NCBI GenBank assembly: GCA_051362555.1
Contig: CM120643.1
Coordinates: 21,146,848 to 21,210,847 of the forward strand
Direction of reading: 5' to 3'
Length of the DNA stretch: 64,000 bases
Source of the DNA: Lingula anatina
Taxonomy: Eukaryota; Animalia; Brachiopoda
The notes under the pieces were generated by a model. The model did no database searches and was not told the origin of the DNA. It was given only the letters and a program-made list of their open reading frames with translations. This document shows positions 1-64,000 of the stretch, piece by piece. A program made the position numbers and the translations under genes. Each line of letters begins with the position of its first letter. Positions within the stretch are counted from its first letter, which is position 1.

Positions 1-1049
1 CAGTTAATACTTGCGAATTTGAATTTTATATCAATGTCTTCCAACGCTATTCAAACCTCTGCTCCTGACTTAATAACGATTTAATATCTCCCCTGATGAA
101 AATGGGTGAACTGAATATCATAAATGAAAAACTCGTTCTTGAAAATTGAGATTCATTGCACATCACTGTGTCCACCCTTTCCTTCCGCTACTGGGAGCCT
201 GCAGCTAAATTGTATGGAAAACTCCACTTTCCAAATACAAACCAATCAAAATCCTGAACACGGTTCTGAAGTAGTAGTTATGAGGTTCATTTATTGGTAT
301 CACTTGAGGTGCAATTATGGCGACGGGGGTGACAGGCACAGGTGGTAAAAATGTGTCCACGGAACGTGTGAAAAAGCGCTGCAAAATAGTACCTGTATGT
401 TTATTGGTGCTCTGACAAAAAGGGCATCAAAATACATAAAAGATCCACGCCTAAAATCGCGAATCCATTTACAGTCGTACGCGACGGCAGTGCTTCGCAT
501 CTCCAATACCGCTTGAATTAGACAAATGGGTGAAGAGACTTAGGCTTCTTGCTGAGGAGAAAAACATAGGTAAACCGAACAATCAGCTTAAAGCTGAATA
601 AAAGATGGGTTTAATGTTTAAATGTTCAAATATATGAGTCTGCAACATACTGCTTACGATTTGGTTGTAAAATTCAATCTGTGCATTTAATGTTAAAAAG
701 ATATACTTTCCAATGTTCAGCGCAACGACCAAGTGATGCTCATGTTGATTATATTGGGAATTAAACATTATGTGGCTGAGGGGTATTCAGATAATTCATT
801 TGACACAGTACAAGAGATAATTTAAAACCAGAATGGTGAAATATGATTTAGGAATAAAATAGGATGTAGAATAACGGAGCACCATGAGAATAAAATGTAA
901 GATAAGACAAGGGTTTATTGAGCCGCGTAAGCACCGTTCCCATAACCATATAGCACTAGCTGCATCGATCTAACTCGGCAGGGATTCTCGCTAAATAGAA
1001 TTCAGTGTAAGCAACTTTAATGTCTGACACGTCTACTCAAGCTGCTAAG

Positions 1050-1750
1050 GGGTAATTAACGCTATATTAAACGCCTCTGTTCAACTGAGTCGGCGTTATC
1101 ACTGATAAAATCATCAACAAAATTTACAATGCAATAACTCTCATAGGACAAAACACGGTCATGCATGAAGAAGCTATGCAAACATGGCAACGGAACACAA
1201 TCTTTGGGCACGCCTGTATTTAAAACAATTATATGAGACATACTCGTACCCACTGACTTCTGTATAGAAAAAATCTAAGAACCAATGGCATATAAAAAGG
1301 GCATTTTAGTTAATTTAAAAGCTAAGCTCAAAATAGTTTTGTGGATTAATGGTGCAAATAGCCGCACTGTAGTCTATATTTAAGATCCTTGCATACGTGT
1401 TTTCTTGAAAACGTGTTCTAAAATGTTGTGCATGCACATACTAAGGGCGTCGCCCACACTTCCATTGTGTCTTATGCAAATTGAAAAGGATCAAGGGTCT
1501 CTGGCACAATGGTTTTCATATACAACACAACCAGTTTTTCGAGAGTTCTCATGGGAACTGGAGTAAATGCTACCGGCCAGAGATCGTTCAGACACGAAAC
1601 TGTTTCGGGCTTAGGCACAGAATGATAGTAGCTGTCTTCCATGCTTGCGGAACTCGCTGAGAGCGAAGTGATAGGTCATAGATATCCGTGAATACGTGCG
1701 CCAGTTGTGCTGCACCCGTCTTCAGACGCCTTGGCAATTCTTCACCGCAC
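1050..1750 (-). mobile_element. Degraded LINE reverse transcriptase fragment (Rex1/Babar-like)
   Basis: Frameshifted pieces LKTGAAQLAHVFTDIYDLSL, VPKPETVSCLND..PVAFTP, LDPFQFA, VLNTGVPKDCV, NFVDD resemble the intact LINE RT at 24.2-25.2 kb. Confidence 0.8.
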
Positions 1751-2324
1751 GATTGGGTGGAAATTAAATACTTGTTGTATGATTGATTTTCAAAGATATC
1801 ATATACTTCCATTCATTTATTTTCTACTGGTGGCCAGTGATTGAGACACTTATAATTATGCTATGCTAATATTGCATTGTATGCATTCTAAGCTGCTTTT
1901 TTTCAATGAGTATACTAAACTAGTACGAGCTCAGTTTTAAAACAAAAAACAAAAAAACAACAAAAAAAAAAACGAGGTAGGATTTTTGTGAAAAACCAAT
2001 TCTATTAAAGTGGTCTAACAACTTAAGCCCCAAAAAAGACATTATTGTGAAACAGAGTCCTGCCAAGTCGGCGCCGTTCCTAACAGTCCATGTATTTTAT
2101 TCCCCATGGCTACTATGAATACCAGAACTTATTAAATGCGGCTTTTATTTATAGTGTTCCTTTTATAGTCAGTACCATTTAAATGGTTTATTGTCAGTAT
2201 TTCCTATTTTAGATATTATGGCCCGTTGGGAATTTTATAGAATACACCATAAAAGAATTAATTATTTAAAAAAGATTATTATTATTGTTGTTATTTTATT
2301 GTTTTTGTTGTTGTTGTTGAATTA

Positions 2325-2525
2325 CAATACCGCAATGAAAAGAACAACAACAAAATCCGCGAGGAAAAAGATAAGGCCTACCGTAAAAAAGAAGACCGAA
2401 GAAAAGTTTGAGACCAATAACACAAAACAGTTATGGTCAAACATGTCACTTCTTACTCAGTACAAGGGTTCAAAATACGTAATGAATGATGGCGACAAAA
2501 CACTTCCCGATAACTTGAACCAAAA
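2325..2525 (+). mobile_element. LINE ORF2 linker fragment (Rex1-like), opposite orientation to the 1050-1750 piece
   Basis: KKTEEKFETNNTKQLWSNMSLLTQYK...KTLPDNLN resembles the EN-RT linker of Rex1-type ORF2 (recognised from memory). Confidence 0.5.
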
Positions 2526-2901
2526 GTGCATGATTCGCCTATGTCAACAACACGGACTAATGTCGTCTCCACCATGTGTTTACAATCATTACGGTTATAT
2601 GCCAAACAGTTCGACAGTGTTGCAATTTACGTTTAACACGTGTTTCAAGCAAGTTTATCCTCTTTTTGAAATCTTATTTACCAGTCTAAGATCAGAAATG
2701 TTTTAAGTCGCAGGTCCTGCTCAACATAAACGCATTTTCGAAGAAAATCTAATTGTCCCTGTCAAAAGAATGTCAACTGGTACTCGTACTAGAATCAATG
2801 TAACCTTCAATTAATTTTAAGTATTTACATTAAAAATTAGGTCATATTAATAATCTTCTAAAAATCCCATTCATTGTTAACTCTATTTCAGATAGAAAAG
2901 C

Positions 2902-5900
2902 ATGCGAAGATTCCTCTTGAGCATTGCCATCTTTTCAACAATATGGAATAAAGCAGTAGCACCAGTAGGAACCGGTGGTCCACCAGGAACAGGGGGTCCA
3001 CCGGGTACAGGGGGTCCACCAGGCACAGGAGGTCCACCAGGCACAGGTGGTCCACCAGGGACAGGAGGGCCACCAGGAACAGGGGGTCCACCAGGCACAG
3101 GGGGTCCACCAGGAACAGGAGGTCCACCAGGCACAGGAGGTCCACCAGGAACAGGAGGTCCACCTGGAACAGGGGGTCCACCTGGAACAGGAGGGCCACC
3201 AGGCACGGGAGGACCACCAGGAACAGGAGGACCACCAGGAACAGGAGGACCACCAGGAACAGGAGGTCCACCAGGAACAGGAGCTCCACCAGGAACAGGA
3301 GGTCCACCAGGGACGGGAGGTCCACCTGGAACGGGAGGGCCACCAGGCACGGGAGGTCCACCAGGCACGGGAGGTCCACCAGGAACAGGAGGGCCACCAG
3401 GAACAGGAGGTCCACCAGGAACAGGAGGGCCACCAGGAACAGGAGGTCCACCCGGAACAGGAGGTCCACCAGGAACAGGAGGGCCACCAGGAACAGGGGG
3501 TCCACCAGGCACAGGGGGTCCACCAGGAACAGGAGGTCCACCGGGAACAGGAGGGCCACCGGGAACAGGGGGTCCACCAGGCACAGGAGGTCCACCAGGA
3601 ACAGGAGGTCCACCAGGAACGGGAGGTCCACCAGGAACGGGAGGGCCACCAGGCACGGGAGGACCACCAGGCACAGGAGGACCACCAGGAACAGGAGGAC
3701 CGCCAGGAACAGGAGGTCCACCAGGAACAGGAGGTCCACCAGGGACGGGAGGGCCACCAGGAACGGGAGGGCCACCAGGCACAGGAGGTCCACCAGGCAC
3801 AGGAGGTCCACCAGGAACAGGAGGGCCACCAGGAACAGGAGGTCCACCAGGAACAGGAGGGCCACCAGGAACAGGAGGTCCACCCGGAACAGGAGGGCCA
3901 CCAGGAACAGGAGGTCCACCAGGAACGGGAGGACCACCAGGCACGGGAGGTCCACCAGGCACGGGAGGTCCACCTGGAACAGGGGGTCCACCTGGAACAG
4001 GAGGGCCACCAGGCACAGGAGGACCACCAGGAACAGGAGGTCCACCAGGAACAGGAGGTCCACCAGGGACGGGAGGTCCACCAGGAACGGGAGGGCCACC
4101 AGGCACGGGGGGTCCACCAGGAACAGGAGGTCCACCAGGAACAGGAGGTCCACCAGGAACAGGAGGTCCACCAGGAACGGGAGGGCCACCAGGCACGGGA
4201 GGTCCACCAGGCACAGGAGGTCCACCAGGAACAGGAGGTCCACCAGGAACAGGAGGTCCACCAGGAACGGGAGGACCACCAGGCACGGGAGGTCCACCAG
4301 GGACGGGAGGGCCACCAGGCACAGGTGGTCCACCGGGCACAGTAGGTCCACCAGGAACAGGAGGTCCACCAGGAACAGGAGGGCCACCAGGAACAGGGGG
4401 GCCACCAGGCACAGGGGGTCCACCAGGAACGGGAGGACCACCAGGCACGGGAGGTCCACCAGGCACGGGAGGTCCACCTGGAACAGGGGGTCCACCAGGA
4501 ACAGGAGGGCCACCAGGAACAGGAGGTCCACCAGGAACGGGAGGGCCACCAGGCACGGGAGGTCCACCAGGCACAGGAGGTCCACCAGGAACAGGAGGGC
4601 CACCAGGAACAGGAGGGCCACCAGGAACAGGAGGGCCACCAGGAACAGGAGGTCCACCAGGAACAGGAGGTCCACCAGGAACGGGAGGACCACCAGGCAC
4701 GGGAGGTCCACCAGGGACGGGAGGGCCACCAGGCACAGGTGGTCCACCAGGCACAGGAGGTCCACCAGGAACAGGAGGTCCACCAGGAACAGGAGGTCCA
4801 CCAGGAACAGGAGGGCCACCAGGAACAGGGGGGCCACCAGGCACAGGGGGTCCACCAGGAACAGGAGGTCCACCAGGAACAGGAGGTCCACCAGGGACGG
4901 GAGGTCCACCAGGTACTGGAGGCCCACCAGGAACAGGAGGGCCACCAGGAACAGGAGGGCCACCAGGCACGGGAGGTCCACCAGGCACGGGAGGTCCACC
5001 AGGAACGGGAGGGCCACCAGGAACAGGAGGGCCACCAGGAACAGGAGGTCCAACAGGAACGGGAGGGCCACCAGGAACAGGAGGGCCACCAGGAACAGGG
5101 GGTCCACCAGGCACAGGAGGTCCACCAGGAACAGGAGGTCCACCAGGAACGGGAGGGCCACCAGGCACGGGAGGTCCTCCAGGCACGGGAGGTCCACCAG
5201 GAACAGGAGGGCCACCAGGAACAGGAGGGCCACCAGGAACAGGAGGGCCACCAGGAACAGGAGGTCCACCCGGAACAGGAGGTCCACCAGGAACAGGAGG
5301 GCCACCAGGAACAGGGGGTCCACCAGGCACAGGGGGTCCACCGGGAACAGGAGGTCCACCGGGAACAGGAGGGCCACCGGGAACAGGAGGTCCACCAGGA
5401 ACAGGAGGGCCACCAGGAACAGGGGGTCCACCAGGCACAGGGGGTCCACCAGGAACAGGAGGTCCACCGGGAACAGGAGGGCCACCGGGAACAGGGGGTC
5501 CACCAGGCACAGGAGGTCCACCAGGAACAGGAGGTCCACGAGGAACAGGAGGACCACCAGGAACAGGAGGTCCACCAGGAACAGGAGGTCCACCAGGAAC
5601 AGGAGGGCCACCAGGAACAGGGGGTCCACCAGGCACGGGAGGTCCACCAGGAACGGGAGGGCCACCAGGAACAGGAGGTCCACCAGGAACAGGAGGTCCA
5701 CCAGGAACAGGAGGGCCACCAGGAACAGGAGGGCCACCAGGAACAGGGGGTCCACCAGGAACAGGAGGTCCACCAGGAACGGGAGGACCACCAGGCACGG
5801 GAGGTCCACCAGGGACGGGAGGGCCACCAGGCACAGGTGGTCCACCAGGCACAGGAGGTCCACCAGGAACAGGAGGGCCACCAGGAACAGGAGGTCCACC

Positions 5901-8900
5901 AGGAACAGGAGGGCCACCAGGAACAGGGGGTCCACCAGGAACAGGAGGGCCACCAGGAACAGGAGGTCCACCAGGAACAGGAGGGCCACCAGGAACAGGG
6001 GGTCCACCAGGAACAGGAGGTCCACCAGGCACAGGAGGTCCACCAGGAACAGGAGGGCCACCAGGAACAGGGGGGGCACCAGGCACAGGGGGTCCACCAG
6101 GAACAGGAGGTCCACCGGGAACAGGAGGTCCACCTGGAACAGGAGGACCACCAGGAACAGGAGGACCACCAGGAACAGGAGGTCCACCAGGGACGGGAGG
6201 TCCACCAGGAACGGGAGGGCCACCAGGCACGGGAGGTCCACCAGGCACGGGAGGTCCACCAGGCACAGCAGGTCCACCAGGAACAGGAGGGCCACCAGGA
6301 ACAGGAGGGCCACCAGGAACAGGAAGTCCACCAGGAACAGGAGGTCCACCAGGAACGGGAGGACCACCAGGCACGGGAGGTCCACCAGGGACGGGAGGGC
6401 CACCAGGCACAGGTGGTCCACCAGGCACAGGAGGTCCACCAGGAACAGGAGGTCCACCAGGAACAGGAGGTCCACCAGGAACAGGAGGGCCACCAGGAAC
6501 AGGGGGGCCACCAGGCACAGGGGGTCCACCAGGAACAGGAGGTCCACCAGGAACAGGAGGTCCACCAGGGACGGGAGGTCCACCAGGTACTGGAGGCCCA
6601 CCAGGAACAGGAGGGCCACCAGGAACAGGAGGGCCACCAGGCACGGGAGGTCCACCAGGCACGGGAGGTCCACCAGGAACGGGAGGGCCACCAGGAACAG
6701 GAGGGCCACCAGGAACAGGAGGTCCACCAGGAACAGGAGGGCCACCAGGAACAGGAGGGCCACCAGGAACAGGGGGTCCACCAGGCACAGGAGGTCCACC
6801 AGGAACAGGAGGTCCACCAGGAACGGGAGGGCCACCAGGCACGGGAGGTCCTCCAGGCACGGGAGGTCCACCAGGAACAGGAGGGCCACCAGGAACAGGA
6901 GGGCCACCAGGAACAGGAGGGCCACCAGGAACAGGAGGTCCACCCGGAACAGGAGGTCCACCAGGAACAGGAGGGCCACCAGGAACAGGGGGTCCACCAG
7001 GCACAGGGGGTCCACAGGGAACAGGAGGTCCACCGGGAACAGGAGGGCCACCGGGAACAGGAGGTCCACCAGGAACAGGAGGGCCACCAGGAACAGGGGG
7101 TCCACCAGGCACAGGGGGTCCACCAGGAACAGGAGGTCCACCGGGAACAGGAGGGCCACCGGGAACAGGGGGTCCACCAGGCACAGGAGGTCCACCAGGA
7201 ACAGGAGGTCCACCAGGAACAGGAGGACCACCAGGAACAGGAGGTCCACCAGGAACAGGAGGTCCACCAGGAACAGGAGGGCCACCAGGAACAGGGGGTC
7301 CACCAGGCACGGGAGGTCCACCAGGAACGGGAGGGCCACCAGGAACAGGAGGTCCACCAGGAACAGGAGGGCCACCAGGAACAGGAGGGCCACCAGGAAC
7401 AGGAGGGCCACCAGGAACAGGGGGTCCACCAGGAACAGGAGGTCCACCAGGAACGGGAGGACCCCCAGGCACGGGAGGTCCACCAGGGACGGGAGGGCCA
7501 CCAGGCACAGGTGGTCCACCAGGCACAGGAGGTCCACCAGGAACAGGAGGGCCACCAGGAACAGGAGGTCCACCAGGAACAGGAGGGCCACCAGGAACAG
7601 GGGGTCCACCAGGAACAGGAGGGCCACCAGGAACAGGAGGTCCACCAGGAACAGGAGGGCCACCAGGAACAGGGGGTCCACCAGGAACAGGAGGTCCACC
7701 AGGCACAGGAGGTCCACCAGGAACAGGAGGGCCACCAGGAACAGGGGGGGCACCAGGCACAGGGGGTCCACCAGGAACAGGAGGTCCACCGGGAACAGGA
7801 GGTCCACCTGGAACAGGAGGACCACCAGGAACAGGAGGACCACCAGGAACAGGAGGTCCACCAGGGACGGGAGGTCCACCAGGAACGGGAGGGCCACCAG
7901 GCACGGGAGGTCCACCAGGCACGGGAGGTCCACCAGGAACAGGAGGGCCACCAGGAACAGGAGGTCCACCCGGAACAGGAGGTCCACCAGGCACAGGAGG
8001 TCCACCCGGAACAGGAGGGCCACCAGGAACAGGAGGTCCACCAGGAACGGGAGGTCCACCAGGAACAAGAGGTCCACCAGGAACGGGAGGTCCACCTGGA
8101 ACAGGAGGACCACCAGGAACAGGAGGTCCACCGGGCACAGGAGGTCCACCGGGCACAGGAGGTCCACCGGGCACAGGAGCTCCACCAGGAACGGGAGGTC
8201 CACCTGGAACAGGAGGTCCACCAGGAACAGGAGGTCCACCAGGCACAGGAGGACCACCAGGCACAGGAGGTCCACCAGGAACAGGAGGTCCACCTGGAAC
8301 AGGAGGTCCACCTGGAACAGGAGGACCACCAGGAACAGGAGGACCACCAGGAACAGGTGGTCCACCAGGCACAGGAGGTCCATCAGGCACAGGAGGACCA
8401 CCAGGAACAGCAGGACCACCAGGAACAGGAGGTCCACAAGGCACAGGAGGTCCACCTAGCACAGGTGGCCCACCAGGGACAGGAGGACCACCTGGAACGG
8501 GAAGTCCACCAGGAACAGGAGGTCCACCAGGAACAGGTGGTCCACCAGGGACGGGAGGTCCACCAGGAACAGAAGGGCCACCAGGGACAGGAGGGCCACC
8601 AGGAACAGGTGGCCCACCAGCGACAGGGGGGCCACCAGGAACAGGAGGTCCACCAGGCACAGGAGGTCCACCAGGAACAGGAGGTCCACCGGGAACAGGG
8701 GGTCCACCTGGAACAGGAGGTCCACCAGGGACAGGAGGTCCACCAGGCACAGGAGGTCCACCAGGAACAGGAGGACCACCAGGAACAGGAGGTCCACCAG
8801 GAACAGGTGGCCCACCAGGCACAGGAGGGCCACTAGGTCCACCAGGTACAGGAGGTCCACCAGGAACAGGAGGTCCACCAGGAACAGGTGGCCCACCAGG

Positions 8901-9205
8901 GACGGGGGGACCACCAGGTACGGGAGGTCCACCGGGCACAGAAGGTCCACCAGGAACAGGAGGGCCACCAGGAACAGGTGGCCCACCAGGGACGGGAGGT
9001 CCACCAGGTACAGGAGGTCCACCAGGAACAGGAGGACCACCAGGTACAGGTGGTCCACCAGGAACAGGAGGACCACCAGGTACAGGTGGCCCACCAGGGA
9101 CAGGAGGTCCACCTGGGACAGGTGGTCCACCTGGGACGGGAGGACCACCAGGAACAGGAGGACCACCTGGTACAGGCGGTCCACCCGGCCAGAAGGGTCA
9201 GAAAG
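2902..9205 (+). CDS. Giant collagen-like protein, coding exon 1: signal peptide + (Gly-Thr-Gly-Gly-Pro-Pro)n array
   Basis: Acceptor tatttcag|2892; in-frame TAG at 2893-2895 just before ATG 2902. N-terminus [20 protein letters not shown] is signal-peptide-like. Open Gly-X-Y frame 2968-9186 with variation mostly at third codon positions. Ends GQKGQK-G|gtatgt (donor 9206, phase 1). Confidence 0.85.
2968..9186 (+). repeat. 18-bp coding minisatellite (consensus GGAACAGGAGGTCCACCA), ~345.5 units, with a 1674-bp higher-order duplication
   Basis: 6219 bp / 18. Rare variants recur exactly 1674 bp apart: aggtactgga 4911/6585, ggtcct 5173/6847, Gly-Ala-Pro gca 6076/7750. Confidence 0.95.
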
Positions 9206-9889
9206 GTATGTGTATATTCTGATATTTGAAACAGCGTTATTGTGCTCCCCCCCCCCCCCAAAAAAAAAATAATAATAATAATTAATAATAATAATAATAA
9301 GGGAACATATAAAAAGTAAAATATAAAAATTTTAGGAAATTGGCTGGACTGACACTTCAGTTTACACATGAATGCTCCCCAAGTTTTAAGTTACCGTAGT
9401 CGATTAAAAATTATTTTCTGCTAAAAATAATGAGTGACCATAAAAAATCATGGAAATTACGAAGAACGAAAGTGTTCCAGTAGTTGATAAATAAATTTCC
9501 CCCTTTTCTCGCCTTTCCTTGAAATTTGATGGACCTTTGTAGTCTTTAAGAATAAATTTCATCGCCTTTTTTCGGGGATGGCGTGGGGGAGGAAGTCACC
9601 CTGTACAATATTTTTCTGTTTTCTATATCTGATCTAACTCCTTCTCAACGACTAAGGCAACCCCTTCTCAACGACTAACGTAAAACAGCCCATTATATAC
9701 CCGCAGGGTTACAACATTTCTAAAACAGAATGAACGAGTTTTGTTGACTCTTTGCCATCTACGCTGTAGCTCAGGCCAACCTTGTATTTACATGTATCTA
9801 TAAACTATAAATGTGTGTGTTTATTACTTACGAGCAATGAAGTTATCATTACATACAAGTACATGTTGTCAACATCTATGGTGTTGTAG

Positions 9890-10000
9890 GGATGAAAGGA
9901 CTTCCAGGTGGGCCAAAGGGAGAAAAGGGAGAAAAGGGAATGCAAGGGATTCCCGGATTAAACGGATTGGCAGGCCTGAAAGGAATGGCAGGCGTGAAAG
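9890..10000 (+). CDS. Collagen-like gene coding exon 2 (GMKGLPGGPKGEKGEKGMQGIPGLNGLAGLKGMAGVK)
   Basis: ttgtag| acceptor, |gtaaga donor, phase 1-1, continues Gly-X-Y with one imperfection (GGPK). Confidence 0.9.
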
Positions 10001-10796
10001 GTAAGATTGGAGAATGATAAAAGTTATGGATACGTTGCATTAATTGATATACGCGTTCAAATAGCACATGAAAAATGAAACTCATATGCGAAAATACTGC
10101 ATTTAGCAGGACAACACTATATGAGCATTGGATTCAAAGAATGCAGGACAGATCCTTGAACATGCTTAAGAATAAAAGGAAACAGTGGCACATTTTAGGC
10201 GCATGTATCTATTTTGATCAGCAGCGGCTTTCCATGTTACCACCACCAATGTCGTAATACATCATACGCAATACGCGCGTGTTTGTGTGTGCGTGTGTGA
10301 TCGTATTCGTCCCTAAACTAAGAGTCATCAGGTAATTAATGGATGGATTAAGTGGTTAATCTTTTCCAGAAATAGTCTTGTCGTTGTCTTTTGAATAGTC
10401 TCCTGTAGTGAATACAGATGTTTTATTTAGGAGACGTTGTTTCATACACTCGTATAAAAAATTTTGTTTTCACTAGAAAATGTTTTATGAGATAAATTTT
10501 GTTTCACGTGAATACGGACACCTGTGACTCGCGTCCTATTATGAATTGTCTTTGTTTCGTGTGTAGTCTCTAGATAATATCCAGTCTAGACCAGATACAT
10601 GACACTACTATCACCACTGAATGTTCTGATTTTTCAAGACTACATTAACACTTTAATTCCTTACAAAACATCACAGATTTCTATATATGTTGTAACAGGG
10701 TTTCAAAAATAATTAAATTGTATGTTTTTGAACTTTATCGTTCATACTGGATACAAAATGCCTATGTCATCTTGCTTTATCATTCATTTATTTTAG

Positions 10797-10859
10797 GTAT
10801 GAAAGGAAACATGGGCATGAAGGGAAACATGGGCATGAAGGGTTCCAAGGGGTCTCCAG
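10797..10859 (+). CDS. Collagen-like gene coding exon 3 (GMKGNMGMKGNMGMKGSKGSP)
   Basis: ttttag| ... |gtagga; 63 nt = 7 Gly-X-Y triplets, phase 1-1. Confidence 0.9.
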
Positions 10860-10884
10860 GTAGGAAAATGTGGCAACTTTAAAT

Positions 10885-11200
10885 TATTACCTCCTCAAAG
10901 AAGGTTATGGTTTTGGTTCCGCTTGTCTGTTTCTCTTCAGCAAAATTATGGAAAAAAAGTTGTGAACGAAGTTTGATGAAATTGTAAGAAATTGTCGGGG
11001 GGTTACGAAGTAACAAACACTTAGATTTTGGTGTTAAGAATTGATCCTTGAAACAATTGATTTTATTTAATTAATATTAACGAGACTTGAGCTGAGTAAA
11101 TGTTCATTAATCAGAATTGAATAAATAAATAATAAATAATAATGATGAGGGCTGAACTTCATTAGCTGATATCAGCGCTCTTCGAGTGCTTTTCTAATTT
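10885..11200 (+). mobile_element. Non-autonomous Helentron/DINE-1-type (HINE) element in collagen intron
   Basis: Starts ttattacctcctcaaagaaggttatggttt, ends agcgctcttcgagtgcttttctaatt (3' stem-loop); related copy on - strand near 52495-52680. Confidence 0.55.
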
Positions 11201-11254
11201 CATTTTATTAAACTAATCGCTCTAATTTTCTCTTTTTCTTTTTACAGACACGCG

Positions 11255-11290
<36 letters not shown>

Positions 11291-11339
11291 GCACCAAACT
11301 ACCACGGTAAACCTTATCCGTAACTTTATTTGTCATCAG

Positions 11340-11528
11340 GAATGATACTTATGATGCCACCGGCGAGTCAAACGACCGGCTTTACACCGACTGGAACCGG
11401 AGCGGGTTTTGGGACGACCGGAGGTTCCGGAACTACCGGCGGTTCTGGGTTTACCGTTGGGGCCGGAATTTTCACAGGTTTCGCACAAAACAATGCACTG
11501 CTCAATTTATTAGGGATTCAAAATGCTG
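11340..11528 (+). CDS. Collagen-like gene coding exon 4, Gly/Thr/Phe-rich non-collagenous linker
   Basis: catcag| ... |gtgagt, phase 1-1; GMILMMPPASQTTGFTPTGTGAGFGTTGGSGTTGGSGFTVGAGIFTGFAQNNALLNLLGIQNA. Confidence 0.85.
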
Positions 11529-11823
11529 GTGAGTTTATTTGAGATAAAAGGTGTTACTTCACGCATGATAAACTGCATAAATATAAACGGATTTTTGGCT
11601 GTTTAATTGACAACGTATTACAGACATCATTAACAACTTTCCTTAGTTGATTGTTCATTCCCGATCCACTGAATACACGGTATAAGTAGAAACATTATTA
11701 TTTAATTTTATGCCCCCTTTTTGTTTTACGGAGTTAGATGTATTACGCAGATCAAAAATGAGGAATAATATTGAGAGTTACAGGTAAAGTTAAAGGACAC
11801 ATTTACATTCAACGTATTATACC

Positions 11824-11866
<43 letters not shown>

Positions 11867-11867
11867 G

Positions 11868-12008
11868 CCGCAACGGTTTCGTCTCTCTTTAACACTGGGT
11901 TCTTCGGACAAAACTTTGGACTAAACCTGGGACAAACCGTCGGGCAAAACCTTGGAATTAACCTGGGACAAAACTTTGGCCAGACCACACAAGGAACAAA
12001 TATTTTCG
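11868..12008 (+). CDS. Collagen-like gene coding exon 5, GQN(F/L)G repeats; GC donor at 12009 or read-through to TAG at 12019
   Basis: Long poly-T tract + atag| acceptor; AATVSSLFNTGFFGQNFGLNLGQTVGQNLGINLGQNFGQTTQGTNIF-G|gcaagt. Confidence 0.8.
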
Positions 12009-12192
12009 GCAAGTTTTAGTAGATATGTAAAGTGATATGATTTATTGTAATATCTTAATGAAGTTTTAATAAGATTTTAATATTTCTTAATTTTTTATAT
12101 ATTTTGGTAATTGTGTTCTTAAATCTTTGTTTTTAAAAGAAAACAAGTCTACTGAACATTTTAATGGATTTCAAACTTAAATAAATAAATAA

Positions 12193-12194
<2 letters not shown>

Positions 12195-12253
<59 letters not shown>
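12195..12253. repeat. (ATT)n microsatellite
   Basis: Direct observation. Confidence 0.95.
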
Positions 12254-12255
<2 letters not shown>

Positions 12256-12559
12256 ATGAAGAAAATTGTGATACCCCGTTTGAAAATTTTACATCAAAGA
12301 ACAAAGTTATCTTCATTTTGAACACTTAATTGAACCTACCTGTAAATACATGTCGCAGATCAGTACTAAAGTTGTCATTTACAAACCACATTCGAGTCAA
12401 TAAATAATAATGAAACAATAAATAAATGAGTAAATATTCCTATCACATCTCTGGTTCGATGAATTTGTTGTTTTTTCTTGAATTTCCTATTATTTAATTA
12501 TACTGATAGTAACAAATGTCTGGTAACTGGTTTTATTCATTATCATTTATTTTCTCTAG

Positions 12560-12852
12560 GATTCCCCCTATTCAGCAGAATGCGATCTGAGTCTAAGGGT
12601 ATCGCCAAAAATGCTCAGAATATCAGGTCAAATAGAACAGAAGGTGTGGCATCAACAATCACGCTGGCAGTAGGGTTCGTGGCGCTGGTGGTGGTGGTGA
12701 TAGTTGTCATGTGGAGAAGAGGAGCACGGGCTAGGGAGACATTAAAGGAGAAATTACAGAAATTCGAGCAGGAAATATCTGAGTTACGGGAAGACATAGC
12801 TAACAATGAGTTCAGCACAAATGACAGTGACTGCAACGAATCAATAGTGTAG
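12560..12852 (+). CDS. Collagen-like gene putative last exon: transmembrane helix + cytoplasmic coiled coil
   Basis: tttctctag| acceptor in phase 1, matching the upstream GC donor. Encodes hydrophobic VASTITLAVGFVALVVVVIVVMW, then basic RRGARAR and heptad LKEKLQKFEQEISELREDI; TAG at 12852. The joined CDS is 7101 nt, divisible by 3. Confidence 0.75.
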
Positions 12853-13565
12853 CAAATTATTAACCATCCTACAGCCTCTGCAGGACTAATGCAACTGTTA
12901 CTGTGCCACTGTAAATGTTGTCACTAAGAAAAGAGCAGCTCACAGAAGACATTTCTCAGGGTATTTGGAAGTGCATCTCTGTTACATAGACATCGACAGA
13001 TTGATATGCTGTAAATGATCATGAGGACAATAACAAAAATATCAGGCAGCGTAGCACAAACATAATATTCAGAAAAATACTCGGATGTAAATATTCTCAG
13101 GTAAACTTTAAGTATATAACTGAACGCACTATGGTCATGCCGTTTCAGTAAATAAATCTATTCATTATTTAAACCAAGTTTTTACCACTTGTTTAGAAAC
13201 TATAGAAATTTAATTCTGCTTATGTGAGTTTCAATATGCTCTCTCAGTTTGTAATTTTTTCATCAGTTCAGACGTTAGCCAAAAGCTCAGATATAAGTGC
13301 GACAAAAAATCAATTTACGCGCATAAGTTTGGAAAAGGATATGGTATGACCTCATCACTTCGTAAAATCGACTTCGTTTGAATATAATTTGGAAATATAT
13401 GCATAAAATTTATGAAATTATAAACATTGTTTTACGCCATACAGGACGTTTCTACGGTGCTGTTCTCGTCTCAAATTAAAGTAACGTTACGAATAAAACA
13501 ATTATTGCATTATGTTTATACATGCACAGATATGCATATAATTGCTAGCAAGCCTAACATAATCA

Positions 13566-13602
<37 letters not shown>

Positions 13603-13959
13603 TGAGCCAGAGCATGCATGCATGCCGAAGTGAAAGTGTCTCCGTTTATGTACAGCCATGACGATTTGTTTAACTGTGCTGAAATGAGTCAGTTATGGTT
13701 AGAGGTTCCATATAACCTCCTGCTGTAAACACTATGGGCTGGAATTCCAAGCAAAAGAGAGAGGTTGTAAATAGAATTTTACAGGCCACAAATGCTAATC
13801 ATAAAATTAACAACCACAGAGCAACCTGTTGTCGCATAAGCTAGAAGACTGCTTCTTAAAAAAAAACGTTTAAATTGTTATCTATAATAGTGGGGTGTGG
13901 TGAATTCGGAGAAAAAGTGCTCAATAGGATTGCGAAGTTTTAGGTGGTGCTGATATCTA

Positions 13960-14198
13960 CACACACTGGACAATAGAAGTGTCACCCCTACTGAACCAAT
14001 ACTTTGGGGGAAATAAATGACTGTGGAATGATATGCTCCTGGTATCATTTTATTAACATCAAATTTCTCAAGAGAAACGATTCTGACTGAGCAATTCAAA
14101 TGTATCGATATTCTGACATTGCTTATATTCCGCCTCTTCAGGCTAATAACTTCGATTACTCTGATTCAGGGGGTGACACTTCTATTGTCCAGTGTGTG
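13960..14198. mobile_element. MITE with ~29-bp TIRs and TA flanks (Tc1/mariner-type)
   Basis: ta|cacacactggacaatagaagtgtcacccc ... ggggtgacacttctattgtccagtgtgtg|ta. Confidence 0.85.
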
Positions 14199-17100
14199 TA
14201 CTTGTACCTAACATTCCGGAGAGAGATACACTTCCCCACGCAGTTCCTCAAACTGTTTTACTGACTCAGAAAATGTGTTTTGGTCGAAAAATATGTCGAG
14301 GCTGAAACATGCGTATTCAAGTTTTTCGCGGGTTGCAAAATGTGTTTGACTGGAAAATGCAGCTCTTCATTGGGTTAGAAATGCGTAGCCTCACATGCAA
14401 CGTGATAACAATCTTCAATCTTAGATCTACCCCGGTAGTATGTTGATGTGTCAGCTTAATTTGATATTTCCTTTGCTTAATTTTGTCAAAGGTCTTACCT
14501 CATGTTATGAAGGGCTTTGTAAGAATCATGGTTAACTCATTAGCCTATTTTACTTAAGGACTAAGCAGCTGAAATAAGCATTTTACACTGAATTAATGAC
14601 CTTTTGATCCTTCAGCTATTGGTAATGTTGAATGTATAGAGTAGTTTTATGTAAATACATAGCACACAGTTATTATACCACAAATGTCACATGTCGGTCA
14701 CGTTATCATGCACGTACAGTGTAGGCCTACCTTGATCCTGGTAGAAAAAATGCCATAAATAATCTCAGAGTTCAAGGTCGTAGGGAAATATTAAAGGAAC
14801 GCACAAATAGATAGGGTGTGAGAACTATGCTTGAACATGTCGATTTCTAAAAGATGTTTATGTTAATATGTTCAATAAGATATACCTGACAAATAAAAGT
14901 GCTTTTAGCGGGAGTCGGAGTCCTCCTTTTTTTTAACTGTATCTTGGGTCTCCACGTCGGACATGCTAGTAAATTTTTCACGAAATGTAGTTCCATCCAC
15001 CATGACACCTACATGTACAGTATATTATTTTGGGCTCGGAAAATTGTGAGTTCTAAAATTGTAACCTTATTCCTTCCATACTAACAAGTACATGTATATA
15101 TGTATGTTCTCATAATTATTTCACAAAAATGGCAACACTAGTACTGTCTGCTATTTGCTTACAAAAAAGAAGCAAAACGCTTTGGACTGTGCATAAGCCT
15201 ATATACCGGTAAATACTATTTGCTGACTGCAACTTCATGAATATGAGTGATTTGTTTTCCGAATTTAACGACAGGTGTATCGGGGAGAAACAGACATTTT
15301 ACATACCTCGGGGCTCAACACATAAACGACACGTAGCAAATACACATTCATATGGATCTGTTTTATTTCACAAAACAACGAAAGCTGAAAATTACACTGA
15401 GCAAAAAATGTTGAAAATATAATATATAAGCAGACGATGCTATTTACGAGGAATCTTAGAGCAATTTACCGCGGCGTCCTTTGTCTTTGCCTTTTTTAAA
15501 ACAAAACTTTGTCCTAAGAAAACATGATTGTTGTCAATGTTTTTGCTCTCACTGGTGACAAAAACATGTCGGATTGTCAACTGCATACATCACATGTACA
15601 TGTACTGCTGTGACCAATATTTGGTCCCTTGTGGTGAAGAGGCCGGGTGGAGACGTTAAAAAAGTAGGGCAGTTTGTGATATTCATTACGCTTGGTTACA
15701 GGTGTGGCGTGATAGACCCGTGCCGTGACGAAACCGTTCTGCACATGCGCATTGAGGGTAGATTGAAAGAAGGGACTTCCGGTATGACAATATCGTCGTA
15801 GGTATTTTTGGAACTATTGACCTTTCAATTCGTAATTCAGTGGTTTTTGCCATGAGAGAGTATGTATTTGATAATCTTACAATAAACTCCACGGAGGAAT
15901 GTTGGAAAAGTTTTATATAAACACCAAAGGAAGCGTGTGACACAGCCCTTATTACTGAGATTGTGATCGTGACTGAACTGTTTTGCTCTGTGATGAGGTT
16001 GTAGTAAGACTCGTAGTATAAATGTTTTCACACTACAATGTTCTTTCAGTTTAGAGTTCAGTAATTGTTGTCGAGAGAAAGTGTGTGTTTGACAACAATA
16101 TAACTTCCTCTATGGGGAAATGTTGGAAATACATATGTAGCTACGTGCTGTAAGTCAACTTTGTCAGTGTCGTGAATGTGACTGCGTTTGCATAAAGTCG
16201 TCGTAAGACTCGTATGAATGCTCATTATATAATGTTAGATATGTTCACAGGTGTGTTACACGTCCAAAGTGAGAAGGTCGATGCATTCCCAACAGTCCAC
16301 CTTCAAGTCAGTTTTTTTAATATCATAAAGCTTTAACACATTTATTTTATTTCATTGTTCAGATTGATTGCCAGAAGAAAATAGCTTAAAATTATAGTGT
16401 GTGTTTGTGTGTATTATGATGATTACTTGTTGTATTTGTTCTATATTTTCACATCACCAAATAAACATTTTGTATTTTGTATCATATACTGTGTTCTTTT
16501 TTAATTTTGCTAATCTTAAACATTAGCACATTTTAAAATTTCTAGAAAACCACATAGGAATGCCCTTAGGATCAGGACACTATAAAGCTAGCTTTTTTTT
16601 ACTAAACCTTTTCATGTGTTAGCTTTACGGTGTATCGCTGATGTGTGCTATATATGAAATCGAGAACTTAAATCTAGAACCTAGGGTACATGGAAATAGT
16701 GCCATCAAAAACTTGAAAAAAAATATAAAAAAATAAGAAATATAACAATTACATTGAAGGATGTTTTATCAACGTCTGCTGGGAACAAAAGTCTAAAACA
16801 TTTTCTGAAATGTAAATTTATCCTTAACATATTGTTTCAAAAAGGTTGAAAACTGTACAAAATTGTGCGCAAAATTAAGAAAATTATGAAAACATTTGAA
16901 TGATGGCTGAAAAGAATTTTTGTTTTTGCTGATTTTGGCCACATTTTGTCATGTTGTAATATGTGTCAAAAAGATGTTTGGTCTATCTTTGGTTTGACCC
17001 TTGCCCTTGCTTTGATATATTCCTGTTTAGAAGTTATTATTATTATTATTATTATTATTTTTTTTTTTGAAAATATGTGAACATTTATCATTCGTGTTGT

Positions 17101-17894
17101 GATAAAGCAATGAGAAATATAACAATAAATTGAGTTTGATTTTTATACATTTTTTTTTTTTTTGCTGAGGATAATACTGGTTCTTTATATGTAAAATATG
17201 AAGACAACGAAGTTCACTTAATATTGCAATGATTACAAAACACATGACAAGTAACACGAAATGACTAGTTTTATATTGGTGGACATATACCATACATGAT
17301 CTCAAAAATTCATCCAAGTCTCAATTTGGCACTAGAATTGAATGGAAAAAACATTAAATTACATTTAATTGCGATTTTTGTTTGTATCAATAAATAGGGC
17401 CTACTTCTTAACTTTAAATCTCTATTTTTCAAATATATTCCTGAAGTTGGCATGGAAGTCAACTGAAAATTCTTTAAGGGATTTCTTAAATATCAACAAT
17501 CTGTGTACTCACAAGGCTACCCAGGTATGTTGGTTAAAAGTTCTCTCGTCTTAATTGTTTTAGGATCTGGTTGCTGTCTACGGTTACCGCAATAAACTAC
17601 TTCGGCAAGACAGACCAAAATATTATTAATATAAAGTAAAAAAAATGCATAAATAGTAGCTAAACAAAATTATACCTAACACTAACAGATAAACTTGACC
17701 CACAATACAAAGGACAAAATTTGAATGATCTCCTCTAGGTTCTTACAACAGCTGTAGTAGGGCCTAATTGGTGTATCTTGAGAACAATAACCAGGTAAGG
17801 TGTGATATATATATGTGGGGATCGGTACTGTACAGTGCCTCCAAATTGCGTAATAAAACCGGAGAACAATGGCCAGGTAAGCAGCATGACCAGC

Positions 17895-18005
17895 GGGGCA
17901 CGACGGTTTATTCACGACGACGGTTTATTCACGGACTGCTACCCCAGCGTGAATAATCCGTCAGAACGGTTTATTCACGACGACGGTTTCTTCACGTGAC
18001 ACCGG
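17895..18005. mobile_element. DNA-transposon end fragment with acggtttattcacg subterminal repeats
   Basis: Four near-copies of acggtttattcacg plus an inverted variant, ending cacgtgacaccgg. Confidence 0.45.
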
Positions 18006-21000
18006 CTTATCATCTCTCAGACCAATGCTAAACATTGCCGACTCCATGCAGTCAACTATCCGTCTACGGTAACACAAAATTTTGCTTACACCAGATATAC
18101 CTGTTGGGATAAAGTCCTTGCTGGATTTTCTGCCCTGAAGATATAATATCACAGTTCCCAGTTGCAAAACGGGGTTTTATTTACTCACAATATGCACAAT
18201 ACCATGTTCTACGATGTAATTAAGCACATCAATTCGCGTATGTCTGTGTTTAGCCAACTTTATTGCCGAAAAAGCAGTGCCTGTACTTGTGATGAATTTC
18301 ACATGGCAGAAGTTTGATTTATATAGAATCACTGATGTAAAAACACGCCCAGTTCCTACAGTTAGCAATAGTAAGGACGGAAAGAAACGGGACCTGTCCG
18401 GCATATCGAATAGGCTTAATTGGCAAATACATGCAATGGACGGCCCGAAGCTTTTTAACGCCTGTCACCATATTAAAGAGAACTAAAGGTACAGTTATGG
18501 GTTTCCAACTGATTCACCTGCCCTTCACAGATTTTATGTCTGTAGACTGTGCGTGTTCGGTTTGGGGTCCTGGGTCGATTGTGGAACTACAAATTGCAAA
18601 ATTAGCCTTGCTGTGTTTGCTTTGATATAGAGGAACCGGGATAGCCTATTTTGAACATCTGCGCAGCAGATGACGTCAAACGAGACCTGGATTGGAGCGA
18701 GATTTCACGAGAGGTGGGGTTAAAATCTGCCATTGAAACTTCTCTCGCGGTCAGGCACAAGTCTATATGTTTTAGGATTGCATTGAGTAAAATTTGGCGT
18801 TGTCATGTAATTTGAGATAGAGAAACGCAATGGCGAATTGCTAATGTTGTGTCGTAGGGTGCATTGCAGATAAAGTTAAGCAAGAAAACCAGGAAAATGA
18901 CTATGGATGACGGACACGACTGGCGAGAGAAGTGAAGTGAAGAAAGAGAAGTTGGGCTTGATTAGATTAAAAGGACTAATAATGCCGAAATATTTAAAGT
19001 ACAGATCAGGTCGCAGTATTTTGTAGAAAGAAAGGGACCAACTGCAGACAACTCGCACCCTGCACGTCACTGGCTCCATGGCATCACCGTACAGACCGTA
19101 TCATCAACGGTCGAGGGGCATATTAATAAGTAAGTTTTGTGTGTAGTTTACAGGACACCATGGTTTATTAATGTAATACAGCCCTAGTACTTGTGATTAA
19201 TAGTCTTTTACGGTAACTATATCAGACAAATTTGCTTGTACCATTCCTATCTCCATATAACGTGTACCTGATTATGAAATACTGGTGAACCTTCCACACC
19301 TATTAAGTATACACAATGTTCAGTTGTAACATTCCATGCCGGGTGGTCAGTTATGATAATTGCAATTTGCAAGTAAGGTGGAAATTAGAGTTGGTATTTT
19401 ACAACAACGTTTATCACATAATGATATATATTTCAGAAAACTAAGTGAGTTATTTTTTATTTATTTTAGAGCATGACAGACACAGCACATGTTATTGAAC
19501 CAGGCAAGAACTGCGAGAGTCATGTGGTCAGGATAACCAGATGTTGAAGATTGCTCAGTGTATATTAATCTCTTATGTCCTTAGTTATTATGTTGTTTAC
19601 TTAATTATATCAGGAGTCAACAGATGGCATTTTTTTCTGGGTGTCACTTACAGTATCAGGCATTTTCTTTATTACTTTAAAATGAAATATTTGGTTTTAT
19701 GAATATATATATGTATATAGGCCTATGTATTGTACTGCACTAGTGATTTAATGAAGAAAATTATTTTACTTGCTAGTATCATTCTTATGTTACTGTAGTG
19801 ACTTTTTTTAATAACTATATGACACCTGTTTTTCATATCATTTACTCAGATCAAAATACAAGTTCGCCTGTAATGTGTTTATTTGTTGCATTTGTGTATA
19901 ACTGTCAATAAAATGCAATGATTTTGTGAAAATTTCAACTTATATGTTGTCCATTTTAATACTTTCTTTTGTCATCTTTCCTGTCATTTAAGTCGGATCT
20001 GATCACAATGAAACTTACATTTTGTGAATGCTATCCATTAGTTTCTATAGCATCATTTTCATAAGTAAATAAATGAAGAAAATTAACTTAATGATCAAAC
20101 TCGAGCCTTCTGAATTAGTTACTATAAATTTAGTGAAATTAAATCAAAGATGCAGGCAAGTCTAATGTTCTGATATGGCATCCATCCAATGTGTAAGTTC
20201 AGCTATTTTTCAAGTAAAGAAATCGCTGCTCTACTTCCTTGTGGACTCCATATTCTATCCCCACCTCAAGGCAAATCTCGTAAAATCACGGGGAAACTTG
20301 GTCTTCTCGTTGAGAACCCGGACAGCCTCTATTGATGCAGAATTGTTTAGATCAAATGGCAACTAAAAATTAAAGCCTGACCGTTTCGTAAAGTTAATTA
20401 TATTTTAAGGGGGTGGGGTAAAATGTACATGTAACATATAAATAATAAACTCCCCCCTCCTTCGGTATCTGAAAAAAATATCACACCAATATTCCCCTCT
20501 AGAAATAAGGATTATGACTAGCTAAATCATAGTTCTAAACCATACCAAAGTTTGCCCTCCAAAACACCAAAAATTCTTCGGGGCCCTTGAGCTGGCCCCG
20601 AACCCCACACCAAGGGGGGCATGGTTGGCTTTGCATCCGAGGCTTGTTGTTTCGGACCCCCCCCCTTTCAAATAATCCTGGATCCGCCCCTGCATGTATA
20701 TGTAGTTTTAGACAGTTTAGTAGTAGTAGTCATCCATCCGACGGTTTAGTATACCCCCAAACCGATAATGAGGCAGTTTCATCCACCACAGGAAAAAAAT
20801 TGCACCGGGCTAATCTGTTGAAATGTACAAATACAATGGTGTGCAAAAGCAAATAAGTATAAAAAAGTTGGTATGACTTAATCTAACATCAACTATCTTT
20901 GCTGTTGCTATGATAAATGGTGTCCAAGTGAATTCCATGAAAGAAATATTAATCAAACGAACAAGTTAAGACTCTGCGAATGTTTAAAAGGCAATTAAAT

Positions 21001-21473
21001 GTCATGCTATTATATCAGCGTTTCTCAATTAATTCCGACCTGGATTATATGCAACTACCACCTCAAAGAAAAGTCATTTTTAATTTTTTCTCTGCTTACA
21101 GGTTTCAAAGGCATATGACACACAGTTATGGAAAATAACTAGTGCAGATTTAACAACAGGTGTATGGGGAATTAACGTATAACTGGAAAGTATACCTTTC
21201 GGCGTTGCTTCGTTGGCAGTACAATAAATATTAATATTAATTTCCTTTTAGGGAAATAAAATGTATATTATACATGTCACAGTCTTTTTAACGAACCTCT
21301 TTGCACAATTCTCTTACAATTTTATCAATTTGAACTGAATCAAAAATTTAATAATGCTAACTGCAACTGATGTTCAGATTTCAGTCCTTCCTGACGCTGG
21401 CCATGCTATGGCGTTTAAATGGGACCAAAAAGTCTTACTGCATCGTTTATTGATTTTGAGGACGTTTGATGAT

Positions 21474-21646
21474 CGTTTGTAACTTCATTAGTAGAAATTA
21501 TTTTAAAAAAAAGACAGGGAGAAAGAAAAAGAGAGTGAAGAAAAAACGCACAGACCATTTGCACGTTTGTAATTTCATTAGTGGAAATTATTTTAAAAAA
21601 AGACAGGGAGAAAGAAAAAGAGAGTGAAGAAAAAACGCACATACCA
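21474..21646. repeat. ~90-bp tandem duplication (2 copies)
   Basis: cgtttgtaa(c/t)ttcattagt...gagagtgaagaaaaaacgcaca repeated at 21474 and 21564. Confidence 0.85.
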
Positions 21647-23100
21647 GTTTCATGCATCAAAACAATAAAGCCCCTGTTACACCGGGCTTCCAACCGCTTT
21701 GATAACGAATTTGCCTACTGTTACCAACCCCTTAGTTGAGGCTTTGCCAATACTGGATAGACAACGTCGATTCCACTCATGCTAATGACTAAATATTGCA
21801 ACCTTTTAGTTTGTTACATATATGTGATAGCGGATCAACATTCGTTTTTCAAGTGGTTGCAAGCCCAGTGAAACAGGGAAACGAAGACTTTTATGGCAAC
21901 AAGATAAACATTCTAATATTACCAAGAGGCATTGATTTATGAAGTTTGATTTCCAGTTTGCGACACACGACAGCGGCGCAATTAGGCTTTTTACAGAATC
22001 CAGTGGTTAGTTTCAGATCGTTTTATCAAGCACGGCAACTTGTAATTAGATTTCTCGACTCCCCGCGGTGAAGTTTTTTCACTCTCGATCTTTTTGGCGA
22101 ATGAATTTTTCAAAATTATGTGCTCCTCTTTTTAGTAAAGAGGAAAACTGCAATGAAATTAATGGAAAATGCAAACTTGACAATGGGTGTCAAAGGAAAA
22201 CTCAACCTTCATACGATTGTATTTCTTAAATAAAATATATATGTTTACAGTTTTGAACAGGGCCTAGATTTTCAAATGAAAAATAATACATTGTCAGATT
22301 AAGTAAAAAATATATATTTTAAGATAAAATAATGTTCACTACACATTACCCACTTATTTGATATTTAATATATTTCAAAGATATACCTAGTTTCAAGAAA
22401 GATTAATACAAATAATCTCTGAAGTTTCAATGTTAAAACATTAAAAACACCTCCATACTAGTACACTCTATATTTTGTACTTAAATACAACAAATTACTC
22501 AAATATCAAACTTTATTGCAATTAACAGGCCTAAAAGATCTGCGCCTATTAATGTAAATGCAAAAGTCTGTTTATGCATATGAGTGAGAAATTCTGTGAA
22601 CTTTGGAAAAATTTGTCAAGCAGCAGCAAGAGATCCCAGTATCCTCTGGATATATTGCATACCTAAAATTGTTCAATTCTAAACAAATTGGTTGCAATCA
22701 GAAAGAATTTAAATATTTCCTGAGAAAATACTACTGTGGTTCCCTTTCAAGGTGTTCATATATCGTATGGTATATCTGCTACCATTGGTACAGGTACAGT
22801 AAGTAGTACCAGGGCTGCAGATTAATAATCTGCACTTTTCTCCAACGCGAGTGGAGAAATGTGCCATAAATAAGCCAGAGAAGTGTGAATGTATAGTGAA
22901 AAATCAATCTGTGGCCTTGATACAGTGTAGGTGTGTAGTTGATTAATGTCTATATAATGTATTTTAACCAAAAATATTACAGGCTAATTTGTGACCAGAC
23001 TTACACTGGAATGTTACCACCATAATAATCTCCAGTGATTACGCGATGCTCAATATGAGGGAATTTGAAAACAACTGTCATATAGTGAACACACACACAA

Positions 23101-23134
<34 letters not shown>

Positions 23135-23401
23135 AAAAAAGACATGACAATCGCAATCAAACGTGCCTGGTTTTGTCAGTCACAATTAACTTCAGGAATG
23201 AAGTCAAACCAATGTTAAAATGTCTGTTAATAAACGAGTTCTAAAGTGGGATTTAAAAATTTAAATAATTCGAATATCATACACCAGGTAGTTTAGACTG
23301 ACTGTCATCTCTAAAACCAAACCAATTCTCTTATTTCACTAGTTGTTCCCTAGTAGTCAATATAATGATGACTATCATGGGATAAAGCATAAAACTGATC
23401 A

Positions 23402-23872
23402 TTATAAATCTAGTTCACTCTGCCTGCTCATACAGCATCTTGTTCTCCTGGTGCCAGCTGGTGGCGCTGATGACACTCTGATTGTGTTCTGCTTCTCAAA
23501 CTGCTGCCCCTTGGACTTCAAATATAACACCCTGGCCATGTCTTCAAACATCTCTTTCACCCCCTGGCCCGTTTTGTTGGACGTCTTGTACTGTCCACTT
23601 AGCGCCTCATCCCCAAAATTCTGGACGAACATTTCAATGTCCTCGTCTGTGACACAGGACGACCCATGTACCTGCTCATCGCATTTGGTCCCACACAGGA
23701 AAAGGGTGTTTGTCTTGGAGTACATTTTTATTTCGTTTTGGAACTGAGAGAGAACACTGAGGGATCCTTTATCGCTGAGGCTGAAGCACAGTAGCCCGGC
23801 ATGGGCCCCCTTGTAGTAGCTGGCTGTGAGGCTCGATACCCTCTCCATGCCCCCTGTGTCCCACAAGGTTAA
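23402..23872 (-). CDS. Atypical Rab-like small GTPase, coding exon 2
   Basis: atgcag| acceptor, phase 0; LTLWDTGGMERVSSLTASYYKGA (G3), LCGTKCD (G4), YKTSNKTGQGV (G5), C-terminus RRTRCCMSRQSELDL*. Confidence 0.9.
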   Translation of the reverse strand, partial: LTLWDTGGMERVSSLTASYYKGAHAGLLCFSLSDKGSLSVLSQFQNEIKMYSKTNTLFLCGTKCDEQVHGSSCVTDEDIEMFVQNFGDEALSGQYKTSNKTGQGVKEMFEDMARVLYLKSKGQQFEKQNTIRVSSAPPAGTRRTRCCMSRQSELDL

Positions 23873-24070
23873 CTGCATGAATATGAAGAGGAATAAAATT
23901 AAATATAATGGTACAGAGATCCTATGATGGTTGCATCCACAAAGCAAAGTAAAAAAAAGGTCAGGAAGTTACAAAATCTCAGAGCACAAAGTTTATGTAC
24001 ATACATGTAGAACAAGATTCAAAATTATAAGATATGGCAGGATATTGTCTTTTCATCCTATTTCTAATCA

Positions 24071-25211
24071 GATAAGATAAGATAAGATAAGATAAGATAA
24101 GATAAGATAAGATAAGAGTTTATTTAGCCAATTATAAAAATCGGAAATCATTTTCCTTTTGGAGCAATATACAGAGTAAAATAGTAAAATAATACAATAA
24201 ATAAATAAATTAAGAATTTAGTTTTGAGTTCAAATTAAAATGCGTCACTGCACTTGGATAAAAGCTGTTTAAAAAGCGTTTACTGCCTTTAAAAGTTAAA
24301 AGTCTACTGTTGCTTGGTAAAAAAGTAAAAAGAGATGTTGCAGGATGGAAAGAGTCTTTCATGGTGTTGACAATTCTTTTCTCCATTCTGTCTTTAAAAA
24401 TATCATCCAGCTTGGGGAGATCCTGCCCAATAATCCTGCTTGCAGTTTTTACAACATTCGTTAATTTCTTCCTTTCCTCCCCAGCTGTTCCGCTATACCA
24501 TATTATAATTCCGTACGCTAGAATGCTTTCAATTACACACCTGTAAAAATTGCCTAAAATAGGCACGCTATCAGTAAAAGTTCTCAATGATCTTAAAAAA
24601 TACAGTCTTTGCCGTGCCTTCTTTACACTCTTTGCGGTGTTATCTTTCCAATTCAATTTACTGTTAAGGTGTATACCAAGTAGTTTAAATTCCTCTACTC
24701 TACTAACTTCAACATTACCAATGGTGAGTGGTACCTTTACATTCTGATTCCTTCTAAAATCCACTATCATTTCTTTGGTTTTAGCTACGTTCAAGATAAG
24801 ATCATTACTCTTGCACCAGCTTAACACCGACTCAACAGATTCTCTATATGTACTCTCGTTATTATCAGTAACTAGCCCCACAAGCGTAGTATCATCCGCA
24901 AATTTCATGAGAAAAGTCCCGTCGCTTACACCAGTACAATCATAGGTAAAAAGGGAGTAAAGACAAGGTGAAAGGACGCATCCCTGTGGTGCACCAGTAT
25001 TTAAGACTGTTGTTTTTGAGCTAAAAGAGCCGACTTTAACAGATTGTCTTCTATCTAAAAGAAAGTCTAAAATCCAGTCACAAATAAAAACAGGTAGCTT
25101 AAGATGGTTTAAAAGTTTCAGATATAGTTTTTTTGGCACAATTGTGTTAAAAGCTGAACTGTAGTCAATAAATAAAATCCTTGCATAAGAATTTTTGTTA
25201 TCTAAGTGTTG
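24071..25211 (-). mobile_element. Young 5'-truncated LINE (Rex1/Babar-like) in the Rab-like intron
   Basis: Open RT frame with [10 protein letters not shown] and KFADD, stop at 24210; (TCTTA)n 3' tail at 24071-24116; 6-bp TSD taatca at 24065-24070 and 25212-25217. Confidence 0.92.
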
Positions 25212-26359
25212 TAATCATAATTAACAGTAAAAAGGACAATAATACATAATGTGCTTTCCCCATAAAATCAATTAAAATTGTGTAATATTGTAACATTTGC
25301 TTTCATTCATGTTTACAAGTATTACTATCCATACAACCCTTGCATTACCACCATAACATTCAATATGTGAAATAACAAGGCAGCAAAGCTGTCAAATGTA
25401 CAGACAAAAAACAGAATATAAAGATGCAAAAGAGGTCATTTTGTCAATTTTGATGCAATAATAAATAATGCTTATAATGGCACTGTCAATCAACACTGAA
25501 TTTTAATCATGCACAACAGGTAACATGCTCAATAACAGGAGCAGATCCAGAGGTATTTTCTGACAGTATTCCAAACTATATTTGTTGATCCATCCTACAC
25601 TTTTGATGGTCTTCCAACAGAAAAAAATTGATACCAGTCAATGTAAACTCTAAAATCTGACCGTCATCTGAAAGACCCAGAAGACGGCCTCAATCCACCC
25701 CTGCAATAAGATTATAGGTTCTGGACCATGAGAGTTCAAATTCACATAATGAAAATCCCAATATTTGAAAAATGTTGACAGTGCATAAAATAATGTTACA
25801 TAATGTTTAAAGACATAAAAACCTATGCAACTGCTTATGTGGAAATACAGAAAATCTGAAGAGCTTCAGGTGGATGGGAGTTGAAAATGCCAGTGTTTAG
25901 AAAAAAATTAAAAAGAAAACACAAATAAAAAAAAAATATTCCAGTAAAGCTGCTATTCAAACTTTTAATCTTGCTGTATTAACATGATATGAATAATCCC
26001 AATGTGTTTGAGGATAATAAGGCACTGTTATTCATCTATAGCATTAATGTTGGCATTGCACAAATTTTTTTTCTTTTGTAAACTTATTTGCAATATTAAA
26101 CAACATTTACCTGCATAATTAGCACCAATCCCTAATTATGTGACACAGTTAAGAGAGCTTAACCTATAAGACTTGAATGGGAAATCTCAACGTGTGTTTT
26201 ATGTAATCTTATTTAATGGGCACTTGAAAATCAATTAGGCAAGTAATTTTATAGCTCTGAATTTAGCTAGTGATTATCCCAAGGGACAATGACCACCATC
26301 CATAAACAGTAGCCCCATATAGCACTCCATAGAGCTGCCAAAACAGAAAACAATCACAC

Positions 26360-26990
26360 TGATTTCCAACACAAGCTACACTTCAGTCCTATGAAACTTT
26401 TCAGTAAGTTAGAATATCATAAGTAAAATGGTTTTTCCTTAATGGTCATCCCAACAGCGATGTCCAAAAAAGTTTTTTTTTCATCTTTTATGCAATTTAA
26501 CATAATGGTCAACAGCACAATGGCCATCAATTTTTAATAATAAAGAAAATGTATCATAGCTATTCAAAAGATGTGACTAGCAATGGTATTCAAGCCAATG
26601 GAAGTTCAAAGACTAAGTCACACCTTGAAAATGCCCATATGTGAAAATTTTAATTGTAACAAAAAACTATATAATTTCCAGAAAGTTAACCAATATAACA
26701 GGTTTTCCAACTGAAGCTATAATTTAGTGCTATGCTACATTTCTGTAAGTTTGAGAAGAGTAAGTGACTTGGTTTTCCTTTAATGGTCACTATGGAGGCA
26801 TTGTCTGAAATGGGGTTGTCTTCAATTTTGATGCAATATTACATAATGCTTCACAGCATAATGACCATCAATTTTTAATAATAAAATAAAAGTATCATGG
26901 ATATTCAGAAAATTTGATATGGAAAGGTCTTCAGGGCCATAGAAGTTCAGAGTCACAACTTCAAAATGCCAAAATGTACACAAGAGATAA
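26360..26990. repeat. Diverged ~340-bp tandem duplication
   Basis: tttccaac..aagcta...ccttaatggtca...ccatcaatttttaataataaa...tgaaaatgcc appears twice, from ~26362 and ~26703. Confidence 0.6.
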
Positions 26991-27394
26991 CTGTACTGAA
27001 ATGAATTTCTTTCCACTTTCAACACTTTTTTTACATATATCAAAATAATCAATTTACTGTCGTTTTTAAATGATCAACTAAGAAAGTTGTTGACATTGGA
27101 AAAATATCAATAGAACAATTTTAAATGTCCAATTTGTTCCATTCTGAGATTCTGAACATGGTGAATGATTGAATCTGACAAACTGTAAAGATATGAGTTT
27201 ATTTCCATTTTTGACACTTTATTTCAAAATGCACAATAACAGGTTTACCATCATTTTTATATAATCAACTAACAATATTGTTAAGATGCAGAAAATGTCA
27301 AAAGAACACCTTTACATTACTAATTAGTTCACAAATGAGATTGTTAACATGCCTAAGAATTAAATCCGAGGAAAAAAGACTTATATACAAAAAA

Positions 27395-28268
27395 AGGCAC
27401 AATTTCACCAAAACTGAACCGATCAAGCTTATTTTCGAACCTCATCTGTATTTTAGTAAATCTGATCACCCCTGTGAATTTCAAGACGATTAGCCAATTG
27501 ATTTTCCTTGATATGTGTTATCGGTGTTGCACATATGCTGAAATAGTGAAAAAACAGCATAACTTCCATAAAAATGGCCCGATCAGACTGATTTTCGAAC
27601 TTGACCTGCGTATTATGAATATTCATCATTTCAGTAACTTATAAGCCAAAAGGTAAAACGGTTTTTCACTTATCGTGTTATCGGTGTTGCATTTATGCTG
27701 AAAAAAATGAAAAAATAGAATAACTTCCACAAATATGGCCCGATCATGCTGATTTTCGAACTTGACCTGCGTATTATGAATATTCATCGGTTCTGTAAGT
27801 TTCAAGCCAAAAGGTAAAACGGTTTTTCACTTATCATGTTATCGGTGTTGCATTTATGCTGAAAAAAAATGAAAAAATAGCATAACTTCCACAAATATGG
27901 CTCGATCATGCTGATTTTCGAACTTGACCTGCGTATTATGAATATTCATCAGTTTTGTAAGTTTCAAGCCAAAAAGTAAAATGGTTTTCCACTTATCGTG
28001 TTATCGGTGCTGCATATATGCTGAAAAAAGTGAAAAAACAGCATAACTTCCCTACAAGTGACCCGATCATGCTGATTTTTGAACTTGACCTGCGTATTAT
28101 AAATATGTATCAATTCTGTAAGTTTCAAGCTGAAATGAAAAACAGTTTTCCACTAATCGTGTTATCGGTAAAAGTGCACGGCGACGGCGACGACGGCGAC
28201 AGCGACGGCGACGACAGACGCAGGTGATGGCTATATGTACAGACACATCTGTGTCTGTACATAAAAAA
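27395..28268 (+). repeat. ~161-bp tandem array (5 units) + (GACGGC)-like tract + terminal hairpin; 3' part of a Helentron/HINE-type element
   Basis: Units start near 27399, 27559, 27720, 27881, 28042. Perfect stem tatgtacagacaca-tc-tgtgtctgtacata followed by an A run. A matching aacaag...tgtacagaca at ~25374-25407 may be the 5' end. Confidence 0.75.
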
Positions 28269-28544
28269 AGAAATAATATCATATCAAAATTAGATCAAAT
28301 CAAATCAAATCAAACTGAATTAAAGGTGCATTCACAGAGGAAAGAGATGATACTTATGTAATTTTTTAGCATCATTTTGCAACACACTAGTATTTTAAAG
28401 TGTAAAAGGCTGCAGAAGGAAATGTGAAATCAATCCTGTAGAAAGGACTGAAAGTACCAGATTCATTTTTCAAAGAAAATTTCCTGCCAACAATTGCAAC
28501 CCAGCACCTTTATTAAAACTATAATGAAAGAAGTTTACAGTCAC

Positions 28545-28727
28545 CTCTACAGCCACATCATCTTCCACCTTGAACAGTCTGGAGAAGAAATCCAAACCAA
28601 TGCTGGACTTGGGATCAGCATCAGGGCAGAATGATCCATCTATAAAATTGCGAAATAAGGAACTTTTCCCCACACCAAACTGACCAAGGATAATTATCTT
28701 GAAGCAAGGCACACCCTTTGATGCCAT
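28545..28727 (-). CDS. Atypical Rab-like small GTPase, coding exon 1
   Basis: MASKGVPCFKIIILGQFGVGKSSL (P-loop), SSIGLDF (switch I); donor gag|gtgact, phase 0. Joined protein 217 aa. An upstream acceptor at ~28788 implies a 5' UTR exon near 31.0-31.1 kb. Confidence 0.9.
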
Positions 28728-31089
28728 GGCTCTTCACAATATGTAGTCCTGGTTCCTAGCTTGGAAACTTCTTGGCGGTTCAGTTTTCTGTAATAGTAAA
28801 TGTGAATAATCTTAAATATTCCAAGTAAAAAAAGAAAAGGAAAAAAAGCCAAATACACTAAGCAAAAATATAAATACCCTTGGGTGAATTATTTATGTAA
28901 CATGTCATGGGCTATGGATAGTAATCTGTAGCTACAGACAGTGCAGCCAGCTATCTGTACATTGTAAAAACAATCACTTAGTATGATTTAATATAATATA
29001 AAATATAACCCATAAATTAAGGCTAATAAATTTTTAAGCACTGTGTGGAGATTTTTTTTATTTTTTCTCAGTGTTCATGAAAAGTGTACATCTACATTGG
29101 CTAGTACATGTAGCTCCTGGCTCTATGTACTAGTACACCCCAGTACACAGAACACCTCAGATTCCTTACTTTGAAAAATGTCATCTATCATCAATGTTCA
29201 GAATCAGAGTTCATCTCCTTCATTAAGTTGAGCTTAAAAGCAAACACCATGCAGTGCATCCGTACCACTATTTTAATAGCCATTTACCATGAGAAATTTT
29301 TAGTTTAGATCTTGACATTACTATACTCATTACTAATTTTCCCTTTTTAAATACATTCTGTCAACTTACTATTTAAGTTTCTTTTAAAATCAAGACACAT
29401 TTTGACTTTTGTACCCTTTCTGAGAAGATAAATCTCTTTTTTCATTCAATAGAAATCAACAGGGCCTACTACCTTCTGAGAGAAGACACCAGATAATGTA
29501 CACAGATAAGATAGGTAAGGGATTGTCATAATATCAGTCAGTCCAAAGTGTAAGAATAATTTATCATAAGTTTATCTATAAATCTGAATAATGGAAAGTT
29601 CCTGATTCAAAATCAAAATTCAAGTTTAGGTACTACAGGCACTGGAAGTGCAATAATACTGGTGATACAAACAAAACCAATGCTTGACACTATGGCGTCC
29701 CATTTCCAATTCAATGATGCATGTAATGATACTGGTAAAGTATCACACCTGTGTTAAACAAATGTGTAACTGAACATATGTCACTAAAATTGAATGTGCT
29801 ATGAACTGATAACTTTTCTCCGTCTTAAAGCATACATGTAGATCAGCTTTTTGTTGTGTCCATTAAGAATTGTGCATTATTTTGTAACTGAAGCTGCCAA
29901 GTCATTTTTAGCTGGAGGTACATGGGAGTAAAGCTGTGAGCATGAAGCAGAAGTGGATTTTCCAACACTATGGTCAGATAATACTTTTTTCTTTTGGCAT
30001 TTTGAGCTGAGAATACTTGTAGAAATATGGGATATTTGACATGAAAATGTGTTTTGAAGCTTGAAGGTACAAAATTGTGCTTATTTTCAGTCAACTTGTT
30101 TTCGAATAACTTGCTGCATTAACTAACAATGCAACAAAGAATGTCAAGAACCAAATCCTCCCAAGACTAAAATTGTTGGCATGGGCAGTTTTTTGTATTT
30201 ATGTAATCTGATATGCCAATATCTAATTATTGTTTGGTGTTTTATGGTATGTGTTGCAATTATAACAATGTTTAAAAGCCCTTTAATAAACTTAGAAAAC
30301 CAGGAAAGGGAACGCAACTAACAACTACAGGTAGATCACATCAAACCATTACTGTTGTGCAATTATTCATCTTTTTTTTTTTTTTTTTCAATATTGTGAC
30401 AAGTGTTTAGATGGTTTATTTTCAGGGATCTTGATGGAACACACCAGTTACAAGTGCTGCACAATTATCAAATTATACCCTCTACCAGGGTCACAGATTG
30501 ATTTTTTCTACAGATACTCACAGAAATGTCTCTGGCTTTTTTAGCAAATATACCTAATTTGGCAAATCCGCTCATTGTTAAGAAATTGGGGAGAAAAATA
30601 TAACTAGACAAACACATACCCCAGTAAATAACAGTAAAAATATAAATAATTTTCAAATTAACAAAAGTGCTACAACATGTGCAATTTAAGTATGTTTTTT
30701 AGCTACTGGTACATGTAACTACCTGTTAAATATAGTACACTGTGCAGCATAATCAAACTGAAGAACAATTATAATATATCCTAAAGAAAATCAGTACAAA
30801 ACACTGGTTGCTACAATGAGCCCATACACTGTACTGTACATGTACTGTACTGCCTGGTACATGTAACAAACTAACAGCAACAACATCGATCACAGTAATT
30901 CATGGACAATGTTAAGCTCTTGTACATGATGTACTGTACATGTACACTATTACCTGACAGTGTATATAAACAACAAGTTGAAATACTTACGTACGTCCTA
31001 CGTGAAAATATTCCTTCAAATATACTAGAACAGCGACCTTCTGTGTTCACCTGAGTCTTACTTCCCCCTTTCCGTTTCATATTCTCTTG

Positions 31090-31401
<312 letters not shown>

Positions 31402-31630
31402 TGAGTACAAATGATGCTTCTAGTCAGTCGTAATCTCGTAGTGAAACTAAGCCGGATGCAAATCTCCATTCAGATCTCTACTCAATACTCATTCCAAGGC
31501 ATTTCAACTTAAGTTGAGCGGTGTCTGAAGAAAAGCCTATCATGATGCCTTATTTATGTTTGGTTAAAAAAAAACTAAGTGAAATTAATTAATAATTGTA
31601 GCGATTTGGGGCGAGTGGAGAAAAATCACC

Positions 31631-31703
31631 AGCCAGACCAGGAATCGAACCCGGGACCCCTCGCTTACAGGGCGAGTGCTCTTACCTACTGAGCTACCCG
31701 GCC
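31631..31703 (-). tRNA. tRNA-Thr(TGT)-like sequence, probably a tRNA-derived repeat or pseudogene
   Basis: GGCCGGGTAGCTCAGTAGGTAAGAGCACTCGCCCTGTAAGCGAGGGGTCCCGGGTTCGATTCCTGGTCTGGCT folds as a cloverleaf with intact A/B boxes and a T6 run just downstream. It has C33 instead of U33 and three G-U pairs in the acceptor stem. Confidence 0.6.
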
Positions 31704-31875
31704 GGTTCTACCTGCCCCTGGCACTACGCTGTCACATAGTGGTGCGTCATGCACATTATGTAATATTATCCAATTAGAATAAAGCGCGGCTGTGTGCTGC
31801 AGTTGAGTAATTATTACAACGTGTTGTCTGGTGTGCGCTCCTCCGCTCATAACATTACATGGTGTCAGAAGTGGG

Positions 31876-33281
31876 ATGAATGACTTTAAGCCCCCACCAA
31901 AGTTCTCTTTTGATGGCGATGTTAGCCAGAATTGGAGGGAATGGAAACAAATGTTCCAACTTTTTCTGGTAGCCAAAGAAGCAGTGGAGAAAACAGACGC
32001 CACAAAAATCGCCATGCTACTCACGTGCATGGGACCGGAGGGAGTAAAACGTTTCAACCAGTTTAACTGGAACGAAGCAGGTGATAAAGAGAGTTACGAG
32101 AGAGTCTTAGATAAATTTGACACTGAACTGTGCGGTGAGAAGAGGATCGTTTTTAATAGATTCAGCTTTTGGAACTTAAAGCGAGACTCTATGCCTTTTG
32201 ACGAATACCTGGTAAAGGTCAAGGCCATTGCGGCAAAGTGTGATTTTGCTGAGACCGACAACATGGTAAGGGACAAAATAGTGTTTACACAGGACAAAAG
32301 GCTGCAGGAAAGACTCTTAAGGGAGAAAAATTTGGACCTCGAGAAAACTATAGACATTTGCCGGGCGGCGGAGATCACAAAGCAGGAAGTTGACTCTATG
32401 TCTGGGCTCGCACGTGGTGCCGCAGCTGCAACTTCCAGTGTATCCATGATACAGAAGGGTAAGAGACAACCCTCAACGAAGTTTTCTCAGAAGAAAGATA
32501 ATCGACACACCAAGTTATGCACACGTTGTAAGAGAATCCATGGTCCAAATCTGCACACAGACTGCCCTGCATGGGGACGGACATGTTACAGGTGTAAAGG
32601 TAACAACCACTTCAAAAGTTGTTGTAGAGCTACTGTAAATGTCCATGAACTGAGTAATGATGATAACAGTGCAGTTCAACACAGTGATGAGTGTTTTATG
32701 GGAACAATAGAGCTGAGTATAGGCAGTGTGTCCAGGAATGAAGATCAGCGTGCATGGTTTGAAAATGTAAAGGTAGCTGACTCTCATATTAGAATGAAGA
32801 TAGACACAGGTGCAGAAACCAGCTCCATACCCCAGAAAATATGGAGAAAGATAGCAGGTAGACCCAAACTAGAACAATCTCATACCATACTTAAAGCGTT
32901 TGGTGGTGCAGCGATAGAGCACATTGGCAGAGCAAAAGTAGATATGAGCATGTCAAATGGACGTAAAACCATTGGAGAAGTGTTTGTTACAAAACAAAAA
33001 ACAGTGCCAGTGCTGGGACTGCAAGCTTGTATTGCTCTAGGTCTTGTTTCAGTGGAGAAACAAAGGAATCTTGATTCAGTAACTGCTTCAATTACAAAAG
33101 ATTCAATAGAAAAGGGATCTTATAAAAGTGCATTCACAGGCCTGGGAAAGTTCCCTGGGCAGTATCACATCTCATTGAAGCAGGGTGCCAAGGGTCACAT
33201 TGCTCCTACACACAGAGTTCCACAGAAGTTGATGGCCCCATTGAGAAATAAACTTGAAGAAATGGAGAGACAAGGAGTTAT
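31876..33281 (+). pseudogene. Gypsy gag-protease-RT N-terminus, interrupted by DNA transposon
   Basis: Zn knuckles CTRCKRIH..C and CYRCKGNNH..C; protease IDTGAETS; frame resumes at 40166 (GV/IEKVDHPTDFIS). Confidence 0.92.
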
Positions 33282-34594
33282 GGGCATTTTTACAATCCTG
33301 GGCACTTTTCAGATTTTCCCACATATTGCTAATTAACAAATTACATACATATGATCAAAGAATTCTTTTTTCACTATGTTGGAGAATGGTGTAAGTGAAG
33401 ATAAACACTGAAAATAGAAATCAAATATCACCACCGAGTACAAAGTTATGCTAAAGCAAAGCCCGAAAAATGACCAAAATTTTTTCCCGTTTCAGTCATA
33501 TGAAATAAAAAGCAATCTGAAATAAATTAAACCAGTCTTTGACATTGCATTTTTTTGGATTATAAAACACTCAGTAGTATGGTGGAAGCAAAAAAATTTA
33601 AATATTAACAGGAGAGAGGTGTATCCTAGAAAAAAAAGTCTTTTAATGGCATGCTGGTATTTCCGTTAAACAATATGTCCATTCCGAAACAAAAATAAAT
33701 TACTTTCAGAAAATATATCATAAAACATACAGTATAATTAACCATCCTAATCATTATTTGGATGTATTGGTATTGTTTGTATCAAATAATGAAATCTGCC
33801 CAATGATTCTGGAGCTTGACATGGAGTGCAAAATAACTCTACCGTGTTTTTCCGTTAAATTTGTCCATTCCGAAACATTGGCTTTTTCTTACATAAAAAG
33901 AACATGTTGACACCTAGCCTGTAACAATATATATTTCTCTAAAGCCCAGGACATTTGATATTTATTTTTATATAATAAAACCCCAGTGCACAGAAACCCA
34001 TTTAACGGTGCCCTTTTTTGAGATGCTTGTTAAAAATTGTCCATTCCGAAACAAAGTACCTTTACATTGCCAATATTATAAATAGAGAGAATTCTGTCTT
34101 AAATGCTGTATGTTTCACTTGACATGAGCAAATTACTGTTAGAGCATCATGCATATGACATAAAAATAATAGAAGAACATTTCTTCAATGGCATCTTTTT
34201 AAATTTCTATATATATCCTCAACAAAAAAATTGATTTTTGCGAGTCAGCATCTTTTCTTTGGATCTACTAGAACTTCCATTGCATATTTTCCCAAAGTTC
34301 ATGTATTTCAAAGTTAAATTAACAATTAATTGAAGAGATTATATCAGTATAAATAGAAATAAAGGCAATTTGGATGCTTTGTATCGGAAAGGACATTTTT
34401 TAACACATTAAAACACTTGTTTACTCTTTGGTCTGCTCATCTATTTATTATTCATGAGGAAGATGATGATGGGAAGCACATCAAATTTATGTTGAATATA
34501 ATTTTGAAGAATATAGCTTACCTTACTTTAAATATTGCTTACTTATGATGTACATAAAAGTATTCGAAAATAGTTATGAGGCTACACATGTTAA

Positions 34595-37500
34595 GAGCGC
34601 GTCCATGAGAAAGCCAGACAGATCGGTCAGAAGGCGGCAAGGTGGGGGTCAGCAGATTTTAATAATTTTTGGTGTGGTAAACCATCAACATAAAAGATAT
34701 TGTGAGCCACTGGCTTTCCTATTTTGGATCATTAGTTTTAGAGATATGGGGGCAGATCTTTTATTGGCAATTTTGCCAAAATATAGCATTTTTTAGCTCT
34801 TGAAAAGTTATAATTTTTAATATTCTTTTAAAAAATCATGTACATTATAAGGAATTATTTAGGTTGGCCACATAATAGGTTAAGGAAAGACCTTTAATAT
34901 CCAGTACAGATTTTTTGAAAAGGCACTGTCATGACTACACAAGGTTGATTCTAATAAGGCATGTTTTCCGTATGCTTGACCCCCTCCCCTTCTTTAAATG
35001 CACACAACTTCTTTTTTGCAGGTTGTATCCATATAATTTTGGTATGTGCTGATAGAAAAGGGTTGAAAAATAAATTTTGTAAAATAAAATCTGTGTTAAA
35101 CCTTGTAAAATAAGAACTATAACAATTTTAAAAAGGGCCTAAAAACGAATATTTTTATACTACTTAAATGCTTAACTGTTTCTTCAACTAAATTAATAAG
35201 TCAAAACCATGTATAGGTTTGTGAAAAGCCCTTAAAATAATTATGTGTGCCTTGCAGACGAACTTATGAAGCTTAAATACATTTTTTAAATTTGTTTATG
35301 CTATAGAAACTAAATGTAAAATAACGATGCTAACTCTGTAACCTATTTTCAACATGGCGGGTACTAGGATTATCACCAGGGGGTGGAAACGCGCTACTTA
35401 TATGATTAAGACGAGCCTGGCCGTCAGTACCGGATATTGTTTTGTGACCTTGAGGAGCAATTAGATTTGGTCGTTGCGGCACGCATGAACAGTGGTTGAA
35501 CTACCACACCTGGGTCTTTTGTTTTTGACTACTGTTCACTCGTCATCGAGGCGCTTGTTCAAGACTACCGGCTGATATCTACTAGTACTACCAGTGGCTT
35601 CATTAGTAACGTTCCCACAATACTTAGTTTTCTGTCTGTGCGTACATACCCTGAAAAAAGCCAGCCTCGCTGACGAGAACAATGGACGTTTCTCACCCCT
35701 CTCTAGGATTACCCCTGTTATCACCTGAGCAACTGTGGAGCAAAGCCCGTCGTCTTCACAGTGTTAAAACATAATACTTTCTTAAATTTATGAAGAACAC
35801 GCACTAGAGATGCTTGGGTACATCTCAGAAGGATTGGTGTGCACCAGAATATAACAAGAAATGACCATAGCAGCTGGTCATCCTTAGAATTTGCATTTTT
35901 GGTTGAACCACTTTAGACTGTTGTCAGGCTTGGGTTCCTCAATATATCCATCTCATCGATTTAGCTCTGGATGTTTGTTGTAAGGTAAGTGATTAGTGGT
36001 GGCAAACATATACTAGAATCAGATACACTAAAAACTCAAACCAGTTTAAATGATAAGTTTGAATATAATTCAGTAATATAAAGAATATTAAGCAAATTTA
36101 AAAGACGTACTGGTATATTTCAATTCACAGAATTTTACTTGATTTCTGTTTCATGGTAAACATGTATGCTGAAAAGAATTAACTGTGTATCTAACTTATG
36201 AAGTATATTTTTGCTTTAAATTCTAGGGTTTTGTTACATGTGTTATCATAAGGACTATACTGAGCTTGAAGACAGCTTCATTAGAAATTTTTTACCCAGA
36301 ATCAAAGGTATGTAACACAAATTCAGTTTCAAGTTTTGGCAATTTAGGGGATGTTACTTGTGCCAGTTTTTTATATTTTAGTTTTATATTCACTATGCAG
36401 ATTTATGTGTGTTTACAATGAAGTTGAAGTTAACCGCCTAGCTTTATGTGACTTTGTAACACAGTGTGCTTCAATTTCAAGACTTACATATTACACAGGA
36501 CACTTGTAACTAAAGGTACTTTAGTAACATCAGGAAAACTTTGCAGTCCATTATGTTGTTCATGTTGCTTTGCTGAGATAGATTGATCCTGCTTCAATAG
36601 TTTCTATTCTGAACACAGTAAGCCTCTGTTGTTGTAAAGCATTTATTGATGTAATGTTTATTTTTCAGATTTTACATTCTAGGCCTGTATGTGAACCTTG
36701 ACCTGGACAATCTTACAGACAATAATAGAAAAGTCACCTGTAATTGCACAGGCAAATTCATCAGATTCAGATGTGAGCACCAACTTTGTAATGCCTGGAA
36801 TGCTTCCACGGAGAAGAAAAAAGGTTTACATTTTTTTCATTTGTTTCTTTTTCTATCATGAAATTCTGGTAGCTACAATCATGCATATTCGATTTCCTTT
36901 TTTATACTTATGCAATATGTTTGATCAGAATATTATTTATTAATTGTTCTTATACAGCAATTAACATGAGTTTAAAATATGTTTAATACATTTTCTTTTG
37001 ACAGCCTGTCCTGCCATCTTCAGGTAGACGCAGTAGTGGATATCCTGGCAAACCTCTATTGGACTTAGAGCCACCTTGGGTCAATCCCCCATAACAAATG
37101 TGCATCTTAGGCTTGGCAATCTCAATCAGTTTTGTAGGAAATGAGGATTGGCGCCATTGAATTGACAAATATTGACAATTGACAGTTCAGTCACACTAAA
37201 CTATAGTGGCATGTTGCTTCAAGTTACCACACTTATTCTAAGATTGCTGAATTATCATTACTGTAGGAGACCCTGGATCTCTCAACCAGAAGAAGAAACT
37301 TGGGGATCAATCAGTTATAAGATTAAAATCTGTGGAACACTACCCATCACTGTTGTGTTCAGTATATGGAAAAGATGACCGTGATAATGGAACCTTGGAG
37401 ATTCATAACTTGATTTCACTCCTGTAAAAAGTAACTACTTTGTTCTTTTACTGTCCAATTAATAATATGAAAATAAAGTACTCCTCCAATCAATGTATGT

Positions 37501-38679
37501 TGCTGACTATGTTTTAATTTTCTTTATAGAAAAAGAATATAGATATCAAGATATCACATGTATTTACAAAGCCTATGAATCATTTGAAAGGAAAAAGAAT
37601 GGTTGAAAAATGCAAGATAAATCATTTCTAGTGGATTAATTAGTATTGCACTTGAGAAAACTGATAAAATGAGACAGTCATTCCCTTTTACCTTTAGAAA
37701 AATCATTTGTAAATTTTTTTCTCTATTGCTCCCTGAAAATAAGGTATATACACAATGCTGATGACACTGGATATGCACAGTAATAACTTATTAAATGGGG
37801 GTGGGGGGGGGGGGGGTGAATAACTTGTCACTAGTAATTTAAATTTATTCAGAAGTTGTATGGCTCTGTTTGAAAAGAATATTATTTGAGCAATCCTGTA
37901 TTACAGATCTCAAAATAAAAAACCTGCAAAAATGGGCCTCTTGATTATTTTGAGGGATTAGGGTAACTGTATTTTGGGACATATTTGATGGCAGCCATTT
38001 TGTATTTATAAAAATTGGATAGATTTGCCCTTATCAAAGCATAGTTTGAATTCCTGGCTGTGAGTCTTTGATTAAATTTGATTATTGGAAGGAATTATCT
38101 CAAAATGTACTGATATCTTGATTTCGGCCGTTTGGTTTTCTGCTAAAATTGCTAAAGTTTGAGGCACTTTTTCAATATCCTCTGTTGTGTTTAACACACT
38201 TTTTGAAATTTGTATGATGAGACCAATATATGCTTAGGATCCCTATAAAATTTTATGGCTGTCAAGCCTGCAAAAAGAGAGATATGAATGCTTGAACATT
38301 GCTTGGTAGAAAAGTGAGTTTGGGGGGTGGGGTCATAAAAATGGGCGTGGCTCGTTAGTTTGTGGGTTAAACTGAAATTTAGTAACATATTCTCAATGGC
38401 AAATGGCTGGTTTAAATAGGTAAATTTTCAATTAATTTTAAAAAGTCATCAGTTTTGACATGTTTGCTTATGAAATGGCTTTATTGACCGAAGCTGAAAA
38501 TCAAGCCAAAAATGGCCAAAACATATAATATCATATTATAATTATATCCAATGATTTCTTTTGGGATTGTTGCCTTCAATCTTAATATCTCCTATATATG
38601 CAACAATATTATGAAATTGGTTGAAATCTGTTGACCCCCACCTTGCCACCCTCTGACTGGTCCTATCATGGACACACAC
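34595..38679. mobile_element. Second TIR element nested inside the first (TTAA TSD, GAG-type end; Sola3-like)
   Basis: ttaa|gagcgcgtccatga...ggcaaggtgggggtcagcagattt versus aaatctgttgacccccaccttgcc...tcatggacacacac|ttaa; imperfect inverted ends of ~90 bp or more. Confidence 0.65.
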
Positions 38680-38785
38680 TTAAAGTTGCGAGAGTCAGTT
38701 CACTGGCACGGTTTACAGAGGCGCTTGCAGGCAGGTTATAATTAACTTCCTGTGATTATTTATAATATATACTGTACATACATCA

Positions 38786-38787
<2 letters not shown>

Positions 38788-38861
<74 letters not shown>
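38788..38861. repeat. (TA)n microsatellite
   Basis: Direct observation. Confidence 0.95.
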
Positions 38862-38863
<2 letters not shown>

Positions 38864-40165
38864 TTTAAGCAATTTCGTAAATGTTAAATAAATGTCCATT
38901 CCGAAACACAGGACATGCCTAAAAGGACATATTAAAAAATGTAATTACTAAATTTAAACCTGACCTTGTCAAATAATATTTTATACAGCTATGAGCTGTA
39001 ACAAAAGGAAGTAGAATAGGGTATAATGGAGTGTAGAACTCTCTATTTTATGTCATGAACAAATACTAATGGAGTAACATTTCAAAAAAGAATCAAAAAC
39101 TATCCAAAATGACCAATTAATGTAATAAAAACAGTTCAGTTTTAATCTAGTTAACTCATATTTTGTCCAATGATTGCTTCACCTTGTAAACCAACATACT
39201 ATGAGATCTTAAGGCAATTTCATAAATGTTAAATAAATGTCCATTCCGAAACAAGGACATGTCTAAAAGGACATATTTATAAACATGTCTTTACTGTTGG
39301 TAAATCTGACATTGTCAAATAATATTTTATACAGCTATGAACTCTAACAAAAGAAACTGGAATAAGGTGTAATGGTGTAAAGAATACCTGGAATATATCT
39401 CAGAATCAATATTTAATAAAATAAAATTCCAGTAATGAATTACTAGTACAGAATAGACAAAACAAGCGCAAAATGTAATAAAAAGACTTCATTTTTAGTT
39501 CAGCTTGCACCTATTTTGCCCAGTTATTCATAGACTTTACCTAAAACTTATAAACTCAAATACTACAATATATTAAAACAATATCATAAATGTTAAAAAA
39601 ATGTCCTTTCCGAAACAGGGATGTTTCGGAAAGGACATTTATTTTAACATGACACTGCAATTAGCACACATGTCTGTGCAAAATAATATTTTACATAATC
39701 ATGAAGCATAACATAAAGAACTAATGCAAGGTAAAGTGAAGTACAGAAGTCCTCAGAATATCTCAGAATCAAAAACTTCATGAAGTCACATTTAATACTG
39801 AAACAGGAAAATTACAAAATATCATTGATTCGTCAAATTTTAGATATTTTCATCCATTTTTTTTTTGCAAATACATAAAAGAGCAATACTCTATGAGTAA
39901 AAATAAGTGGTTTTCTGGAGATCAATACCTTAAATTATCATAAAAGTCACACACTTCAAGGTTTAGCTTATGAAAATTAAAAAAATGATTTTCAAAATTC
40001 AAATAATCATAATTTTACACATACACAAGGTTTTATCTCGGGATTGTCATTTCTTATACCCTTCAGGTCTATACTTTCAAGAAAAGTACAAATTTCTACA
40101 CAATAATGACTTCTATTTTTGACCCTTGGTGGGAAAAAAAGGAGCCCAGGATTGTAAAAATGCCC

Positions 40166-40702
40166 TTATTGAGAAGGTGGATCACCCCACAGATTTCATT
40201 AGCAATATTGTCATAACAGAGAAGAAAGACGGTTCCATAAGGTTGTGCCTCAACCCCCAACATCTCAACAAAGAGATAAGAAGAGAACACTTCGATGTGC
40301 CTACATTCGAATCAGTAGCAGCGCAGATAGGAGGAAGTAAAGTCTTCACTATCATCGATCTCAAGGATTCCTACTACCAAGTGGAATTAGATGACTCCAG
40401 TTCAGAGCTTACTACTTTTTCCACACCTCTTGGACGCTATAAATTTAGACGAATGCCATTTGGAATTTCGAGTGCTGCAGATATTTTGCAGAAAAATGTT
40501 TACCGTGTCTTTGGTGACATTAGAAATACATACGCTATAGCAGATGACATTCTAATAGCAACAGAGACAGTTGAGGAACACGATCGAATCCTGGGGGAAG
40601 TGATCAAACGTGCCATGGAGAACAATGTTCGTTTTAATGCCAAGAAAACGCAGTTGAAACAAAACAGGGTATCATATTTTGGGATGATCGTTGGAGAACA
40701 AG
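40166..40702 (+). pseudogene. Gypsy reverse transcriptase core
   Basis: KKDGSIRLCLNP, IDLKDSYYQV, RMPFGISSA, IADDILI. Confidence 0.95.
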
Positions 40703-41868
40703 TAATCATGACCTGCAAACTCAAATATATCTGAACCCAGCTTTGACCATGGACGAGTTGGCAAAGAATGTGGAATTATTGGTTCCTTGGGATTCTGACG
40801 CGCATATGTGGCACATACTGGGCAATCAGCAATCTTGGTCTCTATGTCCTTGTTGATATTAGGCCAATACATAATTTCAGAGGCTCGTGCTTTGCACTTT
40901 TCACTGCCGGCATGTCCTTCATGAAGTGTAACAAGCATTTCTTGTCTCATGGCAACAGGAATTATAAGTCGCTCTCCAGCATATATCAGTCCTTCCTCCA
41001 CATGCATTTGTCCTCTTAAACTCCAATAGACCTGAATTTCTGGTGCTAGGGAAGACTTATGCTGAGGCCAACCATTCACAATATGGTTACGGATCAGCTG
41101 GAGGCTGCGGTCACTCTGAGTAGCATCTCGAAGTTCCTGAATCCTGTGCGTGGATGCTGGCAAATACTGGGTAACAGTATGAATCCTGTACTGTCCCTCT
41201 TCTAACTGAGAATCTATGCTCTCCTTAGATGGGTCATCAACATATGCACGTGACAGCGTGTCTGCAATGTACAACTTTGAACCTGGTACATATGTCACAC
41301 ATAGATTGTATTTCATCAATTTTAACAACATCATTTGCATTCTAGGAGACACCTGGTGTAGTGGTTTCCTTATAATTGCCTCTAGAGGTTTGTGATCACT
41401 CTCCACCATAACCTCATTGCCGTAAATATAATGGTGAAACTTTGTTGCTGCATACAAAATAGCTAAAAGTTCCTTCTCGATCTGTGCATATCTCGTCTCA
41501 GTATCAGTTAATGCACGCGAGGCATAAGCAATAGGTTGACCATCTTGTAATAGACATGCACCTAATCCTGTAGATGACGCGTCTGCTTGTATTGTCACTG
41601 GCTTGGCTGGCTCAAACAACTTCAGCACTGGTTCTTCTGAGAGTACATCCTTTATTTGTTGCATGGCAGCTTTCTGCTCTGGTCCCCAATTCCAAGGTAC
41701 TCCAGCTTTCAACAAATTGCTGATTGGACTCATGGTAGCAGACTTATTTGGAATAAATGGTGATAGGAAATTCAACATTCCTGTTAAACGCTTCACTGCC
41801 TCAGTATCAGTTGGGTCTGGCATTTCCAGAATTGAGCGAATCTTCTCTGGGTCTGGTCGGATTCCTTG
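40703..41868 (-). pseudogene. Inverted Gypsy pol segment (RT thumb, RNase H, integrase Zn finger)
   Basis: QGIRPDPEKI...ADASSTGLGA...YAQIEKELLA...SDHKPL...HEGH..CPVC...SDIFEFAGHDYL on the - strand, flanked by + strand pol on both sides. Confidence 0.95.
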
Positions 41869-42715
41869 ATTACTTGTTGATAGTTGATTATTATTCAAAG
41901 TTTCCTGAAGTTGTCAAGCTGCAAAACAAAACAGCAGCTGGTGTTATTGCAGCAATGAAACCAGTGTTTTCAAGGCATGGTATTCCAGATACCTTAGTTA
42001 GTGATAATATGCCTTACAATAGTGCTACTTTTAAGCAGTTTGCGAAAGAGTGGGGATTTAATTGTGTTTATACTAGTCCCACTTATGCTCAGTCTAATGG
42101 TCAAAGTGAGCGATTTGTGCAGTCAATTAAAGGAATGCTTAAGAAAGCACAAGCAGAGGGTAAAGATCCTCACATAGCTTTGTTAGAATATAGAAATACA
42201 CCTTTAGCTGGTATAGGTTCATCACCAGCTCAGTTCAGTTGTTAATGAGTAGGAGGTTAAAAGATAAATTGCCTACTACAAATAATTTGCTGCGACCAAA
42301 GGTGGTAAATGATGCACAGTCAAAGCTGCGCAAGCGTCAGCAAAAGCAGAAATTCTATTATGATAGAAATGCTAAATATCACCAGTCATTTAATGTGGGT
42401 GATAGTGTTCGTGTGAATTTAGGACAAAATTGGGAACATGCCAGAGTGACAGATATTCATAATACGCCGAGGTCATATGAGGTGACTACTCCAGGTGGAC
42501 ATTCATATCGTAGAAACCAACGCATGATAAACAAGTCTCCCGACTCGGTGCCTGAGTCGCATGTTATGGATACTGAACCATCACATACTAGTATGAGTAA
42601 AACGGTGCACCAGAACAATGAAACTGGAAAACAAATTGTTCAGCCACAAATGTGTAGGCGTAGTACTCGGGAGAGACATCCGCCTAGGTGGCAAACAGAT
42701 TATGAAATGAAGTGA
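41868..42715 (+). pseudogene. Gypsy integrase core and C-terminus (one frameshift)
   Basis: DYLLIVDYYSKF, SDN, QSNGQSER, YRNTP; 5-bp duplication cagttcagtt at 42231-42240 shifts the frame. Confidence 0.93.
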
Positions 42716-44392
42716 CTGCATGTTTATTGGTTATATTAAAAAAAAAAAAAAACACTTGTTGATTGTACACAGTGCCTGTAACGCATTTAAATGTGTGTTT
42801 GTAAGAAAACACTGTTGAAAAGTACTGCATTGACTTTATGCACTCAGGAAGATCAACATTGACTGTTTAGAGACGTTGTGTTTAATGTTATTGCACTTAT
42901 TATAAAATGCATTTTGCTGATCAGAGACAATCATAACAGAACTTTTACTCTTTATTTGTATTTTATTACTTTAACTAAGGTAGTAATACAATGTTTAAGA
43001 TAAGCATGTGTATCACATTTTGTAGCTAGACATATAAGTAATTGTTAAGTGATTGTCTGTATGTTAATTAGTTTTTCCTTTAAAAGGGGGGGGATGTCAC
43101 ATAGTGGTGCGTCATGCACATTATGTAATATTATCCAATTAGAATAAAGCGCGGCTGTGTGCTGCAGTTGAGTAATTATTACAACGTGTCATCTGGTGTG
43201 CGCTCCTCCGCTCGTAACATATCAAGTAAAAATGTGTGTTATCCGTATCCCGTAACCACCGTCGAAAACGAAGTGACATTTCTTAAAAATCACAAAAAGA
43301 GCTGTATGGTGGAGCTGCACAAAAAGTCTGACGTGATTGACTTCATGTTAATTTGTATGTGTGAATTTACAAAGCAGACAAAATTTAGTAATTGTTTCCT
43401 TACTTTTCCACCAGATTCCAAATAAAGTGTGTCAATTTTGGGTCTCAAAATTTAAAAAAATACAGAAAGATTTTAAAATCAAGAATTGTTTTGGACATCT
43501 GTCACATTTTAACCAAAGCCAAGGAAATCTATCAGCTGATCTTTGCTGTTTGGGAGTAAAAATGTGGGGGAGTATTGGTGCACTGGAGTATTGGTGCAGG
43601 GAATATCAGTGCTGGAGATGTAGCCACCATGACACGGCACATAATAACTGTCAGTGATATTTAGTCATGCCTTTAGTGCAGTGAATGTGCAACATGGAAA
43701 TAACTACTGTTTATAGATGAGTATACATATATTTAAGAAACATTCCTTAGGTATGGATGTTGCAAAGGTTTAGTGACACCAGTGCAAGGCAAATGTGTCA
43801 ACAAATTTGATTGTCAGGAAATACCGAAATGACACTAAATGACACAAATTGCTCCTTGGTGTTGCTTTAAACATCAAAATAACTTGCTATATATATAGAT
43901 TCTACACCCAAAGTGCATTTATCTTAAAGGGATAACAGCTGTGCATATCAGATTCCCGTTTCACATTAAAAAACATTGTAAACACCTCATAGAAACTGAA
44001 TTTAACCACAAAAACAGCAGTTATTGCAATTATTCTGGATTCTTTGCTTGCTATCAGACCATGTGGACCTTCATAGATGGCTTTACTTTTGTAATTATCT
44101 CTAAACAGATTATTACTAAAAACTTAACTGTTCTAAAAATAAATATGTTGGATTCATTAACCTTTGGCAAGAACTATGGGAAAACCGTTGTTTATCCCAG
44201 GAAATACAATTTTTGGCAAAAAAAAAAAAAAAAAACTATCTTCCTTAGTTGTTGTCCTTTGAAACTCAATAAATCATTATCTGTTATGGCGAAATACTTT
44301 AGCTGCAGCTCCTGAATTAAGGCAGAAGTAGGTGGCCATTTTGAAAATACTTCACTTCATCCTAATTTCATATTATTGTTTTTTTCCCCCAG

Positions 44393-44492
44393 TGGACACC
44401 AGTTTGAGATAATAGTGATAGATGATGGCAGCCCAGATGGTACCCTGGAAGTGGCAAAACAGCTAGAGAAAATCTATGGCAAAGAAAAGATA
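44393..44492 (+). CDS. DPM1: DPM1 exon 2
   Basis: GHQFEIIVIDDGSPDGTLEVAKQLEKIYGKEKI; cag|...|gtaagt. Confidence 0.97.
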
Positions 44493-45234
44493 GTAAGTTT
44501 GTCAAGTCCATGATCTTATTTACTAGTACTAGTGTGTGTGTGCGTGTGTGTTTATATGTTCAGTTCAGTTCTGTTCTGCTTCCCACCTGTACATTGTGCA
44601 CAATCAGCAGCAGGTGTGCTGTGTTTGCTCCTAGCCATCATGCAGATTTTCAGTGTTTATCATGATAACAATTATGATTTATGTCCTACATCATGATGTG
44701 CAGTGAAACAGTGTGGGCTTGACCTGCAGCAGAAATTTTATATGCTGTCAGCTCGCTAGGAACTATTATTAAAATATTTCTTTCCATGTTTCACATGGGA
44801 AATCTATTGCAAACTCAGGGAAATCTATGTCAAATTTTACATTCCCCTTTGGGAAATTAATGAAAAAATGAGGGAAATGCAAAAAAAAAAAAAAAAACTA
44901 ATGAGGAAATTGCTATAAGGGGTCATTTTCTTGAAGAACTCACACAAAAGTTTAGGGCTCGACATTAAAGGGTCACTTCAGGGGATTTTCCTGCCAAAAT
45001 GTATTTTGCTATTTTTAGAAGTTCTCTCCATGCATTTGAAAATCCCCCACATTCATATTCATGTACAGTGATGTACTGTTAGTAAAGCATCTTATATTTC
45101 ACCGACGAGTTCTCAAGACAATAAAACACTTCAGTTAAAAGATTATCTAAAGTGTTCATGTACCTTGTGTAGTTGTTGTCTTTTCAGCATACTTGGGTAT
45201 CCATTGCTATCTTGCAAGGTTTGTTTTACACACT

Positions 45235-45551
45235 CAGGCCTACCCAACTACCAGACTCGGCAATGAATGATCCTGAATTCACTGGTAGATCGGACCACAC
45301 TACCCGTTTTCAAGGTGTGCGTCAGTACGCGCTTCCAAGTATCAGACGCGACACTGCTCTTGCCTAGTACGCGATGTGATAGTGGTGATTCTCAGCGGGG
45401 TTGGAAAGTATTGCATCACCACGCAAAATTTGTTCGAGGTATGATACTGTGAAATGCGTACTGATACACACCTTGAAAACTGGTAGTGTGGTCCGATCTA
45501 CCGGTGAATTTGGGATCATTCGGTGCCGAGTCTGGTAGTTGGGTAGGCCTG
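45235..45551. mobile_element. Fold-back MITE (~120-bp imperfect TIRs) in DPM1 intron 2
   Basis: acact|caggcctacccaactaccagactcggca ... tgccgagtctggtagttgggtaggcctg|acact. Confidence 0.88.
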
Positions 45552-45754
45552 ACACTGCACATGGCCGCAATACAAAACACTCCAACATTTTATTGTTGGA
45601 AAGTGAGGCAGTGCAAAACCTTTCATTTTAAGCTTTCACAAGTTTTAGTTATCAACATCACTTTTTATTTACTTTGAAATAAGAATAGTACATGATAATA
45701 GTGCAACCATTGCCAGACAGTATAGCAAAAGAATTTTTATTTTACACTGATTGA

Positions 45755-46129
<375 letters not shown>

Positions 46130-46372
46130 TAATTACATTTACATTAATTTTAAACTGTCTGTTTAATTATTTTATTTTATAGAATTTTATTTGATAACAC
46201 TTAGTCTCTACATTGCAACAGTTGGCAGGTTATTAACTAACTGCCATGAACTATTGAGGGTAAAAAGTAACTTACAGCACAAAATTCATTGTTTTATGTA
46301 CAAATATATAATGTGTTTTTTTTCATCCAGTAATTGCTAATATAACTGCAATTTGATTTTTTTTTTTTTTAG

Positions 46373-46398
46373 CCAAAATTTATTCCTGAGTTTATAAA
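46373..46398 (+). CDS. DPM1: DPM1 exon 4 (26-nt mini-exon)
   Basis: PKFIPEFI(K); poly-T ag|...|gtaagt. Confidence 0.93.
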
Positions 46399-46939
46399 GT
46401 AAGTACATTTCATTGTTTGTTCTGGTCTCTGTTTTTATCAGAATCATAGTTAATTTATAGGTGTGTCATAATTAATGCATATGAAACGGGTGAAAATACA
46501 AACTAGGAAAGCAAATTCAAGTAGACAGTGAAAAGAGATAGGGTTTCCATTTTTTGAAAACTGTCTTGTTGTGCTGACATTGTGACGTTATTGCTTTTCA
46601 TTTTAAGAAAATAAGTTTTATTGATATGTTGCTACTTTCACTGGTGCAGTGATATGATTTTTAAAGTTGTGCTTTCAATGCCAGTGAAATATGTAGAGAG
46701 AGATCTTACTAAAATGTTGTCTGCTCAAAGCTCTGCTGTTTTGTGTCGCTTTGCTGTGTTGTGCTATGTCAAGACATCATTTTGCTGTCAACATTTATAC
46801 ATTAAAGTATCAGCAGCTATCACCAGTAATTTTATGTTTCAGCATTTCTTTAGGCAATTCTGTCAATCACACCGCTAATAGCCTTCAATTCTTGAAATTC
46901 TGCAGTACTGTGTTGGCATTGTTTATGTTATGTTACTGA

Positions 46940-47059
<120 letters not shown>

Positions 47060-47372
47060 TGATTCCCAGTTTTTACTAGTCTTGTGAATTTCAGTTGCAT
47101 CGTTTTCTATTCTCCTACAGATCTATTCACGCTTCTCCTAAAGAGCTATGCTATCTTCGGCTTTGGGGCTAATTTGTGACCATGTTCTGAAAAAAATTGT
47201 ATAGTGTATAATATGCCAGTTCCTTAAACATATGGACTGTTTTCAGCCATGGTGGAAACTTGGAAAGTTTGACTAAGTCTAATATAAACTGTAACCCTGT
47301 TCTAAAACATTTGAACTCCTTTTTCAGCTCTGGTTTTATGTTTGAATAGAGTAAATTATCAGTATGTCATAA

Positions 47373-47462
<90 letters not shown>

Positions 47463-50455
47463 TAAGTGAAGGTGAAAATGTTCATTCTGTTTCATACAAA
47501 GAATTTAACTTTGAGAGGGTCACTGTTTCCTGCTTGGGAAATATGAAATCATAGATTCTCTTCATTTTAATGAATTTGAGTGTGGTAGAGGTGAGTGACA
47601 CTATTTAGCCTCTGGCACAACTAATGCATTCACTTTTCACATGACCAATATCTGTAGGGGATAAGGTGTCAGTCATTTACTACTGCATTCTACCATAGAA
47701 GTATTATTAAGTTGGGGAGAAAAATTAAGAGAACTTGTCGGTGCTGGAGGCCCAGGTACCACATCAAGTGGCCCATACTAATGAATAGAAATTGAAGGAG
47801 GATCTCTCATCTTTCAGAAACACAATTTCTGCCGTAGCAATTTTGATAAAAATTGTAAGACTAAATCTGCTCACCATATGAGTTAAAAATATAGCAAGAA
47901 ATGGGTGCAATCCACAGCATCCCCAAAAAACATGATCAAGTTTGTAAACAAGTCATAAGTGGGTAATATCTTTCATATACATCTTAAAAGTCCAAGTGTA
48001 ACCAAGAGTTCTTTGCTAAACACAACTTTTTGTTGACATATTCATGATGTTTCAATCAAAATAACAACAAAGCTTTCATTAAAGGATGAATTACTTATTT
48101 TATTGCCTGTTACATTTTGATAACTAGCCACTGTTTTGAAAAAGTACTAAAGTTATTATAAGAGGACCTCCTTAAGTTGAAATCTGTTTGAGTAGCAAGC
48201 CACTGGTCTGAGACAAATAACTTGTAGACTTTGTGCTGCACTATCCAAAGAGTTGGATTTTCCATTGTAACTGGTTGAAATTTCAGCTGATGTTTCAGAT
48301 TATTTCCCATCATGCATAGATTTTATCTTAGGTCTAGTCAATTTTGATATAGACTTCTACTTCTCCTTGGTCTACAAGTCTGAATTTAGACCAGCATGGG
48401 CATCAAGATTTACAAGTCAGATTGAACAACATGTTGAACAGACTAGGCAGGCAGAACAACCCAAAACTTACATTATTGTCTCATAAATAGACTCCAAGGA
48501 TTTTTTCATCTCGATAATTATTCGAACGTGTAGCTGAATTGTGTGTGCAGCTCTTTCTATTTTCAAAATAAAAGTATAAAACTAGATAGATTGAGTACCA
48601 AAATAATACATAACCTTGAAATTAAACATACACACACAGATCACACTTTCTTGGATATAAAACGGTCATCTTTGCTAATTTTATATATTAGCTAACACTG
48701 CCCATTAGGATGTGCATCACATAAGCAGTTGTTTTAATATGTATGCATACAAAAACACAAAAATCAAGATCTTAGACAGTGGTTAGACATATACTAATGA
48801 ATTAGGCAAAAGTATATTATCCATTTTTGTTTCTTCATTTTTTTCAAGAAATTACTAAGGAAAAAAGAGAGGTAACAATCTTTGTAGTTAAGTGTATGGG
48901 TAATTTTATCTGGTAAATTACAAGAATAGTTTCATAACTTAATCAACTTATACATCTAACATTTGTACTGGCTTTTGGCTTGAAGACTGAGCTTATGCAA
49001 TTTTCATAAAGGTCATGATATTTATGAGTATCTTAAAGGTAATTAAATATCCTTGTTTTTTCCCTGTTAAATAAGTTTTTTTTTTCAAATATTCTAAAAC
49101 TTGATGATTGAACTATCATAGTTAAAATATAACTATCAGATATTTTAATGTTTAAGGTGTTATATGAATTATATTCTTGTCCATCAAGAATAAGGGTGTT
49201 ATTAATATCCAAAATAAAAAGCTAAATAGTAAAATAGTTTTTCTGCTAGGTTATGAGGTTATGGGATTTCTTATTACCATTTAAGGGAAAAGCATTAATA
49301 TGATATTTTCAGATGTTTAAAGATGTTATTATTTCATTGATTATAATTATTATTATTAGTAGTAGTGGTACTAGTAGAAGTCTGTAATAAATTTTGGAAA
49401 GAATTGTTTAACCTTGGAAAAAAGACATCTAATACTGCAACCAGAAGAGAAACAGAAAGGCACATACCTATATGTGACAAGATACAGTACCTGTTTCTAT
49501 CTGTCCTCTTTTGTATAAGTATATATTTGCATTCAGTTCTGTTTAAGTACACTTGTACTCAACCTGCTCTAGTTCACGAGACATTAGTCAGCAGGCCCTG
49601 TTATTTTATGCTCAAACATCCTTTTTTATCTTCAAAATCCAAGCACTGAGAAACCACTGGGGGTAAAATAGATTTTTGTATGAAAATCATTGAAACTTTT
49701 TCTTCGTGAAACTCCCTTAAAAGTGGGTCTTAATGTACCTATCTTTCTTCAGGGATATTGAATTAACTTCATTTATTAACTGATTTACCTCCTGCATGAG
49801 TTCTTTGAATTATTTTGCCATTTTGTCATTATATACTCCTTTTGAAGATGGATTAGATTAGGTTTTACATTTTGTGTTAACATGCTTCCAATGTGAAAGA
49901 TTATTTGATTAAGTATGAAGTGCAGCTTTATCTGAAGATTATGTGACCTAGAATTGGTGAAAAGAATCAATTTAACATGAAATTGAATGAAAAGAATTTT
50001 TATATCAAGAAGTTAAAGGGCATTCATGGTCTCATACATAGATGAAATACAGCAAAGAGAATGCAGAATTATTAGGCTTAAACTTTTTTTACACATTACA
50101 CTTTTTAAAGTGATGCTAAAACATAATCACTAATTTTGATTTTTATTGTCTGAATTATCATGCCATTGCAATTCACCGCCTGCTATTTCTTAAAGGTCAA
50201 ACAATACTCATATTTTGATTTACTTTTTCCTGAAAAAAATAATTTCATTGCCACATTGTTATTTGGTCTTGTACTGAGAAATTGCTTAGGAGTATTTGAT
50301 TAAGTTAGTACAGGTTTGTACAGAAAACATGTTTTGAAGAAGATGGTTCTGTTCATATATGCTCAAACAATGTGTCTAACAACAGATTTTTTTTAGATTA
50401 TATTGGAAATGTGTTCTGAGAAATGGTACCAGTTTTACATATGTATATGGATGTG

Positions 50456-50493
<38 letters not shown>

Positions 50494-50544
50494 TTTTTTC
50501 ATGCTTTTTTTGTTCAAGGTTATATAAAAAAGTTTATTGTTTAA

Positions 50545-50724
<180 letters not shown>

Positions 50725-50920
50725 TAACTTGTTGCATGGTGAAAAAAATGAGACAAAAGCAAAACGAGCTAAACGATACAGATAATAAGCAATTTCCTCT
50801 TTCTTTGGTCTGGATTACATTTGTATCAGTACGGTTGTCCTTGCTATTTAGTAATTGGCCTCGTTTGGCGCATTTTTTTAAAAATATATTCACCAGTGCA
50901 TTGTACTTTTATTTTTTTAG

Positions 50921-51025
<105 letters not shown>

Positions 51026-52494
51026 CCAGTACCGACAGGTCACGTGACCAGGGTCATTTTGAAGGACATTAGCCTGGACTTGATGACCCACTTGGAAGGG
51101 AATGGGGATAGGGTTACTGCTTGGTTACCGGTGTCGCTGACTCGGGACGACGTCGTGGTCAGACGGTCAGAAGAAAAATCTTTTTTTTTTTTTTTTTTTG
51201 AAAATTTGGATTGTAGTGACTTTTGTCAGTGACTTTTTGCCAACGTCTTTTTATTATTTATTTAACGCTTAAAAAGATAGGAATTGGTGAGATTTGAATT
51301 ATTTACCACATAATCGATTTATAACAAAAGAGATTTGCCTCGATCGATGATCATTTTCTTTTATGATGGTGCCTCTTTCTTGTGTGCCTCTTTCTTTCTC
51401 AAATCGCATAAAACAATGAATAGAGCACGCCTTTGTTTTGAAATGAACTTTTCTTCAAAAATAAAAACAAATCTTCGCAGTCTGAGCACGCCGGTCTGAT
51501 CCCGAAAACTTGGAGTTACGCCACACAGACTGGCGGGACGCAGAAAGGGCGCCGTCCAGTGTAAAGGGGACTTAAACAAGATGTACTGTTAGTGTGTGTG
51601 GTTGGGGGGGGGGGGGGGGTACTAGTGCAGGTGCACTCACAAAACCAAAGAATAGGAGGCTTCGATAACCAGTCAGAAAAGCTGGAGCTAATAAGGGGCG
51701 AAAGTGTGGTCATTTTGGCCATGTGCTTGCTGTAATTTCACCCGAAACGACAGGCAAAGGGCTTTGTTAGAGGCGATCTGGGGTTCGATAAGTAAGAAAG
51801 GCGATATTACACGTTCAGAAGGGGCAGTAGAGAGGTGGAGAGAATAGCAGTCATATATCAAGTACGAGACATTTAAGGTTAACTGAATCAAACATTAAGA
51901 GTGTAATGTTTTATTGGGATGAAAAGACGGATAATTTGTTTTTTGTTGTTATTTAGCTGTGGAGTTAATCTGTACATTTTAAGACGGTGTATGTGTACGG
52001 TTTTATATGTAGTCTATTTATTCAGGTTTGCGAGAATACAGTTTATATGTGATATCTATTTGCATGTTATTAAAACGTCAATCGGGAATTTTTTCAACTT
52101 ATTACTGAATTGTATCCAAATTCCATGATTTGACTGCTTTCCGAAATCCAGTTGATTTCGATATAAATATCGCTGAAATATTTCAATGTCTGCCAAAGAA
52201 AAAGTGATTATTTTTGGATTGAGCTACTTCTTGATTCCTGTGCATTCTTGACATTGCTGCCTTGTTTTCCCGCCGGCAAAGTCGGACGTAGAAATAATAG
52301 GGCAGGTGTCACACTCCGGGTGGAAATGGGGCCACATGATGAAAAGTTCGCATGCACTGAAGGAAGAAGTAAGCCATATTTTGCCTATTTTGTCTCGGGG
52401 TCCGTCAAGGGTCCAAAGATTTGTCTTACTGAACAGCACTGTGAATAAAAATATAAAAAAGTTCAAAGAAGCTACGGTTTCAGAAATCATAAAC

Positions 52495-52680
52495 GACTAA
52501 GAGAACGCAGACCTCCGCCAAGGCAGCTCAATTAATCAATCAATTAATCTGATCGATTGTAAGTTGGTCCATGTTTCGCATATTTGCGAATTTGATCACA
52601 ATTCGTCAATAAACTTTTGAGTTGGGCTGCCAACTTGGAGAACAACAAAGGCAAAAACATCTTTGGCGGAGTGAATAACA
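52495..52680 (-). mobile_element. Non-autonomous Helentron/DINE-1-type element
   Basis: gagaacgcagacctccgccaaggc ... aacatctttggcggagtgaataa: subterminal inverted ctccgccaa/ttggcggag motif. Confidence 0.55.
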
Positions 52681-55600
52681 GCTCGCCAAAGTTTTTAATT
52701 CGATAAAGGTGTTATGATTAAGAGAAAGACAGACAAAATCACTGTTAAATTTTCAACCCAACAACAATGTGGTATTTCGGTTATTTAAGCTTGTACATAG
52801 AACTGGCATGGATTATGATGTGCATTTTGGGGTGAAAAAAAAGAATTCCCAGTAACCACATATATAAATATATATATATAATGTGTATTAAAAAATGATT
52901 TTTCATTGAGCACACAATATGTTGTTTTTTCTTATTTTACTCTTTTGCTGAAGAATATACGCTTACAGAAACGCACCAAATCTTTTCTTGAGCTTTGGAC
53001 TAGAATTAATACTTTTTCTATCACTTTCAATTTCCCTTCTGTTCCTTTGATTTATTAATTGCCTATGTTTCCTACTGCGATACGATAATTTAATTGACTT
53101 ACAGAGATTCAGCATTTTCTTGATCGCTAGATTCAGTTTGGGTGTTGCATAAGGGCGCGCTATCCATGAACCGTTTTTGTAGTTACAGTGGAAAATCAAG
53201 CTCACTGAAAAGGTGATTTTGGCGTGTAAAAAGTAATAAACGCATGCAGCGTCAATGAAAAGTTTCAATACGTGATGGGCGTTGGCAGGGGATGGTTTCT
53301 TTCAGAATATAATAAATGGAACATATCACCGTGAGGCGTTCTTCATGCCAAGGTTAACAAACAACTATTGCGTAAAGCACTTATTTCTCATATTTTTTGC
53401 GAAGAAAATGCAATGAATGCCTTTGCCCTCAGGTTATGTTGATTTAACAAGGTAGAGGAATTTTTAACGTTTTTTTATCTGGAATCAAAAACCACAAAAC
53501 CGCAAAGTCGGTCCATTTTTTCCTGACGTGAGAAGATGTCGGGAACTTGGAATTCAGGCATGCAGTTTTAACTGATCGCCCGTGCAGGTAATTCAGACAT
53601 GGGAGCTCACAGACGTATCCCCTCGGGCACTTTGCAAAGCATAAGGTGTTGATGTGAATTGGACTTTAAGGACTCATTCCCAATAAAACTGTAGGTCTAC
53701 GTAGAACAATCTGACTCCGCGGGACTCTTTCAACACGCCTCCTTTTGTTTCCAAGGCACTCGTATAATCACCAGCTTTTCTGTATTCTACTCAACGGATG
53801 GAAGTAAGCGCTGAGACGTTTTGGCCAAAAGCGGCCAGAGAGCGGCCTAAGCCTCAAAATTAACGTATTAATAGATTCTTTGGAGGAAAGATAACAGATC
53901 ACTTTTAATGAGTGTGTGTCATCTTATGTAGACTATTTAACTAGAATGTAAACAACGTTCAACTGTTATCACGATTTTTACACGTATTATATCACGTCGA
54001 TGTGTTCGAAATTGTTGACAAATGTAACGATAGCATATACAATTTTGTGTACACCTGAATTACTGAAAGGCAGTATTTTATACAATCTGCATTAAAGGTC
54101 ATAATACATCGCTCCCGATTAATTTATGGTTAAAATATACGATTGAAATTGAATACTCCAATATTTACGCACTACTGTATACTTTTGGTTTGACTGTGAC
54201 AGAAAAGTTTCACGTTTCGGAGTTAACTCTCAGTAAGGCTTGATTGGAACCCGTCTCTCTTTGCAAGACCTGCATTTTCACAGAGTTATGGAATTAGGAA
54301 CAAAATGCTATATATGTAATATTTACAAAGATCTACGGTACAAATTAAGTTTTTGTTTTAATTTTTTAAACTATAAAAGGCCTAAAAAGCACTTGCGCTT
54401 TTTATTGCAAAAAGTGTGAGGTGTAAATTATTTATTGGAAAAATATTGTGGCAATAACACAAAAGTTATACGGGAATAATAAATTCAACAAGTTCAATGG
54501 TCCTCAAGAAATAAATGCACAAAATTGTTTACAAGAGGCAGTTCAAAGGAAAGTGATTAGAGTCAGTTATTTATGTGGTAATTCCCTATAACACAGGGTC
54601 GGGTCTGGGGACGTTCTCCGAGTGACGACAGGTGTCCCTTCAATATATCCCCGCCAACGTACCCCGAGTTTCGAAAGTTTTTGGTGAAACTTCCCTGTCC
54701 TTAGGTACACGCTTGCTGCCGCTCTGGTGGACAGGGAACCTAGCGGCACGTGTCACAAAAGAACCTAAGTCCCAAAATTGATCTGAATTTGAAGTTAAAC
54801 TTTTGGTCTAGTTTTACTGATGCTAAATAAATTGTGTCTGCTTTATATTACGAAAGGCGTGGATGATTTTTCAGCCTAAAACTTACTTAATTTAAATTGG
54901 ATACTTTTTAAACTGAAGAAAGTCATATTTTTGGCACAAAACACCAGTTTTCGTGTCAATGTTCTTTTGTGAAGCCGACCTAAGCTTTCTTTTGAATGGG
55001 CGTGCACCTGTCTTAACCACAGTCTTTTCTGTGACTGAATGAAAAGCCGTTGTATATGGTGTAAGCTATCCCAGCGAATGCAGATGCAGAGGATTTTAAA
55101 TGCGTCCCGAATCCCAGGGTGTCTACTAGCGCTGAAAATAAATGCCTCGTCTGTGTGCTGACACTCGGGGTAGCATAACTCTGCCTCGCAGTTCAAACTC
55201 CTAACGCAGCGTCTCTGCCCTGGCATAAAGAGTTATGACGACGGTGTGGTCTGGCCCGTAAACTCCCATGGGAAATAAAGAGCACAACAGCCACCAACAG
55301 ATCAACAACAGGGAGAAGAATGCCTGGTCGGAGGACGTGCGACGCGGGTTGGTTATTTTTGATGAAAGTGCCGCAACTGTTACCCTGCTCGATCGAAGGC
55401 TGAGAGGAGCTCGTGCCTCATATATTGTTGTTGTGATTAGTCTGGAATTGAGACACATTATTTGTTACGTGGAACCGCTGAAATTCTTTGGCGTAATGCA
55501 CCTGAGTGACCAACTCCAGACGCTTAAGGTGTTCATTCTTGCCAAGTGTGACCGTGTCTAATGCGCATACCTGCTCCTTGCTCGCACGCAAACGCACACG

Positions 55601-56111
55601 CACGCTCACTGTTATATAACACACGCGCGCGCGCACCTGTTTGCACAAGAAGCTATACAAAAATGGACGATTGCATTCTTTTTAGGAAATATGCAGAAGT
55701 TTGACTGTTAATTATGCACAATAAAATACAGATTTATTTCCGTTTTGATGCATCTGCCACACCCAAAGATTTATTCTATTCTTCTTTCAATTTTTGATTT
55801 CAAGATTCATAAGGAGATTTTTTGGTATCCATATAAACTGCATTAAATGACTGATATTCATTATATGACTTTATTATGTTATTTTGTTTTACGAAACGTT
55901 AATGTTTCATAAGCCGGGAAAAAAAGGAAATTCGATAAAATTTTGTCCCACATTTACTTTCTATCCTTTGCCTTTCTAAGTATAACATACTTTACAGAAA
56001 TATATACATTTGTAACATGTTGTGTCTTAATAATTGAAAGGGAAGTTTGAAAATGTTGTTAATTAAATCTTTTTACATATTTTTTAACCTTTTTAATAGA
56101 GCCTTTTGTTA

Positions 56112-56270
56112 CAGTCCCGTAGCCAGCAATTTCAAAAGGGGGGTTCTTTTTCTGAAAAAGTGGACCTTTTTCCATAAAAACTTCATGTACCTAGATCAAA
56201 TTTTACCCAGAGTGGACCTTTTTCCCAGCAAAAGGGGTGGTTCTTTCGAACCCCCCTGCGTACGGGCCTG
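56112..56270. mobile_element. Short MITE-like element
   Basis: ta|cagtcccgtagccag ... ctgcgtacgggcctg; internal repeat agtggacctttttcc occurs twice. Confidence 0.45.
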
Positions 56271-59200
56271 TGTTAGTTAGTATTTCTTTCGAATCTGTTA
56301 GTGGTGTTGCTTGAAAGCCATGGCCAGTGACCCGATAACAAATTAAAGGCACTACAAGAAAACATGGCAGAGTTCAAAGTCTTTGGAATTTCAACTCTTT
56401 TCAGAATCACACCTCAAGTTGAGGGCCGACAATTTATGTTCAAACGTGTGTCTTTTTATTCGTCCATAGAGGTTATTCGCCCTGCACGCCGGCTAACCCA
56501 CTCAGCGTAGCTGTCCTATAAATAGACTTGGACAATTTCTGTGCTGACACAGGCATCTAGACTTGCTTTTTGACAAAGGAGCACTAGTTCTCCCATACCC
56601 TCAATCTTTGGCGCACCAGCAAGGATTAAGACGTACTCTATAAATCATTGGGAATACCAGCGAAAACCGTTGGTCGTTTTAAGTGTACCTTTTACACTCT
56701 GCACTATGTCCGCTAGTGTTCTGTATTACACAATTATTGCATCGCATACTTGAATTTTGTATAGTATTTTAGATGCCCCTAACCTCAGAGGGTAACTCTA
56801 TATCATATTCACCATCCCCTAACAAAAGTATAAATAAATCATTTCATAGAAAATTTTATTGTCATAAACATTAATGCAGCAATAACAACATACAAAATCC
56901 CTAAAAAGTGCATTTATTGGGACACAGGGTAATTTCACAAAATGCCCATGTTACCCCTAGTCTTGTTTTTTGCACCTATTTGGTACTTGAATAGCTGAGG
57001 AAATCTTGATTTGTTCATTTGTAATAAGAAACATTCAAAATTAGATTAATATATTCTAAAGACGACAAATTTGTGCAAATTTGTAAGCAGATAAAAAGGC
57101 AAAATCACACCATTTAAAGCGAAGGCCAAAATACATGTAGTCTCCCACGTAGTCTTCAAATGAAATATTTTATGCCATAATTTTATCACTGTCAATTTAG
57201 GATTTTCGCTCTGTCAGATGATATAAAACAATTCCATTAAAATGTAATTTATGAAGACATTATATACGATACTTTGACAGATAGCAGTGATATTTTCCTA
57301 TCAATCGACACAATTGTCATTAAAGCGGAAATAATGTAGGCGACTTTATATTAGACTGCTATATATAGGAGTTCCTGCTTTCTTAGCAAGTTCTCGTGTT
57401 TCTCGGTTATTGTTAAGTAATAATAACACGACATAATGTCATCAGGTAGGCTGCCTTGACTAACTTATTATCTAACTTTGGGATCAAGATCGCCAAGTTC
57501 CCGAGGAAGTTCGATAACTCTCTTCAGCCATGGCATTTGGGTCTAATTCAAGGACATTGAGTCGCTCCCTCTCCCGATCATCAGCTGAACAGGTGAGATG
57601 AGGTGAGATTTTTCCTTTCGATTTATCAGATAACCAGTGTGGAATTTTTTAACCACAAAAAAAAAGTTGATAAAGCAGAATGAAGGATGGTAGAAGTGTA
57701 TATGTTACTAACCAGCAGAGGTAATCCTGATTAACTTGACCACAGTGGGTACACAGAGGATGGAATGTAGGAAATCAATAAGCGTGTTCCCATAAAACCG
57801 ACCCCAATTCATGAACCGGTGCGTCATTTCATGTAGACGTAATGAGAAAATGAGCACCGTTTTTCAGGGGAAAGTCTGCATGTCAGCTTTATTAAGCTAG
57901 TTAAAGCTAATGCCCAAGGCTCAATCAAGTGCGCCTTATATCTTCTTTATATTTAGTACTACATTACTCGAAAATAGTATATGTAACGATAAAGTGCAAA
58001 TGTTATCGCATACACTGACAAGCAAAGGACTAACAATTGCTTTTCCACAGCGAGAGTACGTTCAAAACTTGGGCTAAAAGGCTTACAAACTCGCACAGGT
58101 GATGGACATAAAAAAAATTTTATGGTTTACATTTAATATAACCATTGAAATAAAAGACATGGCAGTGGGTTGTGACAAACGCTTGGGGCAGTTGTGGGAG
58201 GCGTCCAGGTTATTTGCACCGTCTTGGGTACTCAACTAGACGCCGAAGAAAAAGTGAGACTACTGCTGTACCGAAAAGGTGTTAAAACTTTATAAATCTC
58301 TGCTCTTCGGAAATCCCCCTCCCTCCCGCCTCCCCCGTACCATTCTTCATTAAAAGTATAACAGTACAAGCATAAAGAGTCAAAACCATGCGGCAAGAAA
58401 AAAATCCTTTTGTCCCCTTCTCCTCCCCCCCTTCCCGACTACCTCCCCATTAGCAAAAATCCCGAATCTGCCAGTAATATCTGGCATTAATTCATTAACT
58501 GAGGTGTGGATGGCCAAGCACAGCTAGCAACGGGATGCGGTGCTGGAAAACGCGAATAACTGTCAAACATGGAATGTGTCCCGCACGTGCCTCTCTTACT
58601 CTCAGCGGTTATTTATAGACTTTAAAAACACGAGTTATTTGTGATGCCCACACTGGTTTAATAGTCCGATGTGGTGGGGCAAATATGTCTTTTTTCACTT
58701 CAAAAGAAATTTCCGATATAAATTTGCTTAATTGTTGTTTATTGAATAATAAGTCTTGCAAGGAATCAACAAAAGGAGCTTTCCTTATAAGAACGATCAA
58801 AATGGGTAGTGCTTGTTAAGTCATGCAAACCTAGTAAGATGTTTAATTGAAAAATAAAAGAAAAATAGTTAAAGAAAAAGAGCATGGATTTACATTCCAT
58901 TCCATTCTAAGCGAATTAAGTTCCACTGCCAACATTTTAATTGTTTCGTACTTCCTGAAAACAACGGACTAGTACCAATTTGGCCTATATAATGCAACTC
59001 GGAAGCCATTATGAAATACTTCCAGTTTTTCGTCCACGAGCACTTTCTTCATCAAAGAGGACTTTTTTGTATTGGGCATTTAACAGTCTTTACATTACAC
59101 GCTTTAAGTGACGCCGTATTGTGTGCGCTTACTACCTAACTCTCGAAGACCGTCTGCAGAAGGACACTTTTAAATCCCCTCCCTTGACACCTGAAGCTTC

Positions 59201-60548
59201 TCGTATTATCACTTTCTCCCGCCCATCGATCCACGTGATTGAGAGTAACACCCCCCTTCCCCCTCCCCCCGATAGCAAGGATTCCTGTCCCCATCATTTC
59301 ACACTGTCCTTCGATCCCCATGATTGAGAGTAAACCCCACCATGTCCCCACCCCGAACAAATGAGATTCCTGTCGTATTACTTTAACGTAATCATTATTT
59401 GCTGTCTGCGATACCATAAATTAAGAGAATAACTTTATTTTGAATCTTTGACTACAACACTGACACAAGGAACACAATTTTATGTTTCTTGAAAAAATAA
59501 TTATTACAGATCAAATTTTGTACATATATACATTTCTAATCTATATGTTACAAATGAGTACGACATTTTCTTTTCTGTTATACAATGTGAAAAGAAATGT
59601 ATTTGTTGCATTGACAAATAAATATAACGCAGTACAAAGTAAGTTCAGATGGCACTTCATGTCCCTTTGATTATGCCACAACATACTTAAGAGAAAGGGC
59701 CAATTGAATATTTGTCAAAAATATTTTACAATAATACCTAAGCAATGATCTGGAGAGAACTTTTATGCTTCTTTCCTTTTTCATTATCTCATTTTGCAAC
59801 AGGATCACCTAGACTCTACCTGAACTGTTTATTTTTTAATCACAAACGGTAAACAGCTTTTACAGCAAATATAATATTATACAGACATAGAATACTGATT
59901 GTACAACAAAATGTCTCACAATATTGGCAGTTCTGGATGACAAAACGTCAATTCATAACAACACCTATCACATTTGCTCTTGGTCCTAGTGGATATACGT
60001 GTGTGTCGACGATCATTTCATACTTTAAAACCGTCATAGTGTTATATATTTACCTCTAGGTTTTAAAAACTGCCCGAATGACGTCAAATCGTGATGTCAT
60101 GTCATGCACTGATGTTTAAATAATGACTCATCTTTTCATATTAGACACTTTACGTCACATTTCATAAAAGTGATACCATCATATATGTAGTCTTAGTCAC
60201 ATTGCACTCTTCTCTTGTGGAAATAAAAACGTTATTTCTCACATAAGTGGCTTTTTATCAATACATATTATTTCTCACATAAGTGGCTTTTTATCAATAC
60301 ATTAATTTCAGCAGCCGATAATGCTGTCTTTTTTGCCACAAAGCTCTTTGGTTTTTTCTTGGTCTCCATACGCAGCCGGCACTGTAGGGGTTACAATAAG
60401 GTCAACAACTTTATAATGACGACAGTAATTCAATAATGACGTCAGCAACTCAATATGACGTCAGCAACTGAATGATTGAACATCTTCAACTTGGCCACGT
60501 CCGTTTCTTTAGTACACCTTTCCTACCAGTCCATAGAATTATTTACCT

Positions 60549-60757
60549 TTATAAAGAGGCATTCACAACCCGTTTTGAAAATCTCGGCGTGGCGCACAGC
60601 CGGTATCGGGGAGGCGTAAGGGTCAGCCCTTGCTTCCCTTTAACAGGAGGAAGCTCTTCACCCTCGGGAGGAGTAAACGTGAAATTTCTGAGGATGGTGG
60701 AGAAGAAAACGAACAGCTCAGTTTTTACGAAGGCCTCCCCGATGCATGAACGTCTAC
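60549..60757 (-). CDS. Cytochrome P450 (CYP2 clan), last exon
   Basis: ttctag| phase 1; completes heme motif FSVG/RRSCIG; ends ...RVVNASL*. Confidence 0.93.
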
Positions 60758-61079
60758 CTAGAAGGAATTGAATGTAAAAATGTATTTAGATGAGGTAAAA
60801 CTTGGGAAATATGCTGTTGCGTGCGTGCAGTAGTAAATGTTTGGTACCAATGAGACTAGTTAATTAGCCGAAATTCAAATTCTTGGAATCAACAGTGGCA
60901 GCAGTTAAGGTCCATTACAATGCTTACCGGTAGTTTCCACAAATCTAAATAAGAGGTTTTAAATCTAACATACATTTCTAAAGTACAACAATTACCAAAT
61001 TTACTATTCAATATTTTTATTTTAATTCACTTTTCAGTACTATCTGCTTCTGAGCGATAATAAAACAAATAGAACTTAC

Positions 61080-62045
61080 CCACTGAGAACGGAATAAAAG
61101 CATCTGGTTTATTCCGTAAAAGGCCTCCATTTTCATCTAGGAATCTCTCAGGCCTGAACTCCTCCGGCTCCGGCCAATACTTTTCGTTCATCATCACAGA
61201 CCACAGGTTGGCAATCACCATCGTATTTTTGGGGATTGTGTACCCGTTAAAACTGACGTCTTCTGTGGTGGCTCGTGGCAGACCAAGAGGGACGATTGTG
61301 CTGCGCCTGTTGATCTCCATCAGCGTGGCTTGAGTGTACGGGGAGTGCCGCCGGTGGTAGTAACTGGTCGCAGTGACATCATCTTCCAGAAGCGAGTCCA
61401 GTTCGTCCTGCACTCGGCTCTGAACATCCGGGCAGTGCAGCATGAAGAACAGAGCCCAGCGCAGAGAGGTGGCCGTGGTTTCGTAGCCCGCACACAGCAA
61501 GTCGAACACCATGATGGTCAATTGTTCGTCGGAGAATTCCGGATCGCCCTCGTGCCGCGACTTCTCGTGCATCATGGCGTCGAGGAAACCACGCGTGACG
61601 GCAGGATCGTAGGTGTCTTTCGACTGCTGAATCCAGGTCTGAATTGTGTTCTTGATAACGGCTCTGTTGTACGCCAACTCCTTGTTCACTGGAAGCCAGG
61701 GTATTTGGAGAAATGGGAGGAAATTCTGCGCGGCGGCCGCGGCGGCAAGCACGGCGTTGCGGTTCACGCAGCGGAGGAGCTCTTTGAACAGCTTGTCATC
61801 CTGGTCGAACCGTTTCTGGAACACCATCATGAAAATGACGTTGGCTACGGCGAGATTGACCATCTCGGTGACTTCGAAGGGTTCTCCCGCGGCAGCGTGT
61901 TGACCAATGGCCTGCACCAGGATCTCAACCTCGCTCTGCATCATTTCCTCCAACTTTGGTTGGCCAATGCCCATCTCTCTTAGCAGCTGGAGCGCGAAGC
62001 GGCGCCGAGCGGAGAAGCCGTGGCCGTGGTCGCTGGACAAGATAC
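61080..62045 (-). CDS. Cytochrome P450 (CYP2 clan), large internal exon; N-terminal exon(s) not found in window
   Basis: I-helix DLLCAGYETT, K-helix EINR, FRPERF, FIPFSV|gtaagt; acceptor tttcag at 62046. Confidence 0.95.
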
Positions 62046-64000
62046 CTGAAACGATAATATAAATCTAGGGTTTAATTATCAAAATTTGTTTTATAAACTG
62101 ACATTTAGAACAAAGAAATAGTCCATGCATATTTTTATTACAATAGCGATTGACGCCAATTTTATCGCACTGAGCCAAGATTAATCTATATTTATTATTG
62201 GTATTATAGGATTGTTAAATGTTTTCATCTTATATCTTATCCTAACTAAGCCATGCTCTGTCAGGGAATTAAAAAAAGAACAAATGGCAACGTTTTACTG
62301 GAGTGGCCAGGTGTCATAGAATGAAATAAAATAGAGAATAATATGGACGTAGGTTTAACAATCCCCATAAACTTTATACAGAAAACCTACATGTACTTCT
62401 TCCTAAGATAAATCCGTAAAAGTCCACTACAATATAACAACTATCGATCTTAGATAATAGCCATTTTTTAATTGTTGTACAGCAGACTCAATATTTTCAT
62501 GCTACTTCTAATTAATCTTTGGTCATCGAAGGCTAAATTAGTCGGTCTTTACTTTGGCCCCTGGATATCATTATGGCAAAGCCGGGGATCTATGGCTGTA
62601 TTTTCCGTATCAGTGTTCATAATGTGTTCACTCATTGCAGTGCGCCATCGAGGGTTGGTGTGTTGTACAAACCGCTTCACCAGTCAAAACATCTCTGATA
62701 ATCAACAAACTAAACATAATATACGTAAGAAGTGGAGCAACTTTCTGATGCAGCTTCGAGCACGAACAATGTAATGTAGAACTAATATGCGTAACACCAG
62801 AGAGCCTTCCGTATATGTCCAGCTTGGACTTCTGACGTATTCAACAATATCGTTGAAAATAACTAATGGCAGTGCTTACTAGGATGATCCAGCCATCAAA
62901 CGCGAGTTAATCATCACAACTTAGTTTACGGCAAGAGAGCAGAGAGGGGGGAGAGGGAGAAGGGAGGGAGGATCCCCTGAATTTTATCTACTTTTAATTT
63001 AAAAACATGTGCTCGCAGATAGTATGGAGCTGCAACTTGTTCTCCTGTTTCTTCCCCCTAGGCCCAGGGACTTCAAGCCTATTTCAAAATACGTCCGGGA
63101 CTTGCCCTTGCGCTAAAGACCCCGCCTGCTCCAGGCGTGGCTTTATACAACACACCCTCGACTCATTGGATGCAAACACCACCCAGTGAGTACGAATGCA
63201 CCCAACCAAAAGATTTGCGGTGCGCTTAAAAGAAGGGGCTCTGGAATTCGGTCAAATGCCTCTTTTCTGAAGAGCGTTCTTTGTTTGCAGGATTAAAAAG
63301 CAACACGGGATGAGGGAAAACAAATAACCCCGCTCGCCGTTCAAAGCAAAAGCGCCGCTCGATGCAAACCAGTGCGCAGTGCCCTGGTACAACATCAGCT
63401 AGGAAGCAGACGGCGGCCAGGACCGGGGTTCCTTATTAGAGCAGGAGAGAACTGAAAAAAAAGCCACGCAGGGGGTTGTTTATTTCTACACCAGAAGTCT
63501 GGTCGGGTCGACATCGCGGTAAAGCTATGTCAAAATTTCTATTTTAGGCCCAAGGTTACCCTATGTCGTTCACCATGAGCTGCCAAATGAGTGTTACAAA
63601 CCGTACGAAGTTTACAAGATGGAAATAAAATGATCTGTAACATTGGTCGGTATGTAGGCTACAATACTGAAGTGCTGGCAGACTGTTTATTTTCGTCCCT
63701 AGATCTAGAGCATTAAATAATGGAGCTACATCTGTATATTTATATATTTATATAAATTTAAAAAAGAGAAGATTGAAGCGCACAGCTCAAAGCATTTTAT
63801 TGTAGACAAAGTCTATCAGACCTCACCTTCTTTCCAGGATAATAGGATTTCAGGTGAAAAGTCGACGCCGAGACAAGCTAAAAATATTTTTAAGAAAAAG
63901 AAACAGCGCAGGGGGAAATTAATGCGAAGTCGTGATGGCAGAAATGAGGCCCACTCTACCATTCAGGTGACATTCTCCAGACACCTGGATTGCGGACAGT

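What the first reader, a model, noticed from the sequence alone, without database searches (positions are those of the whole stretch)
2902..12852. Giant type-I membrane-anchored collagen-like protein built from a (Gly-Thr-Gly-Gly-Pro-Pro)x~345 array
Seen: six phase-1-compatible exons join into 2366 aa. The order is signal-like N-terminus, ~695 in-register Gly-X-Y triplets, short Lys/Met-rich collagen exons, a low-complexity linker, one TM helix followed by basic residues, and a cytoplasmic heptad repeat. Known: vertebrate membrane collagens (XIII, XVII, XXIII, XXV) are type II, fibrillar collagens have ~338 triplets split over many small exons, and most collagens carry COLFI/NC1/C1q-type trimerisation domains. 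None of those domains is visible here. Inference: an unrecognised cell-surface filament of ~600 nm (at ~0.29 nm per residue), 50% Gly with a Thr every 6 residues, possibly for cuticle, glycocalyx, adhesion or egg coat.
Basis: partly seen in the sequence, partly recalled or inferred. Interest (0 to 1): 0.92.

Follow-up and report, generated by a model that had tools for sequence, protein, structure and literature searches.

The report
Giant brachiopod collagen with reversed anchor
A lamp-shell (Lingula-type brachiopod) locus holds about 345 copies of one six-residue collagen-like unit whose protein sequence is kept by selection, and its six predicted exons would give a chain that likely forms a roughly 600-nm rod held in the cell membrane by its C-terminal end, the opposite way round to the membrane collagens described in animals.

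Summary
The host is Lingula anatina or very close (neighbouring Rab exon 99% identical). The array is coding: 436 third-position differences against 20 at first or second positions. Helix-core Gly is replaced only by Ala or Ser (6 of 6). Exon 4 shows pN/pS about 0.04 against a diverged DNA run. No relative of the membrane exon was found in five searches. Not shown: splicing and expression. Six RNA runs gave no junction reads and no exon 2-5 coverage, although a neighbouring gene was covered in the four runs that included it. Best reading: a lineage-specific type I membrane collagen that trimerises at its C-terminal anchor and zips C-to-N into an uncharged surface filament. It is not a MACIT, fibrillar or EGF shell collagen. 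Its layout resembles streptococcal Scl1 by convergence.

The parts
2870..2891 (+). Strong splice acceptor 10 nt before the ATG, implying an upstream non-coding exon that was not located; an in-frame TAG lies at 2893-2895
   Evidence: pyrimidine fraction 0.74, no competing AG; ORF 2896-9222
2902..9205 (+). Exon 1 (6304 nt): signal-like peptide plus the whole array, ending GQK-GQK-G|
2902..2961 (+). Predicted signal peptide (MRR, 12-residue hydrophobic core, A-V-A); Pro at +1 makes the cleavage site uncertain
   Evidence: sequence inspection, KD11 peak 2.38; SignalP not run
2968..9186 (+). (Gly-Thr-Gly-Gly-Pro-Pro) x ~345 array, 691 triplets, with no Lys, Cys, Asp or aromatic residue
4600..7934 (+). 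Recent 1674-nt tandem duplication inside the array (7 differences inside the copies: 4 non-synonymous, 3 synonymous)
9890..10000 (+). Exon 2: Lys/Glu-rich collagen (GPK GEK GEK GMQ ...), with one register break
   Evidence: Pfam Collagen E 2.1e-5, 24.6 bits, below the 27.2 cut-off
10797..10859 (+). Exon 3: seven collagen triplets (GMK GNM ...)
11340..11528 (+). Exon 4: Gly/Thr/Phe-rich linker, under purifying selection
   Evidence: 10 of 11 differences in DNA run X8 at third positions; pN/pS 0.036
11868..12008 (+). Exon 5: Gly/Gln/Asn-rich linker with a period-4 repeat (GQNF, GLNL, GQTV ...); GC donor
12560..12852 (+). Exon 6: juxtamembrane stalk, membrane helix and cytosolic tail, stop at 12850-12852
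12625..12636 (+). R-S-N-R, a minimal RXXR convertase-type site 6 residues before the membrane helix (overlaps an NRT sequon)
   Evidence: motif scan; RXXR consensus as in PMC4678570
12655..12714 (+). Predicted transmembrane helix, followed by RRGARAR
   Evidence: KD19 2.98, highest in the chain; AF2 helix, pLDDT 87-94
12742..12807 (+). Cytosolic heptad repeat (L, L, F, I, L, I, N at alternating d/a positions)
   Evidence: register print; AF2 helix to residue 82, pLDDT 76-85
12838..12849 (+). C-terminal E-S-I-V, matching the class I PDZ-binding consensus (consensus recalled, not from a call)

Best explanation
The locus holds a selectively maintained collagen-like coding array and five further exons that would, if spliced as predicted, give a type I membrane protein whose three chains likely gather at the C-terminal membrane helix and cytosolic coiled coil and then likely zip C-to-N into a roughly 610-nm, almost uncharged collagen rod on the cell surface. 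Shown: the reading frame, the triplet register, selection on the array and on exon 4, and the order of motifs. Inferred: (1) the signal peptide sends the 2280-residue ectodomain into the ER; (2) membrane helix plus heptad repeat replace the missing C-propeptide as trimerisation device; (3) the short Lys/Glu-rich collagen exons set chain register, which the monotonous array cannot do; (4) Y-position prolines are hydroxylated, offsetting the weak Gly-Thr-Gly triplets, and the ~345 Thr per chain may carry O-glycans; (5) ESIV ties the base to a PDZ scaffold, and RSNR may allow shedding. With no Lys, Cys or charge pattern along 2070 residues the rod should not cross-link or pack into banded fibrils, so it most likely acts as a long spacer or tether in an apical coat (cuticle, larval or egg surface) made in a tissue or stage that the six RNA runs did not sample.
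For: Open 2366-aa frame with five phase-1 introns; exons 2-5 recovered by an unbiased scan. Array: differences from consensus 436 at codon position 3, 12 at position 2, 8 at position 1; 18 of 18 possible third-position variants occur, up to 92 copies, against 14 of 36 first/second-position variants, none above 2 copies. Triple-helix signature: core Gly replaced only by Ala/Ser, 6 of 6 (chance about 0.0002-0.0003 from codon use), while Y-position Gly is replaced by Val, Arg, Glu in 4 of 6 (Fisher p 0.03); small residues are the least damaging core substitutions (PMC10765305 passages). The one length irregularity in the array is a whole triplet. All 12 Lys of the C-terminal collagen part are in Y. 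Exon 4 against DNA run X8: pS 0.20, pN 0.007, p 7e-6; the other two + frames give 10 of 10 and 9 of 11 amino-acid changes. Type I signals: basic cluster after the helix and terminal ESIV. C-to-N zippering is the rule in animal collagens; a membrane domain can replace the C-propeptide (Bulleid 1997, title only); Gly-rich tracts are tolerated in a clamped triple helix (PMC13673506 abstract and introduction). Trace sense-strand RNA at the end of exon 1 (X15) and in the exon-6/3' bin (X12, X18; depth under 0.7).
Against: No junction read and zero depth on exons 2-5 in 6 of 6 RNA runs laid (6 of the 9 listed; 6-30% of each read), while the neighbouring Rab exon had depth 3-23 in the 4 runs that included it. 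No annotated protein with exon 6 was found although L. anatina proteins are in the searched collections. The trace reads are 1-3 reads and could be cross-mapping. The two copies of the recent 1674-nt duplication differ by 4 non-synonymous and 3 synonymous changes, compatible with neutrality at single sites. Gly in Y is rare in human fibrillar collagens (0.7%) but fills half of the Y positions here, so stability is open. Pro at +1 of the likely signal cleavage site; two N-glycosylation sequons lie in the supposed cytosolic tail. Direct selection evidence covers exons 1 and 4 only.
Confidence: 0.58

Rival explanations
1. Same gene and topology, but the array does not form a stable triple helix; it is a disordered Gly/Pro elastomer or mucin-like O-glycosylated tether, and only the short Lys-rich part is helical.
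For: Array is 82% Gly+Pro with 17% Thr; Gly in Y is rare in collagens; Pfam Collagen does not hit two array pieces; the single-chain AF2 model is low-confidence (pLDDT 47.7), which is also expected for one collagen strand.
Against: Ala/Ser-only replacement of core Gly and free replacement of Y-Gly; whole-triplet indel; in-register run into typical GEK/GMK collagen triplets.
Confidence: 0.15
2. The array is mainly made as a secreted collagen: either exon 1 reads into intron 1 (ORF ends GQK-GMCIF at 9222) or it splices only to exons 2-3, and the membrane exon is a minor isoform or belongs to another transcript.
For: No junction read joins any exons; ORF 2896-9222 is complete by itself; exon-6 selection was not measured.
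Against: All five introns keep phase 1; exon 4 has no start or partner of its own yet is under selection in the frame the chain needs; without exons 4-6 the chain has no trimerisation device.
Confidence: 0.15
3. A recently silenced gene, or a coding minisatellite whose size is inflated by the assembly (false 1674-nt duplication).
For: Near-zero RNA in 6 runs; absent from protein collections; near-neutral recent differences.
Against: No stop or frameshift in 7.1 kb; selection on exon 4 across a lineage with pS 0.2; array-like contigs at very high summed depth in DNA runs X8 and X9; removing one 1674-nt copy still leaves about 250 units.
Confidence: 0.12

Closest known systems
MACITs (collagens XIII, XXIII, XXV, COL-99), collagen XVII, colmedins, ectodysplasin A, class A scavenger receptors
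   Same: One membrane helix, collagenous ectodomain, a coiled coil beside the membrane, an RXXR site near the membrane (PMC4678570, PMC7848082 passages).
   Different: All are described as type II (N-terminus inside, coiled coil outside); here the order is reversed, with the coil on the predicted cytosolic side. Collagen XIII ectodomain is about 150 nm against about 610 nm predicted here; no sequence relationship found.
Streptococcal collagen-like proteins Scl1/Scl2
   Same: Signal sequence, collagen-like stalk, linker, C-terminal wall/membrane anchor (PMC5005324 passages).
   Different: Bacterial, with an N-terminal variable domain and an LPATG anchor, folding N-to-C; here no head domain, a spliced animal gene and a cytosolic tail. 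Convergent layout, not homology.
Annelid cuticle collagens (e.g. Riftia pachyptila)
   Same: Very long triple helix; Riftia's is rich in glycosylated Thr (PMC11766948 passage).
   Different: They have globular domains and Thr in the stabilising position (title of Mann 1996; Y position, recalled); here Thr is in X, there is no globular domain, and there is a membrane anchor.
Lingula EGF-domain shell matrix collagens
   Same: Same animal, Gly-rich collagen (PMC4595640, PMC13425148).
   Different: About 770-800 aa or 1548 aa with EGF domains; this chain has one Cys in total and no EGF; its motifs are not in the supplements searched.
Engineered membrane-anchored procollagen (Bulleid et al. 1997)
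   Same: C-terminal membrane domain in place of the C-propeptide supports trimer and helix formation (title only).
   Different: Artificial construct; this would be a natural counterpart.

Membership tests
Collagen triple-helix proteins | Gly at every third residue over a long stretch | tested here: met
   687 of 693 triplets in exon 1; runs of 337, 205, 67 triplets
Collagen triple-helix proteins | Core Gly tolerates only small substitutions | tested here: met
   6 of 6 Ala/Ser, expected fraction about 0.25
Collagen triple-helix proteins | Three chains physically form a triple helix; prolines hydroxylated | not testable with these tools
MACIT / animal transmembrane collagens | Type II topology: N-terminal cytosolic domain and membrane helix before the collagen | tested here: not met
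   only strong hydrophobic helix is at aa 2301-2320, after the collagen
MACIT / animal transmembrane collagens | Extracellular coiled coil between membrane and first collagen domain | tested here: not met
   heptads lie on the far side of the helix from the collagen
MACIT / animal transmembrane collagens | Furin-type RXXR site next to the membrane | tested here: inconclusive
   minimal RSNR present; cleavage not tested
Fibrillar collagens | C-terminal COLFI propeptide | tested here: not met
   no Pfam family above cut-off for exons 4, 5, 6; stop at 12850
Fibrillar collagens | Varied ~338-triplet helix split over many small exons, with cross-link Lys (recalled) | tested here: not met
   693 triplets in one exon, no Lys in the array
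Lingula EGF shell collagens | EGF domain(s) | tested here: not met
   one Cys in 2366 aa; no EGF hit
Lingula EGF shell collagens | Present in the shell proteome | tested here: inconclusive
   0 of 6 tryptic-type motifs in the 2026 supplement; those searches rely on gene models that may lack this gene
Scl1/Scl2-type bacterial collagen-like proteins | N-terminal variable domain and LPXTG wall anchor | tested here: not met
   array starts 2 residues after the predicted signal peptide; no such anchor in the C-terminal sequence
Annelid cuticle collagens | Globular terminal domain and Thr in the helix-stabilising position | tested here: not met
   Thr in X in the GT- triplets; no globular domain found

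The most novel reading that the evidence does not exclude
The first natural animal collagen anchored by its C-terminus: a type I membrane protein in which a membrane helix and a cytosolic coiled coil do the job of the C-propeptide, zipping a single-exon, two-triplet homopolymer into a 600-nm glycosylated filament that is pinned to PDZ scaffolds and can be shed as a headless giant cuticle-type collagen.
Probability: 0.4. Interest if true: 0.8.

Novelty: new variant of a known kind. Interest (0 to 1): 0.62.

Why it matters
The review read here describes all animal membrane collagens and collagen-like membrane proteins as type II. A type I one would show a second natural way to nucleate a triple helix (from the membrane and cytosol, C-to-N), so far known to me only from an engineered construct. 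A (GTG-GPP)n homopolymer is also a ready test of how weak a triplet a long helix can carry and of what Thr in X does, and a simple biomaterial sequence. For brachiopod biology it adds a large, apparently unannotated matrix gene that repeat-blind assemblies and Lys/Arg-dependent proteomics would tend to miss.

Tried and rejected
No whole genome is held, so paralogues could not be sought. Exon-6 peptide: no hit among longer proteins (0 of 225 candidates); phmmer over 1.84 billion representatives gave 1 hit, P0131, E 1e-4, an unrelated repetitive coiled coil, rejected; ESM Atlas best 0.78, unnamed; PDB 1 hit at E 0.39; metagenome contigs none; 13 Pfam hits, all below cut-off and generic TM/coil. 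Exon-1 search returned ordinary collagens (the 120 listed are mostly type VII, 30-42% identity), compositional matches only; Atlas no usable hit; prokaryote genome scan confirmed none of 602 pattern matches, uninformative for a low-complexity query. No RNA holder was listed by the run search. The trimer prediction of the exon-6 helix was not available; nothing was folded. AF2 on 123 array residues as a monomer was uninformative; no fold search was run on a single helix. An alternative phase-1 acceptor at the array start (2969), which would drop the signal peptide, was rejected: pyrimidine fraction 0.35 and 4 competing AGs. A type II reading of exon 6 was rejected: no strong donor follows the coil before the stop. 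Long opposite-strand and shifted ORFs over the array are by-products; only the proposed frame puts the variation at third positions. Paper searches for a type I or C-terminally anchored collagen and for GTGGPP (18 papers, by their titles mammalian collagen fragments and materials) found no description; the library lacks most subscription journals. Earlier scan findings held nothing on this locus.

Full report
Observation. Exons 2902-9205, 9890-10000, 10797-10859, 11340-11528, 11868-12008 and 12560-12852 join through five phase-1 introns into 2366 codons and a stop. Intron 5 uses a GC donor. The array is an 18-nt repeat of 346 copies at 2967-9185. Exon 1 carries 693 triplets from residue 23; 687 start with Gly. 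A scan that knew nothing of the model found 8 open phase-1/phase-1 exon candidates between 9240 and 12500. Exons 2-5 are four of them; three others overlap exon 3 or 4 or adjoin exon 3, and one is an (AC)n run. The only Gly-X-Y runs of five or more triplets outside the array, in six frames of 64 kb, lie in exons 2-4.

Organism. No genome is held. The last exon of the neighbouring Rab-like gene is 99% identical to Lingula anatina XP_013405678, and the next hits are 42-48%. The window is therefore from L. anatina or a very close lingulid brachiopod.

The array is coding. Against the unit consensus there are 436 differences at codon position 3, 12 at position 2 and 8 at position 1. These counts are not independent, because the array grows by duplication, so I also counted variant types: all 18 possible third-position variants occur, at up to 92 copies, while 14 of 36 possible first/second-position variants occur, never above two copies. 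Against this, the two copies of a recent 1674-nt duplication differ by 4 non-synonymous and 3 synonymous changes, close to neutral; new single changes are evidently tolerated for a while, or some are sequence errors.

It behaves like a triple helix. Helix-core Gly is replaced six times, each time by Ala or Ser; codon use predicts about 25% for each, about 0.0002-0.0003 for all six. The Y-position Gly is replaced by Val, Arg or Glu in 4 of 6 cases (Fisher p 0.03). Small residues are the least damaging core substitutions (PMC10765305, passages). The one break in the GTG/GPP alternation is a whole triplet. The array runs in register into GQK/GMK/GEK triplets with all 12 Lys in Y (11 counted, plus the GPK at the register break). 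Stability is open: Gly fills half of the Y positions, against 0.7% in human fibrillar collagens (PMC13673506, passage), though even a Gly6 tract folds when clamped (same paper, abstract and introduction).

The downstream exons. DNA run X8 is a diverged relative. In exon 4, 10 of its 11 differences are at third positions and 9 of 10 affected codons are silent: pS 0.20, pN 0.007, p 7e-6; the other two + frames give 10 of 10 and 9 of 11 amino-acid changes. This rests on one contig. Exons 2, 3, 5 and 6 were not covered well enough to test. Exon 6 holds the only strong hydrophobic helix (KD19 2.98), six basic residues behind it, an a/d heptad pattern over 22 residues and the C-terminus ESIV, which fits the class I PDZ-binding consensus (recalled). 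AlphaFold2 on the single sequence gives one helix over residues 9-82, confident through the membrane and heptad parts. RSNR lies just outside the helix. Two sequons in the tail and Pro after the likely signal cleavage site are small points against the simple type I picture.

Expression is not shown. Six of nine listed RNA runs were laid, 6-30% of each. None gave a junction read or depth on exons 2-5. In one search the Rab exon served as control (depth about 3-23), so the animal is in those four runs; one search had no control. A few reads lie at the end of exon 1 (X15, X16, X18) and in the exon-6/3' bin (X12, X18), in the sense direction in the stranded runs; they are too few to rely on. Tissues of these runs are unknown to me. 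The gene is silent or nearly so there.

Relatives. None was found for exon 6, although L. anatina proteins are in the collections, so the gene seems unannotated. That supports novelty and also counts against broad expression, since the 2015 gene models used embryo and adult RNA (PMC4595640, passages). The exon-1 search returned only generic collagens. The motif GTGGPP is absent from the supplements of both Lingula shell-proteome papers, and six exon 2, 3 and 6 motifs are absent from the 2026 one.

How it most likely works. A homopolymeric collagen chain has no register and, here, no propeptide. Animal helices zip from a C-terminal nucleus, and a membrane domain can replace the C-propeptide (Bulleid 1997, title only). 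I infer that the membrane helix and cytosolic coil gather three chains, the charged exon 2-3 triplets fix the stagger, and the helix propagates 2140 residues to the N-terminus, 612-621 nm. With no Lys, Cys or charge pattern in the array it should neither cross-link nor band, which suits a long spacer or tether in a surface coat, perhaps O-glycosylated on Thr and shed at RSNR. I give this 0.58; an elastomeric or mucin-like array 0.15; a mainly secreted form 0.15; a silenced or inflated locus 0.12.

Comparison. MACITs, collagen XVII, colmedins, ectodysplasin and class A scavenger receptors are all described as type II (PMC7848082 and PMC4678570, passages); this protein fails that test. It lacks COLFI and EGF domains, so it is neither a fibrillar collagen nor one of the Lingula shell collagens. 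Its layout is nearest to streptococcal Scl1 (PMC5005324, passages), minus the head domain, and its length and Thr content recall annelid cuticle collagens (PMC11766948, passage). PMC9057340 was seen as abstract only. Searches for a described type I membrane collagen or a GTGGPP array found none, within a library that lacks most subscription journals.

Verdict. A real, selected, apparently undescribed collagen-like gene with reversed membrane topology on paper; new variant of a known kind; interest 0.62, rising to about 0.8 if the full transcript and trimer are shown.

Noticed in passing
window 23402-28730 (-): Rab-like gene, 99% identical to L. anatina XP_013405678, transcribed in four RNA runs; a non-LTR reverse-transcriptase fragment (24210-25214, RVT_1) and a 161-nt x4 tandem repeat (27515-28169) lie in its intron.
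   Followed up: partly
window 31730-43220: Broken LTR retrotransposon: 126-nt LTRs 98% alike, gag/protease-like ORF 31807-33336, about 6.8 kb of unrelated sequence inserted, RT piece on + (40123-40734), RNase H and integrase zinc finger on - (40672-41913, an internal inversion), integrase core on + (41757-42245).
   Followed up: no
window 31629-31704 (-): tRNA-Thr(TGT)-like gene 25 nt from the left LTR; a tRNA-adjacent insertion or a tRNA-derived repeat.
   Followed up: no
window 44390-51026 (+): Multi-exon glycosyltransferase family 2 gene (Pfam hit at 45755-46132); it reads like DPM1 (name recalled, not from a call).
   Followed up: no
window 61027-62064 (-) and 60540-60760 (-): Cytochrome P450 exons (Pfam p450 E 7e-81 for the long one).
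   Followed up: no
window 18677-20185: Plus-strand RNA in run X15 (depth up to 45, reads with indels against the window); an unannotated transcript or a transcribed repeat.
   Followed up: no
window 13950-14200, 20470-20700, 22880-22930: Short dispersed repeats that collect many RNA reads with loose ends from elsewhere in the genome.
   Followed up: no
window 9206-9222: Read-through of intron 1 would end the array protein in GQK-GMCIF, a possible unanchored form with a terminal Cys (ORF end; sequence inspection).
   Followed up: no
window 2155-2706 (+): 183-codon open stretch upstream of the gene with a microsatellite-derived hydrophobic run; it looks like a retroelement remnant (recalled resemblance; no Pfam hit above cut-off).
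   Followed up: no
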